From Rickettsiales bacterium (lineage in GTDB: Bacteria; Pseudomonadota; Alphaproteobacteria; Rickettsiales; UBA1997): a stretch of DNA of 59,567 nt. Numbering within the stretch: position 1 is the first letter of the stretch; every line of letters starts with the position of its first letter. This document shows positions 1 through 59,567 of the stretch, piece after piece. The stretch spans positions 1 through 59,567 of the forward strand of contig CANDYP010000001.1 in NCBI GenBank assembly GCA_947425005.1. The letters are read 5' to 3'. The notes beneath the pieces were generated by a model, which saw nothing but the letters and a program-made list of their open reading frames with translations, searched no databases and was not told the origin of the DNA. Both the position numbers and the translations under genes were made by a program.

Positions 1-59
1 TTTTTACCGTCCGCGAAGTGTTTCCCTCCTCCTTCGAAATCCCCAAAAAAATTCAAAAA

Positions 60-1415
60 ATGCTCAAAGAACAGGACAAGATCTTTACCAATCTTTACGG
101 CTTTCAGTCGCCTAATTTAGACGCTGCAAAAAAAAGAGGAGACTGGTCTGAAACTAAAAAATTTCTTGATTCTGGTGCGGAATGGTTGATTCAGCAAATT
201 AAAGATTCTGGCCTGCGCGGCCGCGGTGGCGCTGGTTTTCCGACTGGCACTAAATGGTCTTTTGTGCCAAAAAAATCCGATCCAAATTTGAACCCTCTTG
301 CCACGCAACTTGCGACCGCGTCGCAAACGCGTGACCTCTCCCTAAACAGGGAGAAGGAAGGCAAGCCGCACTATTTAGTAATTAATGCTGACGAATCTGA
401 GCCGGGCACTTGCAAAGATCGCGACATCTTGCGTAACGATCCGCACAAACTTTTGGAAGGTTGTCTAATTGCCGCTCGCGCCATTAATGCCAACACTTGC
501 TACATCTACGTTCGTGGTGAATATTACAACGAAGCCGTCGCATTGCAGCGTGCAATCGACGAAGCTTACGACGCTAATTTAATCGGAAAAAATGCCTGCA
601 ATTCTGGTTGGGATTTAGACATCTTTGTGCATCGCGGCGCCGGTGCCTACATATGCGGAGAAGAAACCGCCTTGCTGGAAAGTTTGGAAGGAAATAAAGG
701 TCAACCCCGTCTGAAGCCGCCATTTCCGGCGCTTATCGGGCTTTACGGCTGTCCGACGGTAATTAATAATGTTGAATCAATCGCGGTCGTTCCGGAAATT
801 TTACGTCGCGGACCAGCGTGGTTTGCGGCTTTGGGGCGCGAAAGAAATACCGGCACTAAAGTTTTTTGTATTTCCGGTCACGTCAACAAACCCTGCAATG
901 TTGAAGAAGAAATGGGAATTCCTCTGCGCGAATTAATCGAAAAACATGCTGGCGGCGTGCGTGGCGGCTGGGATAATTTACTCGCAATAATTCCGGGCGG
1001 ATCGTCAGTTCCAATGCTTAACAAAGAAGTTTGCGACACGGTTTTAATGGATTTCGATTCACTGAAAGCGGCAGGCTCCGGCCTTGGTACCGCTGGCGTC
1101 ATCGTGATGGATAAATCGACTGACATCGTTGCTGCCATCGCTCGACTTTCGCATTTCTACAAACACGAATCTTGCGGACAATGCACGCCATGTCGCGAAG
1201 GCACGGGCTGGCTGATGCGCATCATGGATCGCATGATTGACGGCAGAGCTGAAATCAAAGAAATCGACAAGCTTTACGATTTAACTAAACAAATTGAAGG
1301 CCACACAATCTGCGCTTTGGGTGATGCCGCCGCCTGGCCGGTTCAAGGTTTAATCAAAAATTTCCGCGGGGAGATGGAGAAGAGGATTGAGAGGAATAAG
1401 GCGCATTCGAATTAA
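60..1415 (+). CDS. nuoF: NADH-quinone oxidoreductase subunit F (complex I 51-kDa subunit) with an unusual ~24-aa in-frame insertion
   Basis: Translation carries NuoF hallmarks: [26 protein letters not shown] and the 4Fe-4S motif [12 protein letters not shown]. The ORF opens at GTG 18, but ATG 60 gives [14 protein letters not shown], the usual NuoF N-terminus. Confidence 0.9.
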
Positions 1416-1436
1416 ATAAAATCTGAGTCAGTTCAA

Positions 1437-1520
1437 GAAACCCCCCTACCCCCCTTGTCAGGGGGGCTTGATCGAGCTCGGGTTAACGCCCCCCTGATAA
1501 GGGGGGTAGGGGGGTTTTTC
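1437..1520. repeat. GC-rich nested palindromic element, copy 1 (C6/G6-tract family)
   Basis: GAAACCCCCCTACCCCCCTTGTCAGGGGGGCTTGATCGAGCTCGGGTTAACGCCCCCCTGATAAGGGGGGTAGGGGGGTTTTTC. Outer and inner arms are self-complementary. It starts 22 nt after the nuoF stop and matches the other copies in the window. Confidence 0.9.
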
Positions 1521-1561
1521 ATCCCCAGCACAAACTTCGCACAAACTAATCACTCCAACTC

Positions 1562-2758
1562 ATGCAAAAAATCGTCGCACTAATCACCGCCTGTGGTCGC
1601 GGAAATCGCTTCAATCGTGGCGAAGGAATTCCCAAGCAATATTTATCTCTTGCCGGCGTACCACTTTTGCGCCACTCGATCCTCGCATTCTTAAATCATC
1701 CCAAAATCGACGACGTGATTTGCGTGATTCATCCCGAAGACATGGGGATGTACGAAGAAGCGGTTGCTGGTCTTGATTTGTTAAATCCAGTCTACGGCGG
1801 CGACACTCGCCAAGCCTCGATTCGCCTCGGCCTAGAAGCTTTGCGCGAATATGCGCCCGACAAAGTTTTAATTCACGACGGCGTGCGTCCTTTTGTTTCT
1901 AAGCGCATCATCAACGGCATTTTGGAAAAATTAGAAACTCATCCGGCGGTGATTCCGGCGGTTGCAGTGGAAGACACGCTCAAAAAATATTCTGACGGAA
2001 AAATTGAATGGACCTTGGAGCGCGAAAATTTGTGGCGGGCTCAAACCCCGCAGGGCTTCATTTTCGAAGATATTTTAAATTCTCACATCGCGTTTAAAGA
2101 TTTACATTTTACCGACGATTCGTCGCTCAACGAATATGCGGGAATTCCGGTGGCGATTGTTCCGGGTTCGCAAAATAATTTTAAAATCACAACAGAAGAA
2201 GACTTTGAACGCGCTAAGCGCATGGTCTCGATGCTGATTAAAACTGTGAAAGAAGAAAATCGCTGCGGCACTGGTTTTGATGTTCACGCGTTTCGCGAGC
2301 GCAAGAAAGACGAAGATGATTCGATTCGCTTGTGCGGAGTTGACGTAAAATTCGACAAAAAAATTGTTGCTCATTCAGACGGTGACGTCGGCATTCACGC
2401 TGCCATTGACGCGCTTTTGGGTGCTATTGGCGCTGGCGACATCGGCGAACATTTTCCGCCTTCGGATTCAAAATGGAAAAATATCGACTCGCGCGAAATG
2501 CTAAAAATTATTCGCCATTTATTGATAAAAAAAGGTGCGACAGTTTTGAATCTTGACCTCACGGTGATTTGTGAAAAGCCAAAAATTTCTAAGTTGAAGG
2601 GCAAGATGGAAGAAGAGTTGGCAAGGGTTTTGGGAATCTCTGCAAGCCGCGTTAATGTGAAGGCTACAACTACCGAGAAGTTGGGGTTTCTGGGGCGCGA
2701 AGAGGGAATTGCCGCGCAAGCTGTGGCGTCGGTTTGGATGGCAGTGACCGAAGAATAA
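1562..2758 (+). CDS. ispDF: bifunctional 2-C-methyl-D-erythritol 4-phosphate cytidylyltransferase / 2-C-methyl-D-erythritol 2,4-cyclodiphosphate synthase
   Basis: 398-aa fusion. The N-terminal half is IspD-like (AACGRGNRF, IHDGVRPF). The C-terminal half is IspF-like (GTGFDVHAF, AHSDGDVGIHA, GEHFPPSD). Confidence 0.9.
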   Translation: MQKIVALITACGRGNRFNRGEGIPKQYLSLAGVPLLRHSILAFLNHPKIDDVICVIHPEDMGMYEEAVAGLDLLNPVYGGDTRQASIRLGLEALREYAPDKVLIHDGVRPFVSKRIINGILEKLETHPAVIPAVAVEDTLKKYSDGKIEWTLERENLWRAQTPQGFIFEDILNSHIAFKDLHFTDDSSLNEYAGIPVAIVPGSQNNFKITTEEDFERAKRMVSMLIKTVKEENRCGTGFDVHAFRERKKDEDDSIRLCGVDVKFDKKIVAHSDGDVGIHAAIDALLGAIGAGDIGEHFPPSDSKWKNIDSREMLKIIRHLLIKKGATVLNLDLTVICEKPKISKLKGKMEEELARVLGISASRVNVKATTTEKLGFLGREEGIAAQAVASVWMAVTEE

Positions 2759-2759
2759 T

Positions 2760-3548
2760 TTATTTAGTGCGCGCCACTTCCAAAGATTTCTCCTGCAACC
2801 AATTCATCCTCTCTTCAATCGTAATTTTGAGCTGCTCCATCTCCTCCTTGTTCGCATCTTTCGCCACGTAAAATGGTTTTTCGTCCAAATAAAAACACAG
2901 AGTTGAAAAGGGCAGTGGGATTTTAAATTGGTCCCAAGTCTTGAGCTGCAAGAATTTCGAAGACGAACAAGATGCTGCCAAAATTCCTGCCTGAGCAATG
3001 CGCGCAATATTTACAATCTCACCATTAATTTTCTGATTAGGTCCGCGTGGCCCGTCGGGTGTGATGTTCAGCGAGTAGCCTTTTTTCAAGCCCTCGAAGA
3101 TTTTTTTGAAGCTGCCAATGTCGATGCCGCGTGAGGATTTGCGCCCATCGCGCGAAGATCCTAAAATCGAAATCAATCCGAACTTCTCCATTATTCTGCC
3201 CACGAAACGGCCGTCACCGTGGCGTGAAGCTAGTGTCATGTAGTTGCAATCGGGGTAAAGTTTTTTGGGCTCTTGCGTGACGAAAGGGGCGATCATCAAG
3301 CGATTGTGCCAAAAGACAATCAACAGCGGCAGCTTGTTTTTCGCGGCATCCAGCACCGAATTCTGATTAATAAAAATCCGACGACTGCTGTAAAAAACCA
3401 AATTCATGTAGCCCAAAAAAATCAAACAAAGCAGCTCTTGAAACAGCCAGCTGTACGTAATTTTCCGCAGCAATACTTTGAATTTGGTTTTGACGTCGTA
3501 CCATTCAAGGTCGGTCTGAACGCCAAATATTTTCCATTTTTTAGCCAT
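2760..3548 (-). CDS. DUF374-type lysophospholipid acyltransferase family protein
   Basis: 262-aa ORF with an N-terminal TM segment, FWHNRLM, ASRHGDGR and ITPDGPRGP motifs typical of DUF374 proteins. The product name is recalled from family knowledge. Confidence 0.6.
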   Translation of the reverse strand: MAKKWKIFGVQTDLEWYDVKTKFKVLLRKITYSWLFQELLCLIFLGYMNLVFYSSRRIFINQNSVLDAAKNKLPLLIVFWHNRLMIAPFVTQEPKKLYPDCNYMTLASRHGDGRFVGRIMEKFGLISILGSSRDGRKSSRGIDIGSFKKIFEGLKKGYSLNITPDGPRGPNQKINGEIVNIARIAQAGILAASCSSSKFLQLKTWDQFKIPLPFSTLCFYLDEKPFYVAKDANKEEMEQLKITIEERMNWLQEKSLEVARTK

Positions 3549-3614
3549 TTTTTAGAAAATCTAAAATAGTTGTTAGTTTTTTGAGCCCAACAGTATCAAC
3601 GATTAAAAGCGGCC

Positions 3615-3654
3615 CTTCTCCTAATCTTCTCCTAATCTTCTCCTAATCTTCTCC
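3615..3654. repeat. 11-bp tandem repeat CTTCTCCTAAT x3.6 spanning the stop codon of CDS 3632-5284
   Basis: Direct reading shows units at 3615-3625, 3626-3636 and 3637-3647, plus a partial unit at 3648-3654. The stop codon (3632-3634) lies in the second unit. Confidence 0.9.
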
Positions 3655-5284
3655 ATTTAGGAGATCGAAATGTTCCGCAGTTTTTGATGGCCTTATCTTT
3701 CTTGGACATTTCTTGTAGCAGGTTATCTATTTTTTTCTTTTTTGCCTCAATGGATAAAATATCTGACAAATATCCCATTAAGATTTCGTCAATATCTTTG
3801 CGAGACATCTCTTTAAATTTATCTAAATATTCCAGCACCCACGCTTTGTACTGTTGCTTGGAAAATGCTCTATTTTTAATGTATTTTTCTTTTTGATTTG
3901 TGGCTGAGGCAATTTCAGCAGCGATAAAATAGCGGGGCTTTCTACCTTCAATTAAATTCTGCTTCTTAAGAATTTTAACATCTTCATTGCCTACGGGAAG
4001 ATTTTTTTGAATGCGATCAAGCAGAAGGGTCGTCGGAAAATCTAAATCTTTTTCCATTAAAATTTGCGAAAATCTCTCATCAATTATTTTGCCGTAAATT
4101 GTTACGGACACTTCTCTGTTATCAGTTCTGTAGTCAGGTGCCGGAAAAAATTTTCTAATTTGTGCTAGATAAATTTTGTTGATACCGCTGCCTTCGGTAT
4201 CAACAATGCCAAGCTCGCGCATTGCATCGGCTAGAAATTTATTGCGATATTTTTTTGGTGTTTTCGTGCCCTCGATGTAATCCTCTACCTTGCCCTCAAA
4301 AAAATCTCCGGCGTTTTCAAAAATTAAGCGGTCGGGTTTTTCGTTTAGTACTATTCTGTTGTTTTCAGTGTAGTCTTGATGAGCAATGCAGTTGTTCAGA
4401 GCTTCTAGAACCGCTTCGGAGTCGTATTTATCAACCGAGTCCGGATACAAGCTGTTATTGGTAAAAACTTTAACCTTGTTGTTTCTGATATCGTTCCAAG
4501 TGTCGTTCAGCGTTAAAAAAAAGGGAGGATGAAAAGTTTTCGAGGTGATTTCATTCGGAGCCAAATTCCATCCAACCAATCTGTGTATTATCTCTGCTTG
4601 CGACGGTATCAAAAAATTGGCTGATTCGGGCTTTCCCAATAAAATTAAGGACGTGCGTGTAATTTTACCGTCAATGGTAATGCGTGCCTTATCGAGTAAA
4701 AGCTGTTGATTTGTCAAATGAGTCAAATTCCTTCTCTTCTCTCTAATCTTGTCGCAAGCCTTATTTACAGCTTCTGGAGAGAGGTCTTCAAAAGAGGCCT
4801 CTTTAATAATTTGCGCTGACCAGTCTGTATCGGAGTTGTAAATTTTTTGTAAAAGATCGGAATATTTTTCATTTCTCAAATCAACGATATGGCTGTTGAT
4901 GCGGCCCCAAGACGTCTTGTTGTAAAGAACGGGCTCCCCCTTCGCAGCTGTAAATTTAAACAAAACAATCGGAGCTTCTTTGTAAGAAAAGCGATGGATT
5001 TCAAATTTTGTTTTGGGGCTGATATGTGTTCTGAAATGCAGCTCGAGAGGTTTCTTATTCTCTTCAAAAGTGAGTTTTGTTCCCTTGATGTTGTGGCTGA
5101 GATCCTCAATTCCAAATACCAGAAAGCCAAAGTCTTTATTGCGCAAGCAAGCCCCATTTGCTAAGGCGGAGAAATATTTTCCTAATTCGTCAAAGTCATA
5201 AAAACTTTGTTTGAATTCGGTAAATTCATTTTCCCCTTCCAGCAAAAGTTCTTCCAAAAGTTTTTGCAGTTCTGTTTCGGTCAT
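3632..5284 (-). CDS. AlbA_2 (Schlafen-like) / HATPase_c_4 domain putative transcriptional regulator (RecG-like ATP-binding protein)
   Basis: The N-terminus LEGENEFTEFKQSF...LVFGIED resembles the AlbA_2 DNA-binding domain. The central ALNNCIAHQDY...ENAGDF...RNKFLADAMRELGIVDTEGSGINKI resembles HATPase_c_4. A C-terminal wHTH-like tail follows. Accessory-type gene. Confidence 0.65.
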   Translation of the reverse strand: MTETELQKLLEELLLEGENEFTEFKQSFYDFDELGKYFSALANGACLRNKDFGFLVFGIEDLSHNIKGTKLTFEENKKPLELHFRTHISPKTKFEIHRFSYKEAPIVLFKFTAAKGEPVLYNKTSWGRINSHIVDLRNEKYSDLLQKIYNSDTDWSAQIIKEASFEDLSPEAVNKACDKIREKRRNLTHLTNQQLLLDKARITIDGKITRTSLILLGKPESANFLIPSQAEIIHRLVGWNLAPNEITSKTFHPPFFLTLNDTWNDIRNNKVKVFTNNSLYPDSVDKYDSEAVLEALNNCIAHQDYTENNRIVLNEKPDRLIFENAGDFFEGKVEDYIEGTKTPKKYRNKFLADAMRELGIVDTEGSGINKIYLAQIRKFFPAPDYRTDNREVSVTIYGKIIDERFSQILMEKDLDFPTTLLLDRIQKNLPVGNEDVKILKKQNLIEGRKPRYFIAAEIASATNQKEKYIKNRAFSKQQYKAWVLEYLDKFKEMSRKDIDEILMGYLSDILSIEAKKKKIDNLLQEMSKKDKAIKNCGTFRSPKWRRLGED

Positions 5285-5305
5285 CTGGTGAAATGATGTT
5301 GGTTG

Positions 5306-5959
5306 CTAAATTTTTTGCCCAGTGCCGGCCCAATCTTTCACAAAAGTTTCGAGGCCTGAGGTGGTCAACGGGTGAGAGATTAATTGTTTGAGAACTTTGC
5401 CCGGGATGGTGGCGACGTCGGCGCCCATTCTGGCGGCGGCGGTGATGTGGATTGGGTTGCGGATGGAGGCCACTAGAACTTCGGTTTTAAATTCCGGGTA
5501 ATTGGAGTAGATGTCGCAGATTTCTTCGATCAACGCCATGCCGTCCTGACCAATATCATCAAGCCTTCCCACAAAAGGTGACACGAAAGTGGCGCCGGCT
5601 TTGGCGGCCAAAATTGCCTGAGCGGCAGAGAAGCAAAGTGTGACGTTGGTTTGAATTCCTTTGTCGGAAAAATATTTGCAGGCCTTTAATCCGTCGAGTG
5701 TCATCGGCAATTTGATGCAGACATTTTTGGCGATTTTGGCCAAGATTTCGCCTTCGCGAACCATTTCAGAGTAAGTGGTGGCAGCAACTTCGGCACTGAC
5801 TGGGCCGGAAACGATTTTACAAATTTCGGCAATCACTTCTTTAAAATCGCGACCGGATTTGGCGATTAAACTTGGATTGGTAGTAACGCCATCAAGAAGG
5901 CCAATGTCGGCGATTTCTTTGATTTCAGCAATTTCAGCAGAGTCGATGAAAAATTTCAT
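5306..5959 (-). CDS. tal: transaldolase, short fructose-6-phosphate aldolase-like type
   Basis: 217 aa. [15 protein letters not shown]...[15 protein letters not shown] and the KIP/LP Schiff-base region are typical of type 3B transaldolases. Confidence 0.85.
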
Positions 5960-6044
5960 AAAGTTTTTTGTTTGAATTTTGGAAGGAGGAGCTGTTGGGT
6001 GAGGGCCCTGAAATTAACCCTCCCGAATCTCTTAATCAACCTTC

Positions 6045-8090
6045 ATGTCGAAAATTTTTGCGCAAGTTTTGTTGCCATTGGCACTTGACGAGCCCTTCAC
6101 CTACAAGGCTGTGAGCGGGGTCGAAGAAGGTGATGTGGTACGCGTGGAATTTGGCAAAAAAGAAATTTGGGGAGTGGTGACTGCGGTTGGTTTTGATGCG
6201 CCGCAAAATTTTTCTGAAGCCAAAATCAAAAATATTTTAGAGACAAATTCGCGACTAAAATTCACTAAATCGCAGTTAAAGTTTATTGAGACTATTGCGA
6301 CGTACAACCTTGCTAGTCGTGGTTTGGTACTACGTGCTTTTATCGGAATTTTAAACTCGGATAAGGTCAAAAAAATTCCTGAAGCTTTGCAGCAAAAAGT
6401 TGCTCCGGAAAATTTTTCGCTAAAAAAATTATTGCCCAAGCAGCAAGAAATTTTTGATCAACTTGCGGTGATGATGACGGCGGAGCCCGTATCAGGTCAG
6501 TCCGTATTTCTTCTCGACGGAGTTACTGGCTCTGGCAAAACTGAAATTTATTTTGCGCTGATTGCCAAAATTTTAGCAAAGAGCGCGTCGGGGACTTCGC
6601 CCTCCACACTTGTCACCCCGCCGTATGACGTGGTCCATCGCGATGCGACACAAGTCCTTATCCTCCTCCCAGAAATTGCTCTCACCAGCCAATTGCTTCT
6701 GCGCTTCGAAGAGCAATTCGGTTTTAAACCCGCTCTCTGGCATTCCAAAATTTCTAAGAAAGAGAAGCGTGAAATTTTTTACGGTGTTGCGGAAGGGTCG
6801 GTTCGAGTCTTGATCGGCGCACGTTCGGCCCTGTTGCTTCCTTTCAAAAATCTGCGCTTAATCATCATTGATGAAGAGCACGATTCCTCTTTCAAACAAG
6901 AAGACGTCTTCAATTTTCACGCCCGTGACATGGCGATTGTTAAAGCGAAACTAGAAAATTTTCCGGTCGTTTTGTCGTCAGCAACGCCAGCGCTTGAGAC
7001 TTACGCCAATGCCGTTTCCGGCAAGTACCACCATTTTATTTTGGAGCAAAGATTTGGTCAAAAAAACGCCGTAGAATTGGTCGATTTGCGTCGCGAAAAA
7101 ATGCAATCGAACGAATTTATTTCGCAAAAATTACGCGAAGAAATGGCGCGAAATTTGGAGCGAGGTAAACAGAGTTTGCTTTTTCTCAATCGCCGCGGAT
7201 ACGCGCCAGTTACGCTTTGCAAGACATGTGGAAAAAAATATCAATGCGCCGATTGCGACTTTCATTTGGTGTTGCACAAGTCCAAACACAAGTTGGTTTG
7301 CCACCATTGCGGACATCAGGAAAAACTTTGCCACGAGTGCAAATTTTGTGGTGAGAAGGATGCGATTATTTCGGTCGGAGTCGGCGTGGAGAAGGTTGCG
7401 GAAGAGGTCGCCAGAATTTTTCCGGAAGTCAGAATCGCGCTGGTTACTAGCGACAATGTTAGCAGTTTTGACGACGTCGACAAACTGGTGTCGCAAATTT
7501 TAAATCGTGAAATTGACGTCATTATCGGCACGCAGATGATTGCCAAAGGCCACGATTTTCCTGATCTGACCTTGGTTGGAATCATTGATGCGGACTCGTC
7601 ACTTTATTCCTCCGAGCTGCGCGCTTTGGAGAAAACTTACCAAATGTTAACCCAGGTAATCGGCCGGGCAGGAAGGCGTGAGGAGCAAGGCCGAGTCTTG
7701 ATTCAGACCTACAATCCTGACAATTTTATTTTCGAGCAAATCATCAAAAGTGACAAAAAATCTTTTTACGAATTTGAAAGAAAAAATCGCGAGATGCTTG
7801 ACCTGCCGCCATTTTCAAGGCTTGCCAGATTTGAAATCAGCGCCTTCGCCGAAGCTGAAGCCAAAAATTTTGCCAAAAAATTAATCCAACATTTCCCTCT
7901 CAGCGACAAAATCGAAATCTACGGCCCCGCTCCAGCGGCACTTCAACGCCTAAAAAACCGCCACCATTTTTTTGTGAATCTGAAAGTGGAAAAAAAAGTA
8001 AACCTGCAAAAATTAATTTCCGACGTGATAAAAAGTTTGAAAATTCCAAACTCGGTGCGAGTTAGAATTGATGTCGATCCGGTGAGCTGA
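6045..8090 (+). CDS. priA: primosomal replication protein N' (PriA helicase) with a ~21-aa insertion after Walker A
   Basis: 681 aa. Has Walker A GVTGSGKTEIYF, a DEEHD box, the Cys-rich zinc region CKTCGKKYQCADCD...CHHCGH...CKFCG, and GTQMIAKGHDFP. Confidence 0.9.
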   Translation: MSKIFAQVLLPLALDEPFTYKAVSGVEEGDVVRVEFGKKEIWGVVTAVGFDAPQNFSEAKIKNILETNSRLKFTKSQLKFIETIATYNLASRGLVLRAFIGILNSDKVKKIPEALQQKVAPENFSLKKLLPKQQEIFDQLAVMMTAEPVSGQSVFLLDGVTGSGKTEIYFALIAKILAKSASGTSPSTLVTPPYDVVHRDATQVLILLPEIALTSQLLLRFEEQFGFKPALWHSKISKKEKREIFYGVAEGSVRVLIGARSALLLPFKNLRLIIIDEEHDSSFKQEDVFNFHARDMAIVKAKLENFPVVLSSATPALETYANAVSGKYHHFILEQRFGQKNAVELVDLRREKMQSNEFISQKLREEMARNLERGKQSLLFLNRRGYAPVTLCKTCGKKYQCADCDFHLVLHKSKHKLVCHHCGHQEKLCHECKFCGEKDAIISVGVGVEKVAEEVARIFPEVRIALVTSDNVSSFDDVDKLVSQILNREIDVIIGTQMIAKGHDFPDLTLVGIIDADSSLYSSELRALEKTYQMLTQVIGRAGRREEQGRVLIQTYNPDNFIFEQIIKSDKKSFYEFERKNREMLDLPPFSRLARFEISAFAEAEAKNFAKKLIQHFPLSDKIEIYGPAPAALQRLKNRHHFFVNLKVEKKVNLQKLISDVIKSLKIPNSVRVRIDVDPVS

Positions 8091-8116
8091 TGGGTGGAGG
8101 GGGTCTCGTCACAAAC
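8086..8116. repeat. degenerate solo right end of the palindromic element family
   Basis: CTGATGGGTGGAGGGGGTCTCGTCACAAAC resembles the family right end CTGATAAGGGGGGTAGGGGGGTTTCTCGTCACAG..ACAAAC. It overlaps the priA stop and borders the hipBA module. Confidence 0.45.
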
Positions 8117-8118
8117 TC

Positions 8119-9384
8119 TTACTTAAAATACCCCAAAATCCGCGCCGATCTTTTCCCGATTATTCCGCGAATTTCATCAAAAATTTCAGATTCAATTCCT
8201 TTTTTATTCAGCTGTTGTTGCAGACCTTCCGCCGCTCTCGGAAGTTTGACCGCAAATTCTTTTAGCTCTTTTTCCAGATGTGCTCTCGCAGTATTGGTGT
8301 CGGCAACGATGCTGTGCCAATGAGCCAAGGCTGTGCGATTCGGATCTTTTGACTTGCCAATTCTCATTGCCATTTCGTGATCTATTTCAGGGTAACAGCA
8401 GGTTGAAATTAAATCATAAAGTGGCGCGAGCCGTGTCTGACCGCTCTTGTAAAGGAAAGAAAAATTTTTGCCGTGAGCGTCGGAGTTGCCGATTAGATAA
8501 TTAAAAATTACGGCGCGCAGAAATTTATATTGGTCTGACGCAGCTTGCGAACTGTGCCGCGTGATTAATTCTTTGCAGGTTGCAATTCCTGGACCGCCTT
8601 CAATGCCTTGATATTTTTGCTCTGGCAGCAATCCCAATGCTTGGCAAAAATCTTCCTGATGTAGGCGAATGGTGTGGCCTTGTGCTTTAGCGCGATCGTA
8701 GCGTCGGATTAGCAAATAAGGCAGATCATCAAGTGTTTTAAAAAATACTTCCGCGACATCAAAGCCAATCTCTTTGGCCAGTTTCATGCAGAAAAATTCA
8801 TTGTGAACAGAGTCGGGATGTCGCGGCATTACTGGTTTTGAGATGTGAGTGCTAGGCTTGCCATTAACCAATGCTGGCAGCGAATTTTTCTTTTCATCGA
8901 AAAAGACGGCGATTTTGCGCTGCGCTCCGGCCAGGGAAAGTCGAGCCTTTTTCTTGCCAATCGCCAGAGGGCTGACTTCGGTTTTTTTAAAAATTTCGTA
9001 AAGACGATTTTTGCTGACAGCCTCTATTGAGCCTTGTGTGTAGCTCGGGAGCTTTTCTCTTTCCGGCAAAATTTCGACAGCTCCGGCGCAATCGCGGCCG
9101 ATTTCGTAAAGCAAAGCGAAGGGATTTCTTTCGGATACTTTAAGTGCGCCCGCTACCAGGCTGAGCTGCTCTCCTTCAGGCAAAAGGCCGGAGAAAAATG
9201 GTTTAACAATATTGGCTTTGAAAGGTTCGGTCTGCAGCGGCAAAGAGATTGAAAGCGGTGCTGCGTTTTTGGATTTTAAATAAGCGGTGTCGTAAATAAA
9301 TGAGATGGCGCCGCCTTTTAAGCTTTGTTCTAAATTTCCGACGAAGATTTTATTGAGATAAACGTCGAGTTTTCTGGCGGTCAT
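8119..9384 (-). CDS. hipA: type II toxin-antitoxin system HipA family toxin (Ser/Thr kinase)
   Basis: 421 aa. Has a HipA N-terminal coupling region (KIFVGNLE...ISFIYD), LSLAGAQRKIAV, and a catalytic region NSDAHGKNFSFLY. It overlaps the upstream HTH gene by 4 nt. Confidence 0.88.
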   Translation of the reverse strand: MTARKLDVYLNKIFVGNLEQSLKGGAISFIYDTAYLKSKNAAPLSISLPLQTEPFKANIVKPFFSGLLPEGEQLSLVAGALKVSERNPFALLYEIGRDCAGAVEILPEREKLPSYTQGSIEAVSKNRLYEIFKKTEVSPLAIGKKKARLSLAGAQRKIAVFFDEKKNSLPALVNGKPSTHISKPVMPRHPDSVHNEFFCMKLAKEIGFDVAEVFFKTLDDLPYLLIRRYDRAKAQGHTIRLHQEDFCQALGLLPEQKYQGIEGGPGIATCKELITRHSSQAASDQYKFLRAVIFNYLIGNSDAHGKNFSFLYKSGQTRLAPLYDLISTCCYPEIDHEMAMRIGKSKDPNRTALAHWHSIVADTNTARAHLEKELKEFAVKLPRAAEGLQQQLNKKGIESEIFDEIRGIIGKRSARILGYFK

Positions 9385-9593
9385 TTGGATTTGCTGATTA
9401 GCGTTACACCCAGCATTTGAGCGATTTTCAAGGCTTTGTCGATGGCGCAGGTGGCCTTGCCTTTTTCTAGATCAACGATGAATCTTTCGCCAACTCCGCA
9501 CAAGGCGGCGAGTTGCTTTTGAGTAAGGTTTTGTGATTTGCGGGTTTGTTGGATTAACTTTCCTAAGTCTTCACAGGAGCTGATTGGAGTCAT
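9381..9593 (-). CDS. hipB: HipB-like XRE-family HTH antitoxin
   Basis: The HTH core is LTQKQLAALCGVGERFIVDLEKGK. The ORF is open to 9704, but I chose ATG 9593 (MTPISS...) because the 5' extension is covered by operator-like palindromes and has no recognisable domain. Confidence 0.7.
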   Translation of the reverse strand: MTPISSCEDLGKLIQQTRKSQNLTQKQLAALCGVGERFIVDLEKGKATCAIDKALKIAQMLGVTLISKSK

Positions 9594-9610
9594 ATTTCTC
9601 GAATTAAATT

Positions 9611-9730
9611 TTTTACCGTACGGGAAGTTTTCGCTAAAAAATGCTGATTTTTTGCTAAAACTTACTGATCGGTAAGAAAATGGTCTCCACGCCGCATTTG
9701 TCAACCAAAACTTACCGTCCGGTAAGTTTT
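9611..9730 (-). promoter_or_regulatory. three operator-like palindromes CTTACCG-N2-CGGTAAG upstream of hipBA
   Basis: Sites: 9613-9627 TTACCGTACGGGAAG; 9661-9676 CTTACTGATCGGTAAG; 9707-9730 AAAACTTACCGTCCGGTAAGTTTT (11-bp perfect arms). Spacing is about 48-50 bp. Confidence 0.55.
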
Positions 9731-9733
9731 GTT

Positions 9734-11221
9734 TTAGCTTTCTGTCGTGTAATTCGGAGACTCGGAAGTGATGGTGATGGAGTGAGGGTGAGACTCGCGG
9801 AGGCCGGAATTGGTGATGCGGACGAAGTTGCAGTTTTTTCGCATCTCTTCGATTGTGGCATTTCCGGTGTAGCCCATTGAAGATTTTAGGCCGCCGATTA
9901 ATTGGTGCAGAATGTCGGAGACTGGGCCTTTGTAAGCTACGCGGCCTTCAACGCCTTCAGGCACCAATTTTAATTTGTCGGAAACATCTTGTTGGAAATA
10001 GCGGTCGGCTGAGCCGCGAGCCATGGCGCCGAGTGATCCCATGCCGCGGTAAACTTTGTACGAACGGCCTTTGAAGAGCACGATTTCGCCGGGAGTTTCT
10101 TCGGCACCGGCAAGTAAGCCGCCAAGCATGACGCAAGATGCGCCGGCGGCGATGGCTTTGGCGAGGTCGCCGGAAAATCTAATTCCGCCGTCAGAAATGA
10201 CCGGAATTTTTGCTTTGTCGCAATATTCCACAACGTCGAGAATGGCCGACAATTGAGGCACGCCGACACCGGCAACGACGCGAGTTGTGCAAATTGAGCC
10301 CGGGCCAATGCCGACTTTCACGGCGTCTGCACCAGCGTCAATCAAGGCTTTGGCGGCCTCTTTGGTTGCAATATTTCCGGCAATAAATTCCTGTTTTGGG
10401 TAAGCTCTTTTTAATTCGCGAACAGTTTCGATGACGCCGGCAGAGTGGCCGTGAGCGGTATCGATTACCACAATATCTACGCCCGCTTCGATTAGGCTTT
10501 CGGCGCGCTTGATGCCGTCGCGGCCTACGCCCGTTGCAGCGGCGACCAATAGACGACCGTCGAAATCTTTAGAAGCATGGGGAAATTGTTTGGTTTTTTC
10601 TAAATCTTTGCCGGTCATCAAGCCAATGCAGTTGCCGCTTGAGTCCGTGATGATGATGCGTTCGATTCTATTTTTGTGGAGCAAATGTTTAGCGTCAGTT
10701 TTGCTGATATTTGCTTTGGCAGTGACCAAATTTTCTTTGGTCATCAGCTCGGAGATCAACTGCTTCCTGTCTGTAGCGAAGCGCACGTCGCGATTGGTTA
10801 AAATTCCTACCAGTTTTTTAGAGCCGGGTTTTACGACCGGAATTCCGGAAATTCCGTAATCTTTCATCAAAAGCAAAGCGTCGTTTAAAGTCTCGTTGGG
10901 CGAGATGGTGACTGGGTTCACCACCATTCCTGATTCAAACTTTTTTACTCTTCTGACTTCGTCAGATTGGTCTTTGATTGAAAGATTTTTGTGAATACAG
11001 CCAATGCCACCGGACTGCGCCATTGCAATCGCCAAGCGACTTTCAGTGACAGTATCCATTGCGGAAGAAATGATCGGAATATCCAGCGAAATTTTTTTAG
11101 TAATTTTAGTTTTGGTGCTGGCATCCATCGGCAAAACATTGGAGAAAGCTGGCTTCAAAAGCACGTCATCAAAGGTTAGAGAAGGGGTAGCGGTCTCGAT
11201 GATTTTACGATTTTGTGTCAT
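9734..11221 (-). CDS. guaB: IMP dehydrogenase
   Basis: 495 aa. Has tandem CBS domains and the catalytic loop [11 protein letters not shown], then GVGVPQLSA, all typical of GuaB. Confidence 0.93.
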
Positions 11222-11336
11222 GTGCTGCGGATGATTTTGGAGTGAGAAAGGGCTGGTAAATTATTGTCGGTACTTAAAAAATTAAAATCAATTATTAGAG
11301 CCGAGCCCCTAAATTATACTCATTCAAGATTCCCAC

Positions 11337-11768
11337 ATGTCCTCTCCAATCGAAAAACTTTGCTTCGAACGCAATATCAGACTGACAGAAAATCGTCGCA
11401 TTGTTGCCCGCGTAATTTCTGACAGCGTGGATCATCCCGATGTTGAAGAAGTTTTTCGTCGCGCTTCCAAAGTGAATCCGAAGATCGGAATTGCCACGGT
11501 TTATCGCGCGGTAAAAATGTTTGAAGAGTTGGGTGTGATTGCGAAGCATGACTTCGGCAGCAAAGGCCGGGCACGTTACGAGAAGCTTGAAGGCGAAGAT
11601 CATCACGATCATTTAGTCGACATCACCACCGACGAAGTTCACGAATTTTTTAGCGAAGAGTTGGAGAATTTGAAAACCAAAATTGCCCGCGAAAAAGGCT
11701 TTGAATTGATAGGGCATCGTTTGGAATTGTACTGCCGTCCACTAGCTAATGATGCGAAGAAGAAGTAA
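11337..11768 (+). CDS. Fur family transcriptional regulator (Fur/Irr-like)
   Basis: 143 aa. RLTENRRIV...HPDVEEVF...IGIATVYRAVKMFEELGVI matches the Fur wHTH. HHDHLVD matches the metal site. There are no CxxC pairs, as in Irr-like members. Confidence 0.75.
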   Translation: MSSPIEKLCFERNIRLTENRRIVARVISDSVDHPDVEEVFRRASKVNPKIGIATVYRAVKMFEELGVIAKHDFGSKGRARYEKLEGEDHHDHLVDITTDEVHEFFSEELENLKTKIAREKGFELIGHRLELYCRPLANDAKKK

Positions 11769-13350
11769 TTTCTGGAGCTGGTTCATTTGCGATCTGTGGT
11801 CGCACCCCCAAAATTGGTGCAATGTTTTTGACAATCCTTCCCGCCACTGGTGCCGCAACCATCCCGCCCGTATTAAAAGTGTAATTCGGCCGATCAAAAA
11901 TCACGTAGACTAAATATTTTGGATTGGAAATCGGGAATACCGCCACAAAAGACGCCATTGTGGATTTCTCGTTGTAGCCCCCATATTCCGCTCTGTTGGC
12001 GGTGCCAGTCTTGCCACCAACTTCGTAACCCTCAATATTAGCATTGCGCCCCGTGCCTTCCACCGCAACTTTGCGCAACATCTTCAGCATCGTTTGCGAA
12101 GTGGATTCTTTGACGATTCTTTTGCCTGAGGGCTGACTTTTTAATTTCAAAAATGACGGTTTGTAAAGTATGCCGCCATTGGCGATCGCGGCGGTAGTCA
12201 TGGCGATGTGCAGCGGCGTAATAGCGATGCCGTGGCCGTAAGAGATGGTGAAGAGATTAATTTCGCGCCAAAGTTTTGGATAAATCGGGCGGCCCAATCC
12301 CGGAAATTCGGTGTCGATTCTTTTCAGCAAACCAAATTTTTCTAAAAAATCTTTCTGAGTATCAACGCCGATTTTCTTGGCGATTTGCACGGTTCCAATG
12401 TTGGAAGAGTAAGCGAAAATTTCGCCGACCGTCATGTCGTCTTTAACGGCGTGGTCGTCGTTAATGGTGAAGCGTCCGTATTTGATGGGCTCGCGCACGT
12501 TGTAAACATCTTCCATCTTCACCAAATTTTCTTCGAAAGCCATGGTGTTGGTGAAGATTTTGAAAATCGAACCGAGCTCGTAAGTGCCATTGATGACGCG
12601 ATTGAAGCGCTGATCTTGCGAGGCTTCGTGTTGCAAATTTGGATCAAAATCCGGCATTGAAGACACCGCCAAAACTTCGCCGTTAGTAACGTCCATGATC
12701 ACGCCGGCCGCGGCTTTGGCGCGATATTGTTCAATGCCGTTAAGCAGCTCGTCATGCAGCACGTCTTGCACGCGAATGTCGAGCGCTAGCTCTAAATCTT
12801 CAGTACCCAGAGCCAACTTTTTGTCGTATTGCATCTCCATGCCGGCTAGGCCCTTGCGGTCTAAATCGACGTAGCCCACCAAATGGCTGGTGATTGATTT
12901 TTGCGGATAAACCCGGATGCGATCATCTTCAAAAATTAATCCGGCGATTTTTAAATTTTGTACTTGCTCGGACTGGCTCGGCGTCAGATTTCTTTTCAGC
13001 AAAATCCAATGTTTGCTGCTTTTTCCTTCGGTAATTTTTTTGAGAATTTCTTGGTAAGGAAGGTCGGAGAAGATGCTGGAAATGCTAGAGGCCAGAGTTT
13101 CCGGATCTTTAATTAAAATGCTGCTGAGGTAGAGGGATTTGGTTTTGAGATCAGTTGCGACCAGGGTGTGATTGCGGTCAAAAATATTGGATCTTTTGGT
13201 GAGTTTGCGTTGGTCGTAAATATTGCTGACTTTGATTTTATCGCCAAAGGTAACGACAAAAAACATGCGCAAAATTATCCCGCAAAAAGCCAGGAGAATG
13301 CAGACGTAAATGAAGACTAGGCGATTTTTTTTTATTTCGATGTTGGTCAT
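11746..13350 (-). CDS. ftsI: penicillin-binding protein (class B peptidoglycan D,D-transpeptidase, FtsI/PBP2 type)
   Basis: 534 aa. Has an N-terminal TM anchor and the SxxK (GSIFK), SSN (YSSNIG) and KTGT (GGKTGTA) motifs. It is not embedded in a dcw cluster here. Confidence 0.8.
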   Translation of the reverse strand: MTNIEIKKNRLVFIYVCILLAFCGIILRMFFVVTFGDKIKVSNIYDQRKLTKRSNIFDRNHTLVATDLKTKSLYLSSILIKDPETLASSISSIFSDLPYQEILKKITEGKSSKHWILLKRNLTPSQSEQVQNLKIAGLIFEDDRIRVYPQKSITSHLVGYVDLDRKGLAGMEMQYDKKLALGTEDLELALDIRVQDVLHDELLNGIEQYRAKAAAGVIMDVTNGEVLAVSSMPDFDPNLQHEASQDQRFNRVINGTYELGSIFKIFTNTMAFEENLVKMEDVYNVREPIKYGRFTINDDHAVKDDMTVGEIFAYSSNIGTVQIAKKIGVDTQKDFLEKFGLLKRIDTEFPGLGRPIYPKLWREINLFTISYGHGIAITPLHIAMTTAAIANGGILYKPSFLKLKSQPSGKRIVKESTSQTMLKMLRKVAVEGTGRNANIEGYEVGGKTGTANRAEYGGYNEKSTMASFVAVFPISNPKYLVYVIFDRPNYTFNTGGMVAAPVAGRIVKNIAPILGVRPQIANEPAPEITSSSHH

Positions 13351-13380
13351 TTGGTGGGATGGGTCCCGTTTTCAATTTGC

Positions 13381-13465
13381 GAGAAACCCCCCACCCCCCT
13401 TATCAGGGGGGCCTTAAACCGAACTCGATCAAGCCCTCCTGATAAGGGGGGTAGGGGGGTTTCTC
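13381..13465. repeat. GC-rich nested palindromic element, copy 2 (core in inverted orientation)
   Basis: GAGAAACCCCCCACCCCCCTTATCAGGGGGGCCTTAAACCGAACTCGATCAAGCCCTCCTGATAAGGGGGGTAGGGGGGTTTCTC. The core is the reverse complement of the core in copies at 1437 and 59488. Confidence 0.9.
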
Positions 13466-13481
13466 GTCCCAATTTCTGATA

Positions 13482-14688
<1,207 letters not shown>

Positions 14689-14691
14689 TTT

Positions 14692-15303
14692 TTAAATTGA
14701 GGTTAGGATTTGCGTAATTTCTGAAAAAATTTCCTGCGGATTTTTTGTGCCGTCGATCACCCTAATTCGCGGATTTTTCTGCGCCAAGCGCAAAAAACCG
14801 TCGCGTACTTTTTGGTGAAAATCGTGGCCAAGTTTTTCGTAACGATTATTTTCGGCGCGGTTCTGGATGCGCGCAAAAGCTACGTCCACCGGCACATCAA
14901 TCAGAAAAGTAATGTCAGGCGCGAAGCCGCCAACTGTCATTTTTTTGACCTCGTCAATCAGGCCTTCATCAAGACCAAAAGCATTGCCTTGGTAAGCGTA
15001 AGTTGAGTCAAAAAAGCGGTCGGAAATTACGATTTTATTTTGGGCTAAATTGGGCCGGATCAACTTCTCAACATGTTCAAGGCGAGAGGCAAAATTTAAA
15101 AAAAGTTCAGTTCTGGCTTCGAGTTTTTCAATTTTTTCGTCGATTAAAATTGCCCGAATAAGCTCGCCAGCTTTGGTGCCGCCAGGTTCGCGAGTTAGCA
15201 CTGCGTCAATTTTTTTTTCAGAAAAAAACTCGTGCAATTTTTTTGCCTGGGTTGATTTTCCACAACCTTCAATCCCTTCAAAACTAATAAAACGCGCGGT
15301 CAT
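14692..15303 (-). CDS. tmk: thymidylate kinase
   Basis: 203 aa. Has P-loop FEGIEGCGKSTQ, a TREPGGT motif and a DRF motif. Confidence 0.92.
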   Translation of the reverse strand: MTARFISFEGIEGCGKSTQAKKLHEFFSEKKIDAVLTREPGGTKAGELIRAILIDEKIEKLEARTELFLNFASRLEHVEKLIRPNLAQNKIVISDRFFDSTYAYQGNAFGLDEGLIDEVKKMTVGGFAPDITFLIDVPVDVAFARIQNRAENNRYEKLGHDFHQKVRDGFLRLAQKNPRIRVIDGTKNPQEIFSEITQILTSI

Positions 15304-15305
15304 TT

Positions 15306-16073
15306 ATGCAAAATCCAAAAAATATTTTAATTACAGGTGCTGGAAGTGGAATCGGACGAGCCCTTGCGGTTGCTTACTCGAAAGCTGGTGTGAATTTATT
15401 TTTGTGCGGGCGAGATTTGGAAAAATTATCGTGCACAAAAATTCTGTGTGAGGAATTAAAAGCAAACGTTCTTTTGGAAATTTTGGACGTTTGCGACGAG
15501 GCGGCGACGAAAAAATGGGTCGAAAAAATTGATCAAAGTTACGAGTTGGATTTGGTAATTGCCAACGCCGGAATTTCAGCGGGAACGGCGGGCGGCACAG
15601 AATCTTTGGCGCAGGTGAAGAAGATTTTTGCGACTAACTTGGATGGCGTGATCAATGTGATTCATCCGGCAATTGAGAAGATGAAGTTAAGGGGAAGCGG
15701 GCAGATCGCGTTGCTGTCGTCGCTTGCCGGCTTTCGGGGCTTGCCAAGTTCTCCAGCTTATTCGGCGAGCAAATCAGCGGTGCGAGTTTACGCTGAAGCT
15801 TTACGAGGAAATCTCGCGGCGCTTGGAATTGAGGTGAGCGCCATTTGCCCGGGCTACGTCAAAACCCCAATGACCGACGTGAATGATTTTCCAATGCCGT
15901 TTTTGATGAAGGTCGAAAGATGTGCTGAAATCATTAAAGACGGGCTGGCAAAAAATAAATCGCGAATCGCTTTTCCCTTCCCGCTTTATTTCGTGGTCTG
16001 GTTGGCGACTTTGCTTTCGACCAAAATTACTGATCCGATTTTTGCGAAATTACCGGGGAAGAAGGCGCTTTAA
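15306..16073 (+). CDS. SDR family oxidoreductase
   Basis: TGAGSGIGRALA cofactor motif, NAG, and catalytic YSASK. Confidence 0.85.
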   Translation: MQNPKNILITGAGSGIGRALAVAYSKAGVNLFLCGRDLEKLSCTKILCEELKANVLLEILDVCDEAATKKWVEKIDQSYELDLVIANAGISAGTAGGTESLAQVKKIFATNLDGVINVIHPAIEKMKLRGSGQIALLSSLAGFRGLPSSPAYSASKSAVRVYAEALRGNLAALGIEVSAICPGYVKTPMTDVNDFPMPFLMKVERCAEIIKDGLAKNKSRIAFPFPLYFVVWLATLLSTKITDPIFAKLPGKKAL

Positions 16074-16096
16074 TGCGTGCTCTAAAATTTGCGCAA

Positions 16097-16128
16097 TAAA
16101 AAAGGGAGCCTTTGAGGCTCCCTTTTTA
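16097..16128. terminator. bidirectional rho-independent terminator between the SDR gene and rplY
   Basis: AAAAAAGGGAGCC-TTTGA-GGCTCCCTTTTT. A 7-bp GC stem is flanked by an A-run and a T-run, between convergent genes. Confidence 0.8.
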
Positions 16129-16148
16129 AATAGATCTTGCAGATCAAA

Positions 16149-16820
16149 TTATTTTTTAGCTGCTGGTTTAGCTGCTGCCGGAGCTTTAGCTGCACCTGCT
16201 GCCGGAGTTGCTGCCGGAGCACCACCCGCTGCTGCGGCTTCCTCAGCATCAGTCTTAGAAGCTCTACCAACAATGGAGGCGATTAAAAATTTACCAGCTT
16301 TGTTGGCAAGAGTAACACCAGCTGGAAGCACTAAATTAGCGCCTCTGACTTTATGACCAACTAACATTGAGCCGACGTCAACGTCAATTTTTTCTGGAAC
16401 GCTTTTTATGTTTTCACAAAGAACCGAAACTTTTCTAAGAACGATGTTCAAAAGGGCGCCTCTTTTTAAACCAGGAGATTTGTCTTGGTTTACAAAATTA
16501 ATTTTTGGCTGCGCTTTAATTGATTTGGCTTCGTCGCAATTCAGGAAGTCAATGTGGATTGGGTGGTCAGAAACTGGATCTAACTCAATTTTGTGAGCGA
16601 TCACTTTAATTTTTTTGCCTTCAAGGTCTAGATCAAGAACTGTAGTTTGGCAGTTTCCTTTGTAGTATTCGTGTTCAAATTCTTTGGCGTCAACTGTGAG
16701 GTTGATATTGCCTTTGGCCCCGTAAATAACGGCTGGGATTCTGCCGGCTCTTTTGATTTTTTTTGCTTTTAGAGTGCCAAGTTGGTCTCTTTTTTCAGCT
16801 TTCAACACAAGATTAGTCAT
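16149..16820 (-). CDS. rplY: 50S ribosomal protein L25 / general stress protein Ctc with an Ala/Pro/Lys-rich tail
   Basis: 223 aa. R.G.IPAVIYG and the beta-barrel region are typical of L25/Ctc. The C-terminal low-complexity tail is AEEAAAAGGAPAATPAAGAAKAPAAAKPAAKK. Confidence 0.88.
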   Translation of the reverse strand: MTNLVLKAEKRDQLGTLKAKKIKRAGRIPAVIYGAKGNINLTVDAKEFEHEYYKGNCQTTVLDLDLEGKKIKVIAHKIELDPVSDHPIHIDFLNCDEAKSIKAQPKINFVNQDKSPGLKRGALLNIVLRKVSVLCENIKSVPEKIDVDVGSMLVGHKVRGANLVLPAGVTLANKAGKFLIASIVGRASKTDAEEAAAAGGAPAATPAAGAAKAPAAAKPAAKK

Positions 16821-16975
16821 TAAGACTCCTACAGAAATTATTTAAAAATGAGGGGAAGATCAGGAATTGGAGCGGCCATCGAAACAGAAGAATGCAACTT
16901 CGCCAGCCCCAAAAGAGCGCGGCAATCTAGGAATCGAACAACAAGAATCAAGATCTTTTAACGCGCAAAGAAAGA

Positions 16976-17443
16976 TTATTTTTCAGCCCCTTTCAAGGCT
17001 TCCAACACTTCTTCAACGTGACCGTTTACTTTTACCGAGTTCCAGATTTTAACGATTTTGCCGACTTTGTTAATCAAGAAAGTGCTTCTGTCGATGCCCA
17101 GGTATTTTTTGCCGAACATCGATTTTTCTTTGATGACGTCGTAATTGGCGCAGGTTTCGCCACTAACGTCAGCCAGTAAATTGAAGGCTAAATTATATTT
17201 TTCGATGAAGTTGCAATGGCTTTTGATGCTGTCTTTTGAAATGCCTAAAACTACACAATCGAGCTTTTCAAATTCTTTAATTTTTTTGGTGAAGTCTTGT
17301 GCTTCAATGGTGCAGCCTGGGGTGTCATCTTTTGGATAAAAATACAAAACGACATTTTTACCTTTAAGATCGGACAAAGAGATGTCGCCTTCGTCACTGG
17401 CTAGAGAGAATAGCGGAGCAGATTTTCCGATTTCTAATTTCAT
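16976..17443 (-). CDS. bcp: thioredoxin-dependent thiol peroxidase (peroxiredoxin Bcp)
   Basis: YFYPKDDTPGCT peroxidatic Cys motif. The ORF is open to 17512, but ATG 17443 (MKLEIGKSAPLF) gives the usual ~155 aa. Confidence 0.85.
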   Translation of the reverse strand: MKLEIGKSAPLFSLASDEGDISLSDLKGKNVVLYFYPKDDTPGCTIEAQDFTKKIKEFEKLDCVVLGISKDSIKSHCNFIEKYNLAFNLLADVSGETCANYDVIKEKSMFGKKYLGIDRSTFLINKVGKIVKIWNSVKVNGHVEEVLEALKGAEK

Positions 17444-17512
17444 AAATTTTCTAAATTTGTTGCCAACTCTCCGAACTGTCAACCCGTCGAATGACGGGGT
17501 CTCCGAATTCAA

Positions 17513-18124
17513 TTATTCTGCTTTCCCAGCTTTAGCAGGCTTCTTAGCCGCTTTAACTTCTTTCACTTTTTTCTTCGGTTTTTCGATTTCTTTTTCGAGT
17601 GGCTTAATGTGAGCAATTACATCGTTAAATTGCGATTGGCTGCACAGGCCTAAAAGCACAACGTCGCGGGGTTTGATATTTTTTAAATTCCAGTGGGTGC
17701 GGCTTCTGATGGAGTCGATCATTTTGTCGGTGGTGCCAACCAATTTTTTGATTTGGGCGTTGGAAATGTCGGGGAAATATTTGAGCAAGTAAACGATGCC
17801 GTCGGGCTTGTCTTGTCGTCTGGCGATTGGCGTGTATTTGCCGACTTTTTTGCTGACCGGTTTGACGTCACTTGTAACCGATCTTTTAAGCGCCAAAACT
17901 GCCTCAGGATTTTTTTCGCAGCGGGCAATTTCTTCGTGAGAAAGTTGGCCAGAAAGAAATGGATTTTGCCCCAAAATGCCCGAAGCCACGTCGCCATCAG
18001 CAATGCCCTGAACTTCTAATTCGTGTAGGCCGCAAAAAGTTGCAATTTGAGCAAAGGTAAGGGAAGTATTTTCAACCAACCAAACGGCAGTTGCTTTACG
18101 CATTAAAGGTAATTCTTGAGTCAT
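17513..18124 (-). CDS. DUF1013 domain protein (TrcR-like cell-cycle regulator family) with a Lys-rich tail
   Basis: MRKATAVWLVENTSLTFAQIATFCGLHELEVQGIADGDVA is characteristic of the alphaproteobacterial DUF1013 family. Confidence 0.75.
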   Translation of the reverse strand: MTQELPLMRKATAVWLVENTSLTFAQIATFCGLHELEVQGIADGDVASGILGQNPFLSGQLSHEEIARCEKNPEAVLALKRSVTSDVKPVSKKVGKYTPIARRQDKPDGIVYLLKYFPDISNAQIKKLVGTTDKMIDSIRSRTHWNLKNIKPRDVVLLGLCSQSQFNDVIAHIKPLEKEIEKPKKKVKEVKAAKKPAKAGKAE

Positions 18125-18226
18125 AAATCTGTAAATTTTTGGGAGGGAAATCGGAGGAATTCGAAATGAAATGTTGGTGCTTTTTTACGAAGAGCGCCAA
18201 ATAAAAGCAAGCAAACTTTCTAAATT

Positions 18227-18997
18227 ATGTTGATCCTACTCTCGCCTGCAAAATCACTGGATTACAAATCACCAATTTTTCACCAAAATTTTACGATTCC
18301 GCATTTCAAAAAAGAGACCAAAAAACTGGCTTTTGAGCTCAAAAAATTTCCCGCTTCTGATCTAGAAAAATTAATGGGAATTAGCGCAAAATTAGCGGAA
18401 TTAAATTTTGCAAGATTCCAAAATTTTTCACCAAAATTTGATTTAAAAAATTCTAAACAGGCTTTGTTGGTCTTTGACGGTGACGTTTACAAACCGATTG
18501 AAAAAGCGAAATTTAGCGCGGCAGATTTTGAATTTGCGCAGAAAAATTTACGTATTTTGTCTGGATTTTACGGGCTGTTGCGGCCTCTGGACCTAATGCA
18601 GCCCTACCGCTTGGAAATGGGAACTGATTTTAAAAAAACTGATTTCGGTGCCAAAAATCTTTACCAATTTTGGGGAGACAAAATTTCGCAGCGTCTCAAT
18701 GAAGAGTGCGCGGAATCTGGCGCAAAGCACATTATTAATCTTGCTTCGGAAGAATATTTTGCCGCGGTGAATCCGCAAAAAATCTCGGCGAAAATTACCA
18801 ACATCATTTTCAAAGAAAATAAAAACGGCGTTTACAAAATTGTTGGAATCAACGCCAAGAAGGCGCGCGGGCTGATGACGAATTTTATTGTGCAGAATAA
18901 AATTTCAGATCCGCAGGATTTAAAAAACTTTTCTCTCGAGAAATATTGCTTCGCGAAAGAGTTGTCGGATGCGCAGAATTTTACTTTTACTAAATGA
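18227..18997 (+). CDS. yaaA: peroxide stress protein YaaA (UPF0246)
   Basis: MLILLSPAKSLDY N-terminus plus the FDGDVY, LRILSGFYGLLRPLD and YRLEMG motifs. Confidence 0.88.
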   Translation: MLILLSPAKSLDYKSPIFHQNFTIPHFKKETKKLAFELKKFPASDLEKLMGISAKLAELNFARFQNFSPKFDLKNSKQALLVFDGDVYKPIEKAKFSAADFEFAQKNLRILSGFYGLLRPLDLMQPYRLEMGTDFKKTDFGAKNLYQFWGDKISQRLNEECAESGAKHIINLASEEYFAAVNPQKISAKITNIIFKENKNGVYKIVGINAKKARGLMTNFIVQNKISDPQDLKNFSLEKYCFAKELSDAQNFTFTK

Positions 18998-19115
18998 GTT
19001 TGTGCCTGGGATGAGAAACCCCCCTACTCCCCTTATCAGGGGGGCTTAACCCGAGCTCGGTTTAAGTCCCCCTGACAAGGGGGGTAGGGGGGGGTTTCTC
19101 GTCACAGGCACAAAC
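18998..19115. repeat. GC-rich nested palindromic element, copy 3 (longest, with extended GTTTGTGCC / GGCACAAAC arms)
   Basis: It begins directly after the yaaA stop: GTTTGTGCCTGGGATGAGAAACCCCCCTACTCCCCTTATCAGGGGGGCTTAACCCGAGCTCGGTTTAAGTCCCCCTGACAAGGGGGGTAGGGGGGGGTTTCTCGTCACAGGCACAAAC. Confidence 0.9.
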
Positions 19116-19130
19116 CAAAACCAAATTAAA

Positions 19131-19865
19131 ATGAAAAACTGGACCCACAAAAACTTCACCATTCACCAATTCTCTCAGCTCGAAAGCACCAACAAAACTG
19201 CCTTCGAAATGGCGGAAAATAAAAAACTTTTCGACCGCGAAATAATTCTTGCCGATTCCCAAACCGCTGGCAAAGGCCGGGAGTCAAGGGTCTGGAGTTC
19301 GCCGCAGGGCAATCTTTATTTCTCGCTAATCTTACAGCCCAAAATTCCGGCAGAAAAAATTTCGCAAATTTCCTTTGTCGCGATTACGGCTTTAAGGATG
19401 ATGGTTGAAGGTCTGGCGCCAAATCACAAAATCCAAAATAAATGGCCTAACGATCTTTTAATTGACGAAAAAAAAGTTGCCGGCCTCTTGCTCGCAAGCA
19501 AAATCTCGCAAAAAAATTGTGAATTTGTAATCGTCGGAATTGGCTTGAATCTTGCCTCCAACCCCGGTCAAACAATTTTCCCCGCCAGTAATTTAAAAGA
19601 ATTTGAAATCAGTTTAACTGCCGAAGAGGCGCTAAAAAATTTCCTCAACCAGTTTGAAAATCTTTACGAAAACTGGCTGACTTACGGATTTGTTGGAGTG
19701 CGCAAACTCTGGCTAGAAAAGGCTTACCGCCTGAAGAAAGAAATTTCTGTTAAAAACGGCGAAGAAAAAATCGGTGGAATTTTTGAAGATTTGGATGAGG
19801 CGGGAAATCTGATTTTGCAGACAAAAAATGGTGTAAAAAAAATCTTAGCAGCAGACATTTTTTGA
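19131..19865 (+). CDS. birA: biotin--[acetyl-CoA-carboxylase] ligase (group I, no N-terminal HTH)
   Basis: 244 aa. Has the GKGRESRVWSSPQG biotin-binding motif and KWPNDLL. Confidence 0.88.
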   Translation: MKNWTHKNFTIHQFSQLESTNKTAFEMAENKKLFDREIILADSQTAGKGRESRVWSSPQGNLYFSLILQPKIPAEKISQISFVAITALRMMVEGLAPNHKIQNKWPNDLLIDEKKVAGLLLASKISQKNCEFVIVGIGLNLASNPGQTIFPASNLKEFEISLTAEEALKNFLNQFENLYENWLTYGFVGVRKLWLEKAYRLKKEISVKNGEEKIGGIFEDLDEAGNLILQTKNGVKKILAADIF

Positions 19866-19889
19866 ATTTCCACATGCATGTGGAAATTC
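19864..19889. other. perfect 26-bp palindrome GAATTTCCACATGCATGTGGAAATTC overlapping the birA stop
   Basis: Read directly. The first 13 nt are the exact reverse complement of the last 13 nt. Confidence 0.85.
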
Positions 19890-19965
19890 AGGAAAATTCT
19901 GAAGAGCCTAGAGTTAGTGTCGATTTAAGCTTTTCGTCTCCTTGGTAAAAAATACGAAATTTCTA

Positions 19966-20016
19966 ATCCAAACCGGTGGTTTTGATTCCGCTCAACCGAC
20001 GGTTTGGATTTTTTTG
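19966..20016 (+). terminator. stem-loop plus T-run in the birA/prfA convergent gap
   Basis: ATCCAAACCG ...23-nt loop... CGGTTTGGAT followed by TTTTTTT, immediately before the prfA stop at 20017. Confidence 0.5.
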
Positions 20017-21087
20017 TTACTCACTTTCCGACAATTTTTTTGCCCGATCATCCGCCGTCAGCGCATTAATAAATTCGTCCAACTCACCAAGCATGATGTC
20101 GTCGATGCGGTAGCTGGTAAGGTTGATGCGGTGGTCGGTGACGCGACTTTGAGGGAAGTTGTAAGTGCGGATGCGCTCCGAGCGGTCGCCGCTGCCGATT
20201 TGCTCTTTACGATTTGCCGAAATTTCTTTGTCGATTCTGTCGCGCTCAGCTTCGTAAAGCCTAGAGCGCAGTACCTTCATCGCTTTCTCACGATTTTTAA
20301 TTTGCGATTTTTCGTCCTGCATTGACACGGTTACGCCGGTTGGAATGTGCACGATTCGCACCGCCGAATCCGTGGTGTTCACCGATTGACCGCCCGGACC
20401 GGAAGAGCGAAAAACGTCAATCCGCAAATCTTTTTCTTCGATTTTAATGTCAACTTCTTCAGCTTCCGGAAGCACTGCAACCGTTGCCGCTGAGGTGTGC
20501 ACGCGACCCTGGTTTTCAGTTTCAGGAACGCGTTGCACGCGGTGTACTCCCGATTCAAATTTCAAACGCGCAAAAACATTTCGTCCCGTAATCGTTGCGG
20601 AAGCGTCTTTGTAGCCGCCAAGACCAGTGTCAGAAATTGACAGAATCTCAAATTTCCAACGATTTTTTTCGGCGTATTTTTGGTACATTGCGAAAAGCCT
20701 CTGGGCGAAAAGTGCTGCCTCTTCGCCGCCAGTACCGGCGCGCACTTCAAGAATTGCGTTCTTTTCGTCGGCCGCATCTTTGGGCAAAAGTGAAAGTTTA
20801 ATTTCTTCTTCGAGCTCCGGAATTTTGTGTTCGAGATCAAATTTTTCCTGATCCAGCATGTCTTTCATCTCCTTGTCGAGCCCGCCTGCAGCAAGCATTT
20901 CGGTGACCTCAACAATGTCGCGCGTATTTTTTTTGTAAGCATTAATCAACTCCACAATCGGCGTCATGTCGGAATGCTCTTTCGAAACTCGCGCGTAATC
21001 ATTGCCCAGCGCCGCCGGATCTAAAAGCCGCTTTTCCAATTCAGCATGTTTCGTAACAATGCCGTCGAGTTTTTGTGTGAATGACAT
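20017..21087 (-). CDS. prfA: peptide chain release factor 1
   Basis: 356 aa. Has the PET-type tripeptide region RVQRVPETE (the RF1 PxT motif) and the GGQ motif SGPGGQSVN. Confidence 0.93.
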
Positions 21088-21210
21088 CCTTTGGGAGATT
21101 TAAAAAGTTGATTTATTTGCAGAGTTTTTAGAGACTGCCGAAACCGCAGCAAGCATCTAAAATCAAGGGCGCGCAAACTAGCAACGCAATTAAAAAACAC
21201 AAGTTACGAA

Positions 21211-22800
21211 ATGTCTTACAAAAACTTTTACATCACCTCGCCGATTTATTACGTCAATGATGTGCCGCATATTGGACACGCTTACACTTCGGTTTCGTGT
21301 GACGTGATGGCGCGGTTTAAAAGGCTTTGCGGGTTTGATGTGCGTTTCTTAACGGGGACGGATGAGCACGGGCAGAAGGTGGAAAAGTCGGCGCTTTTGC
21401 GTCAAAAAACGCCGCAAGAATTTTGCGATGAAATTTCGGGGAAGTTCCGCGAACTGGCTCAAACACTGGGTTTGTCGAATGACGATTTTATTCGCACGAC
21501 GGAAGAACGTCACAAAAAATCGGCGCAAGAATTTTGGCGCATTTTGGAAAAAAATGGCTGGATTTACAAAAGTATTTACGAGGGTTGGTACGCCGTTCGT
21601 GACGAAGCTTTTTACGGCGAAGATGAATTGGTCAATGGCAAGGCCCCTACGGGCGCAGTGGTTGAATGGCACAAAGAAGAAAGCTATTTTTTCAAACTTT
21701 CGGCCTTTCAAGACAAATTGCTGGCGCTGTACGAAGCGGTGCCAGACTTCATTCAGCCTGAATCCAAGCGTAATGAAGTGATCTCATTCGTGCGTGGCGG
21801 CAAAGATTACGTCAAGGGCGCGCTCCGCGACCTGTCTATCTCGCGCACCTCTTTTTCTTGGGGCGTCAAAGTTCCAAGTGACGAAAATCACGTAATGTAC
21901 GTCTGGCTTGATGCACTGACTAACTACCTCTCCGCCCTTGGCTTTCCTAACGAAAACGATCCGCTGATTCAAAAATTTTGGTGCGACACGCTTGATTCTC
22001 CGGTACATGTTGTCGGCAAAGATATCCTGCGCTTCCACGCGGTGTACTGGCCGGCCTTCTTAATGGCGGCGCAAATTCCACTGCCCAATAAAGTTTTTGC
22101 GCACGGCTGGTGGACCAATGAAGGCCAAAAAATTTCCAAATCTGTCGGCAATGTGATTGATCCGCATCAAGAGTTGGAGTGGCTGAAAACCTTTGGCTGC
22201 GACGACGCCACGGCGGTGGACTACTTCAAATATTTTCTGCTGCGCGAAGTGCCTTTCGGCAATGACGGCGACTACAATCGCAAAAATTTAGTCACCAGAA
22301 TCAACGCCGAATTGGCGAATAATATTGGCAATTTGGGGCAGAGAATTTTGTCAATGATTTACAAAAATAATGACGGAAAAATTGTTAATTTTTCTTACTT
22401 TGACGACGCCAAAGAATTGCTCGAGAAGGCTTACCAATTGCCGGCGGAAGTCACTTCTGAAATGGACCAATTCGCCTTCGACCAAGCGATTGAAAAAATC
22501 ATTTTATTTGCTCGTGCCTGCAACTTTTTCGTCGACCAAAAAGCGCCGTGGAATTTGAAAAAAGAACACCGCATTGAAGAGATGAATCTGGTTTTGTCGA
22601 CCATTGCCGAATGTTTGCGCTGCCTCGCCATCGCGCTCCAGCCCTTCGTTCCCGCCCTGGCGCCGAAAATTTTAGACATTCTGAATGTCGATGAAAAACA
22701 CCGCGCACTGAAATTTCTAAGCAGCGATTACGCGTTAAAAGCCGGGCACCAAATTAATGAGCCGAAGGGCGTCTTTCCTCGCTTAGAGGCTGCGAGATGA
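21211..22800 (+). CDS. metG: methionine--tRNA ligase (short form)
   Basis: PHIGHAYT (HIGH) and KISKSVGN (KMSKS) motifs. 529 aa. Confidence 0.92.
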   Translation: MSYKNFYITSPIYYVNDVPHIGHAYTSVSCDVMARFKRLCGFDVRFLTGTDEHGQKVEKSALLRQKTPQEFCDEISGKFRELAQTLGLSNDDFIRTTEERHKKSAQEFWRILEKNGWIYKSIYEGWYAVRDEAFYGEDELVNGKAPTGAVVEWHKEESYFFKLSAFQDKLLALYEAVPDFIQPESKRNEVISFVRGGKDYVKGALRDLSISRTSFSWGVKVPSDENHVMYVWLDALTNYLSALGFPNENDPLIQKFWCDTLDSPVHVVGKDILRFHAVYWPAFLMAAQIPLPNKVFAHGWWTNEGQKISKSVGNVIDPHQELEWLKTFGCDDATAVDYFKYFLLREVPFGNDGDYNRKNLVTRINAELANNIGNLGQRILSMIYKNNDGKIVNFSYFDDAKELLEKAYQLPAEVTSEMDQFAFDQAIEKIILFARACNFFVDQKAPWNLKKEHRIEEMNLVLSTIAECLRCLAIALQPFVPALAPKILDILNVDEKHRALKFLSSDYALKAGHQINEPKGVFPRLEAAR

Positions 22801-23594
22801 AAATAGTTTCGTGGAATATTAATTCGCTGCGTTTGCGTTTGCCGTTGCTCAAAAAATTTGTTGAAGAAGCGGCGCCCGACGTAATTTGCTTGCAAGAAAT
22901 CAAAGTTGCAGATGAGGCCTTTCCGCTTAAGGCAGTCAAGGCTTTAGGCTTCGAGCATGTGGCGTTTTCTGGTGAAAAATCTTACAATGGCGTGGCGATT
23001 ATTTCGAAATTTCCGCTGAGCAAAATTGAGAAAATCGACGTCGAAAATTACGGTCACAAACGCCACATTTCGGCGGCACTTGAAACTAAGCACGGTGAAG
23101 TTTTTCTGCACAATTTCTACGTGCCGGCGGGTGGCGATATTCCTGACGTGGCGCTGAATAATAAATTCGATCACAAACTAAAATTTGTTGACTGGATGAC
23201 GGATTATTTCGCGCCACAAAAAGACCGAAAAATAATCATTCTGGGCGACATGAATATTGCGCCGCTCCCGCACGATGTTTGGTCGCACAAACAATTGTTA
23301 AAAATTGTTTCGCACACGCCAATTGAAGTCGAAAAAATGGCGCGCTTGCAAGAGAGTTTGAACTGGATCGACACCCACCGCCATTTCGTCGATCATTCAG
23401 AAAAACTTTACAGCTGGTGGAGTTACCGCGGGCTTGATCCGCTTACTTCGAACAAGGGTCGCAGATTGGACCACATTTGGGCGACGCCGAATCTCAAAGA
23501 CCAAATCAAATCGATGAAAATTTACACAGATTTTCGGGTGGAGACTCAGCCTTCGGATCACGTGCCGATTGAAACAATCTTTGATTTATTGTGA
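22797..23594 (+). CDS. xth: exodeoxyribonuclease III
   Basis: MKIVSWNINSLR, CLQEIK, GDMNIAP and SDHVPI motifs. 4-nt overlap with metG. Confidence 0.9.
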   Translation: MKIVSWNINSLRLRLPLLKKFVEEAAPDVICLQEIKVADEAFPLKAVKALGFEHVAFSGEKSYNGVAIISKFPLSKIEKIDVENYGHKRHISAALETKHGEVFLHNFYVPAGGDIPDVALNNKFDHKLKFVDWMTDYFAPQKDRKIIILGDMNIAPLPHDVWSHKQLLKIVSHTPIEVEKMARLQESLNWIDTHRHFVDHSEKLYSWWSYRGLDPLTSNKGRRLDHIWATPNLKDQIKSMKIYTDFRVETQPSDHVPIETIFDLL

Positions 23595-24022
23595 AAAAAA
23601 TTCTGATTAACTCCCAAAAAGAAATGGTCGATTTCGCCAGGGAAATCGCGGCTCAAACGCAGGTGGGGGACGTCATTGGATTGAAGGGAACGCTCGGTGC
23701 TGGCAAAAGTTTTTTGGCGCGGAATTTCATTAATTTTTTAAGCGAAAAACCGGTCGAAGTTTTGAGTCCGACTTTCAATTTGGTTTACTCTTACGACACT
23801 AAAAAAGGCGAAGTTTTTCACTTCGATCTTTACCGCTTAAAAGACGCGGCAGAGCTTGAAAATATTGGCTTTTTTGAGTCTTTGCAAAACGGAATTTGCC
23901 TGATTGAATGGCCGGAAATCGCGGAAAGATTTTTTAAAAAAAATTATCTCGAGATTGAGATTAAAACTGTTGCTGGTGCGAACTCTGAGGCGCGAGAAAT
24001 TTTATTAAAATGGAAAAACTAA
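23591..24022 (+). CDS. tsaE: tRNA threonylcarbamoyladenosine biosynthesis ATPase TsaE
   Basis: 143 aa. Has P-loop GTLGAGKS, SPTFNLV, HFDLYRL and IEWPE. Confidence 0.88.
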   Translation: MKKILINSQKEMVDFAREIAAQTQVGDVIGLKGTLGAGKSFLARNFINFLSEKPVEVLSPTFNLVYSYDTKKGEVFHFDLYRLKDAAELENIGFFESLQNGICLIEWPEIAERFFKKNYLEIEIKTVAGANSEAREILLKWKN

Positions 24023-24023
24023 A

Positions 24024-25004
24024 ATGGAAAAATTCGAATTCGAAGTTGCTGAAAATGAAGATGGAATAAGGCTCGACAAATTTTTAACTGAAAAATTTTC
24101 AGCAATAAAACCAGAAATTAATCGCACCAAAATCCAAAATTTGATTGAGAGAGAAATGGTGTTGGATGAGAAGGGCAAGGCCATCAGCGCTCCTTCGCAA
24201 AAAACTAAAATTGGTCAAAAATTTTCTGTCTCAACGCTCGATCCCAAACCTTCACACCTGACTGCACGCGAAATTCCCTTCGAAATTATTTTCGAAGACG
24301 ACGATCTTTTGGTGATTAACAAACCCGCCGGGCTCACGGTTCATCCCGGTACGGGCAATCAAGACAACACTTTGGTCAATGCGCTTTTATTCACGCACCA
24401 AAACAAACTTTCTTCAATTAGCGGCGAATTTCGTCCGGGCATTGTGCACCGCTTGGACAAGGATACGTCTGGTCTGATGCTGGTTGCCAAAAATGATTTT
24501 ACTCACCAAATCCTCAGCCAAAAACTTCAAGACCGCGAAATTAAAAGAAGCTACCTGACCTTTATTTTCGGCTGCGCGATACCCCCACGAGGTATGATTA
24601 ATAAGAACATCGTGCGTTCACGGATTAATCGTTTGAAGATGTCGATTTCACGAACTTACGGGCGCGAGGCGATTACCAATTACGAAACCAAAGAAGTGTT
24701 CTGCGACGGCTTTGCCAGCATGTTGGAGTGCAAATTGCAAACCGGTAGAACTCACCAAATTCGTGTCCATTTAGAATCAATCAAACATTCATTAATCGGC
24801 GATCAGCTTTACAATTCTTGCAAAAAAATTATTCCATCCCACTTGCCAATCGAAGCAAAAAATTTCATTAAAGAATTCCCGCGCCAAGCCCTGCACTCCT
24901 ACAAAATCAGCTTCCTCCACCCCCGCAGCAACGAAGAAATGACTTTTGAAATTGACCTTCCGGAAGATTTAAAATTATTAAAAACTTTTTTAACTAATTC
25001 TTAA
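24024..25004 (+). CDS. rluD: RluA-family 23S rRNA pseudouridine synthase (RluD-like)
   Basis: S4-like N-terminus (IRLDKFL), the catalytic HRLDKDTSGLM motif, and GRTHQIRVH. Confidence 0.85.
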   Translation: MEKFEFEVAENEDGIRLDKFLTEKFSAIKPEINRTKIQNLIEREMVLDEKGKAISAPSQKTKIGQKFSVSTLDPKPSHLTAREIPFEIIFEDDDLLVINKPAGLTVHPGTGNQDNTLVNALLFTHQNKLSSISGEFRPGIVHRLDKDTSGLMLVAKNDFTHQILSQKLQDREIKRSYLTFIFGCAIPPRGMINKNIVRSRINRLKMSISRTYGREAITNYETKEVFCDGFASMLECKLQTGRTHQIRVHLESIKHSLIGDQLYNSCKKIIPSHLPIEAKNFIKEFPRQALHSYKISFLHPRSNEEMTFEIDLPEDLKLLKTFLTNS

Positions 25005-25011
25005 ATTAGCC

Positions 25012-25254
25012 ATGACTGTAGAAGAAAAAATTAAAAAATTTTCACGAAAAGCAACTTTGCTTTCGGATGAAGAAATTTTGCGGAGAAAAAAATATCTCAG
25101 AAATTTTAGAGCGATTAGTGCTCTAGAGGGCTTTGCTACCTCGGCGCTTGATCAAGAAATTTTTGATTTATTAGTCTGTAACAAAATCTCTGCCAACGAT
25201 TACCTATCACTTTGCCAAGAAGTCACGCATGCAAAAACTAACCACAAAAACTAA
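25012..25254 (+). CDS. VbhA-like antitoxin of a class I Fic toxin
   Basis: 80-aa ORF directly upstream of and overlapping the Fic gene. It contains ISALEGF, which resembles the (S/T)xxxE(G/N) inhibitory motif with the Ser offset by one residue. Confidence 0.6.
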   Translation: MTVEEKIKKFSRKATLLSDEEILRRKKYLRNFRAISALEGFATSALDQEIFDLLVCNKISANDYLSLCQEVTHAKTNHKN

Positions 25255-25849
25255 CTCATATTTTAGCGATCAGGATCAAGATTACTCGGAAGGGTGTGGG
25301 GTGCTGAAGAATTTGCCACAAATTCAAAATCAAAATGAGTTAGAGGAGTTCGAAGACAAAGTCACAACTCTGCGACTGTTTGAGATGATTGAATACAGCG
25401 CTGATAAAAAAATTGATTTTGCTCTGTGGAAGCAAATTCACAAAATTTTATTTCGTGACGTTTATGAGTGGGCGGGAGAGGTAAGGAGCGTCCAGATGTC
25501 AAAAGGAAAAACAACATTTGCTCATCCTCAATTTATTGAGAGAGAAGGTAAGAAAATTTTTGAGAAATTGGCCGCAGAAAATTTTTTGCAGAATCTAAGT
25601 CACAATTCTTTTTGTGATCGCCTGGCCTATTATCACACCGAACTGAATGCCCTGCATCCTTTTCGCGAAGGTAACGGCAGAACTCTAAAACTTCTTTTGA
25701 ATGAATTGGCGCAAAGAAATGATTTTTACATTGCATGGGAAAGTGCAGTGGTTGGTGTGGAAAATTATCTTGCGGCAACCATCAAAGCACACGAAGGAAA
25801 TCAGGATTTATTGTTAGAATTTTTTGAAAAAATTGTAGTCAAAAAATGA
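25229..25849 (+). CDS. Fic family protein (VbhT-like adenylyltransferase toxin)
   Basis: Canonical Fic motif HPFREGNGRTLK. VLKNL near the N-terminus is as in VbhT/FicT. The exact start is uncertain; it overlaps the upstream ORF by 26 nt. Confidence 0.85.
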   Translation: MQKLTTKTNSYFSDQDQDYSEGCGVLKNLPQIQNQNELEEFEDKVTTLRLFEMIEYSADKKIDFALWKQIHKILFRDVYEWAGEVRSVQMSKGKTTFAHPQFIEREGKKIFEKLAAENFLQNLSHNSFCDRLAYYHTELNALHPFREGNGRTLKLLLNELAQRNDFYIAWESAVVGVENYLAATIKAHEGNQDLLLEFFEKIVVKK

Positions 25850-26742
25850 CCAGAAAAATTCTTATTATTTCAGGACCGACTGCTTCGGGGAAGTCGGATT
25901 TGGCGTTGAGATTGGCAGGTGAAAGGGATGTTGCGATTATTAATGCGGATTCGTTGCAGATTTATCAAGGCTTGCCGATTCTGTCTTCGCAGCCGTCAGA
26001 ACAAGAGTTCAAAAAAGTAAAACATCTTTTGTATTCACATTTTTTGCCGAATGAAACTTCGTCGGTAGGCATTTGGTTAAAGCTTGTGAAAGCAAGTGTG
26101 GAAGAGGCTGAGCGCGCAGGAAAATTGCCGGTAATTGTTGGTGGCAGTGGGATGTACATTTCAAAATTAGTTGAGGGAATTTCCGAAATTCCCGAGATTT
26201 CTGAAGCGATTCGAAAAGATGCGCGTGAACTTTTTGACGAGATGGGCGAGGAAGAGTTTCGCAAAAGATTGCTTGATCTTGGTGAAGATGAAATACTCGA
26301 CAAGCAGCGCCTAATCAGGGCTTACGAGGTTTTGCAGCAAACCGGAAAATCGATTTTTTGGTGGCGTGAGCAGCCGCTAAAAAAGATTTTGCCCGAGGCG
26401 AATTTCCTTCACGTGAACTTAAATTTGGATCGCAAAAAACTTTACGAAAATTGTAATTTGCGTTTTGAAAAGATGTTGAAGTGTGGTGCTTTTGAAGAGG
26501 TGCAAAGCCTGATCAATCAAGGTGTGAACGATGAAATGCAAATCACTAAAACTTTAGGATTTTGTGAGATTCGAGATTTTTTAAATCAAAGAATTTCGCG
26601 CGAAAAAATGATTGAGTTGGCCACGCAGAAAACTCGCAATTACGCCAAAAGGCAAATGACCTGGTTTCGGCATCAGTTGCCGGGGAAGGTTGTGTGTAGC
26701 GACTACAAACAGGCTTTAAATTTTCTGCAAAATGAAATTTAA
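25846..26742 (+). CDS. miaA: tRNA dimethylallyltransferase
   Basis: P-loop GPTASGKS, DSLQIYQGL, and RNYAKRQMTWFR. Confidence 0.92.
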   Translation: MTRKILIISGPTASGKSDLALRLAGERDVAIINADSLQIYQGLPILSSQPSEQEFKKVKHLLYSHFLPNETSSVGIWLKLVKASVEEAERAGKLPVIVGGSGMYISKLVEGISEIPEISEAIRKDARELFDEMGEEEFRKRLLDLGEDEILDKQRLIRAYEVLQQTGKSIFWWREQPLKKILPEANFLHVNLNLDRKKLYENCNLRFEKMLKCGAFEEVQSLINQGVNDEMQITKTLGFCEIRDFLNQRISREKMIELATQKTRNYAKRQMTWFRHQLPGKVVCSDYKQALNFLQNEI

Positions 26743-27475
26743 CGACGAAGGAATAATCATCAGCTTAAAAAAATACGGAGAAAATTCTTTGATCGTGAAA
26801 GTTTTTTCGCGCCATCACGGAATTTACAGAGGCTTCGTCAAGTCAGTTAGATCAAGCAAAGACAAGACTATTTTCCAAATCGGAAATCTAATTACCTTCG
26901 AACATCGTGCCCGTATTGAAGAAAATCTCGGGCAATTTTTTAGTGCGGATTTAGCCAAAAGTTACTGCTCGAAAATGATGTTTGACAAGTTGCGACTCGA
27001 TTGCGTCAGATCAATATTTTCAATCATCGACAGTGTTTTTTTGGAAAGAGAAAATCACGAAATGCTTTTCAAAAAGTTGCAGGAATTTTTGCAAAAATTA
27101 GCCGACGACAATTCACAGAAAACAGATTTTCTGGCCGACTACATCAAGCTGGAATTAAAGATTTTAAAAACTCTGGGCTACGGCATCGACCTCTCTTCCT
27201 GCGCCGTTACCGATTCAACAATTAACCTCGCTTTTGTTTCGCCGAAATCAGCGCGGGCAGTCACTTCTGAAGTGGGCGAGCCTTACAAACACAAACTCTT
27301 GAAGCTGCCAAATTTTTTAGTTGAGGATGTTAAGTGTGACGAAAATCACCTGCTCGACGGCTTGCGTTTGAGCGGATATTTTTTGGAGAAATTTATTTTT
27401 GAAGAGAGGAGCGCGGCGGAGAAAAAGCAGCAGTTTGTTTACCGGGAGAGTATTGCGAAGTCGCTTTGTTTTTAA
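26732..27475 (+). CDS. recO: DNA repair protein RecO
   Basis: 247 aa with the N-terminal OB-fold pattern (EGIIISLKKYGENSLIVKVFSRHHG) and size typical of RecO. Sequence divergence is moderate. Confidence 0.75.
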   Translation: MKFNDEGIIISLKKYGENSLIVKVFSRHHGIYRGFVKSVRSSKDKTIFQIGNLITFEHRARIEENLGQFFSADLAKSYCSKMMFDKLRLDCVRSIFSIIDSVFLERENHEMLFKKLQEFLQKLADDNSQKTDFLADYIKLELKILKTLGYGIDLSSCAVTDSTINLAFVSPKSARAVTSEVGEPYKHKLLKLPNFLVEDVKCDENHLLDGLRLSGYFLEKFIFEERSAAEKKQQFVYRESIAKSLCF

Positions 27476-28285
27476 TTAAAAAATCAACGATCCCAACATC
27501 TCTACCGGATTCATTTTTTCGCCAAACAGCATGCAGACATAAAGCGCGACGCAGAGGGCGGGGGCGAAGGGGAAGGTTTTGTCTCTTTTAACTTTCTGCC
27601 AAATCACTCCAAAAATGGCGCCGAGCAGGCCGTTGAGCAGCATGAAAAGTAAGAAGCCATTCATTCCCAGCAGCAATCCTGCAATGAAAAAAAACTTAAT
27701 GTCGTCCACTCCGATGGCTTCAATATCAGCGGTGAAATAAAAAAATCCTAACATCAGCAAGCCAAATCCAGTGTAGATGAAAGCTGCTTTCACATTGATT
27801 AAAGCGCCGTCAACTCCGACGTCGTAAATGCGTAAAATAATTACTAAAATTGCTAAAAAATATTGGACGGAATCGGGAATGAAATAATGCTCCAGATCAA
27901 TGATGGAGATGGTGAAGAGGGTGGCGGTGATGAGACAAAGCAGAATCATTCTTGCATCAAATTTTTGTCCGCAGGCGAAAAAAATTATTAGAAAAGTTAC
28001 GGCAAATCCCACTTCAATTAAAGGGTAACGCGTCGAAATTTTGGCTAGGCAATTGCTGCATTTGCCGCGCTGGAATATCCAAGAAAGTAGCGGAATTAAA
28101 TTGCGAGCTTTGAGTGCGGTGCCACATTTGGGGCACTCGGAACGTGCAGCAGTCAGTGATTGTTTGGTGGCTAAGCGATGGCTAATAAAGCTGGCGAAAG
28201 ATCCGAGAATCATTCCGAAAACAGCGACCAGAGAAAGTTGCGCAGCAAAAGAAAGTTGGTTGTTTAAAATAGAGAAAAAATCCAT
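27476..28285 (-). CDS. prepilin peptidase (A24 family)
   Basis: N-terminal zinc motif CPKCG...LIPLLSW...GKCSNC...RYPLIE. Multi-pass membrane protein with catalytic Asp contexts (IIDLEH, GVDDIKF). Confidence 0.85.
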   Translation of the reverse strand: MDFFSILNNQLSFAAQLSLVAVFGMILGSFASFISHRLATKQSLTAARSECPKCGTALKARNLIPLLSWIFQRGKCSNCLAKISTRYPLIEVGFAVTFLIIFFACGQKFDARMILLCLITATLFTISIIDLEHYFIPDSVQYFLAILVIILRIYDVGVDGALINVKAAFIYTGFGLLMLGFFYFTADIEAIGVDDIKFFFIAGLLLGMNGFLLFMLLNGLLGAIFGVIWQKVKRDKTFPFAPALCVALYVCMLFGEKMNPVEMLGSLIF

Positions 28286-28365
28286 GTCGATGATTGATTG
28301 TTTTGAATCGGGCGGGGAAAATCATTGTTGGGTATAGCAGTGCCAACCTCTCCAAAATCAATATT

Positions 28366-29361
28366 ATGAGCTCCCCAAAAACAAGCTTTAAGATCTGTCT
28401 GGCGATTCTTTTGTGCGCGTTGTGCATTGCCTGCAACAGCAAAACGGCAACGGTCGTTAATCGCAGCAAAAACTTTTACGGCAAATATAACGCCTTCAAT
28501 AAAGACAAATATCGCAACTCGGGTAAGAAAAATTCTGGGACAAATTCGAGGCTGACAAATCATCAAATTGAAGTTGGGAATGACGAAACCATTTACAAAA
28601 TTTCTAAAAAATATCAGGTGCCGCTGCGTGATTTAATCAAACAGAATAATCTGGCGGCCCCTTACAAACTCAGCGCCGGCACCAAGTTAATAATTCCGGC
28701 GCCTTCGTATCACGAAGTAGAATCAGGCGACACAATTTACTCGATCGCGCGCAATTACAAAATGAATATTGAGAGTTTGGTGGAGCTAAATGATCTCAAA
28801 GCACCTTACGTACTGGTGGTTGGACGAAGAATCAGAGTTACAAAATTTGTCAGCGAAGATAGCGCGGTTGTGACGGCGGGGTCAAAGAAATCTGAAAAAT
28901 TAAACGAACAGGCAAGCGAACAAGTTGAGCAGTCAGAAGAGAAGTCCGGCCCGTCAAGTTTTATCGAAAAAACTTTGGATAAATTTAATCATTTTTCCTG
29001 GCCAATTTATGGCGAAGTGATTTCAAAATTCGGACCAAAAAGTGGCGGGCTTTACAATGACGGCATCAATATCAAAGCTGCCGAAGGTGATGCCGTAAAG
29101 GCTGCCGAAGATGGTGTGGTTTCTTACGCGGGCAATGAGTTGAAGGGTTACGGTAATTTAGTAATCGTAAAACATTCTGGCGGTTGGATCACAGCTTACG
29201 CGCATTTGTCTAAAATTTCTGTGAAGCGCGGCCAAAAAGTTACTAAATTGGGTAAAATTGGTGAGGTGGGATCCAGCGGCAATGTTGGCTCGCCACAACT
29301 TTACTTCGGTCTAAGAAAAGGCCGCGATGCGGTGAATCCTGAAAATTATTTAACGAAATAA
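28366..29361 (+). CDS. LysM domain-containing M23 family metallopeptidase (NlpD-like, probable lipoprotein)
   Basis: Signal/lipobox-like LLCALCIACNS, two LysM repeats (ETIYKISKKY..., DTIYSIARNY...), and an M23 core (GINIKAAEGDAV, GNLVIVKHSGGWITAYAHL). The ORF is open from 28294; ATG 28366 is preferred. Confidence 0.85.
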   Translation: MSSPKTSFKICLAILLCALCIACNSKTATVVNRSKNFYGKYNAFNKDKYRNSGKKNSGTNSRLTNHQIEVGNDETIYKISKKYQVPLRDLIKQNNLAAPYKLSAGTKLIIPAPSYHEVESGDTIYSIARNYKMNIESLVELNDLKAPYVLVVGRRIRVTKFVSEDSAVVTAGSKKSEKLNEQASEQVEQSEEKSGPSSFIEKTLDKFNHFSWPIYGEVISKFGPKSGGLYNDGINIKAAEGDAVKAAEDGVVSYAGNELKGYGNLVIVKHSGGWITAYAHLSKISVKRGQKVTKLGKIGEVGSSGNVGSPQLYFGLRKGRDAVNPENYLTK

Positions 29362-29362
29362 A

Positions 29363-30289
29363 ATGGCGCTTTTTAGTTTTTTCTCCAAGTCCAGGCGGGA
29401 TGAAGAGTCGGCAAAATCTTCGAAAATTTCTGCCGCGATTACGCAAATTTTTAGTCACAAAAAAATTGATTCGGAACTGCTGGATGAGCTGGAGGAAAGC
29501 CTGATCATTGCTGACATCGGCGCTGAAACCGCGATGCAGATTGTAGGAAATTTTCGGGTCAAAAAATTTCACAAAAACATTACTGTGGAAGAGGTGCAAA
29601 ATTTTTTAATCGAAGAGATCGAAAAAATTTTATTACCTTGTCAGAAGGCTCTGGAGTTGGATTCCGATTCTAAGCCCAAAGTAATAATTTTTAACGGCGT
29701 GAACGGCGCGGGCAAAACTACCACGATTGGCAAAGTGGCAAATAATCTCAAAAACCAAGGCAAGAAAGTTACGATTGCCGCTTGCGACACCTTCAGGGCC
29801 GCGGCTTCACAGCAATTAGAAATTTGGGCTGATCGCGTGGGCTGTGAAATTGTGGTGGCAACAAAAGATGGCGAAGATCCGGCAGCAGTGGCACATCGGG
29901 CTTACAATATTGCCAAAAATAATGACTCGGATTTTCTGTTGGTGGACACAGCGGGACGCCTACAGAATAAGCAGAATCTGATGGATGAGCTTAAAAAAAT
30001 TAACACGGTTTTGAAAAAAATCGACGCCACTGCGCCCCACGAAAATCTCTTAATTTTGGATGCGACAATCGGCCAAAACGCCAAACAGCAGCTGGAAGTC
30101 TTCAATCAAATTGTCGGCATTACCGGCCTAGTAATCACCAAACTAGATGGCTCCGCTAAAGGCGGAATCGTCGTCGCCCTAGCCGACAAATACAAAAAAC
30201 CCATCTACGCCATCGGCCTCGGCGAAAAAATCGAAGACCTGCAAGAGTTCGACGCCAAGAGCTTCGCGAGGAGTTTGGTGGGGAGTTAA
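29363..30289 (+). CDS. ftsY: signal recognition particle receptor FtsY
   Basis: GVNGAGKTTTIGK, DTFRAAA, DTAGR and TKLDG motifs of SRP GTPases. Confidence 0.92.
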   Translation: MALFSFFSKSRRDEESAKSSKISAAITQIFSHKKIDSELLDELEESLIIADIGAETAMQIVGNFRVKKFHKNITVEEVQNFLIEEIEKILLPCQKALELDSDSKPKVIIFNGVNGAGKTTTIGKVANNLKNQGKKVTIAACDTFRAAASQQLEIWADRVGCEIVVATKDGEDPAAVAHRAYNIAKNNDSDFLLVDTAGRLQNKQNLMDELKKINTVLKKIDATAPHENLLILDATIGQNAKQQLEVFNQIVGITGLVITKLDGSAKGGIVVALADKYKKPIYAIGLGEKIEDLQEFDAKSFARSLVGS

Positions 30290-31809
30290 ATAAATTCGCT
30301 GATTTTTTCGCAAGCCTTCACCAATCCCAAGGCTTTGTTGATGCATTCTTGGTATTCGGATTTGGGGTTGGAGTCGAAGACTACGCCGGCGCCGGCTTGG
30401 AGGTAGATTTTGCCGTCTTTAATTAGAGCGGATCTTAGGGTGATGCAGGTTTCCATGTCGCCGTTGCTGGCGAAATAGCCGACGCAGCCGGCGTAAAAGC
30501 TGCGTTTTACTTTCTCAATTTCTTCGATGATTTCCATGGCGCGGATTTTGGGGGCGCCGCTGACAGTGCCGGCGGGGAAGCCGGAGATCAGGGCGTCGAG
30601 AGCGTCTAAATCGTCGCGCAAAATTCCTTCGACGTTGGAAGAGATGTGCATTACGTGGGAGTAATTTTCGATTACCATTTTTTCGGTGACGGTGACGGTG
30701 CCCTCCTTGGAGACCCGTCCGGCGTCGTGGCGGCCCAGGTCGATCAGCATTAGATGTTCAGCGATTTCCTTTTCGTCGCGCAATAATTCTGCCGCGATTT
30801 TTTTGTCTTCTTCTAAATTTTTTCCTCTTTTGCGAGTGCCAGCAAGTGGCCGCACTGTAATCTTGCGGTCTTTTGACGAGACCATGATTTCAGGGCTGGA
30901 GCCGATTAAACAGAAGTCGGGAAATTTTAAATAAAATAAAAATGGCGAAGGGTTGACCGAGCGCAGAGCGCGGTAAAAAGCGAATTCCGGCAGGTTTTTG
31001 TCGAAGGTGGAAGTGAATCTTTGTGACGGTAAAACTTGAAAAATGTCGCCGTCAGTAATGTAGCTTTTGGCTTTTTCGACGGCGGCGCAATATTCGGATT
31101 CGGAATAGTTTGAAGTGAAATCGAATTTGGTTTCAGCCTTGATTGGCAAGGCCTGGTAAGGTTTTTGTAGCGCGGTTTCAATCAAAGAAATTTTGGCAAT
31201 TGTGGCCTCAAAAATTTCGGCGGCGTCATTTTTTTTGTCGTGAAAAACTGGTGCACAAATTAAAGCGCAGTCGAAGAGATTGTCGAAAATAATCAGAATT
31301 TGCGGGCGGATGAAAATGCTGTCGGGGATTTTAAAATCTTCCGCCAGGCCTTGATCCGAGATCTTCTCCATCAAGCGCACCATGTCGTAGGACATGTAGC
31401 CAAAAATTCCGGCGCATACCCCGGGTAGGTATCCCGAGATGTAATTTAATTGTCCCCAATCGATTTTAGAATTTTGAATTAATTGGCGTAAATTCAAAAT
31501 CGGATTGCCGGATTCTGGCGTAAAGTTTTGGGGATTTTTGGCGAAGTTGGAATTGATTGAAGACTCTTCGCCGCTGCATTTCCACACTAAATCCGGCATT
31601 AAGCCAATGACGGAAAAGCGACCTTTGTTGTTACCTTTTTCGGCGGATTCGAAAAGAAAACTGTGGTTAGTTTCTTGGGGGAGGTGTTGCGAAAGTTTGA
31701 GTGAGGCTAGAACTGGCGTGATTGTGTCGGCAGGGATTTTTTTGTACAAAACCGTGGAGCCGGTGTTTTGTAGGGTTTGGAGGAATTGGGATTTGTTGAA
31801 ATTGTACAT
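30286..31809 (-). CDS. trpE: anthranilate synthase component I family protein (TrpE; PabB not excluded)
   Basis: FLFESAEKG...GRFSVIG, NPSPFLFY, PAGTVSGAPKIRAME and GGAVGYF-like (AGCVGYF) motifs. No other trp genes are adjacent. Confidence 0.7.
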   Translation of the reverse strand: MYNFNKSQFLQTLQNTGSTVLYKKIPADTITPVLASLKLSQHLPQETNHSFLFESAEKGNNKGRFSVIGLMPDLVWKCSGEESSINSNFAKNPQNFTPESGNPILNLRQLIQNSKIDWGQLNYISGYLPGVCAGIFGYMSYDMVRLMEKISDQGLAEDFKIPDSIFIRPQILIIFDNLFDCALICAPVFHDKKNDAAEIFEATIAKISLIETALQKPYQALPIKAETKFDFTSNYSESEYCAAVEKAKSYITDGDIFQVLPSQRFTSTFDKNLPEFAFYRALRSVNPSPFLFYLKFPDFCLIGSSPEIMVSSKDRKITVRPLAGTRKRGKNLEEDKKIAAELLRDEKEIAEHLMLIDLGRHDAGRVSKEGTVTVTEKMVIENYSHVMHISSNVEGILRDDLDALDALISGFPAGTVSGAPKIRAMEIIEEIEKVKRSFYAGCVGYFASNGDMETCITLRSALIKDGKIYLQAGAGVVFDSNPKSEYQECINKALGLVKACEKISEFI

Positions 31810-31849
31810 CGGGGGCTTTCCGTCACGAATTAAAATTCACGAATTCAAA

Positions 31850-33793
31850 TTACTTTCCTTCTACTGCTCCTTCTTCTTTTTTACCCATTATTTTGTCGTT
31901 CACTTTCACCGGATATTTCTTCATTACGAAAGTGTTGTACCCTTGCAGAATTTCATTTTTGAAGCCCTCTGCTGCCGCAGCTTTAGCCTTGGCAAGTTGA
32001 GTCGAATCAACATTGGCTTTTTGGATTGAGCGCAAAATTCCGACTGAAAATTCTTCGTTACCAGTGGGAACTGCGACCGTAGCTTCGCCCAATTTAGCGC
32101 CAAAAAGTGCTGTAGAAAATTTGTCAGAATAAGGGATTTGCTGACCTTGGTAATTGATGTAAGAGACGCGCGCGAAGGCTTTATTTTTCTCAACGGCAAG
32201 CTTGTATTTAGCGGCGATTGTAGCGGCGTTGCCCGGATTTGCTTTGAGCTCTTCAGCAATTTCTTGAGCTAATTTTTTAAGCCCTTCGATTTTGGAATAT
32301 CTGGTGAAATCAGCTACAACTCGCGGCCTGATATCTTCCAATTTTCTTTCGTGAGCTGGGGAAATTTCGTCAACTTTAATGGCGTAATATTCAGCGCTGT
32401 CTTTCGAATAAAAAAGTTTTGAAGCTTCATCTTTTTTCAAAGAGAAAGCGTGGTCAGGAAATTCGCTGAGATTCTTGATTTCAAAGGCGGCGTCGCCCTT
32501 GCTATTTTGGCCGCCTTGATTGATTTCAAGCGAGTTTAAATTGGCAGTTAAGCCGAATTTTTTCGCCACTTCGATCAAGTTATTTGAAGCAAGAATTGTG
32601 TCGTCAATCTCAGAGATTTTAGTTTGAAGAACTTTGTCTTCTCTGCCTTCAAGCAATTTGGTTTTGATTTGAGCTTTGGCTTCAGCCAAAGGAATTGGCG
32701 CGCTTGGCGTGACTTCATTTAGCAAGAAAACGTGGAAGCCAAGCGGGCTTTTTAAAGCTTCAGAATGGCTGTTGACCGCAAGTTTGAAAACCGGATTGGC
32801 CAATTCGGGAATTAAATCTTTTTGAGTGATATTTTTAAGAGTGATTGCTTTGGCATCTTTCTTTTGAGTCTCTTTGGCGAGCTTCAAAAATTCAGCACCA
32901 AGCTTTGATTTGTCTTGGCCGGCAGCATTTAACTTCTGAATAAATTCTTTAGCAGATTCTTCTTTGTCGAATAAAATGTGGTACAAATTACGACTTTCCG
33001 GCTTTTGGAATTTGTCTTTATTTTTTTCGTATTCAGCGGCGATTTCTTCCTCGCCAACTTGCAAATCTTTTACGAAATCTTTTTTAGAAAAGCGGAAGTA
33101 AGTAACTTTGCGCAGCTCGGGAGCCGAGTAAGCTTTTTTATTTGCTTCAAAAAATTTGGTGAGTTCCTCGTCAGTTGCTGCGGCGACAGTTCCAACATTT
33201 TTAGCGGAAATTTTGATCACATCAGCCAAGCGTTTTTCTTGCTTGAATTCTTCATTTGCAATAACGGCTTGTTCGTTGATTGGAGATGCTAGAGACATGG
33301 TTTGAATGACCATTGTTGCCACCACGTCGTTCTGAATTAGGTTGACGTATTTTTCTTCGTCGAGGCCGTTTTTGGCTAAGAAATTTTTGAAAGCTTGGTG
33401 ATCAAATTTTCCGTCTTTGTCTTTGAAGTTCGGATCTTTGGCGACGATTCCCAAAATTAATTTTTTGCTGGCTTCAACGCCAAACTCGTTACGTAATTTT
33501 CCAATGATCGCGGCGTTAACTAAGCGGCCTAAGACGTCAGATTTGAATTGATCTGAGTCTAGATACTTCATTGCTTCTTCGCTTTTATTTGCCCGCAAAA
33601 TCATCTCGCGATTTTTTTGCATCTCTTTGGTGAAGTCAGAATAGCTGATGGTTTTGTTGCCAACCTTTGCTACCCAAGAGTTCGGACCGCTCAGAACAAA
33701 GCCGCTAACACCGAAAAATACGAAGAGGAGAGCAATGAATGCCAGGACAATTTTGAACAAGATATTACCGGCAAGCTTTCTGAAGAATTGCAT
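31850..33793 (-). CDS. ppiD: periplasmic chaperone / peptidylprolyl isomerase PpiD-like
   Basis: 647 aa with an N-terminal TM anchor, a SurA-N-like region and a parvulin-like segment (NLYHILF...SPLGFHVF). Confidence 0.75.
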   Translation of the reverse strand: MQFFRKLAGNILFKIVLAFIALLFVFFGVSGFVLSGPNSWVAKVGNKTISYSDFTKEMQKNREMILRANKSEEAMKYLDSDQFKSDVLGRLVNAAIIGKLRNEFGVEASKKLILGIVAKDPNFKDKDGKFDHQAFKNFLAKNGLDEEKYVNLIQNDVVATMVIQTMSLASPINEQAVIANEEFKQEKRLADVIKISAKNVGTVAAATDEELTKFFEANKKAYSAPELRKVTYFRFSKKDFVKDLQVGEEEIAAEYEKNKDKFQKPESRNLYHILFDKEESAKEFIQKLNAAGQDKSKLGAEFLKLAKETQKKDAKAITLKNITQKDLIPELANPVFKLAVNSHSEALKSPLGFHVFLLNEVTPSAPIPLAEAKAQIKTKLLEGREDKVLQTKISEIDDTILASNNLIEVAKKFGLTANLNSLEINQGGQNSKGDAAFEIKNLSEFPDHAFSLKKDEASKLFYSKDSAEYYAIKVDEISPAHERKLEDIRPRVVADFTRYSKIEGLKKLAQEIAEELKANPGNAATIAAKYKLAVEKNKAFARVSYINYQGQQIPYSDKFSTALFGAKLGEATVAVPTGNEEFSVGILRSIQKANVDSTQLAKAKAAAAEGFKNEILQGYNTFVMKKYPVKVNDKIMGKKEEGAVEGK

Positions 33794-34017
33794 TTTGTAG
33801 GGAAAGTTTATTGAGAATTTGTAAGCGGGGAAGTGAAAATCGTGGCGCTAAATAGCATTTTAGTAAATCAGAAATCAATTTAAAATTAAGCGCCACTTAT
33901 CTCCTTGAAAAAAAATCCGCTCCAATAAAAATGCGCCGCCACTTTCGTAAAGAGATTTATTTCCCTCGGATTTTTTCTCCCCCTCCCTGTTTCAGAAAAT
34001 TAATTACCAATTCAAAC

Positions 34018-35256
34018 ATGCTCGTTGTCCAAAAGTTTGGCGGTACGTCGGTTGGCGATATTGCTCGAATTAAAAATGTTGCCAAAAAAGTTAAGCGCGA
34101 AATTGATTTGGGAAATAAAGTTGTGGTCGTGGTTTCGGCAATGTCTGGAGTTACCAATCAGCTGGTCGATTATTGCAATCAGGTTTCCTCGCTAATGAAT
34201 GGCGAATCTTTGTCGGAATACGATTCGATTACTGCGACGGGTGAGCAAATTACCTGTGGCTTGTTGGCTTTGGAATTGCAGTCAATTGGTTACAAAGCCA
34301 GGTCATTTCTGGGCTGGCAGATTCCCGTGACGACTGACGACGTGCACAGCAAAGCTCGTATTGACGAGATCGACGGCTCACAAATTTTGGCCGCAATGAA
34401 AAATTACGACGTGGTCGTGGTGGCGGGATTTCAAGGCATTCACATTAAATCAAATCGTGTGACAACTTTGGGAAGAGGTGGCTCGGACACTTCCGCCGTT
34501 GCCATTGCCGCTGCGATTAAAGCGGACAGATGCGACATTTACACTGACGTTGACGGTGTCTACAGCACCGATCCAAGAATTACCGACAAGGCGCGTAAGC
34601 TCGATAAAGTGACTTACGAAGAAATGTTGGAGATGGCTTACAGCGGATCGAAAGTTTTGCAAACCCGCTCGGTTGCAATGGCCATGGCGCATAATGTGCG
34701 TGTGCGAGTTTTGTCAACTTTCGCCGAAACGACAGAAACTTCGGGAACAATTTTAGTAAACAACAACGAGGAAATTATGGAAAAGCGCTTAATCACAGGA
34801 ATCAGCTACAGCAAAAATGACGTCAGAATTACCTTAAAAAAAATGCCGGATCATCCGGGCTTGTCTTCGGCAATCTTTGGCGCTCTAGCGGACAACGAGG
34901 TGAATATCGACATGATTGTACAAAATATTAGTGCGGATAGCAAGTCGGTCGACATTACTTTCACAACTAGCAAAGAAGAAGTGGAGAGAGCGAAGCTGGC
35001 GATTGAGTCGGTGAGAAGTGAAACCAATTACGAAGAGATGAAGATCGACGAAGATATTGCGAAAATTTCGGTGATTGGAGTGGGGATGGTCAGCCATTCC
35101 GGCGTTGCTCACACCATGTTTAAGACTTTGGCGGAGAAGGGAATTAACATTCTTTTGATTTCAACTTCGGAAATTAAAATTTCGGTTTTGATCGCGAAGG
35201 AATACGGGGAGCTAGCAGTTAGAGTGCTTCACACGGCTTACGATTTGGATAAGTAG
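34018..35256 (+). CDS. lysC: aspartate kinase
   Basis: MLVVQKFGGTSVGD start, VVVVSAMSGVTN, GRGGSDTSAV, and C-terminal ACT domains. The ORF is open from 33931, but the N-terminal extension is non-homologous. Confidence 0.92.
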   Translation: MLVVQKFGGTSVGDIARIKNVAKKVKREIDLGNKVVVVVSAMSGVTNQLVDYCNQVSSLMNGESLSEYDSITATGEQITCGLLALELQSIGYKARSFLGWQIPVTTDDVHSKARIDEIDGSQILAAMKNYDVVVVAGFQGIHIKSNRVTTLGRGGSDTSAVAIAAAIKADRCDIYTDVDGVYSTDPRITDKARKLDKVTYEEMLEMAYSGSKVLQTRSVAMAMAHNVRVRVLSTFAETTETSGTILVNNNEEIMEKRLITGISYSKNDVRITLKKMPDHPGLSSAIFGALADNEVNIDMIVQNISADSKSVDITFTTSKEEVERAKLAIESVRSETNYEEMKIDEDIAKISVIGVGMVSHSGVAHTMFKTLAEKGINILLISTSEIKISVLIAKEYGELAVRVLHTAYDLDK

Positions 35257-35259
35257 GTT

Positions 35260-35329
35260 CTTGATCGAGCTCGGTTTAAGCCCCCCTGACAAGGGGGATG
35301 AGCGCATGCAAGGGGGTTTCTCGTCACAG
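35260..35329. repeat. truncated, degenerate right half of the palindromic element
   Basis: CTTGATCGAGCTCGGTTTAAGCCCCCCTGACAAGGGGGATGAGCGCATGCAAGGGGGTTTCTCGTCACAG. It starts 4 nt after the lysC stop. The left arm is missing. Confidence 0.8.
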
Positions 35330-35347
35330 ACTCAGACTAAAATACTC

Positions 35348-36169
35348 TTAAAACCCCACTACCAAATCCCCGTCATCCAATTTATTTTCGAAAGAAAATT
35401 TCCCAGAATTCTTCACCTCTTCCCCACTCACACCACATCCCAAAGAATCAGCTAAAACCTGCTCCCCAATATATTTTTCAAAAGTTTTGGCCACTTCCAA
35501 AATCCGTGAATTGGTCGAAAAAATTTTCAAATTAATGTGGTCGGAAATATTTAAATCGGCGTCTTTACGATTTTGCTGAACAGCGCGAATGATGTCGCGC
35601 GCGATGCCCTCGTCTTCCAAATCTTTCGTCACTTCAATATCGAGCTGCACCAGGTAATCATTGGTGGGCAGAGCGGCAATGGCGAATTTTTTTTCGTCAT
35701 TATTTTTGGTGGCGAGTTTAATTTCAAAATCGTCGTCAGTTAATTTTACGCCGGCAATTTCAATTTCTTTTTCAGAAATTTTTTGCCACTCACCTTTCTT
35801 GGTCGCCTCAGTAATTTCTTTAATTTTCGCGCCGAATTTGGCGCCGATTTTTTTGAAATTAATCTGCAATTTTAACTCAGCCAATTCCGCAATTTCTTCT
35901 TTGATTTCGACTGATTTGACGTTGACTTCTTCGGCAATAATTTCTTTGAAAGGCAAGATGCGCGCGGCATTTTTGCCGATTACGATTAGTTGGTTCAGGG
36001 GTAAGCGGACACGAAGATTTTTATTGTCGCGGATGCTGAGGGCGGTGGAGCACAAGCTGCGCACCAAATCCATGTCGGCGACTAATTCTTTGTCATCAAA
36101 GAGGAAAGAGAGGTTGGGGAAGTCTTGTAAATGAACGGAGATATTTCGGGAAATTTTGCGGTCAATCAC
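35348..36169 (-). pseudogene. ileS: isoleucine--tRNA ligase (type 2), C-terminal ~270-aa fragment only
   Basis: SVHLQDFP..., RLPLNQL, EEVNVKSVE, NFKKIGAKFGAK, LDIEVTKDLEDEGIARDIIRAVQQNRKDADLNISD match the C-terminal anticodon-binding/junction region of type-2 IleRS. About 800 N-terminal residues are absent. An in-frame stop lies at 36182-36184, and repeats flank the fragment. Confidence 0.7.
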
Positions 36170-36276
36170 GGCGAAAATGAATTATTTTTGAATTTTCTCC
36201 CCGGGGGAGAAAATTAACTTTTACCCAGTAAAATCAAGGGTTTGCGGGTTTGGATTTGTAAGATTTGGTGTAATTT

Positions 36277-36406
36277 TAAACCTCGATCCAGCCCTCCTGA
36301 TAAGGGGGGTAGGGGGGTTTGTGGTCAAGAATTCGTATTTAATATTCTGAGTTTGTGACGAGAAACCCCCTTACCCCCCTTATCAGGAGGGCTGGATCGA
36401 GGTTTA
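36277..36406. repeat. 130-bp composite palindrome: two half-copies of the element family arranged inside-out around a 42-bp spacer
   Basis: The left arm 36277-36320 (TAAACCTCGATCCAGCCCTCCTGATAAGGGGGGTAGGGGGGTTT) is the reverse complement of the right arm 36363-36406, with a one-nucleotide difference. It abuts the purM stop. Confidence 0.88.
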
Positions 36407-37399
36407 TTAAACCAGCTCGCCAATTACAAAAACTTCTTCACCAGCTTTTTGCAAAACATCTTTTATTTCTTCAACGTCGCCCTTCTCAACCACTAGAACC
36501 ATGCCGATTCCACAGTTGAAAGTGCGGCGCATTTCTTCGTCGGAGAGGTTTCCGAGATCTTGCAAATAAGCAAAAATTTCTGGAAGAGCCCAAGAAGTGT
36601 AGTCGATTTTTGGGATCACATTTTTGGATAAAACTCGGGGAAGATTTTCTGTTAAGCCGCCGCCGGTGATGTGGGACAAGGCTTTAACCTTGCCGGTTTT
36701 AATTGCGGCCAGACAAGATTTTACGTAAATTTTTGTCGGAGTTAAAAGTAAATTGCCCAAGGTTTGGTGCGGGTGGTAATTGTCTTCAAATTCCAAACCT
36801 TGTTGTTGGATGATGAGACGCGCTAGGGAGTAGCCGTTGGAATGTAAACCACTTGAGGCCAATCCAATTAAAACGTCACCAGCGTTGGTGGGTTTTGGTA
36901 AAATTTGATCGCGCTCAACCGCGCCCACGGCGAACCCGGCTAAATCGTAATCTCCGTCGGTGTACATTCCGGGCATTTCAGCAGTTTCGCCGCCGATTAA
37001 CGCGCAGCCAGCAAGCCTACAGCCATCAGCGATTCCTTTGATTACGGTGCTGGCAACGTCGACGTCAAGTTTGGAGCAGGCGAAATAATCTAAAAAGAAA
37101 AGTGGCTCGGCCCCTTGAACTACAAGGTCGTTCACCGACATGGCGACTAAATCAATTCCGATTGTGTCGTGATCGTTGGTTTCGATTGCGATTTTGAGCT
37201 TAGTGCCGACGCCGTCGGTGGAGGAGACCAAAACCGGATCACGGAAATTACATTTTTTTAAATCGAAGAGGGCGCCGAAGCCGCCTAAGTTAGAATCAGC
37301 CCCGAGGCGCGCTGTTGCTTTAGCGAAGGGTTTGATGCGATCAATCAAAGCGTTACCGGCGTCAATATCAACGCCAGCTTGTTTGTAGCTTAAAGACAT
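36407..37399 (-). CDS. purM: phosphoribosylformylglycinamidine cyclo-ligase
   Basis: [29 protein letters not shown] and HSNGYSL motifs. The ORF is open to 37489; ATG 37399 ([10 protein letters not shown]) is preferred. Confidence 0.92.
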
Positions 37400-37510
37400 G
37401 TTGTAAGTAGATTTAAATGGATTTTTTTTTCGAGCTGAGTAGCTTGTGCCAACCGTTGTCAGATATGGTCCCGCGGGCCTAACGGGCACACACTATTTGT
37501 CGCAAATCCA

Positions 37511-38638
37511 ATGTCAATTTTTATGTCAAAGCTGTCAGGAATTTTCTCGCTGAATTTTTTTTTAGTATTTTTTGTTTTCTCGACCGCATCTTTTTCTCAA
37601 AGTTTTGCTCAGCAGCAGAATAATTATTTAGTCGAAAATGTTGCGGCCAGCGCTTCAGCAAAATCTGCCGGAGATGCTAAAAATGTCGCCACGGCTAACG
37701 CGCGCCGCGATGCTTTCGTCACTCTTCTTTCCCGCCTTTCTCTTCCTTCAAGCGCCGCAGACAAAGTTAGTAACGACGAAATTTCTGAAATGGTGCGCTC
37801 CGAACAAATCACCGACGAAAAAATTGCCGGCAGTAATTATTCGGCGGTCTTCAATATTTTATTCGCCAGAAGTGCGGTGGATCGCGTTTTGAATGGTCAG
37901 GCAGGCAAGCAAGAAGATGCGAAGGTGGAGGCTTATTTACTAATTCCGGTCAAGATTTTGAAGCAAAAAGCTAGCGCTCCGACGTCCAGTAAGTTTGCTC
38001 TGTGGGACGAAAATAACGAATGGAAAGGGGCAATTGAAAAAAACTTAAAAGCCAAGTCTGTGACAAAATTTGCTCTGCCGGAAAACGACATCAGCAACGT
38101 GTCGATGATCAACAACGACAATGTGGAGAATCTTGAATATTCGCAGATCGAGCCTTTGTTTTCTAGATACAAAGCGGTTGGTGCTTACGTGGTGTTTTTT
38201 TATTTCGACGACATTGAAAACAAAGTCAGCATCACGGTAAAGAGCATCAAAAAGCTGCAGAAGAAGCAGGTTAAACTTAGCTTCATCAATGTAGATCGCC
38301 TAAGTCAGGAAGCTTTGCTTGCCAAAGTTGCGGATAAAACAATCGAATATTTGTTGGGTAGTCAAAGCGAAGAGGGCGCCAATGTGGTGAAGTTGGAAGT
38401 GCAAATTTTAAGTTTTGGCAACTGGATCGCGCTGAAAAATAAAATCGAGAACAGCAATTTGATTAATCAAATGAACATTGAATCGCTTTCAAAAGATTAC
38501 GTTAAAGTCTCGGTAAATTACGTTGGAGCTGACCCGGATATTGTTACTGCTTTTGCCAAATTAGGGCTTTCATTGAAGAAAAAATCTGACGATTCCTACA
38601 CCGTTTCTGCAATGCCAACTCAATCACTTAGCCAATGA
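37511..38638 (+). CDS. secreted hypothetical protein (possibly DUF2066-like)
   Basis: Has an N-terminal signal peptide (FLVFFVFSTASFSQSFA). Sits divergent from purM and upstream of an AI-2E permease, as DUF2066 genes do in other proteobacteria. The family assignment is tentative. Confidence 0.45.
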   Translation: MSIFMSKLSGIFSLNFFLVFFVFSTASFSQSFAQQQNNYLVENVAASASAKSAGDAKNVATANARRDAFVTLLSRLSLPSSAADKVSNDEISEMVRSEQITDEKIAGSNYSAVFNILFARSAVDRVLNGQAGKQEDAKVEAYLLIPVKILKQKASAPTSSKFALWDENNEWKGAIEKNLKAKSVTKFALPENDISNVSMINNDNVENLEYSQIEPLFSRYKAVGAYVVFFYFDDIENKVSITVKSIKKLQKKQVKLSFINVDRLSQEALLAKVADKTIEYLLGSQSEEGANVVKLEVQILSFGNWIALKNKIENSNLINQMNIESLSKDYVKVSVNYVGADPDIVTAFAKLGLSLKKKSDDSYTVSAMPTQSLSQ

Positions 38639-39690
38639 AGCCTAGAGAAAAAGTAATTTTGACCATCTTGATTGCGCTGGGATTTTTCTGGGTGATCTAT
38701 TCGGTAAGGTCAATATTGACGCCATTCGTGTGCTCCATCGTGATCGCTTATTTTCTTAATCCTTTGGTGGAGCGCTTTCACAGACAATATCGCGTCAGTC
38801 GTCTGCGCGCCACTTCGCTGATTCTGGGATTGTTTTTCTCTACGCTGATCAGCTCGGGCCTTCTGATTGTCCCGGTTATTTATTCGCAAATGATTGAACT
38901 TATTTCCACGTTGCCGGGATATTTCAAAACTTTCACAACCGATTTTTATCCTAAAATTTCTGAAGCGATGGCGGGCTTGGGCTTTACTGCAGACGGCAGT
39001 TCTTCCGGCGGGGCAATAAGAGACCAAATCACTGCAAAAGCTTTTAGCTTTTCAAGAGGGATATTGAGCAGCGCCTTCAGCTCTTCGTCGGCCATCATCG
39101 GGATTCTGTCGCTGGTGTTCGTAATGCCGATTTTGCTGTTTTATTTTTTGAAAGACTGGGACGTGATTGTGCGAAAAATTAATGATTACCTGCCTTTGTC
39201 TTGTGCTACGCAAATCAGAAAAGTTTTTTCTGATATTGATCAAACCATGTCGGGCTACATTCGCGGGCAGTTTAATGTTTGTTTGATGTTGGGAATAATT
39301 TACGCCGCTTTGCTGAGCTGCACCGGTCTTAATTTCGGTTTCTTAATCGGATTTTTAACCGGCATGTTGGTGTTTATCCCTTACGTCGGCATGTTGATCG
39401 GCGTTACTGTCGCAATCATTGTCGCCCTATTTCAATGGGGCTTTGACTTTGGAAATATTGGCCTGGTCGCTTTGGTATTTTTCGTCGGACAAGTTATTGA
39501 ATCCAATTTCCTGACGCCAAAATTAGTTGGTTCAAAAGTTGGGCTACATCCAATGTGGTTAATTTTCGGCTTATTTTTCTTCGGTGTTTTGTTTGGATTC
39601 TTGGGAGTTTTGTTCGCAGTTCCACTCACTGCAATTTCCGGAGTAGTGGTCAAACATCTGGCTGCAGAATATAAAAGAAGGTTTGTCTAA
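38635..39690 (+). CDS. AI-2E family transporter (PerM/YhhT-like permease)
   Basis: 351 aa, about 8 TM segments. The conserved C-terminal region is GQVIESNFLTPKLVGSKVGLHP. Confidence 0.85.
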   Translation: MKPREKVILTILIALGFFWVIYSVRSILTPFVCSIVIAYFLNPLVERFHRQYRVSRLRATSLILGLFFSTLISSGLLIVPVIYSQMIELISTLPGYFKTFTTDFYPKISEAMAGLGFTADGSSSGGAIRDQITAKAFSFSRGILSSAFSSSSAIIGILSLVFVMPILLFYFLKDWDVIVRKINDYLPLSCATQIRKVFSDIDQTMSGYIRGQFNVCLMLGIIYAALLSCTGLNFGFLIGFLTGMLVFIPYVGMLIGVTVAIIVALFQWGFDFGNIGLVALVFFVGQVIESNFLTPKLVGSKVGLHPMWLIFGLFFFGVLFGFLGVLFAVPLTAISGVVVKHLAAEYKRRFV

Positions 39691-39711
39691 AAAGATTTTG
39701 AATAGGTTTAC

Positions 39712-40224
39712 ATGCCAAATGACATTGCCAGAGAAGTAGAGAAGCTCGCCGATGATTTAGGGATTGATCGCAAGAGATCGATTGGCGAAGTGGCGAAAGA
39801 ATTAAAACTCGAAACTCACGTCATCAGATTTTGGGAAGAAAAGTTTCCCCAAATAAAGCCGGACATCGGCGCCGGCAAAAGAAGATATTATTACAACAAG
39901 CAGCTTAAAGTTCTTAAAAGAATCAAACAGTTTTTGTACGAAGAAGGCTACACTATCGCGGGTTTGCAGAAGTTGCTGAAAAAAAGAAAACATGACGGCT
40001 ACAAAGAAGAAGACCTCGACATCATTCTGAACGCTGATTTTTCTGCCGAAGAAAAGTTATTGGGTAGTGCGCCGGAATCACAAAAACATCACTTCACTTT
40101 GGATGATTTTATTCCGGCAAATGCGGCGCCAACCTTAGACAATGAAGGGAAGAGGCGAATTGAAGAACTGCTTAGCGGCGCTAGAAAAAATTTAGAAAAA
40201 TTAAAATCTCTGCTCAATTCTTAA
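39712..40224 (+). CDS. MerR family transcriptional regulator
   Basis: IGEVAKELKLETHVIRFWEEKFPQIKP...RRYY is the MerR HTH of the alphaproteobacterial HTH_17/MerR-like family. Confidence 0.8.
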   Translation: MPNDIAREVEKLADDLGIDRKRSIGEVAKELKLETHVIRFWEEKFPQIKPDIGAGKRRYYYNKQLKVLKRIKQFLYEEGYTIAGLQKLLKKRKHDGYKEEDLDIILNADFSAEEKLLGSAPESQKHHFTLDDFIPANAAPTLDNEGKRRIEELLSGARKNLEKLKSLLNS

Positions 40225-40229
40225 AGAAA

Positions 40230-40937
40230 ATGGTCACACAAAATCCCCTTAGAACCTGTCTTAACAAATTCTGTCAAAAAATTAATCACGATTTTTCTGA
40301 CATCAAATTATTAGAAGAAGCCCTTACTCACCCAAGCCTTTCCAAAGAAGATCGCAGCAAGCCCAATTACCAAAGATTAGAATTTTTGGGCGACAAAGTT
40401 TTGTCCTTGGTGATCGGAGATTTTTTAATGAGCAAATATTTAAACGAGGCGGAAGGCGATTTATCTAAGCGCCAAGCCGTTTTAGTTTCCGGCGAAACTT
40501 TGGCGGCAATTGCTTTGGAAATCGGAATTGACGAGGTGATTAAAGTCAGCAAAGGCGAAAAAAATTTAGGCGGCGCGCGGAACAAAAGAAATTTAGAAAA
40601 CTCTTTGGAAGCCTTGATTGGTGCCATTTATCTCGATTCCGGATACGATGCGGCGCAGCAATTTGTAATGAAATTCTGGTGCGATTATCTGGGTAAAGAT
40701 GTGAACCCGCCGAAAGATCCGGTGTCGCAATTGCAGGAATTGGTGCAGTTAAAAACCAAGCAGCTGCCAGAATATTTTACCGAAAAAAGCGGCGGCTTTG
40801 ATCACGCGCCCAGCTTCATTTCAACGGTAAAAATTTCGCACTTGAATCTGGAATTTAGCGCGGTGGGAAAGTCAAAAAAAGAAGCGCAAAAAGAAGTGGC
40901 AAAGATGGCTCTGAAAGCTTTTTGTGAAGAAAATTAA
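40230..40937 (+). CDS. rnc: ribonuclease III
   Basis: Signature ERLEFLGD-like motif (QRLEFLGDKVL), LEALIGAIYLD, and a C-terminal dsRBD. Confidence 0.92.
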   Translation: MVTQNPLRTCLNKFCQKINHDFSDIKLLEEALTHPSLSKEDRSKPNYQRLEFLGDKVLSLVIGDFLMSKYLNEAEGDLSKRQAVLVSGETLAAIALEIGIDEVIKVSKGEKNLGGARNKRNLENSLEALIGAIYLDSGYDAAQQFVMKFWCDYLGKDVNPPKDPVSQLQELVQLKTKQLPEYFTEKSGGFDHAPSFISTVKISHLNLEFSAVGKSKKEAQKEVAKMALKAFCEEN

Positions 40938-40957
40938 CATTACAAAAACTTTAAAAT

Positions 40958-41962
40958 ATGAGCAGAGTTGCACTGACTGCGGGCAAAATTGGATCAACCG
41001 TATTTTCAAACATTAAGTTATTTTCCACTCTGCAAGCAAAGGTTCCAAGTGAATTGACTGCGGGGATCAGTGACGGTTTTAGAGGTGTCGATCCTAAGTC
41101 AGTGAAGATGAATATTGATCAAGGTGCGATTGCTAGGAGTGCTACTAAAACTGTGAAATGGTTAAAAGACAAAGAGCAAGGTGGTTGCGAGGAGTCGAGC
41201 TTTTTACTGAAGGCGATGCGTGATTATCAAGATCCGCAAAATCTGGCGCTACATTTACAGGGTGCGCCCAAAGAAGAGAGTGCTGCTGAACATCTAGCTC
41301 ACGTGCTAGCTTTTATAATTGGCGGCGAAAGGGAGATTACTAGCAGGGGTCGGATTGATGAAAAGGGCGGCAAGATCGCTAATGTTCCACCTCACAGTGA
41401 TGGAGCCAAACACTCTGTTGAAATAACATTAACGATATTAAGCGGCATTGTGTCTGACGGCAGTGTGCGCACTTACACTTTAGATATTAATCGTGTGTAC
41501 GAAAGGATGTCGGAGCAATCACGAGAAATTTTAGCAGAGCCGATATTCAGATACGCGCCGGACATAAGTCCAATGGATTTCAACGAAAGATCATCATGCA
41601 AATTGCCGATACTTTACGAGGACGGGGACGGTTTGTTGAAGGTTAATTTTACTTACGATGGCAGACCGGTGCTGTTTTGTAATTACGAAAAAAGCAAGTT
41701 TTCAGAAGATGAGGTAGAGCAAGCCGTAGAAGAGATGCAGCGGATTGTTGGTGACATGTATAAGTCAAACGAAGTCACGCCATTTTTTATAAAAGCAGGA
41801 GATTTTTTACTGATTAAGAACAGGCAAGTTTTGCACGGTAGAGATGGTAGTTCTGAAGAAGATCGTATTTTAGTTTTCGGCTCTTACGGCCCCAGCACAA
41901 AACCCTGCAGCGGCGAGTCATCATCATTGATCGGTAACGATCCAAAAACAGCCGGTCTTTGA
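40958..41962 (+). CDS. hypothetical protein, putative TauD / clavaminate-synthase-like Fe(II)/2-oxoglutarate dioxygenase
   Basis: Candidate facial-triad motifs: PPHSDG (HxD) and, near the C-terminus, LIKNRQVLHGRD. The latter resembles the DNxRxxHGR motif of CAS-like/TauD-family oxygenases. I recognise no closer homolog. Confidence 0.4.
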   Translation: MSRVALTAGKIGSTVFSNIKLFSTLQAKVPSELTAGISDGFRGVDPKSVKMNIDQGAIARSATKTVKWLKDKEQGGCEESSFLLKAMRDYQDPQNLALHLQGAPKEESAAEHLAHVLAFIIGGEREITSRGRIDEKGGKIANVPPHSDGAKHSVEITLTILSGIVSDGSVRTYTLDINRVYERMSEQSREILAEPIFRYAPDISPMDFNERSSCKLPILYEDGDGLLKVNFTYDGRPVLFCNYEKSKFSEDEVEQAVEEMQRIVGDMYKSNEVTPFFIKAGDFLLIKNRQVLHGRDGSSEEDRILVFGSYGPSTKPCSGESSSLIGNDPKTAGL

Positions 41963-42031
41963 ATCGCGTTTTTAGTCGTAGCATAAGTGGATAAATCGCG
42001 CTGTAGCGCAGCGCAAGCGGATGGTGCACCC

Positions 42032-42108
42032 GAGAGGATTCGAACCTCTAACCTTCTGATCCGTAGTCAGATACTCTATCCAGTTGAGCTACGGGTGCAT
42101 ATTGTGTC
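42032..42108 (-). tRNA. tRNA-Arg (anticodon ACG)
   Basis: Manual cloverleaf: GCACCCG-TA-GCTC-AACTGGATA-GAGT-A-TCTGA-CTACGGA-TCAGA-AGGTT-AGAGG-TTCGAAT-CCTCT-CGGGTGC-ACCA. CCA is encoded. Confidence 0.92.
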
Positions 42109-42193
42109 ACGGCATGTCGCTTTTCTCACTTCGTTCGAAGACGACACGCCGCCGGGGCGAGCGGCGTAGCCTTCGCCCGTTATTCCTTCTTTC

Positions 42194-43246
42194 TTAAGAC
42201 GCGTCAGATTTGCGTTTCTTTTCAGAAGCCTCTGCAGCTTTTTTCTCTACTTTTTTTGCTTTACCGACGCCGAGTTTTTCACGAATTAGACCTTCTAATT
42301 CTTCAGCGACTTTAGGATTTTCTTTCAAATAAGTTTTAGTGTTTTCTTTTCCTTGTCCAATTTTAGCGCCTTTGTAAGCGTACCAAGAGCCGGATTTTTC
42401 TAGGATGTCATGCTTTACAGCAAGTTCGATAACTTCGCCGATACGCGAAATTCCTTCGCCGTAAATAATTTCAAAATCTGCAGTCTTGAAAGGTGGGGCA
42501 ACTTTATTTTTTACAACTTTAACGCGGGTTTCATTTCCTAAAACTTCTTCTTGATCTTTGATGGCGGTGCCGCGGCGGATGTCTAATCGAACTGAAGCGT
42601 AGAACTTCAAAGAGTTGCCACCAGAAGTGGTTTCAGGAGAGCCAAACATCACACCAATTTTCATTCTGATTTGATTGATGAAGATGATGGTTGAGTTGCT
42701 TTTGGAAACCGTTGAGGTGAGCTTTCTTAAGGCCTTGCTCATCAAGCGCGCTTGTAGGCCCATTTGATTGTCTCCCATGCCGCCTTCCAATTCAACTTGC
42801 GGCACTAAGGCTGCAACTGAATCGATCACGACTAAATCAACTGCGCCGGAGCGAACTAAGGTGTCGGTGATTTCAAGTGCTGCTTCACCGTTGTCGGGTT
42901 GCGAAATGATTAGCTCTTCTAAATTAATGCCAAGATTTTTGGCGTAAGCTGGATCGAAAGCGTGCTCAGCGTCAACGAAGGCGCAAGATAGGCCGGCTCT
43001 TTGAGCTTCAGCGATTGCGTGCAAAGTTAAGGTAGTTTTGCCGGAAGATTCTGGTCCATAGATTTCGATGATGCGGCCGCGCGGATATCCGCCAACGCCC
43101 AGAGCCACGTCCAAAGCCAATGAGCCGCTTGGAATAACTTCAATATCCAAAACTGGCTTTGAGCCAAATTTCATTGCTGAGCCTTTACCGAACTGTTTGT
43201 CGATTTGGGCAAATGCTGCTTCTAATGCTTTTTTACGGTCGTCCAT
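42194..43246 (-). CDS. recA: recombinase RecA
   Basis: [10 protein letters not shown] Walker [10 protein letters not shown], and the L2 loop region. 350 aa. Confidence 0.95.
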
Positions 43247-43296
43247 ATTTTCTCCTTTGGTTGTGGTGTTGACCCCGCCATACGACGGGGCGGTAA

Positions 43297-44181
43297 TTAT
43301 TTTTTTAACAATTTTAACATGGTTTCGCCAAGGGCGGCAGGGCTGTCTGATACCACAACTCCAGCTGATTTCATCGCTTCAATTTTTGCTTCAGCCCCAC
43401 CTTTGCCACCAGAAATGATGGCGCCAGCATGGCCCATTCTTCTGCCTTCAGGCGCGGTACGACCGGCGATGAAGCCGACGCATGGCTTGCTGCGACCTTT
43501 TTTAGCTTCAGCTTTTAGGAAGGCTGCGGCCTCTTCTTCGTCAGATCCGCCAATCTCGCCAATCATGATCATGGCTTGAGTTTCAGGGTCAGACAGGAAC
43601 ATGTCTAAACAATCGATAAAGTTAGTGCCATTGACGGGATCGCCGCCAATGCCGATACAGGTAGTTTGGCCCAAGCCGGCTTTGGTGGTTTGGTGCACTG
43701 CTTCGTAGGTTAAAGTGCCGGAGCGTGAAACGATTCCGATTGAACCTTTTTTGTGAATGTGTCCGGGCATGATGCCGATTTTACATTCTTCCGGAGTGAT
43801 AACGCCGGGGCAGTTTGGCCCGATCAATCTTGATTTTGAACCGCTCAAAGCTTTTTTAACTTTCACCATGTCAAGCACTGGAATGCCTTCAGTGATGCAA
43901 ATGATTAATTCGATTTCGGCATCAATAGCCTCTAGAATGGCGTCAGCAGCGAATGGAGGTGGAACGTAAATTACTGAGGCATTGGCGTCAGTTTTTTTAC
44001 GAGCGTCGTAAACCGTGTCGAAAACTGGCAGGTTTAAATGTAGCGTGCCGCCTTTTCCGGGAGTGACGCCGCCCACCATTTTGGTGCCGTAAGCAACTGC
44101 TTGCTCAGAGTGAAAAGTGCCTTGAGATCCGGTAAATCCTTGGCAGATAACTTTGGTATTTTTGTTGATTAGAACTGACAT
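43297..44181 (-). CDS. sucD: succinate--CoA ligase subunit alpha
   Basis: [23 protein letters not shown], and the phosphohistidine loop MGHAGAII. Confidence 0.95.
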
Positions 44182-44198
44182 TGATCGATTGATTTAGA

Positions 44199-45368
<1,170 letters not shown>

Positions 45369-45530
45369 GTCTAATTTTGATTTTGTTTTGATCTGAAGTG
45401 TCTTCAAACTTGCCCGTCAGCTCGCTCGTGAAGCGGTTTGGGTACCAAATCTTTTAAAGAGAAGAGGGGCGCACAATAAATTTCCTTTTTAACTTGGCAA
45501 TAAAATTTTCCGCCACTTTCGTTGCAGCTC

Positions 45531-46277
45531 ATGAGAAAATCTGTACTAATCACCAGGCCCAAAGATCAAGCGCAAGAAATCGTGCAGCATCTTGAAAATC
45601 AAGGGTTTGAGGTATTTATCGAGCCGACGTTTTCGGTGCAAAAAATTAGCTTAGCAAAGATCGATGCATTACAAAATCTCTCTCAAAAAAAAATCCAAGC
45701 ACTCATCTTAACCAGCGGAAATGCGGCAGATATTGCATTCGACGCCGCTGAAATTTTAGGCCTCAGCAAGGAAGTCAAAGTTTTTGCCGTTGGCAAAAAA
45801 ACTGCCAGAAAGTTTTTGGACGCAGGCTACGAGAACGTAATTTATTCGGAGCAAAATTCGGCAGCGGATTTGCTGAAAATAATCTCGTCAGATCAAGAAA
45901 TTCTGAGCCAAAAAAATCAGGAAATTCTTTTATATTTTTGTGGTGAATTAGTTACTGTTGATTTTAAGGCAAAGCTTGAAAAATCGGGCATTGCAGCTGA
46001 ACAAATCCTTTCTTACAAAATTTTTGAAGAGCAAAATTTCTCAGAAAATTTTTTAGAAAAAGTTAAAAATTTTCAATTCGATTTCGTACTACTTTATTCC
46101 AAAAACAGCGCTAAACATTTTTGTGAATTATCCACAAAACACAATCTGCTTGAATATTTCCAGAGCTCGCGAATATTGTGTTTGAGCGAAAAAATCCTTT
46201 CTTACTTGCGCAATTTCGGGTTCAAAAATTCTGCGACCTTCGACGAAATTCCGATTCTAAAAAAATTTTATGACTGA
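45531..46277 (+). CDS. hemD: uroporphyrinogen-III synthase
   Basis: About 248 aa. Has a HemD-like two-lobe pattern (VLITRP..., LILTSGNA, VFAVGKKTA, LLYSKNSA). Its position upstream of Mic60-like and hemY-like genes supports the call. The ORF track starts at TTG 45522. Confidence 0.7.
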   Translation: MRKSVLITRPKDQAQEIVQHLENQGFEVFIEPTFSVQKISLAKIDALQNLSQKKIQALILTSGNAADIAFDAAEILGLSKEVKVFAVGKKTARKFLDAGYENVIYSEQNSAADLLKIISSDQEILSQKNQEILLYFCGELVTVDFKAKLEKSGIAAEQILSYKIFEEQNFSENFLEKVKNFQFDFVLLYSKNSAKHFCELSTKHNLLEYFQSSRILCLSEKILSYLRNFGFKNSATFDEIPILKKFYD

Positions 46278-47184
46278 AGAAAAAACTGAACAGGCCTTGG
46301 AAAATGGCGTCGCAATGCCACAAAAGAAGAAAAAATTTTCTCTGAGCCGAATCGTAATTTTGTTTGTGATTATCTTGTCGGGCTATCTGGGCCTCAGATA
46401 TTTCGAAATCAAACAGGCCAGAAAATTGAATGCCAAAGCAGAAGTTGGTAAATTTGATAATGTCGAAAGTGAAATTTTTGATCTGTCGGAAGAGTATAAA
46501 AATCAGTTAAATTCTGATGCGCACGGCCTGTCCGATATCCCGCTCAATGAAGTGCAAGAAAAAGGTGCAGAATTTGTTTACAAAATGCTGCTAAAAAATC
46601 AGACGCAGATCAATGATTTAAAAAGCCAAACTGAGTCCCTTAAAGCCGAATTCACAAAATACAAAAATCAGGAAAAGCTCGGTAAGATCATTTTTGCCTA
46701 CATTGATTTTAGGCAAAAGCTTCTTGCGGGCGCGCCCTTTGAGGATGCCTTAAAAAACTTCGAAATGTTGGCAGTTTTTGATCAACATCTGCAGGATAAA
46801 ATTTCAAAATTAAGGGTGTCGCTGAAGAATTTTGCTAACGAAGAAAATCTCAGCAAAGATTTTGCTGACTTGATTCCAGAGCTTATCACGACAAAAAATA
46901 CTGGCGCAGAAAATGGGATGATTTCCAAGATTCGCCGCAATATTTCCAAAATGGTAGTGATCCGCAGAATTGACGGAAAAAACCCCAATGATGTTGACGG
47001 AATAGTCAGTAGAACTGAAAAATTATTGCACGATGAAAACTATCAAGAAGCCTTTGATTGCCTTCTTGCGCTCGATCAATCCTACCACGAAATTTTAGTG
47101 AATTTTTTAAGTGAATTAAGCGCGGCGGTGGAAGTAAAAAAAATCGACTCCGACATTTTATCCTACCTAAAAACATTAAGTTAA
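46270..47184 (+). CDS. alphaproteobacterial Mic60 (mitofilin)-like inner-membrane protein
   Basis: N-terminal TM anchor (IVILFVIILSGYLGL), a central coiled-coil (INDLKSQTESLKAEFTKYK), and a C-terminal mitofilin-like segment (LLHDENYQEAFDCLLAL...FLSELSAAVEVKKID). Synteny is hemD / this gene / hemY-like. Confidence 0.55.
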   Translation: MTEEKTEQALENGVAMPQKKKKFSLSRIVILFVIILSGYLGLRYFEIKQARKLNAKAEVGKFDNVESEIFDLSEEYKNQLNSDAHGLSDIPLNEVQEKGAEFVYKMLLKNQTQINDLKSQTESLKAEFTKYKNQEKLGKIIFAYIDFRQKLLAGAPFEDALKNFEMLAVFDQHLQDKISKLRVSLKNFANEENLSKDFADLIPELITTKNTGAENGMISKIRRNISKMVVIRRIDGKNPNDVDGIVSRTEKLLHDENYQEAFDCLLALDQSYHEILVNFLSELSAAVEVKKIDSDILSYLKTLS

Positions 47185-47185
47185 T

Positions 47186-48496
47186 ATGTTCGCAGTTCTG
47201 TGGTTTTTATTTATCGCGTCAGCAATCGCCGGATCAGTGGTTTGGCTGCTTGATCACGATGGTTCAATCGTTATTTCTTGGCTTGGATACGAAGCCAGAA
47301 CTGACATTCTAACGGCGATTTTGCTGACGATATTTTTCGTCCTCGTCACCTTCGTAATCTCTTACGCAATCGCCAGAATTCTGGCTTTTCGATTCCCCGC
47401 TTTTTTCAAAATATTTTTCAAAAAAACTTACATCCAGCGTCTGGAAAAGTTGGTGCACAGGCACTGGCAAGGCATGGACGTGGTCACGCAATTGCTGATG
47501 GCGATTGAGGTTCAAGACGTTAAATCCTCAGAAAATTTACAAAAAAAATTAGGCAAACTGATTAAAAACCCGCAATTAAATAATTTTTTCTTAGGCAGAA
47601 TTGCCCTCGAGAATAAAGATTTTTCTAAGGCCGCGGACTGTTTTGTAAAACTTGGTGAAGATAAACACGCTAAAATTTTAGTGCTGAAATCGAAGTTCAA
47701 ATTGGCGTTAGAAAAAGATGACGAAGTAACAGCGATCGCTTACGCTAAACAAATTCTGTCGGCTCGCAAAGACAATGTTGACGTGGCTCGATCACTATTT
47801 TCTTTGTACAAAAAAAGAGGCATGTGGCAAGAGGCCAAAGGCCTGATTGCCGAATATGGTTCTGCCAAATTTGAAGATGAATTACAAAAGCGTGACATTG
47901 CCGTAATCAACGCTGCGCTTGCTTTCGAAGCTTACCGCAAAAAGCAATTTTCTGACGCCATCAAGCACGCCAAAATTTCTCTCAAAGCAGAAAGCGACTT
48001 TTTGCCAGCAATCGAAATACTGCTTAAATCCTGGATCAAACGCGGTTTTTCTTTTAAAGCCAGTTGGGTGATTAAAAAATTATGGCGCGAAAATCCGCAT
48101 TTGGTTTTGGCGGAAATTTTTGATTTAATTAATCGCAAAGCCTCAGTCAAAAAACGCATCAAAGCCGTTAAAAAATTGGCGAGTTTAAATAGTGAAACTC
48201 CCTTAAATAAATTGGCAATTGGTGTGGTTGCATTCAGAGCTGGCAGCTATTCCGAGGCCAAAGATTTTCTACTTCTGTCTCTAATCAAAGAAAAAACTTA
48301 CCGCGCTTACAAGCTACTTTCTCTTGCTGAAAAATTTTCTGGCGACAACGAAAAATCCAAAAAATATTCCGAAAAAGCCGAGATGCTTAACAAGGAAGGC
48401 AATTACTCCTGCAGCAATTGCGGCCATTTATCCGAAAAGTGGGCTGCAAGATGCACCTCATGCGCAAGCTATGATTCTCTAGAGTGGAGCTCGTAA
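47186..48496 (+). CDS. HemY-like TPR membrane protein with a C-terminal zinc ribbon
   Basis: Two N-terminal TM helices (HemY_N-like), TPR-like repeats, and a terminal CSNCGH...[12 protein letters not shown]. Confidence 0.7.
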
Positions 48497-48512
48497 TTTA
48501 ATAATCAAAAAC

Positions 48513-49352
48513 ATGACAAATAATCTTTCTCAAATCATCGAAAACGCTTTTGAAAAAAGGGCGGAAATTAATTTAGCAACTCAGGGTGAAGTGCGCGATG
48601 CAGTCAATCAAACATTGGCTTTGCTCGATCGCGGTGAAATTAGAATCTGCGAGAAAAAGAATGATGTTTGGCAAGTCAATCAATGGATCAAAAAGGCGAT
48701 TTTATTGTCGTTTAGGTTGAGCGATAATTTCTTGAGCAAGCAGGCGGTTGAGGCTGGAAATGCTTTAAATTATTTCGACAAAGTCCCGCTAAAATTTGCA
48801 AAATGGACCGAAGAGGATTTTCGCAAAGCAGGCTTTCGCGCCGTACCTGGAGCCATTGTGCGCTACTCAGCATTTATTGCTAAAAATGTAGTTTTGTTGC
48901 CATCATTCGTGAACCTCGGAGCCTATGTGGATGAAGGCTCAATGATTGATGCTTGGGCGACGGTAGGCTCTTGTGCGCAGATCGGAAAGAATTGCCACAT
49001 CTCTGGCGGCGCTGGAATTGGCGGGGTTTTGGAGCCTTTGCAGGCCAATCCGGTAATCATTGAAGATGACTGCTTCATCGGCGCTCGCGCTGAAATTGCT
49101 GAAGGCGTAATCGTCGAAAAAGGCGCGGTAATTTCGATGGGAGTTTACATCGGCGCTTCGACAAAAATTATTGATCGCGAAACTGGTGAGATTTTTTACG
49201 GTCGAGTTCCGGCCTACTCAGTTGTGGTTCCTGGCAATATCGCCTCCACTAAAGGTGACAAAAATGTTTCACTTTACGCTGCGATAATTGTCAAAAAAGT
49301 TGACGAAAAAACCCGCTCCAAAACTTCAATCAATGAATTGTTAAGAGACTAA
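48513..49352 (+). CDS. dapD: 2,3,4,5-tetrahydropyridine-2,6-dicarboxylate N-succinyltransferase
   Basis: 279 aa with hexapeptide-repeat LbH region and [17 protein letters not shown], typical of DapD. Confidence 0.92.
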
Positions 49353-49358
49353 TCCAGC

Positions 49359-50033
49359 ATGTTTTTTGACGCCAAAATGCTAGTCGCGTTGGTTTTCATA
49401 ATAATCAATTTTCTGATTATTTTTGTAATCCGCACCCGCACCACCACTGTTACCATCTTGATTATCGCCCATCTGATGTTGGTGCTTTTTTTGAGTCTGT
49501 CGATCTCCAATTACAACAGTTTTAAAGAAGTTGTTTTGGCTTTGGTGGCTTACTCAATGGTGGTGTTATTTCTAATTTCTAATCACAATCAGATTTTTTC
49601 TGATGACTCGCAAAGGCCTAAAATCAAGGGATCGAGCCAATCATTTTTTGTAGTTGCGGCGGTGCTTTCTGCGGTGGCGGTAATTTTTTGTGCGCTTTTT
49701 TTAATCACAAAAAATGTGCCAAAAATTTCTCAAATGGTTTCAAACAAAAAACTCGAGAAGCAGAATGAAATCATGATGAACCCAATGATTTTGCCGTCTC
49801 ACCCTGTTCACATCGCGATCAAGAAATTTTATTTAGGCAAAAAAATTGAAGATGATGGCAGCGACTGGCTGGATAAAGCGCAGATTCAGGCCGAGATAAA
49901 TGACAGAAAACAAGCGCGCCTCAAAGATAAATTGTCCGACAATTTTTTACTCAAACGTTCTTCTGACGTAATTCTAATCATAGTGGCTATCAGCACGAGT
50001 TTGCTGCTTCTGGCCAGCAAGAACCAGTCCTGA
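49359..50033 (+). CDS. hypothetical multi-pass membrane protein
   Basis: 224 aa with about 4 N-terminal TM helices, a charged soluble segment and a C-terminal TM helix. No recognisable family. The last 4 codons lie inside the 128-bp palindrome. Confidence 0.5.
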   Translation: MFFDAKMLVALVFIIINFLIIFVIRTRTTTVTILIIAHLMLVLFLSLSISNYNSFKEVVLALVAYSMVVLFLISNHNQIFSDDSQRPKIKGSSQSFFVVAAVLSAVAVIFCALFLITKNVPKISQMVSNKKLEKQNEIMMNPMILPSHPVHIAIKKFYLGKKIEDDGSDWLDKAQIQAEINDRKQARLKDKLSDNFLLKRSSDVILIIVAISTSLLLLASKNQS

Positions 50034-50148
50034 GTCTTTTTTAATTCCAGATTTCGCCCTATTTCGGCTTATTTTTTGGTAAAATTTTACCAAAAAAGCG
50101 CTCGAAATATGTCAAAATCTGGAATTAAAAAAGACTCAGGACTGGTTC
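50021..50148. repeat. 128-bp palindromic element with 34-bp perfect terminal inverted repeats (a second, unrelated family)
   Basis: GAACCAGTCCTGAGTCTTTTTTAATTCCAGATTT at 50021-50054 is the exact reverse complement of 50115-50148. The 60-bp centre contains the inner palindrome TTTTTTGGTAAAATTTTACCAAAAAA. Confidence 0.9.
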
Positions 50149-50169
50149 TAAAAAAATCTTAAATAATTA

Positions 50170-51243
50170 ATGAGTCTTTACCAAATTTTTCGTCCGCTGA
50201 TTTTTAAATTTGATGCCGAAGTGGCGCATCACAGCGCAATTAATTTTTTAAAATTCTGTCCCAAAACCGCGACACTTCTCTGCTTAAATCGCGATTACAA
50301 AAATTTACACACTAAGCTGTGGAACATTGATTTTACTAATCCTGTCGGCATGGCGGCAGGTTTTGATAAAAATGCTGAGGTGGCTTTAACTTTGGAAAAG
50401 TTTGGCTTTGGATTTGTTGAATGTGGCACGGTGACGCCGCTAGCGCAGGTCGGCAATGAGCGCCCAAGAATTTTTCGCCTCACGCCAGATCAGGCAATCA
50501 TCAATCGCTTGGGATTTAATAATTTTGGTGCCGAAGTTTTTGCTAAAAATATTGAAGCGATTCTGCCGAAGATTTCCGTGCCTTTGGCGATTAATATCGG
50601 CAAGAACAAAGACACTGAAGACGCGCTTTCCGACTATCTTCCTCTGCTAGAAAAATTTTACGAAAAAGCCACTTACATCACGGTAAATATTTCTTCTCCC
50701 AACACCAAAAATTTGCGTGATCTGCAAAATGAAAATCAGCTCGATTTATTTTTAAGCGAGATCGCAAAAAAGAAAAATGAACTCAAAAATCTGCACAAAA
50801 AAAATACGCCAATATTGTTAAAAGTGGCGCCAGATCTGAGTTTGGGCGAGCAAGAAAAAATTGCCGAGATCGTAATTAAAAACCAAATTGATGGCATGAT
50901 CATTAGCAACACCACGATTGATCGCGATCTCAAATTGCGAAGTCAACACGCCTCGCAAAGCGGCGGATTAAGCGGCGCACCACTCTTTCAAAAATCCAAC
51001 GAAGTCCTAAAAAATTTCTACAAATTCACCGGCGGCAAAATTCCTCTAATAGGGGTGGGGGGTATATCTTCCGCTGAGGACGCTTACGAAAAAATCAAGT
51101 GCGGCGCCTCCCTCATCCAAATCTATTCCGCCTTTATTTATCAGGGCTTCGGACTAGTCGAAAAAATCAAAAAAGACCTAAGCAAAAAACTCATTCAAGA
51201 CGGTTTTAAAAATATTTCGGAAGTGGTGGGAACTCAAAACTAA
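50170..51243 (+). CDS. pyrD: quinone-dependent dihydroorotate dehydrogenase (class 2)
   Basis: GFDKNAE, GFNNxG, NISSPNT and IGVGGI motifs. 357 aa. Confidence 0.93.
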   Translation: MSLYQIFRPLIFKFDAEVAHHSAINFLKFCPKTATLLCLNRDYKNLHTKLWNIDFTNPVGMAAGFDKNAEVALTLEKFGFGFVECGTVTPLAQVGNERPRIFRLTPDQAIINRLGFNNFGAEVFAKNIEAILPKISVPLAINIGKNKDTEDALSDYLPLLEKFYEKATYITVNISSPNTKNLRDLQNENQLDLFLSEIAKKKNELKNLHKKNTPILLKVAPDLSLGEQEKIAEIVIKNQIDGMIISNTTIDRDLKLRSQHASQSGGLSGAPLFQKSNEVLKNFYKFTGGKIPLIGVGGISSAEDAYEKIKCGASLIQIYSAFIYQGFGLVEKIKKDLSKKLIQDGFKNISEVVGTQN

Positions 51244-51323
51244 TCGCAATTGACAGGAAAATTTTAGAAAATAATTTTTGGCCAAACCTTTTGCGCCCAA
51301 ACAACAATTCACCACATTACTTT

Positions 51324-52112
51324 ATGACGCAGCACCCAACTCCCGCCAATCCCCTAAATTTTGAAAGCAAAACCATTCGCCGCATTCTTCATCAAAATGA
51401 ATGGTGGTTCTCAGTAATTGATATCGTTGGAGCTTTGACTGAAAGCTCGATTCCAAAAAGATATTGGGCGGATTTGAAGGGCAATTTGCTGGAAAAGGAG
51501 GGGTTTGAACCGTACGCAAAAATCGTACAGTTCAAAATGTTAGCAGAAGATGGTAAGATGAGAGAGACCGATTGCGCCAATACAGAAACCATGCTGCGCA
51601 TCATTCAATCAATTCCTTCTCCGAAAGCTGAGCCATTCAAAATGTGGCTGTCCAAAGTCGGCTACGAAAGAATTCAGGAAATTGAAAATCCCGAACTTGC
51701 CCAAAAACGCACTCGAGAAATATACAAAGCTAAAGGTTATCCCGATTCTTGGATTGAAAAAAGAATGCGCGGAATCCAGGTGCGGGAAGAGCTGACTGAC
51801 GAATGGAAAAGACGTGGCGTCAAAGAGTCGCAAGAATTTTCAATACTTACTGCTGAAATTTCTAAAGCAGCTTTTGGCCTGACGCCAAGTCAGCACAAAG
51901 ATTTTAAAGGCTTGAAGAAGGAAAATCTGCGCGACCACATGAATGATTTAGAATTAATTTTCTCAATGTTGGGTGAGGCTGCAACCACCGAAATCGCTCG
52001 CAATACTGATGCTCAAGGATTTAACAAAATAAAATCTCTGCCAAAAAAGGCGGCAAAATTGCCGGCAATGCCAGAAAAAATTTGGAAAAACAAACCGGAA
52101 AAAAAGTTGTGA
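51324..52112 (+). CDS. BRO-N domain / DNA-damage-inducible protein D (DinD)-like, probably frameshifted near 52020
   Basis: The BRO-N region is FESKTIRRILHQNEWWFSVIDIVGALT. The ORF track starts at TTG 51291; ATG 51324 is preferred. The expected conserved C-terminal peptide continues in another frame to 52147. Confidence 0.7.
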   Translation: MTQHPTPANPLNFESKTIRRILHQNEWWFSVIDIVGALTESSIPKRYWADLKGNLLEKEGFEPYAKIVQFKMLAEDGKMRETDCANTETMLRIIQSIPSPKAEPFKMWLSKVGYERIQEIENPELAQKRTREIYKAKGYPDSWIEKRMRGIQVREELTDEWKRRGVKESQEFSILTAEISKAAFGLTPSQHKDFKGLKKENLRDHMNDLELIFSMLGEAATTEIARNTDAQGFNKIKSLPKKAAKLPAMPEKIWKNKPEKKL

Positions 52113-52163
52113 CGCAGGAAAATTTTGTGGGTTTGATTAAAAATTAAAAACAGGTGGAGAGTC

Positions 52164-52712
52164 TTGCAAATTGTGGATCGGATCGAAACTGAAAGATTAA
52201 TTTTGCGTCAGTGGCAAGAGGGTGACGCCGAAGTTTTTGCGGCGATCAACCAAGATCTGAAGGTGATCGAATTCTTGCTTGGACCCATGAGTCTCAAAGA
52301 TTCGCAGGATTTTATTGCTAAGGCGAATAATCATTTTCGTGAATTTGGTTTTGGTTTGTGGGCGACGACGATTAAGGCGACAGGCGAGCTGATTGGCTTC
52401 GTGGGTTTAAATGTTCCTGATTTCGAAAGTCATTTTACGCCTTGTGTGGAAATTGGTTGGCGACTTGTATCACAACATTGGGGCAAGGGATATGCTACGG
52501 AAGCAGCACGCGCCGTGCTCCGAATCGGTTTTGAAAATTTTGGTCTGAAAGAAATTGTCTCGTTCACCACCTTACAAAATTTACGCTCCGAAGCTGTGAT
52601 GAAAAAAATCGGCATGCAGCGCGACCTCAAAGATAACTTTTTTCATCCAAAATTATCGCTCGACCATCCGTTGTCCAAACACATGCTTTACAGAATTTCT
52701 GCCAAACAATAG
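52164..52712 (+). CDS. GNAT family N-acetyltransferase (RimJ/RimL-like)
   Basis: ETERLILRQW start pattern, a GLWA segment and the acetyl-CoA site WGKGYATEAARA. The start codon is TTG per the ORF track. Confidence 0.85.
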   Translation: MQIVDRIETERLILRQWQEGDAEVFAAINQDLKVIEFLLGPMSLKDSQDFIAKANNHFREFGFGLWATTIKATGELIGFVGLNVPDFESHFTPCVEIGWRLVSQHWGKGYATEAARAVLRIGFENFGLKEIVSFTTLQNLRSEAVMKKIGMQRDLKDNFFHPKLSLDHPLSKHMLYRISAKQ

Positions 52713-52798
52713 AAATTTGACATTGAAAAGAACATGCCTACGATGCCCACAAATCCTGCCTTCCGCAGCATTTTACCCCCCAATCTAAAACAAAAAAC

Positions 52799-54469
52799 AT
52801 GACAACTCTTACGAAATTCAGAGACCTTGGTCTTTCTGAAGCGATGATTAATTGCTTGCACAAAAAAGGCTTCGAAGAGCCTACTCCGATCCAAGCTAAA
52901 ACCATTCCCTTCCTTCTCGAAAATAAAAAAGATTTAATCGGTAAAGCTCAGACCGGAACCGGTAAAACCGCGGCTTTCGGCATTCCGATCATCGAAAATA
53001 TCGTTCCAGATTCTAAAAAAATTCAAGCAATCATCTTGGCGCCAACTCGCGAATTAGCGATTCAGGTTGCGGAAGAATTGAGCTCGCTTGCTGAAGAGCA
53101 TAAAACCCGCATTCTCGCAGTTTACGGCGGTCAGCCCATCGAGCGTCAAATTGAGCGTTTGAAACGCGGCGTTGATATTGTGGTTGGAACCCCGGGCCGC
53201 ATTCTTGATCACTTAGATCGCAAAACTTTAGACATCTCAAAAGTCTCTTACATCGTTTTGGATGAAGCTGACGAAATGTTGAATATGGGCTTCATCGAAG
53301 ACATCGAATCAATTTTGAAGGCCGCTCCAAAGAGCCGCCGCACCGTGCTTTTCTCTGCGACAATGCCCGGTCACATCGAGCGTTTGGCCAAGCAATACAT
53401 GAACGATTACGAAGTGATTGCAGCGGCGACTGACCAAATCACTCGTGACAACATTCAGCAAATTTATTTCGAAGTGGCGCAATCCGATAAATTCGAAGCG
53501 CTTTTCAGAATCATTGACGTTGAAGAAAGTTTTTACGGCATGGTTTTCACCCGCACCAAAGTTGACGCTGATGAAATTTCTCACAAATTATTAAACCGCG
53601 GCTGCAGAGCAGAAGCGATTCACGGTGATCTTTCCCAAGGTCAGCGCGAGAAAGTTTTGCAAAAATTCCGCGGCAAAAAAATTACTGTGCTAGTGGCGAC
53701 AGACGTCGCAGCGCGTGGGATTGACGTCGACAATCTTACTCACGTAATCAACTATTCTTTGCCGCAAGATCCGGAAAGTTACGTACACAGAATTGGCCGT
53801 ACAGGCAGAGCGGGCAAGAGCGGCATTGCCGTCACTCTAATCACCCCGTCAGAATATCGTAAGTTGGTGGCGATCCAAAGAGTTGCCAACGCCACAATCA
53901 CTAAGCAAAAAGTTCCAAACGTTGCCGACGTAATCGACAGCAAAAAACAACGCATCAAAACCTCTCTTGCCGCCATCATTGCTGCGGGAAAATTTTCTGA
54001 TTTGGAAGTAATCGCCGAAGATATTCTGCGAGAAAGTGCCGATCCTAAAGTTGCCATTGCTGCCTTGTTGAAATTGGCCTTCAAAGACGAATTGAACGAG
54101 AAAAATTACAGCGAAATCAACGACATCGGTGCTTACAAAAAGAACAAAGACTTTCACTACGATGATCGCGGCATGAGCGGCTACAAGCCAATTGGCAACC
54201 AAGACAAAAGAAGCTACGTTGACCGCAAAGGCACAGCGCGCCTCTTCATCGCCAAGGGTCGTAACGACCATATGGATCCAAGAAAGCTGGTTGATTTCAT
54301 CCAGCGCGAAACTGGCGTTGATCAGCGCCACATCGATGATGTAAAAATTTTCGAAGGCTTTTCTTTCTTCGCCGTTCCCTTCGAAGATGCTGAAAAAGTT
54401 CTACATGTTTTTCAAAAACAATCCGGCGGCAAAAGATCTTTGGTCAGCAGGGCGAAAGATAAGCAATAG
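52799..54469 (+). CDS. DEAD-box ATP-dependent RNA helicase with a DbpA/DeaD-type C-terminal RNA-binding domain
   Basis: Q motif (F..LGL...PTPIQ), AQTGTGKT, DEAD, SAT and HRIGRTGRAG motifs. 556 aa. Confidence 0.92.
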   Translation: MTTLTKFRDLGLSEAMINCLHKKGFEEPTPIQAKTIPFLLENKKDLIGKAQTGTGKTAAFGIPIIENIVPDSKKIQAIILAPTRELAIQVAEELSSLAEEHKTRILAVYGGQPIERQIERLKRGVDIVVGTPGRILDHLDRKTLDISKVSYIVLDEADEMLNMGFIEDIESILKAAPKSRRTVLFSATMPGHIERLAKQYMNDYEVIAAATDQITRDNIQQIYFEVAQSDKFEALFRIIDVEESFYGMVFTRTKVDADEISHKLLNRGCRAEAIHGDLSQGQREKVLQKFRGKKITVLVATDVAARGIDVDNLTHVINYSLPQDPESYVHRIGRTGRAGKSGIAVTLITPSEYRKLVAIQRVANATITKQKVPNVADVIDSKKQRIKTSLAAIIAAGKFSDLEVIAEDILRESADPKVAIAALLKLAFKDELNEKNYSEINDIGAYKKNKDFHYDDRGMSGYKPIGNQDKRSYVDRKGTARLFIAKGRNDHMDPRKLVDFIQRETGVDQRHIDDVKIFEGFSFFAVPFEDAEKVLHVFQKQSGGKRSLVSRAKDKQ

Positions 54470-54493
54470 GTTTGAAGCCAAAAGCGAGGCAAT

Positions 54494-54532
54494 AAAAAAG
54501 CCGATCTCTTTTACCGAGATCGGCTTTTTTTA
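54494..54532. terminator. rho-independent (bidirectional) terminator after the helicase gene
   Basis: AAAAAAGCCGATCTC-TTTTACC-GAGATCGGCTTTTTTTAT. A 9-bp stem is flanked by an A-run and a T-run. Confidence 0.85.
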
Positions 54533-54573
54533 TTTGGGAATTTTTTTTGACTAACCCTCCTACGCTCTAAGAG

Positions 54574-54654
54574 CAGCCTTCGCTCTAACGACCTCCGCCT
54601 GACATTCCAGCTAGGAGCTGGCTTGCCAGGCGAAGCTCATAAGAGCGAAGGCTG
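54574..54654 (-). other. long three-tier hairpin forming the 3' trailer of tRNA-Lys
   Basis: The 13-bp outer stem CAGCCTTCGCTCT / AGAGCGAAGGCTG includes two nt of the CCA end. Inner stems are CGCCTG/CAGGCG and CCAGCT/AGCTGG. Confidence 0.6.
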
Positions 54655-54728
54655 GTGAGCACGGTTGGAATCGAACCAACGACCACCTAATTAAAAGTCA
54701 GGTGCTCTACCGACTGAGCTACGTGCTC
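54653..54728 (-). tRNA. tRNA-Lys (anticodon UUU)
   Basis: Manual cloverleaf: GAGCACG-TA-GCTC-AGTCGGTA-GAGC-A-CCTGA-CTTTTAA-TTAGG-TGGTC-GTTGG-TTCGATT-CCAAC-CGTGCTC-ACCA. Confidence 0.92.
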
Positions 54729-54923
54729 AAATAAAAACTTATTTGATTTGGGTTTGAAGAAGTGTGGTGAAGACCCTTTGGACAAAGGAGCGGCGCATTA
54801 AAAGCAGGAATCTTAAAAAAGCAACAAATTTGTAGAAATCTTCAAAAGCGCGATTTATCTAGGGTTGCGAAGGGATGAACCCTGTACATGTAGCTGCGCT
54901 TACTCTCCAAAATCACTCACAAA

Positions 54924-55670
54924 ATGAAAAATAAAGTCCTAACAATAATCCCGGTGCGCCTTGCCTCAACTCGTTTGCCCAATAAACCTTTGGCGGATAT
55001 TTGTGGCAAAAGTATGATTCAAAGAGTGTACGAACAGGCACTAAAAGCGGATCTGGGCGAAGTTGTAATCGCTTGCGACGGTGAAGAAATCGCTGCGGAA
55101 GTAAAAAAATTCGGCGGAAAATTTGTCCTTACCGACCCTAATTTGCCTTCAGGAACTGACCGCATTTACGCCGCTTACCAAAGCTTCGCGCAAGATTTTG
55201 AAATCATTTTAAACCTGCAAGGTGACTTGCCCAACATTGATCCACAAGTAATTCGTGCCGCTGCTGACGCGGCTTTGCAGCATGATTGCGACATTGCGAC
55301 TGTGGCTTCCAAAATCAAAAATGAGTCAGAAATTTCCAATCCCAATGTCGTAAAAATCGCCATTGCTTTTAAAGAAAAAAATCTTGGAAAGGCGCTCTAT
55401 TTCTCGCGTTGTCCCATTCCATTTTCCAAAACCACCGACGCAGATTTTTACCATCACATCGGAATTTACGCTTACAAAAAATCCGCTTTAGAAAAATTTG
55501 TAAATCTTGCGCCGTCAACTCTGGAGCTGCGTGAAAGCCTCGAGCAACTTCGCGCCTTAGAAAATGACATGAAAATTTTTGTCAAAATTGTTGAGGCGCA
55601 TCCGCTTTCGGTCGACACCAAAGAAGATCTAGAAGTTGTGAAAAAATTGATTGAGCAACAAGCCAAATGA
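54924..55670 (+). CDS. kdsB: 3-deoxy-manno-octulosonate cytidylyltransferase
   Basis: IIPVRLASTRLPNKPL, NLQGDLP and HIGIYAY motifs. 248 aa. Confidence 0.92.
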   Translation: MKNKVLTIIPVRLASTRLPNKPLADICGKSMIQRVYEQALKADLGEVVIACDGEEIAAEVKKFGGKFVLTDPNLPSGTDRIYAAYQSFAQDFEIILNLQGDLPNIDPQVIRAAADAALQHDCDIATVASKIKNESEISNPNVVKIAIAFKEKNLGKALYFSRCPIPFSKTTDADFYHHIGIYAYKKSALEKFVNLAPSTLELRESLEQLRALENDMKIFVKIVEAHPLSVDTKEDLEVVKKLIEQQAK

Positions 55671-56173
55671 AGAAAAAAATTCTCCAAAAAACCATTGGCT
55701 GGAAAGAGTGGTTTGGCCTTGACTGCCTAAGCTTGCCCGCGATTAAGGGCAAGATAGATACCGGCGCTAAAACCTCGTCGTTGCACGCTTTCAACATCGA
55801 AAGTTTTTACATTGAAGATGTAGAATATGTGAAGTTTGACATTCATCCTTTGCAGAAAAACAAACAGTTGGCGCGCACTTGTGTAGCGCGGGTAATCGAC
55901 CAAAGAATGGTTTCGGATTCGGGCGGCAAAAAAGAAAAAAGATTTGTAATTAAATCGGATTTACGCATCGGAGATGCTAAAATCAGAATCGATCTAACCC
56001 TTGCCAATCGTGACACGATGGCCTTTCGCATGCTGCTTGGACGTGAAGCGATCAAGCAGGCAAAAATGCTGGTGGATCCGTCAAAATCGTTTCTGCAAGG
56101 TAAGTTAAAAAGAGCAGAAATTTTAAAACTTTATCGCATTACCAAACCCTGTACCGACCCAAGAAAATTATGA
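55667..56173 (+). CDS. RimK-associated ATP-dependent zinc protease / retropepsin-like family protein (DUF785)
   Basis: GWKEWFGL...AIKGKIDTGAKTSSLHA motif typical of the family. 4-nt overlaps with kdsB and rimK. Confidence 0.75.
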   Translation: MKKKILQKTIGWKEWFGLDCLSLPAIKGKIDTGAKTSSLHAFNIESFYIEDVEYVKFDIHPLQKNKQLARTCVARVIDQRMVSDSGGKKEKRFVIKSDLRIGDAKIRIDLTLANRDTMAFRMLLGREAIKQAKMLVDPSKSFLQGKLKRAEILKLYRITKPCTDPRKL

Positions 56174-57042
56174 AAATCATCCTTTTAGCCTCGAATCCCA
56201 ATCTCTATTCTAACCAACGCCTGCTTGAGGCGGCGCGAAGTCGTGGTCATGAAGTTGAATTTGTTAATGTCGGCGGATGCTACATTAAAGTGGCGTCAAA
56301 TGCCTGCGAAATGTTTTTCGACAGCGGCAAAAAAATGGAAAATATTGATTACGTAATTCCGCGCATCAAGCCGGCGATGACCTTCTACGGCACCTCAATC
56401 ATCCGTCAGTTTGAAGTGATGGGCGTCAATTGTTTGAACGGTTCAGAGGCAATCACCAAATCGCGCGACAAATTAAACACGTTGCAAATCGCCGCGCAGC
56501 ATGGCCTAAACGTGCCAATTACCAGCTTCGCCAACTCATCTTACGAAACCAAAGATCTGATTAAAATAGTCGGCAGTGCGCCGCTGGTAGTGAAATTATT
56601 GGAAGGAACCAAGGGTGTTGGAGTAGTTCTGGCCGAAACCAACAAAGCCGCCGAAAGCGTGATTAACGCCTTTCGTAGCTTGAAAGCAGATATTTTAGTG
56701 CAGCATTACATCAAAGAATCGAAGGGTCAGGACATCAGATGTTTTGTGGTCGGCGGGCAGGTGGTGGCTTCAATGGAACGCATCGCCCAAGAAGGAGAAT
56801 TCCGCGCCAATATTCATTTAGGCGCTACAGCGCGAACAATTGAAGTCACCGATGAAGAGCGCGACTTGGCAATTAAATCTGCCAAAATTATCGGCTTGGA
56901 AGTTGCTGGTGTCGACATGGTGCGTTCCAATTCCGGCCCTAAACTTCTGGAAGTAAATTCCTCTCCCGGCCTTGAAGGCATTGAAGCTGCAACCGGCATC
57001 GACATTGCCGCAAAGATGATTAAGTTTTTGGAAAAGAAATAA
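56170..57042 (+). CDS. rimK: ribosomal protein S6--L-glutamate ligase (ATP-grasp)
   Basis: RLLEAARSRGHEV, PLVVKLLEGTKGVGVVL, NIHLGA and LEVNSSPGLEGIE motifs. Confidence 0.9.
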   Translation: MKIILLASNPNLYSNQRLLEAARSRGHEVEFVNVGGCYIKVASNACEMFFDSGKKMENIDYVIPRIKPAMTFYGTSIIRQFEVMGVNCLNGSEAITKSRDKLNTLQIAAQHGLNVPITSFANSSYETKDLIKIVGSAPLVVKLLEGTKGVGVVLAETNKAAESVINAFRSLKADILVQHYIKESKGQDIRCFVVGGQVVASMERIAQEGEFRANIHLGATARTIEVTDEERDLAIKSAKIIGLEVAGVDMVRSNSGPKLLEVNSSPGLEGIEAATGIDIAAKMIKFLEKK

Positions 57043-57061
57043 TTAGTACCCAAGCGCTACC

Positions 57062-57097
57062 CACCTCACATTCTCGCAAGAGGAGCGGAGGTGTTTT
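57062..57097 (+). terminator. putative terminator hairpin after rimK
   Basis: CACCTC...(inner stem TTCTC-GCAA-GAGGA)...GAGGTG followed by TTTTG. Confidence 0.45.
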
Positions 57098-57130
57098 GAT
57101 CCGCAATTAAACAACAACCAAACAAATCAA

Positions 57131-57364
57131 ATGCCTAAAAAGACAACTCACACCAGAATGGAAATTGATATTCCTACTCACAGACATCGCGCCATTGAAG
57201 AGCAGGCAACTCTACAGGGTATTAGCATTTCAGATTACGTTATCGGATGCATTCAAGAGGCGTTCGATAAATCGGGATTCAGTGCTGAAGAAATAGCTGC
57301 GGCTATGAAAGCAGAAGATGCTAAATCCAAAAAACTTGCAAAAACCTCCAAGAGAAAAAAATGA
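57131..57364 (+). CDS. ribbon-helix-helix (CopG/ParG-like) small protein, orphan antitoxin-like
   Basis: 77 aa. RMEIDIPTHRHRAIEEQATLQGISISDYV fits the beta-strand/helix/helix pattern of RHH proteins. It has a Lys-rich tail. I see no partner toxin; it overlaps the engB start by 4 nt. Confidence 0.4.
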   Translation: MPKKTTHTRMEIDIPTHRHRAIEEQATLQGISISDYVIGCIQEAFDKSGFSAEEIAAAMKAEDAKSKKLAKTSKRKK

Positions 57365-58002
57365 AAAAACTCGATCCGAAAAAAATTTTTAATGGCCAAT
57401 GCGAGTTTATTTTGGGTGCACACAAATATTCGCAATCTCCCGAACACTCTAAGCCGGAGATTGCTTTTATCGGCGCTTCCAATGTTGGGAAATCCAGCTT
57501 GATCAATGCTCTTGTCGGCAGAAAAGTTGCCATTGTTTCGACGACTCCGGGGCGCACGCGTCAACTCAATTTTTTCAAAATTGCTGACGGCTTCACCCAA
57601 GAATATTCCGAAGGTTTTGTGTTGGTTGACATGCCGGGCTACGGCTACGCCAAAGCTCAAGGCAAAGACATCGAACATTGGCAAAAAACTGCTTTGGAAT
57701 ATTTGATGAAGCGCGCAAATCTGAAGCGTTTATTTTTGCTGATTGATCCGATCAAAGGCCTCAAAGCCTCCGATCTCGACATGATTAACATGCTCAATGC
57801 TGTGGCGGTTTCCTTCCAAGTTATTCTGACAAAAACTGACAAACTTAATCGCGAAGAATTGGCCAAGGCCCAAACAAAAATCGAAAAAGAAATTCTTAAC
57901 TGGCCGGCAGCACATCCGCAAATCCTTGCCACCAGCAGCTCTAAAGGATATGGCATTAAAGATATCCAGGATTCAATCGTAGAAGTTTTGCAACATTTAT
58001 GA
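57361..58002 (+). CDS. engB: ribosome biogenesis GTP-binding protein YihA/EngB
   Basis: GASNVGKSSLINAL (G1), DMPGYGYA (G3), LTKTDK (G4). Confidence 0.92.
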   Translation: MKKLDPKKIFNGQCEFILGAHKYSQSPEHSKPEIAFIGASNVGKSSLINALVGRKVAIVSTTPGRTRQLNFFKIADGFTQEYSEGFVLVDMPGYGYAKAQGKDIEHWQKTALEYLMKRANLKRLFLLIDPIKGLKASDLDMINMLNAVAVSFQVILTKTDKLNREELAKAQTKIEKEILNWPAAHPQILATSSSKGYGIKDIQDSIVEVLQHL

Positions 58003-58133
58003 AAATTTTACTGACGATTATCCTTACCAGCTTGGTGATTTTGCTGCTGGTATTTTTTCTCAACGCCGCTACATATAACGGCTCCAAAACCCCTTCCAAC
58101 AAACAGTTAGCCAATGAAAAAAAGTCCTAAAAA
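57999..58133 (+). CDS. small hypothetical membrane protein (44 aa)
   Basis: My own translation: [43 protein letters not shown]. The ATG overlaps the engB stop (ATGA). It has one TM helix and overlaps the hslU start by 20 nt. It is below the ORF-track size cutoff. Confidence 0.3.
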
Positions 58134-59484
58134 TTCTGCGAGTTCAGAAGCAAAAACTTTGTCCCAAAATCCCACCACAGGCCTGACGCCAAAGCAGATA
58201 GTTGAAGAATTAAACCGTTACATCGTTGGTCAAGTTGACGCCAAAAAAGCAATGGCAATCGCACTCCGCAACCGTTACCGCCGTAAGTTAGTCGAGAGCC
58301 CACTTCGTGAAGAAATCGTACCCAAAAATATTTTAATGGCCGGTCCAACTGGCGTCGGCAAAACTGAAATTGCGCGCCGCCTAGCCAAACTTGCCAACGC
58401 CCCTTTCATCAAAGTCGAGGCGACAAAATTTACTGAAGTTGGCTACGTGGGCCGTGACGTTGATTCAATCATTCGTGATCTTGTCGAAATGGCGCTCAAA
58501 ACCTTGAAAAACGAAATGAAAAAAGAAGTCCATTTGAAGGCCGAACAAAACGCCAAGAAAAAAGTTTTAAGAAGTTTAGTGGGCGAAACTGCCACGGAAG
58601 AGACTAAAGAAAAATTCTCCAAAATGCTTGATACTGGCGAGTTAAACGGGCGCGAGATTGACATCGAGCTTTCCGATTCCGGCAGCGCTTTTTCCAATAG
58701 TTTTGAAATTCCCGGCGGCCATGTCGGCATGATCAACATCAGCGAAATGTTGGGCAAAGCGATCGGCGGCGACAAAACTAAAAAGATGCACATGACTGTC
58801 GAAGATGCGCTGAAAGCCTTGATCGAAGAAGAGTCAGAAAAAATGATCGACGAAGAAAAAATCGTCAAAGCGGCGGTAAAATCCGTTGAAAATGACGGCA
58901 TCGTTTTCATCGACGAGATCGACAAAATTTGTGTGCGCAGCCAATCAAAAAGTGGTGACGTCAGTCGTGAAGGCGTGCAGCGTGACCTTTTGCCTTTGGT
59001 CGAAGGCACGACAGTCAGCACCAAATACGGCCTGATCAAAACTGACCACATTTTATTCGTGGCCTCCGGCGCCTTTCATTCCGTGAAGCCGTCCGATTTA
59101 TTGCCGGAATTGCAAGGTCGATTTCCGATCCGCGTGCAATTAAAACCGCTCACCGAAGAAGATTTGGTGCGCATTCTGCAAGAGCCGGAATCAAGCCTCA
59201 TCAAGCAATACATTGCCTTGCTGGCGGTTGAAAAAGTGAAGTTAAATTTTCCCGAAGAAGGCGTAAAGCAAATCGCTAAAATTGCTCACCGAGTAAACGC
59301 TGAAGTTGAAAATATCGGCGCTCGACGCTTGCACACCATGCTCGAAAAAATTCTGGAAGAGGTCAGTTTTGAAGCCAGCGAAATGAAAGACGGTAGCCTG
59401 ATCACGGTTAATCAGAAATATGTCGACGAGCATTTGGGTGATTTAATCTCCAGCAAGACCGATCTTTCTAAGTTTATTTTGTAA
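58114..59484 (+). CDS. hslU: ATP-dependent protease ATPase subunit HslU
   Basis: [40 protein letters not shown] and GRFPIRV motifs. It has a ~20-aa N-terminal extension. No hslV lies upstream in this window. Confidence 0.93.
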
Positions 59485-59487
59485 CTC

Positions 59488-59567
59488 AAGAAACCCCCCT
59501 ACCCCCCTTGTCAGGGGGGCTTGATCGAGTTCGGTTTAAGCCCCCCTGATAAGGGGGGTAGGGGGGT
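59488..59567. repeat. GC-rich nested palindromic element, copy cut by the window end
   Basis: AAGAAACCCCCCTACCCCCCTTGTCAGGGGGGCTTGATCGAGTTCGGTTTAAGCCCCCCTGATAAGGGGGGTAGGGGGGT. Nearly identical to copy 1. It starts 4 nt after the hslU stop. Confidence 0.9.

Follow-up and report, generated by a model that had tools for sequence, protein, structure and literature searches.

The window analysed here, the whole 59,567-nt stretch of contig sequence, carries a real, high-copy, lineage-specific palindromic repeat of the REP/REPIN/MITE kind, with no match among catalogued families. We read it, at a probability of roughly 70%, as a non-autonomous REP doublet (REPIN/BIME-like, MITE-like) that accumulates to high copy number at the 3′ ends of genes and is presumably mobilised in trans.

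Copies and Organisation of the Repeat

Pattern scans of both strands found seven copies or remnants of this GC-rich palindrome (~85–130 bp, every copy intergenic), at all of the positions reported in a first-pass annotation and nowhere else in the window. Four probes were compared with dinucleotide-preserving shuffles of the window. The 18-mer CCCCCCTGATAAGGGGGG gave 20 strand-hits with up to 3 mismatches (0.01 expected), while GGGGGGTAGGGGGG with up to 2 mismatches, the outer arm GTTTGTGACGAGAAACCCCC with up to 3 and the asymmetric core CTTGATCGAGCTCGGTTTAAG with up to 3 gave 10, 5 and 4 matches (0.08, 0.02 and 0.00 expected, respectively). The resulting density is 7 per 59.5 kb, i.e., ~1 copy per 8.5 kb. 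The window, previously called AT-rich, is only moderately so (43.8% GC).

Alignment of the copies resolves a full element into an inverted doublet of a 26-nt module, C6-TGAYAA-G6-TA-G6, arranged round a ~20-nt core and bracketed by outer arms of 15–20 nt (GAGTTTGTGACGAGAAAC). Read from the left, an outer arm, (TC)TGAGTTTGTGACGAGAAAC, is followed by the module in the form C6-TA-C6-TTRTCA-G6 and by the core; the right half continues from the core into the module as C6-TGAYAA-G6-TA-G6 and ends in the outer arm GTTTCTCGTCACAAACTCAG(A). Each module thus comprises a 6–7 bp C/G hairpin with a TGAYAA loop, then TA and a second G6 run. The core occurs in two forms, one symmetric (CTTAACCCGAGCTCGGTTTAAG) and one carrying GATCGAG on a single side. 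Intact outer arms are seen at 18998–19115 and in the half copies; those of the rest are degenerate. They had been thought confined to the longest copy (18998), but the alignment places degenerate arms round most copies; the earlier consensus accordingly stands as a description of the element and falls short in length, the real element being longer owing to these arms. By RNA folding, full copies form a single hairpin of 40–55 bp (−66 to −100 kcal/mol; z = −6.6 to −12.9).

The copies are arranged as four head-to-head doublets, one tail-to-tail dimer (36277–36406) and one singleton (35257–35335), with a decayed end in addition. The first doublet (1424–1540, including a perfect palindrome at 1437–1520) occupies the gap from nuoF, which stops at 1415, to ispDF, which starts at 1562. 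Its modules, at 1441–1467 (− strand) and 1488–1514 (+ strand), enclose an asymmetric core (1467–1487), its outer arms are degenerate, and its RNA fold reaches −77.4 kcal/mol (z = −9.3). The second (13366–13480) separates the mdh stop (13523, − strand) from a PBP/FtsI-like gene that starts at 13350; it has modules at 13387–13412 (−) and 13433–13459 (+) and folds at −74.3 kcal/mol on the transcribed strand; its core is on the − strand, in the same orientation relative to mdh as that of the first doublet relative to nuoF. The third and longest (18998–19115) occupies the yaaA/birA gap, with intact outer arms (GTTTGTGCC...GGCACAAAC), a symmetric core, modules at 19019–19045 (−) and 19066–19092 (+), and a fold of −99.8 kcal/mol (z = −12.9). 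The fourth (59475–59567; modules at 59494–59520 (−) and 59540–59566 (+)) is placed 3 nt past the hslU stop (59484) and is truncated by the end of the window.

The singleton (35257–35335, + strand) abuts the aspartate kinase stop (35256) and comprises the core, right module and outer arm without a left module; 13 nt (TGAGCGCATGCAA) take the place of its usual TA linker. The tail-to-tail, or "inside-out", dimer (36277–36406) abuts the purM stop (36407–36409) and joins a core and right module (36277–36334) to a left module and core (36349–36406), giving arms of 58 nt that are 90% complementary. Similar joints of right module, short spacer and left module occur in other contigs of the source metagenome. 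The decayed right end (8076–8118, + strand), at the priA/hipA junction, reads TCGATCC..CTGAT..GGGTGGAGGGGGTCTCGTCACAAACTC. In the REP-doublet reading, single modules and tail-to-tail dimers are derivatives.

Gene Context

The genes flanking the copies encode NuoF, IspDF, PriA, HipA, a PBP/FtsI-like protein, Mdh, YaaA, BirA, aspartate kinase, PurM and HslU; the names already given to those beside the copies (NuoF, Mdh, YaaA, aspartate kinase, PurM and HslU) were correct. All seven copies are located 0–25 nt past a stop codon, between neighbours that are tandem or convergent and never divergent, and copies abut or overlap the stop codons themselves. The yaaA stop (TGA, 18995–18997) is part of the TGAGTTTGTG end motif, and the final priA codons together with the TGA stop (8088–8090) fall within element-derived sequence. 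No copy is an in-frame insertion inside an ORF; the two at priA and yaaA merely replace the last codons or the stop. The asymmetric core had been described as occurring in both orientations, which is true of the DNA strands, yet relative to the upstream gene and its stop codon four of four are oriented alike, a regularity that is only suggestive at n = 4 copies.

Copy Number in the Source Metagenome

Its IspDF fusion, together with Mdh homologues that bear the names "Rickettsiales bacterium" or "Alphaproteobacteria bacterium", assigns the organism to the uncultured alphaproteobacteria. A cave metagenome is the sole public run containing the window, and its contigs were mapped to positions 18800–19300. 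There, 195 contigs map onto the element at yaaA–birA, and the summed word depth rises to 2400–6400 over 19004–19105 vs. 11–15 in the unique flanks (~150–400×). This depth corresponds to a few hundred genome-equivalents, in agreement with the density of ~1 copy per 8.5 kb seen in the window. The family has multiplied in this alphaproteobacterial lineage, in which it is lineage-specific and high-copy, and the proposal of a dispersed, REP/MITE-like family of nested palindromes is supported. In practical terms, the repeat breaks assemblies; in a second assembly of the window organism, a contig (L092) breaks inside the hslU copy. Besides the assembly that contains the window, GCA_973627075.1 is a MAG of this organism.

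Turnover among Related Genomes

Relatives were sampled as syntenic contigs reached through Mdh homologues (89–95% identity), including L107 (GCA_013573275.1; Mdh 94%) and L120 (GCA_040384045.1; Mdh 95%). The yaaA–birA site is element-free in five of them: the two genes overlap at ATGA in L107, L112, L115 and L117, and an 18-nt gap separates them in L113. The priA–hipA junction of L115 has no element either. These empty sites, along with the very high copy number in the metagenome, bear out the view that copies were independently inserted. Between mdh and the PBP gene, an unrelated ordinary hairpin, different in each genome, is found in L110, L113, L115 and L117, and a 3-nt gap in L112.

L107 does carry palindromic elements at nuoF–ispDF and mdh–PBP, and at each locus their outer arms and junctions match the window copy. 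The interiors deviate from the window, and do so identically at four of the four copies in its 21 kb (a density of 4 per 21 kb): an extra hairpin of 15–16 nt (GACCCCnnnGGGGTC) stands instead of the TA linker, the loop reads TGTCAA or TGTTAA, and the core shows no relation to that of the window. Given that locus-specific arms are shared by the two genomes while the interiors are genome-specific at every copy, the comparison indicates concerted evolution, with copies alike within a genome and different between genomes.

Other junctions show a similar variety. L120 has a sibling element with the loops of the window and a homologous core, but with an AA/TT linker and different outer arms; its position is the PBP/SpoU junction, where other relatives have either no element or one of another family. 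At the L25/adh_short junction, all genomes have a canonical terminator (A-tract, hairpin, T-tract) in common, and right after it L107, L110, L113, L115 and L122 each bear a different palindromic family, while the window adds none. Lineage variants also change the run lengths (C5, CCCTCC, CCACCCC) with the palindrome kept. The same permissive sites appear to have been colonised repeatedly, with homogenisation within each genome, as has long been described for REP/BIME/REPIN elements. In the first-pass annotation, occupancy of strictly orthologous positions in distant relatives was to be the sign of an ancient conserved terminator. Two such sites are indeed filled in L107, but by its own variant, and other relatives have unrelated hairpins or nothing there, which argues for REP-like concerted turnover and against that interpretation.

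A more general form of the terminator idea is that of a signal selected by the host, i.e., a bidirectional intrinsic terminator or 3′-end stabiliser kept for the sake of the genes, its repetition being a by-product. The close spacing of seven of seven copies behind stop codons, with no divergent neighbours, is in keeping with it, as are the ordinary hairpins that relatives have at mdh–PBP and downstream of lysC and the TTTCTC or TTTTTC following the G-rich stem in the window variant. However, this U-rich tail after the last G-run pairs with GAGAAA inside the stem, the L120 variant is followed by an A-run and not a T-run, and a consensus terminator scan makes no call at the elements. Neither fold energy nor G-U content is consistently biased to the transcribed strand (3 of 6 informative copies). 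Moreover, the elements at L25/adh_short were added beside a canonical terminator kept by every genome, and yaaA–birA works in relatives as a pair of overlapping genes without any element. We therefore regard host selection as an improbable origin of the repeat, and a terminator or 3′-stabiliser role, judged on sequence features, as possible but secondary. The window encodes RNase III, for which an RNA duplex of 40–55 bp would be a plausible substrate.

A further reading is that of a DNA switch acting through non-B structures. Three G6 and three C6 runs are present on either strand, and perfect palindromes can extrude cruciforms. Against this, a canonical intramolecular quadruplex requires four G-tracts where three are present, the competing hairpin is very stable (−66 to −100 kcal/mol as RNA), and run lengths vary among lineages while the palindrome is retained. 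The suggestion of a G-quadruplex or i-motif has no support from any of the computations, and we give a switch of this type, cruciform included, hardly any credence.

Comparison with Known Repeat Families

REPs are known to occur as head-to-head and tail-to-tail dimers with spacers of 20–100 bp, as singletons and as clusters, in unidirectional or convergent gene gaps, and their defining mark is an unpaired tetranucleotide, GTAG or CGTC, at the 5′ foot of the stem-loop (PMC3733652). The window repeat has in common with the REP/BIME/REPIN-RAYT systems (PMC3733652, PMC3116915) a short GC-rich stem-loop with a 6–7 bp stem, a 4–6 nt loop and an adjoining unpaired tag. It further resembles them in its inverted head-to-head dimers with a conserved spacer, which give one long hairpin, in the additional presence of tail-to-tail dimers and singletons, and in its hundreds of extragenic copies within unidirectional or convergent gene gaps; like REPINs, it forms genome-specific variants even at shared sites. 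Its organisation, placement and evolutionary behaviour match those of REP dimers, BIMEs and REPINs. Several features set it apart. The GTAG tag is absent from the 5′ foot; instead, G-TAG trails the hairpin (hairpin-TAG-G6), and the 5′ foot of the other strand is CTAC. The module has a second G6 run that pairs with the partner module, the repeat bears extra outer arms, and, in contrast to REPIN-RAYT systems, no RAYT has so far been found for it and its module is shared across many phyla.

Likenesses to other families are looser. The Correia elements of Neisseria and the enterobacterial ERIC/IRU sequences are MITEs with defined terminal inverted repeats and a TA duplication. They too are non-coding intergenic palindromes of ~100–150 bp, co-transcribed with neighbouring genes into long hairpins and able to supply stops or alter gene ends; the window repeat differs in its poorly conserved ends and uncertain duplication. 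Rickettsia palindromic elements (RPE) typically lie in frame inside genes and are not known to be C6/G6-based. The host group of RPE and of the CGTC-1/-4 REPs of Rickettsia/Wolbachia appears related to the window organism, whose relatives are labelled Rickettsiales or Alphaproteobacteria bacterium, and, compared at the level of general descriptions of RPE, both are palindromic repeats of compact genomes with some copies affecting coding ends; the window copies, however, are extragenic except for the last codons or stop of priA and yaaA. The mobile GC clusters, or double-hairpin elements, of fungal mitochondria are likewise GC-rich nested palindromes forming lineage-specific families in AT-richer compact genomes, a likeness by analogy only, given the different genetic system. 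An integron attC site was also considered and rejected: its core (R″/R′, RYYYAAC ... GTTRRRY) is not matched by the ends GAGAAAC...GTTTCTC, which have pyrimidines at purine positions, and the neighbours of the copies are housekeeping genes rather than gene cassettes.

Catalogue and literature searches agree with the earlier impression of an unmatched family, Rfam, the full-text paper search and the text of a REP survey all being without a match. At gathering thresholds, Rfam returned only tRNAs for the window and for 17 module-bearing loci from other phyla, and a permissive scan of one copy returned only generic miRNA-precursor hairpins far below threshold. Four 15-mers of the module had no match in a full-text search of papers, and any G6/C6 string is absent from the text of the 2013 GTAG/CGTC REP survey. 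There were no exact matches to the module in viral contigs (0) and no blastn match to the repeat in a plasmid collection.

Proposed Mobilisation

In the REP-doublet reading, a trans-acting enzyme would recognise the subterminal hairpin module and so bring about both the spread and the homogenisation of copies, with gene conversion possibly contributing. The likeliest candidate would be a hairpin-binding single-strand DNA transposase (HUH/Y1, RAYT-type) encoded elsewhere in the genome. Placement behind genes would mainly reflect tolerated sites, and any action of the transcribed long hairpin as a 3′-end structure, whether in blocking an exonuclease or as an RNase III substrate, would be a side effect and not the cause of the element's existence. 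The module is conserved across phyla, unlike the variable outer arms and cores. Conservation of the module over the ends is expected where an enzyme recognises subterminal hairpins, as in the IS200/IS605 and RAYT systems, and the pattern seen here would fit an enzyme of that sort.

The search for the enzyme itself returned no candidate. The 59.5-kb window encodes no transposase of any kind, and no Y1 HUH (RAYT) gene was found there or in Pfam listings of ~200 kb from relatives. Nor was a transposase found beside modules in ~650 kb of other loci; the RAYT query there, an E. coli YafM sequence that gave no blastp match to ORFs of the listed CCCTGAYAAGGGGGGTAGGGGGG loci (described below), was a weak probe. 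Clustering the ORFs of the 91 listed loci and inspecting genes bracketed by modules gave ordinary metabolic genes and one DUF559 endonuclease, with no transposase.

The yaaA–birA insertion is possibly surrounded by a 6–9 bp duplication (AAATGA), made uncertain by the spacer in L113; if real, a DDE transposase would account for it more readily than an HUH enzyme. This brings in a MITE of the classical type, derived by deletion from a DDE-transposase IS, whose outer arms would be the recognised terminal inverted repeats (TGAGTTTGTGAC...) and whose insertion would leave a short target-site duplication. Outer inverted arms do exist and are common to several lineage variants, and the yaaA–birA insertion is flanked by ACTAAATGA and ATTAAAATGA; since yaaA and birA overlap at ATGA in relatives, a target duplication would be needed to keep both genes intact. 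Yet AAATGA is the one candidate duplication, with none at priA–hipA or other sites, and the 18-nt spacer of L113 resembles the right flank in the window, which allows for insertion without duplication. The outer arms are degenerate, do not allow exact termini to be assigned and are different in L120; across lineages they are the least conserved part and the subterminal module the most, the reverse of what is typical of MITEs recognised by their terminal repeats. No parent IS was seen. A DDE-type MITE is therefore unlikely, but, with its outer arms and one possible target duplication, a live rival to the REP doublet.

The Module in Other Phyla

An exact scan for CCCTGAYAAGGGGGGTAGGGGGG in one genome per GTDB species returned at least 91 stretches. 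Among the matches listed, the module, loop sequence included, occurs in MAGs labelled with at least nine phyla, the labels being Nitrospinota, Chloroflexota, Zixibacteria, Troglogloeales, Poribacteria, Binatia, Firmicutes, Patescibacteria, Gracilibacteria and unclassified "bacterium" (many from sponges), with a GC content of 0.34–0.68. These listed matches are again head-to-head dimers of the module, set round other cores and flanked by other outer arms; the partner arm, which the scan did not require, bears the same module. With loop and linker left free, a relaxed pattern still recovered loops that were nearly all TGAYAA or TGTCAA, and linkers that were nearly all TA or ATTTA-like. Where ORFs could be called, modules in other phyla lie in tandem or convergent gene gaps. 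A metagenome scan for the end type seen in the window (G6-TA-G6-TTTCT) gave one clearly related element (L095) and further hairpins with different loops ahead of an identical G6-TA-G6.

This conservation across phyla is the one feature beyond the ordinary. REP-type repeats are usually seen as lineage-bound, each with its own domesticated transposase, and the module spans very distant phyla. The REPIN literature describes RAYT/REPIN systems as vertically inherited. Sharing of the module between phyla is unusual for such systems and counts against the REP-doublet reading. An enzyme spreading horizontally, a conserved host factor or convergence may each account for this distribution. We tentatively put forward, while holding it more doubtful than probable, that the module (C5-6, TGAYAA, G5-6, TA or ATTTA, G5-6, TT) is the cis-site of an unrecognised, horizontally spread, trans-acting system that builds and homogenises nested palindromes in at least nine phylum-level lineages. 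Among these lineages are an alphaproteobacterial clade, sponge-associated MAGs, Poribacteria, Chloroflexota, Zixibacteria, Methylomirabilota-like Troglogloeales and Patescibacteria, and the reader of the module could be either an enzyme or a conserved host factor that recognises the hairpin and G-tract.

One of the loci suggested a CRISPR origin, in which the module would derive from a CRISPR repeat (a Cas6-type hairpin with an 8-nt handle) and the dispersed elements would represent solitary repeats or decoys. In the MAG L008 (Poribacteria), a mini-array of four direct copies of GTTTCCCCCCTGACAAGGGGGGTAGGGGGG, set 64–65 nt apart with unique spacers, occupies the cas3–cas4 gap of an operon resembling type I-B. 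The main, large arrays of the closely related L118 and L119, however, are built on an unrelated repeat (CTTCTAATCGAACCATACTGGAATTGAAA), so the module is not the repeat of this type I-B-like system. None of the other loci among the CCCTGAYAAGGGGGGTAGGGGGG matches listed has cas genes like those of L008, and the window has no cas genes and modules that are inverted rather than direct. As a general explanation, the CRISPR link is largely refuted by the L118/L119 arrays and by the inverted modules of the window, and we consider it extremely improbable; the array in L008 may instead have arisen ectopically, seeded at a REP-like hairpin. The same cas3–cas4 gap of L118 contains a single variant of the module.

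Implications

Within a little-known clade of uncultured, Rickettsiales-like alphaproteobacteria, the repeat points to places where intergenic sequence turns over rapidly; in the window it also provides stop codons and alters gene ends (priA, yaaA). If the module is indeed the site of a trans-acting system common to distant phyla, such hairpins may also seed ectopic CRISPR-like mini-arrays, as in L008. Should a shared recognising protein exist, profiling the module against gene content could reveal a widespread, undescribed mobilisation or binding system.

Palindrome Families in Related Genomes and Elsewhere in the Window

Each of the window organism's relatives contains nested palindromes of 100–150 bp, belonging to families that differ from genome to genome and often occupy identical intergenic junctions. 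These palindromes were located at 8461–8602 in L110, at 8338–8463, 9858–9956, and 16160–16307 in L113, at 8382–8521 in L115, at about 8360–8500 and 12650–12790 in L122, and at 9862–9971 in L112. The L110 family, which reads GAGTTTGCGAATAACCACCCC-AA-CCCCTCC-TTCAAAA-GGAGGGG, is identical in design to the window family and similar to it in the outer arm (the inverted flanks bracketing the two modules of alphaproteobacterial elements).

A second palindromic family is present within the window itself, in the form of an AT-rich palindrome of 130 bp (50020–50149) with 65-nt arms that are 88% complementary and no spacer. This sequence is unrelated to the GC-rich repeat and overlaps an ORF (49359–50033) at its 3′ end, and it is situated upstream of a pyrD-like gene. 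A further palindrome (54574–54654; 39-nt arms, 82% complementary) directly adjoins a tRNA-Lys gene (54653–54728).

Gene Ends and Gene Content Beside the Elements

Element c2, the window copy between mdh and a PBP/FtsI-like gene (13366–13480), is directly preceded by a tandem duplication of the mdh 3′ terminus (last 36–39 nt, stop codon included), the two copies having ~5 differences (13481–13560, minus strand); in relatives the mdh tail is single-copy. Between element c4, behind the aspartate kinase gene, and element c5, at the purM end, lies a stand-alone ORF of 273 a.a (35348–36169, minus strand), with similarity to a MupA-like isoleucyl-tRNA synthetase that is confined to the C-terminal quarter of the latter (about positions 760–1004 of 1024 residues; Anticodon_1 and DUF5915 domains). 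This ORF may be a gene fragment derived from rearrangement, or else an independent domain protein.

The window also encodes a hipBA-type toxin-antitoxin pair between priA and guaB (8119–9704), which is found in L115/L116 but missing from L107 and L117, where priA is next to guaB. Behind guaB in one L107-like assembly (L109) lies a type II cas9-cas1-cas2 locus (6384–10894); at this position the L107/L108 contigs, otherwise identical, carry priA. Surrounded by housekeeping genes in the window are those encoding a Schlafen/AlbA_2 and HATPase_c_4 protein (3632–5284) and a Fic/DOC protein (25229–25849).

The Module in Other Phyla

In sponge-associated MAGs (L018, L021, L052, L055, L060, L061, L066, L077, L081, L084, and L088), we noted a variant element in which two inverted modules (the 26-nt C6-TGAYAA-G6-TA-G6 hairpin unit) surround a conserved, non-palindromic core of ~113 nt (…TGAACGAGCGTTTGCATAAGCCATTGACGAGAAACACATCGTCTTGCAAAACCTCCCTC…). 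This core has a 12-mer, TTGACGAGAAAC, in common with the outer arm seen in alphaproteobacterial elements. Within a module cluster of a Zixibacteria MAG (L057) lies a DUF559 (Vsr-like endonuclease) gene (5801–6331), the final 18 codons and stop codon of which come from module sequence (…KPPYPPYQGGKNPASKSP-stop); a DNA methylase-like gene adjoins it.

The module also occurs at a CRISPR-Cas locus in a Poribacteria MAG (L008, contig JAJEAL010000088.1), where four copies in direct orientation (1629–1850), 64–65 nt apart and separated by unique 35-nt spacers, are placed between the cas3 and cas4 genes of a type I-B-like operon. In L118, a related locus, the corresponding cas3-cas4 gap contains a single module variant, and the main CRISPR array of this locus is built on a repeat other than the module. 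The four-unit array in L008 may have arisen ectopically, as a “neo” CRISPR mini-array for which a REP-like hairpin would have been the seeding site.
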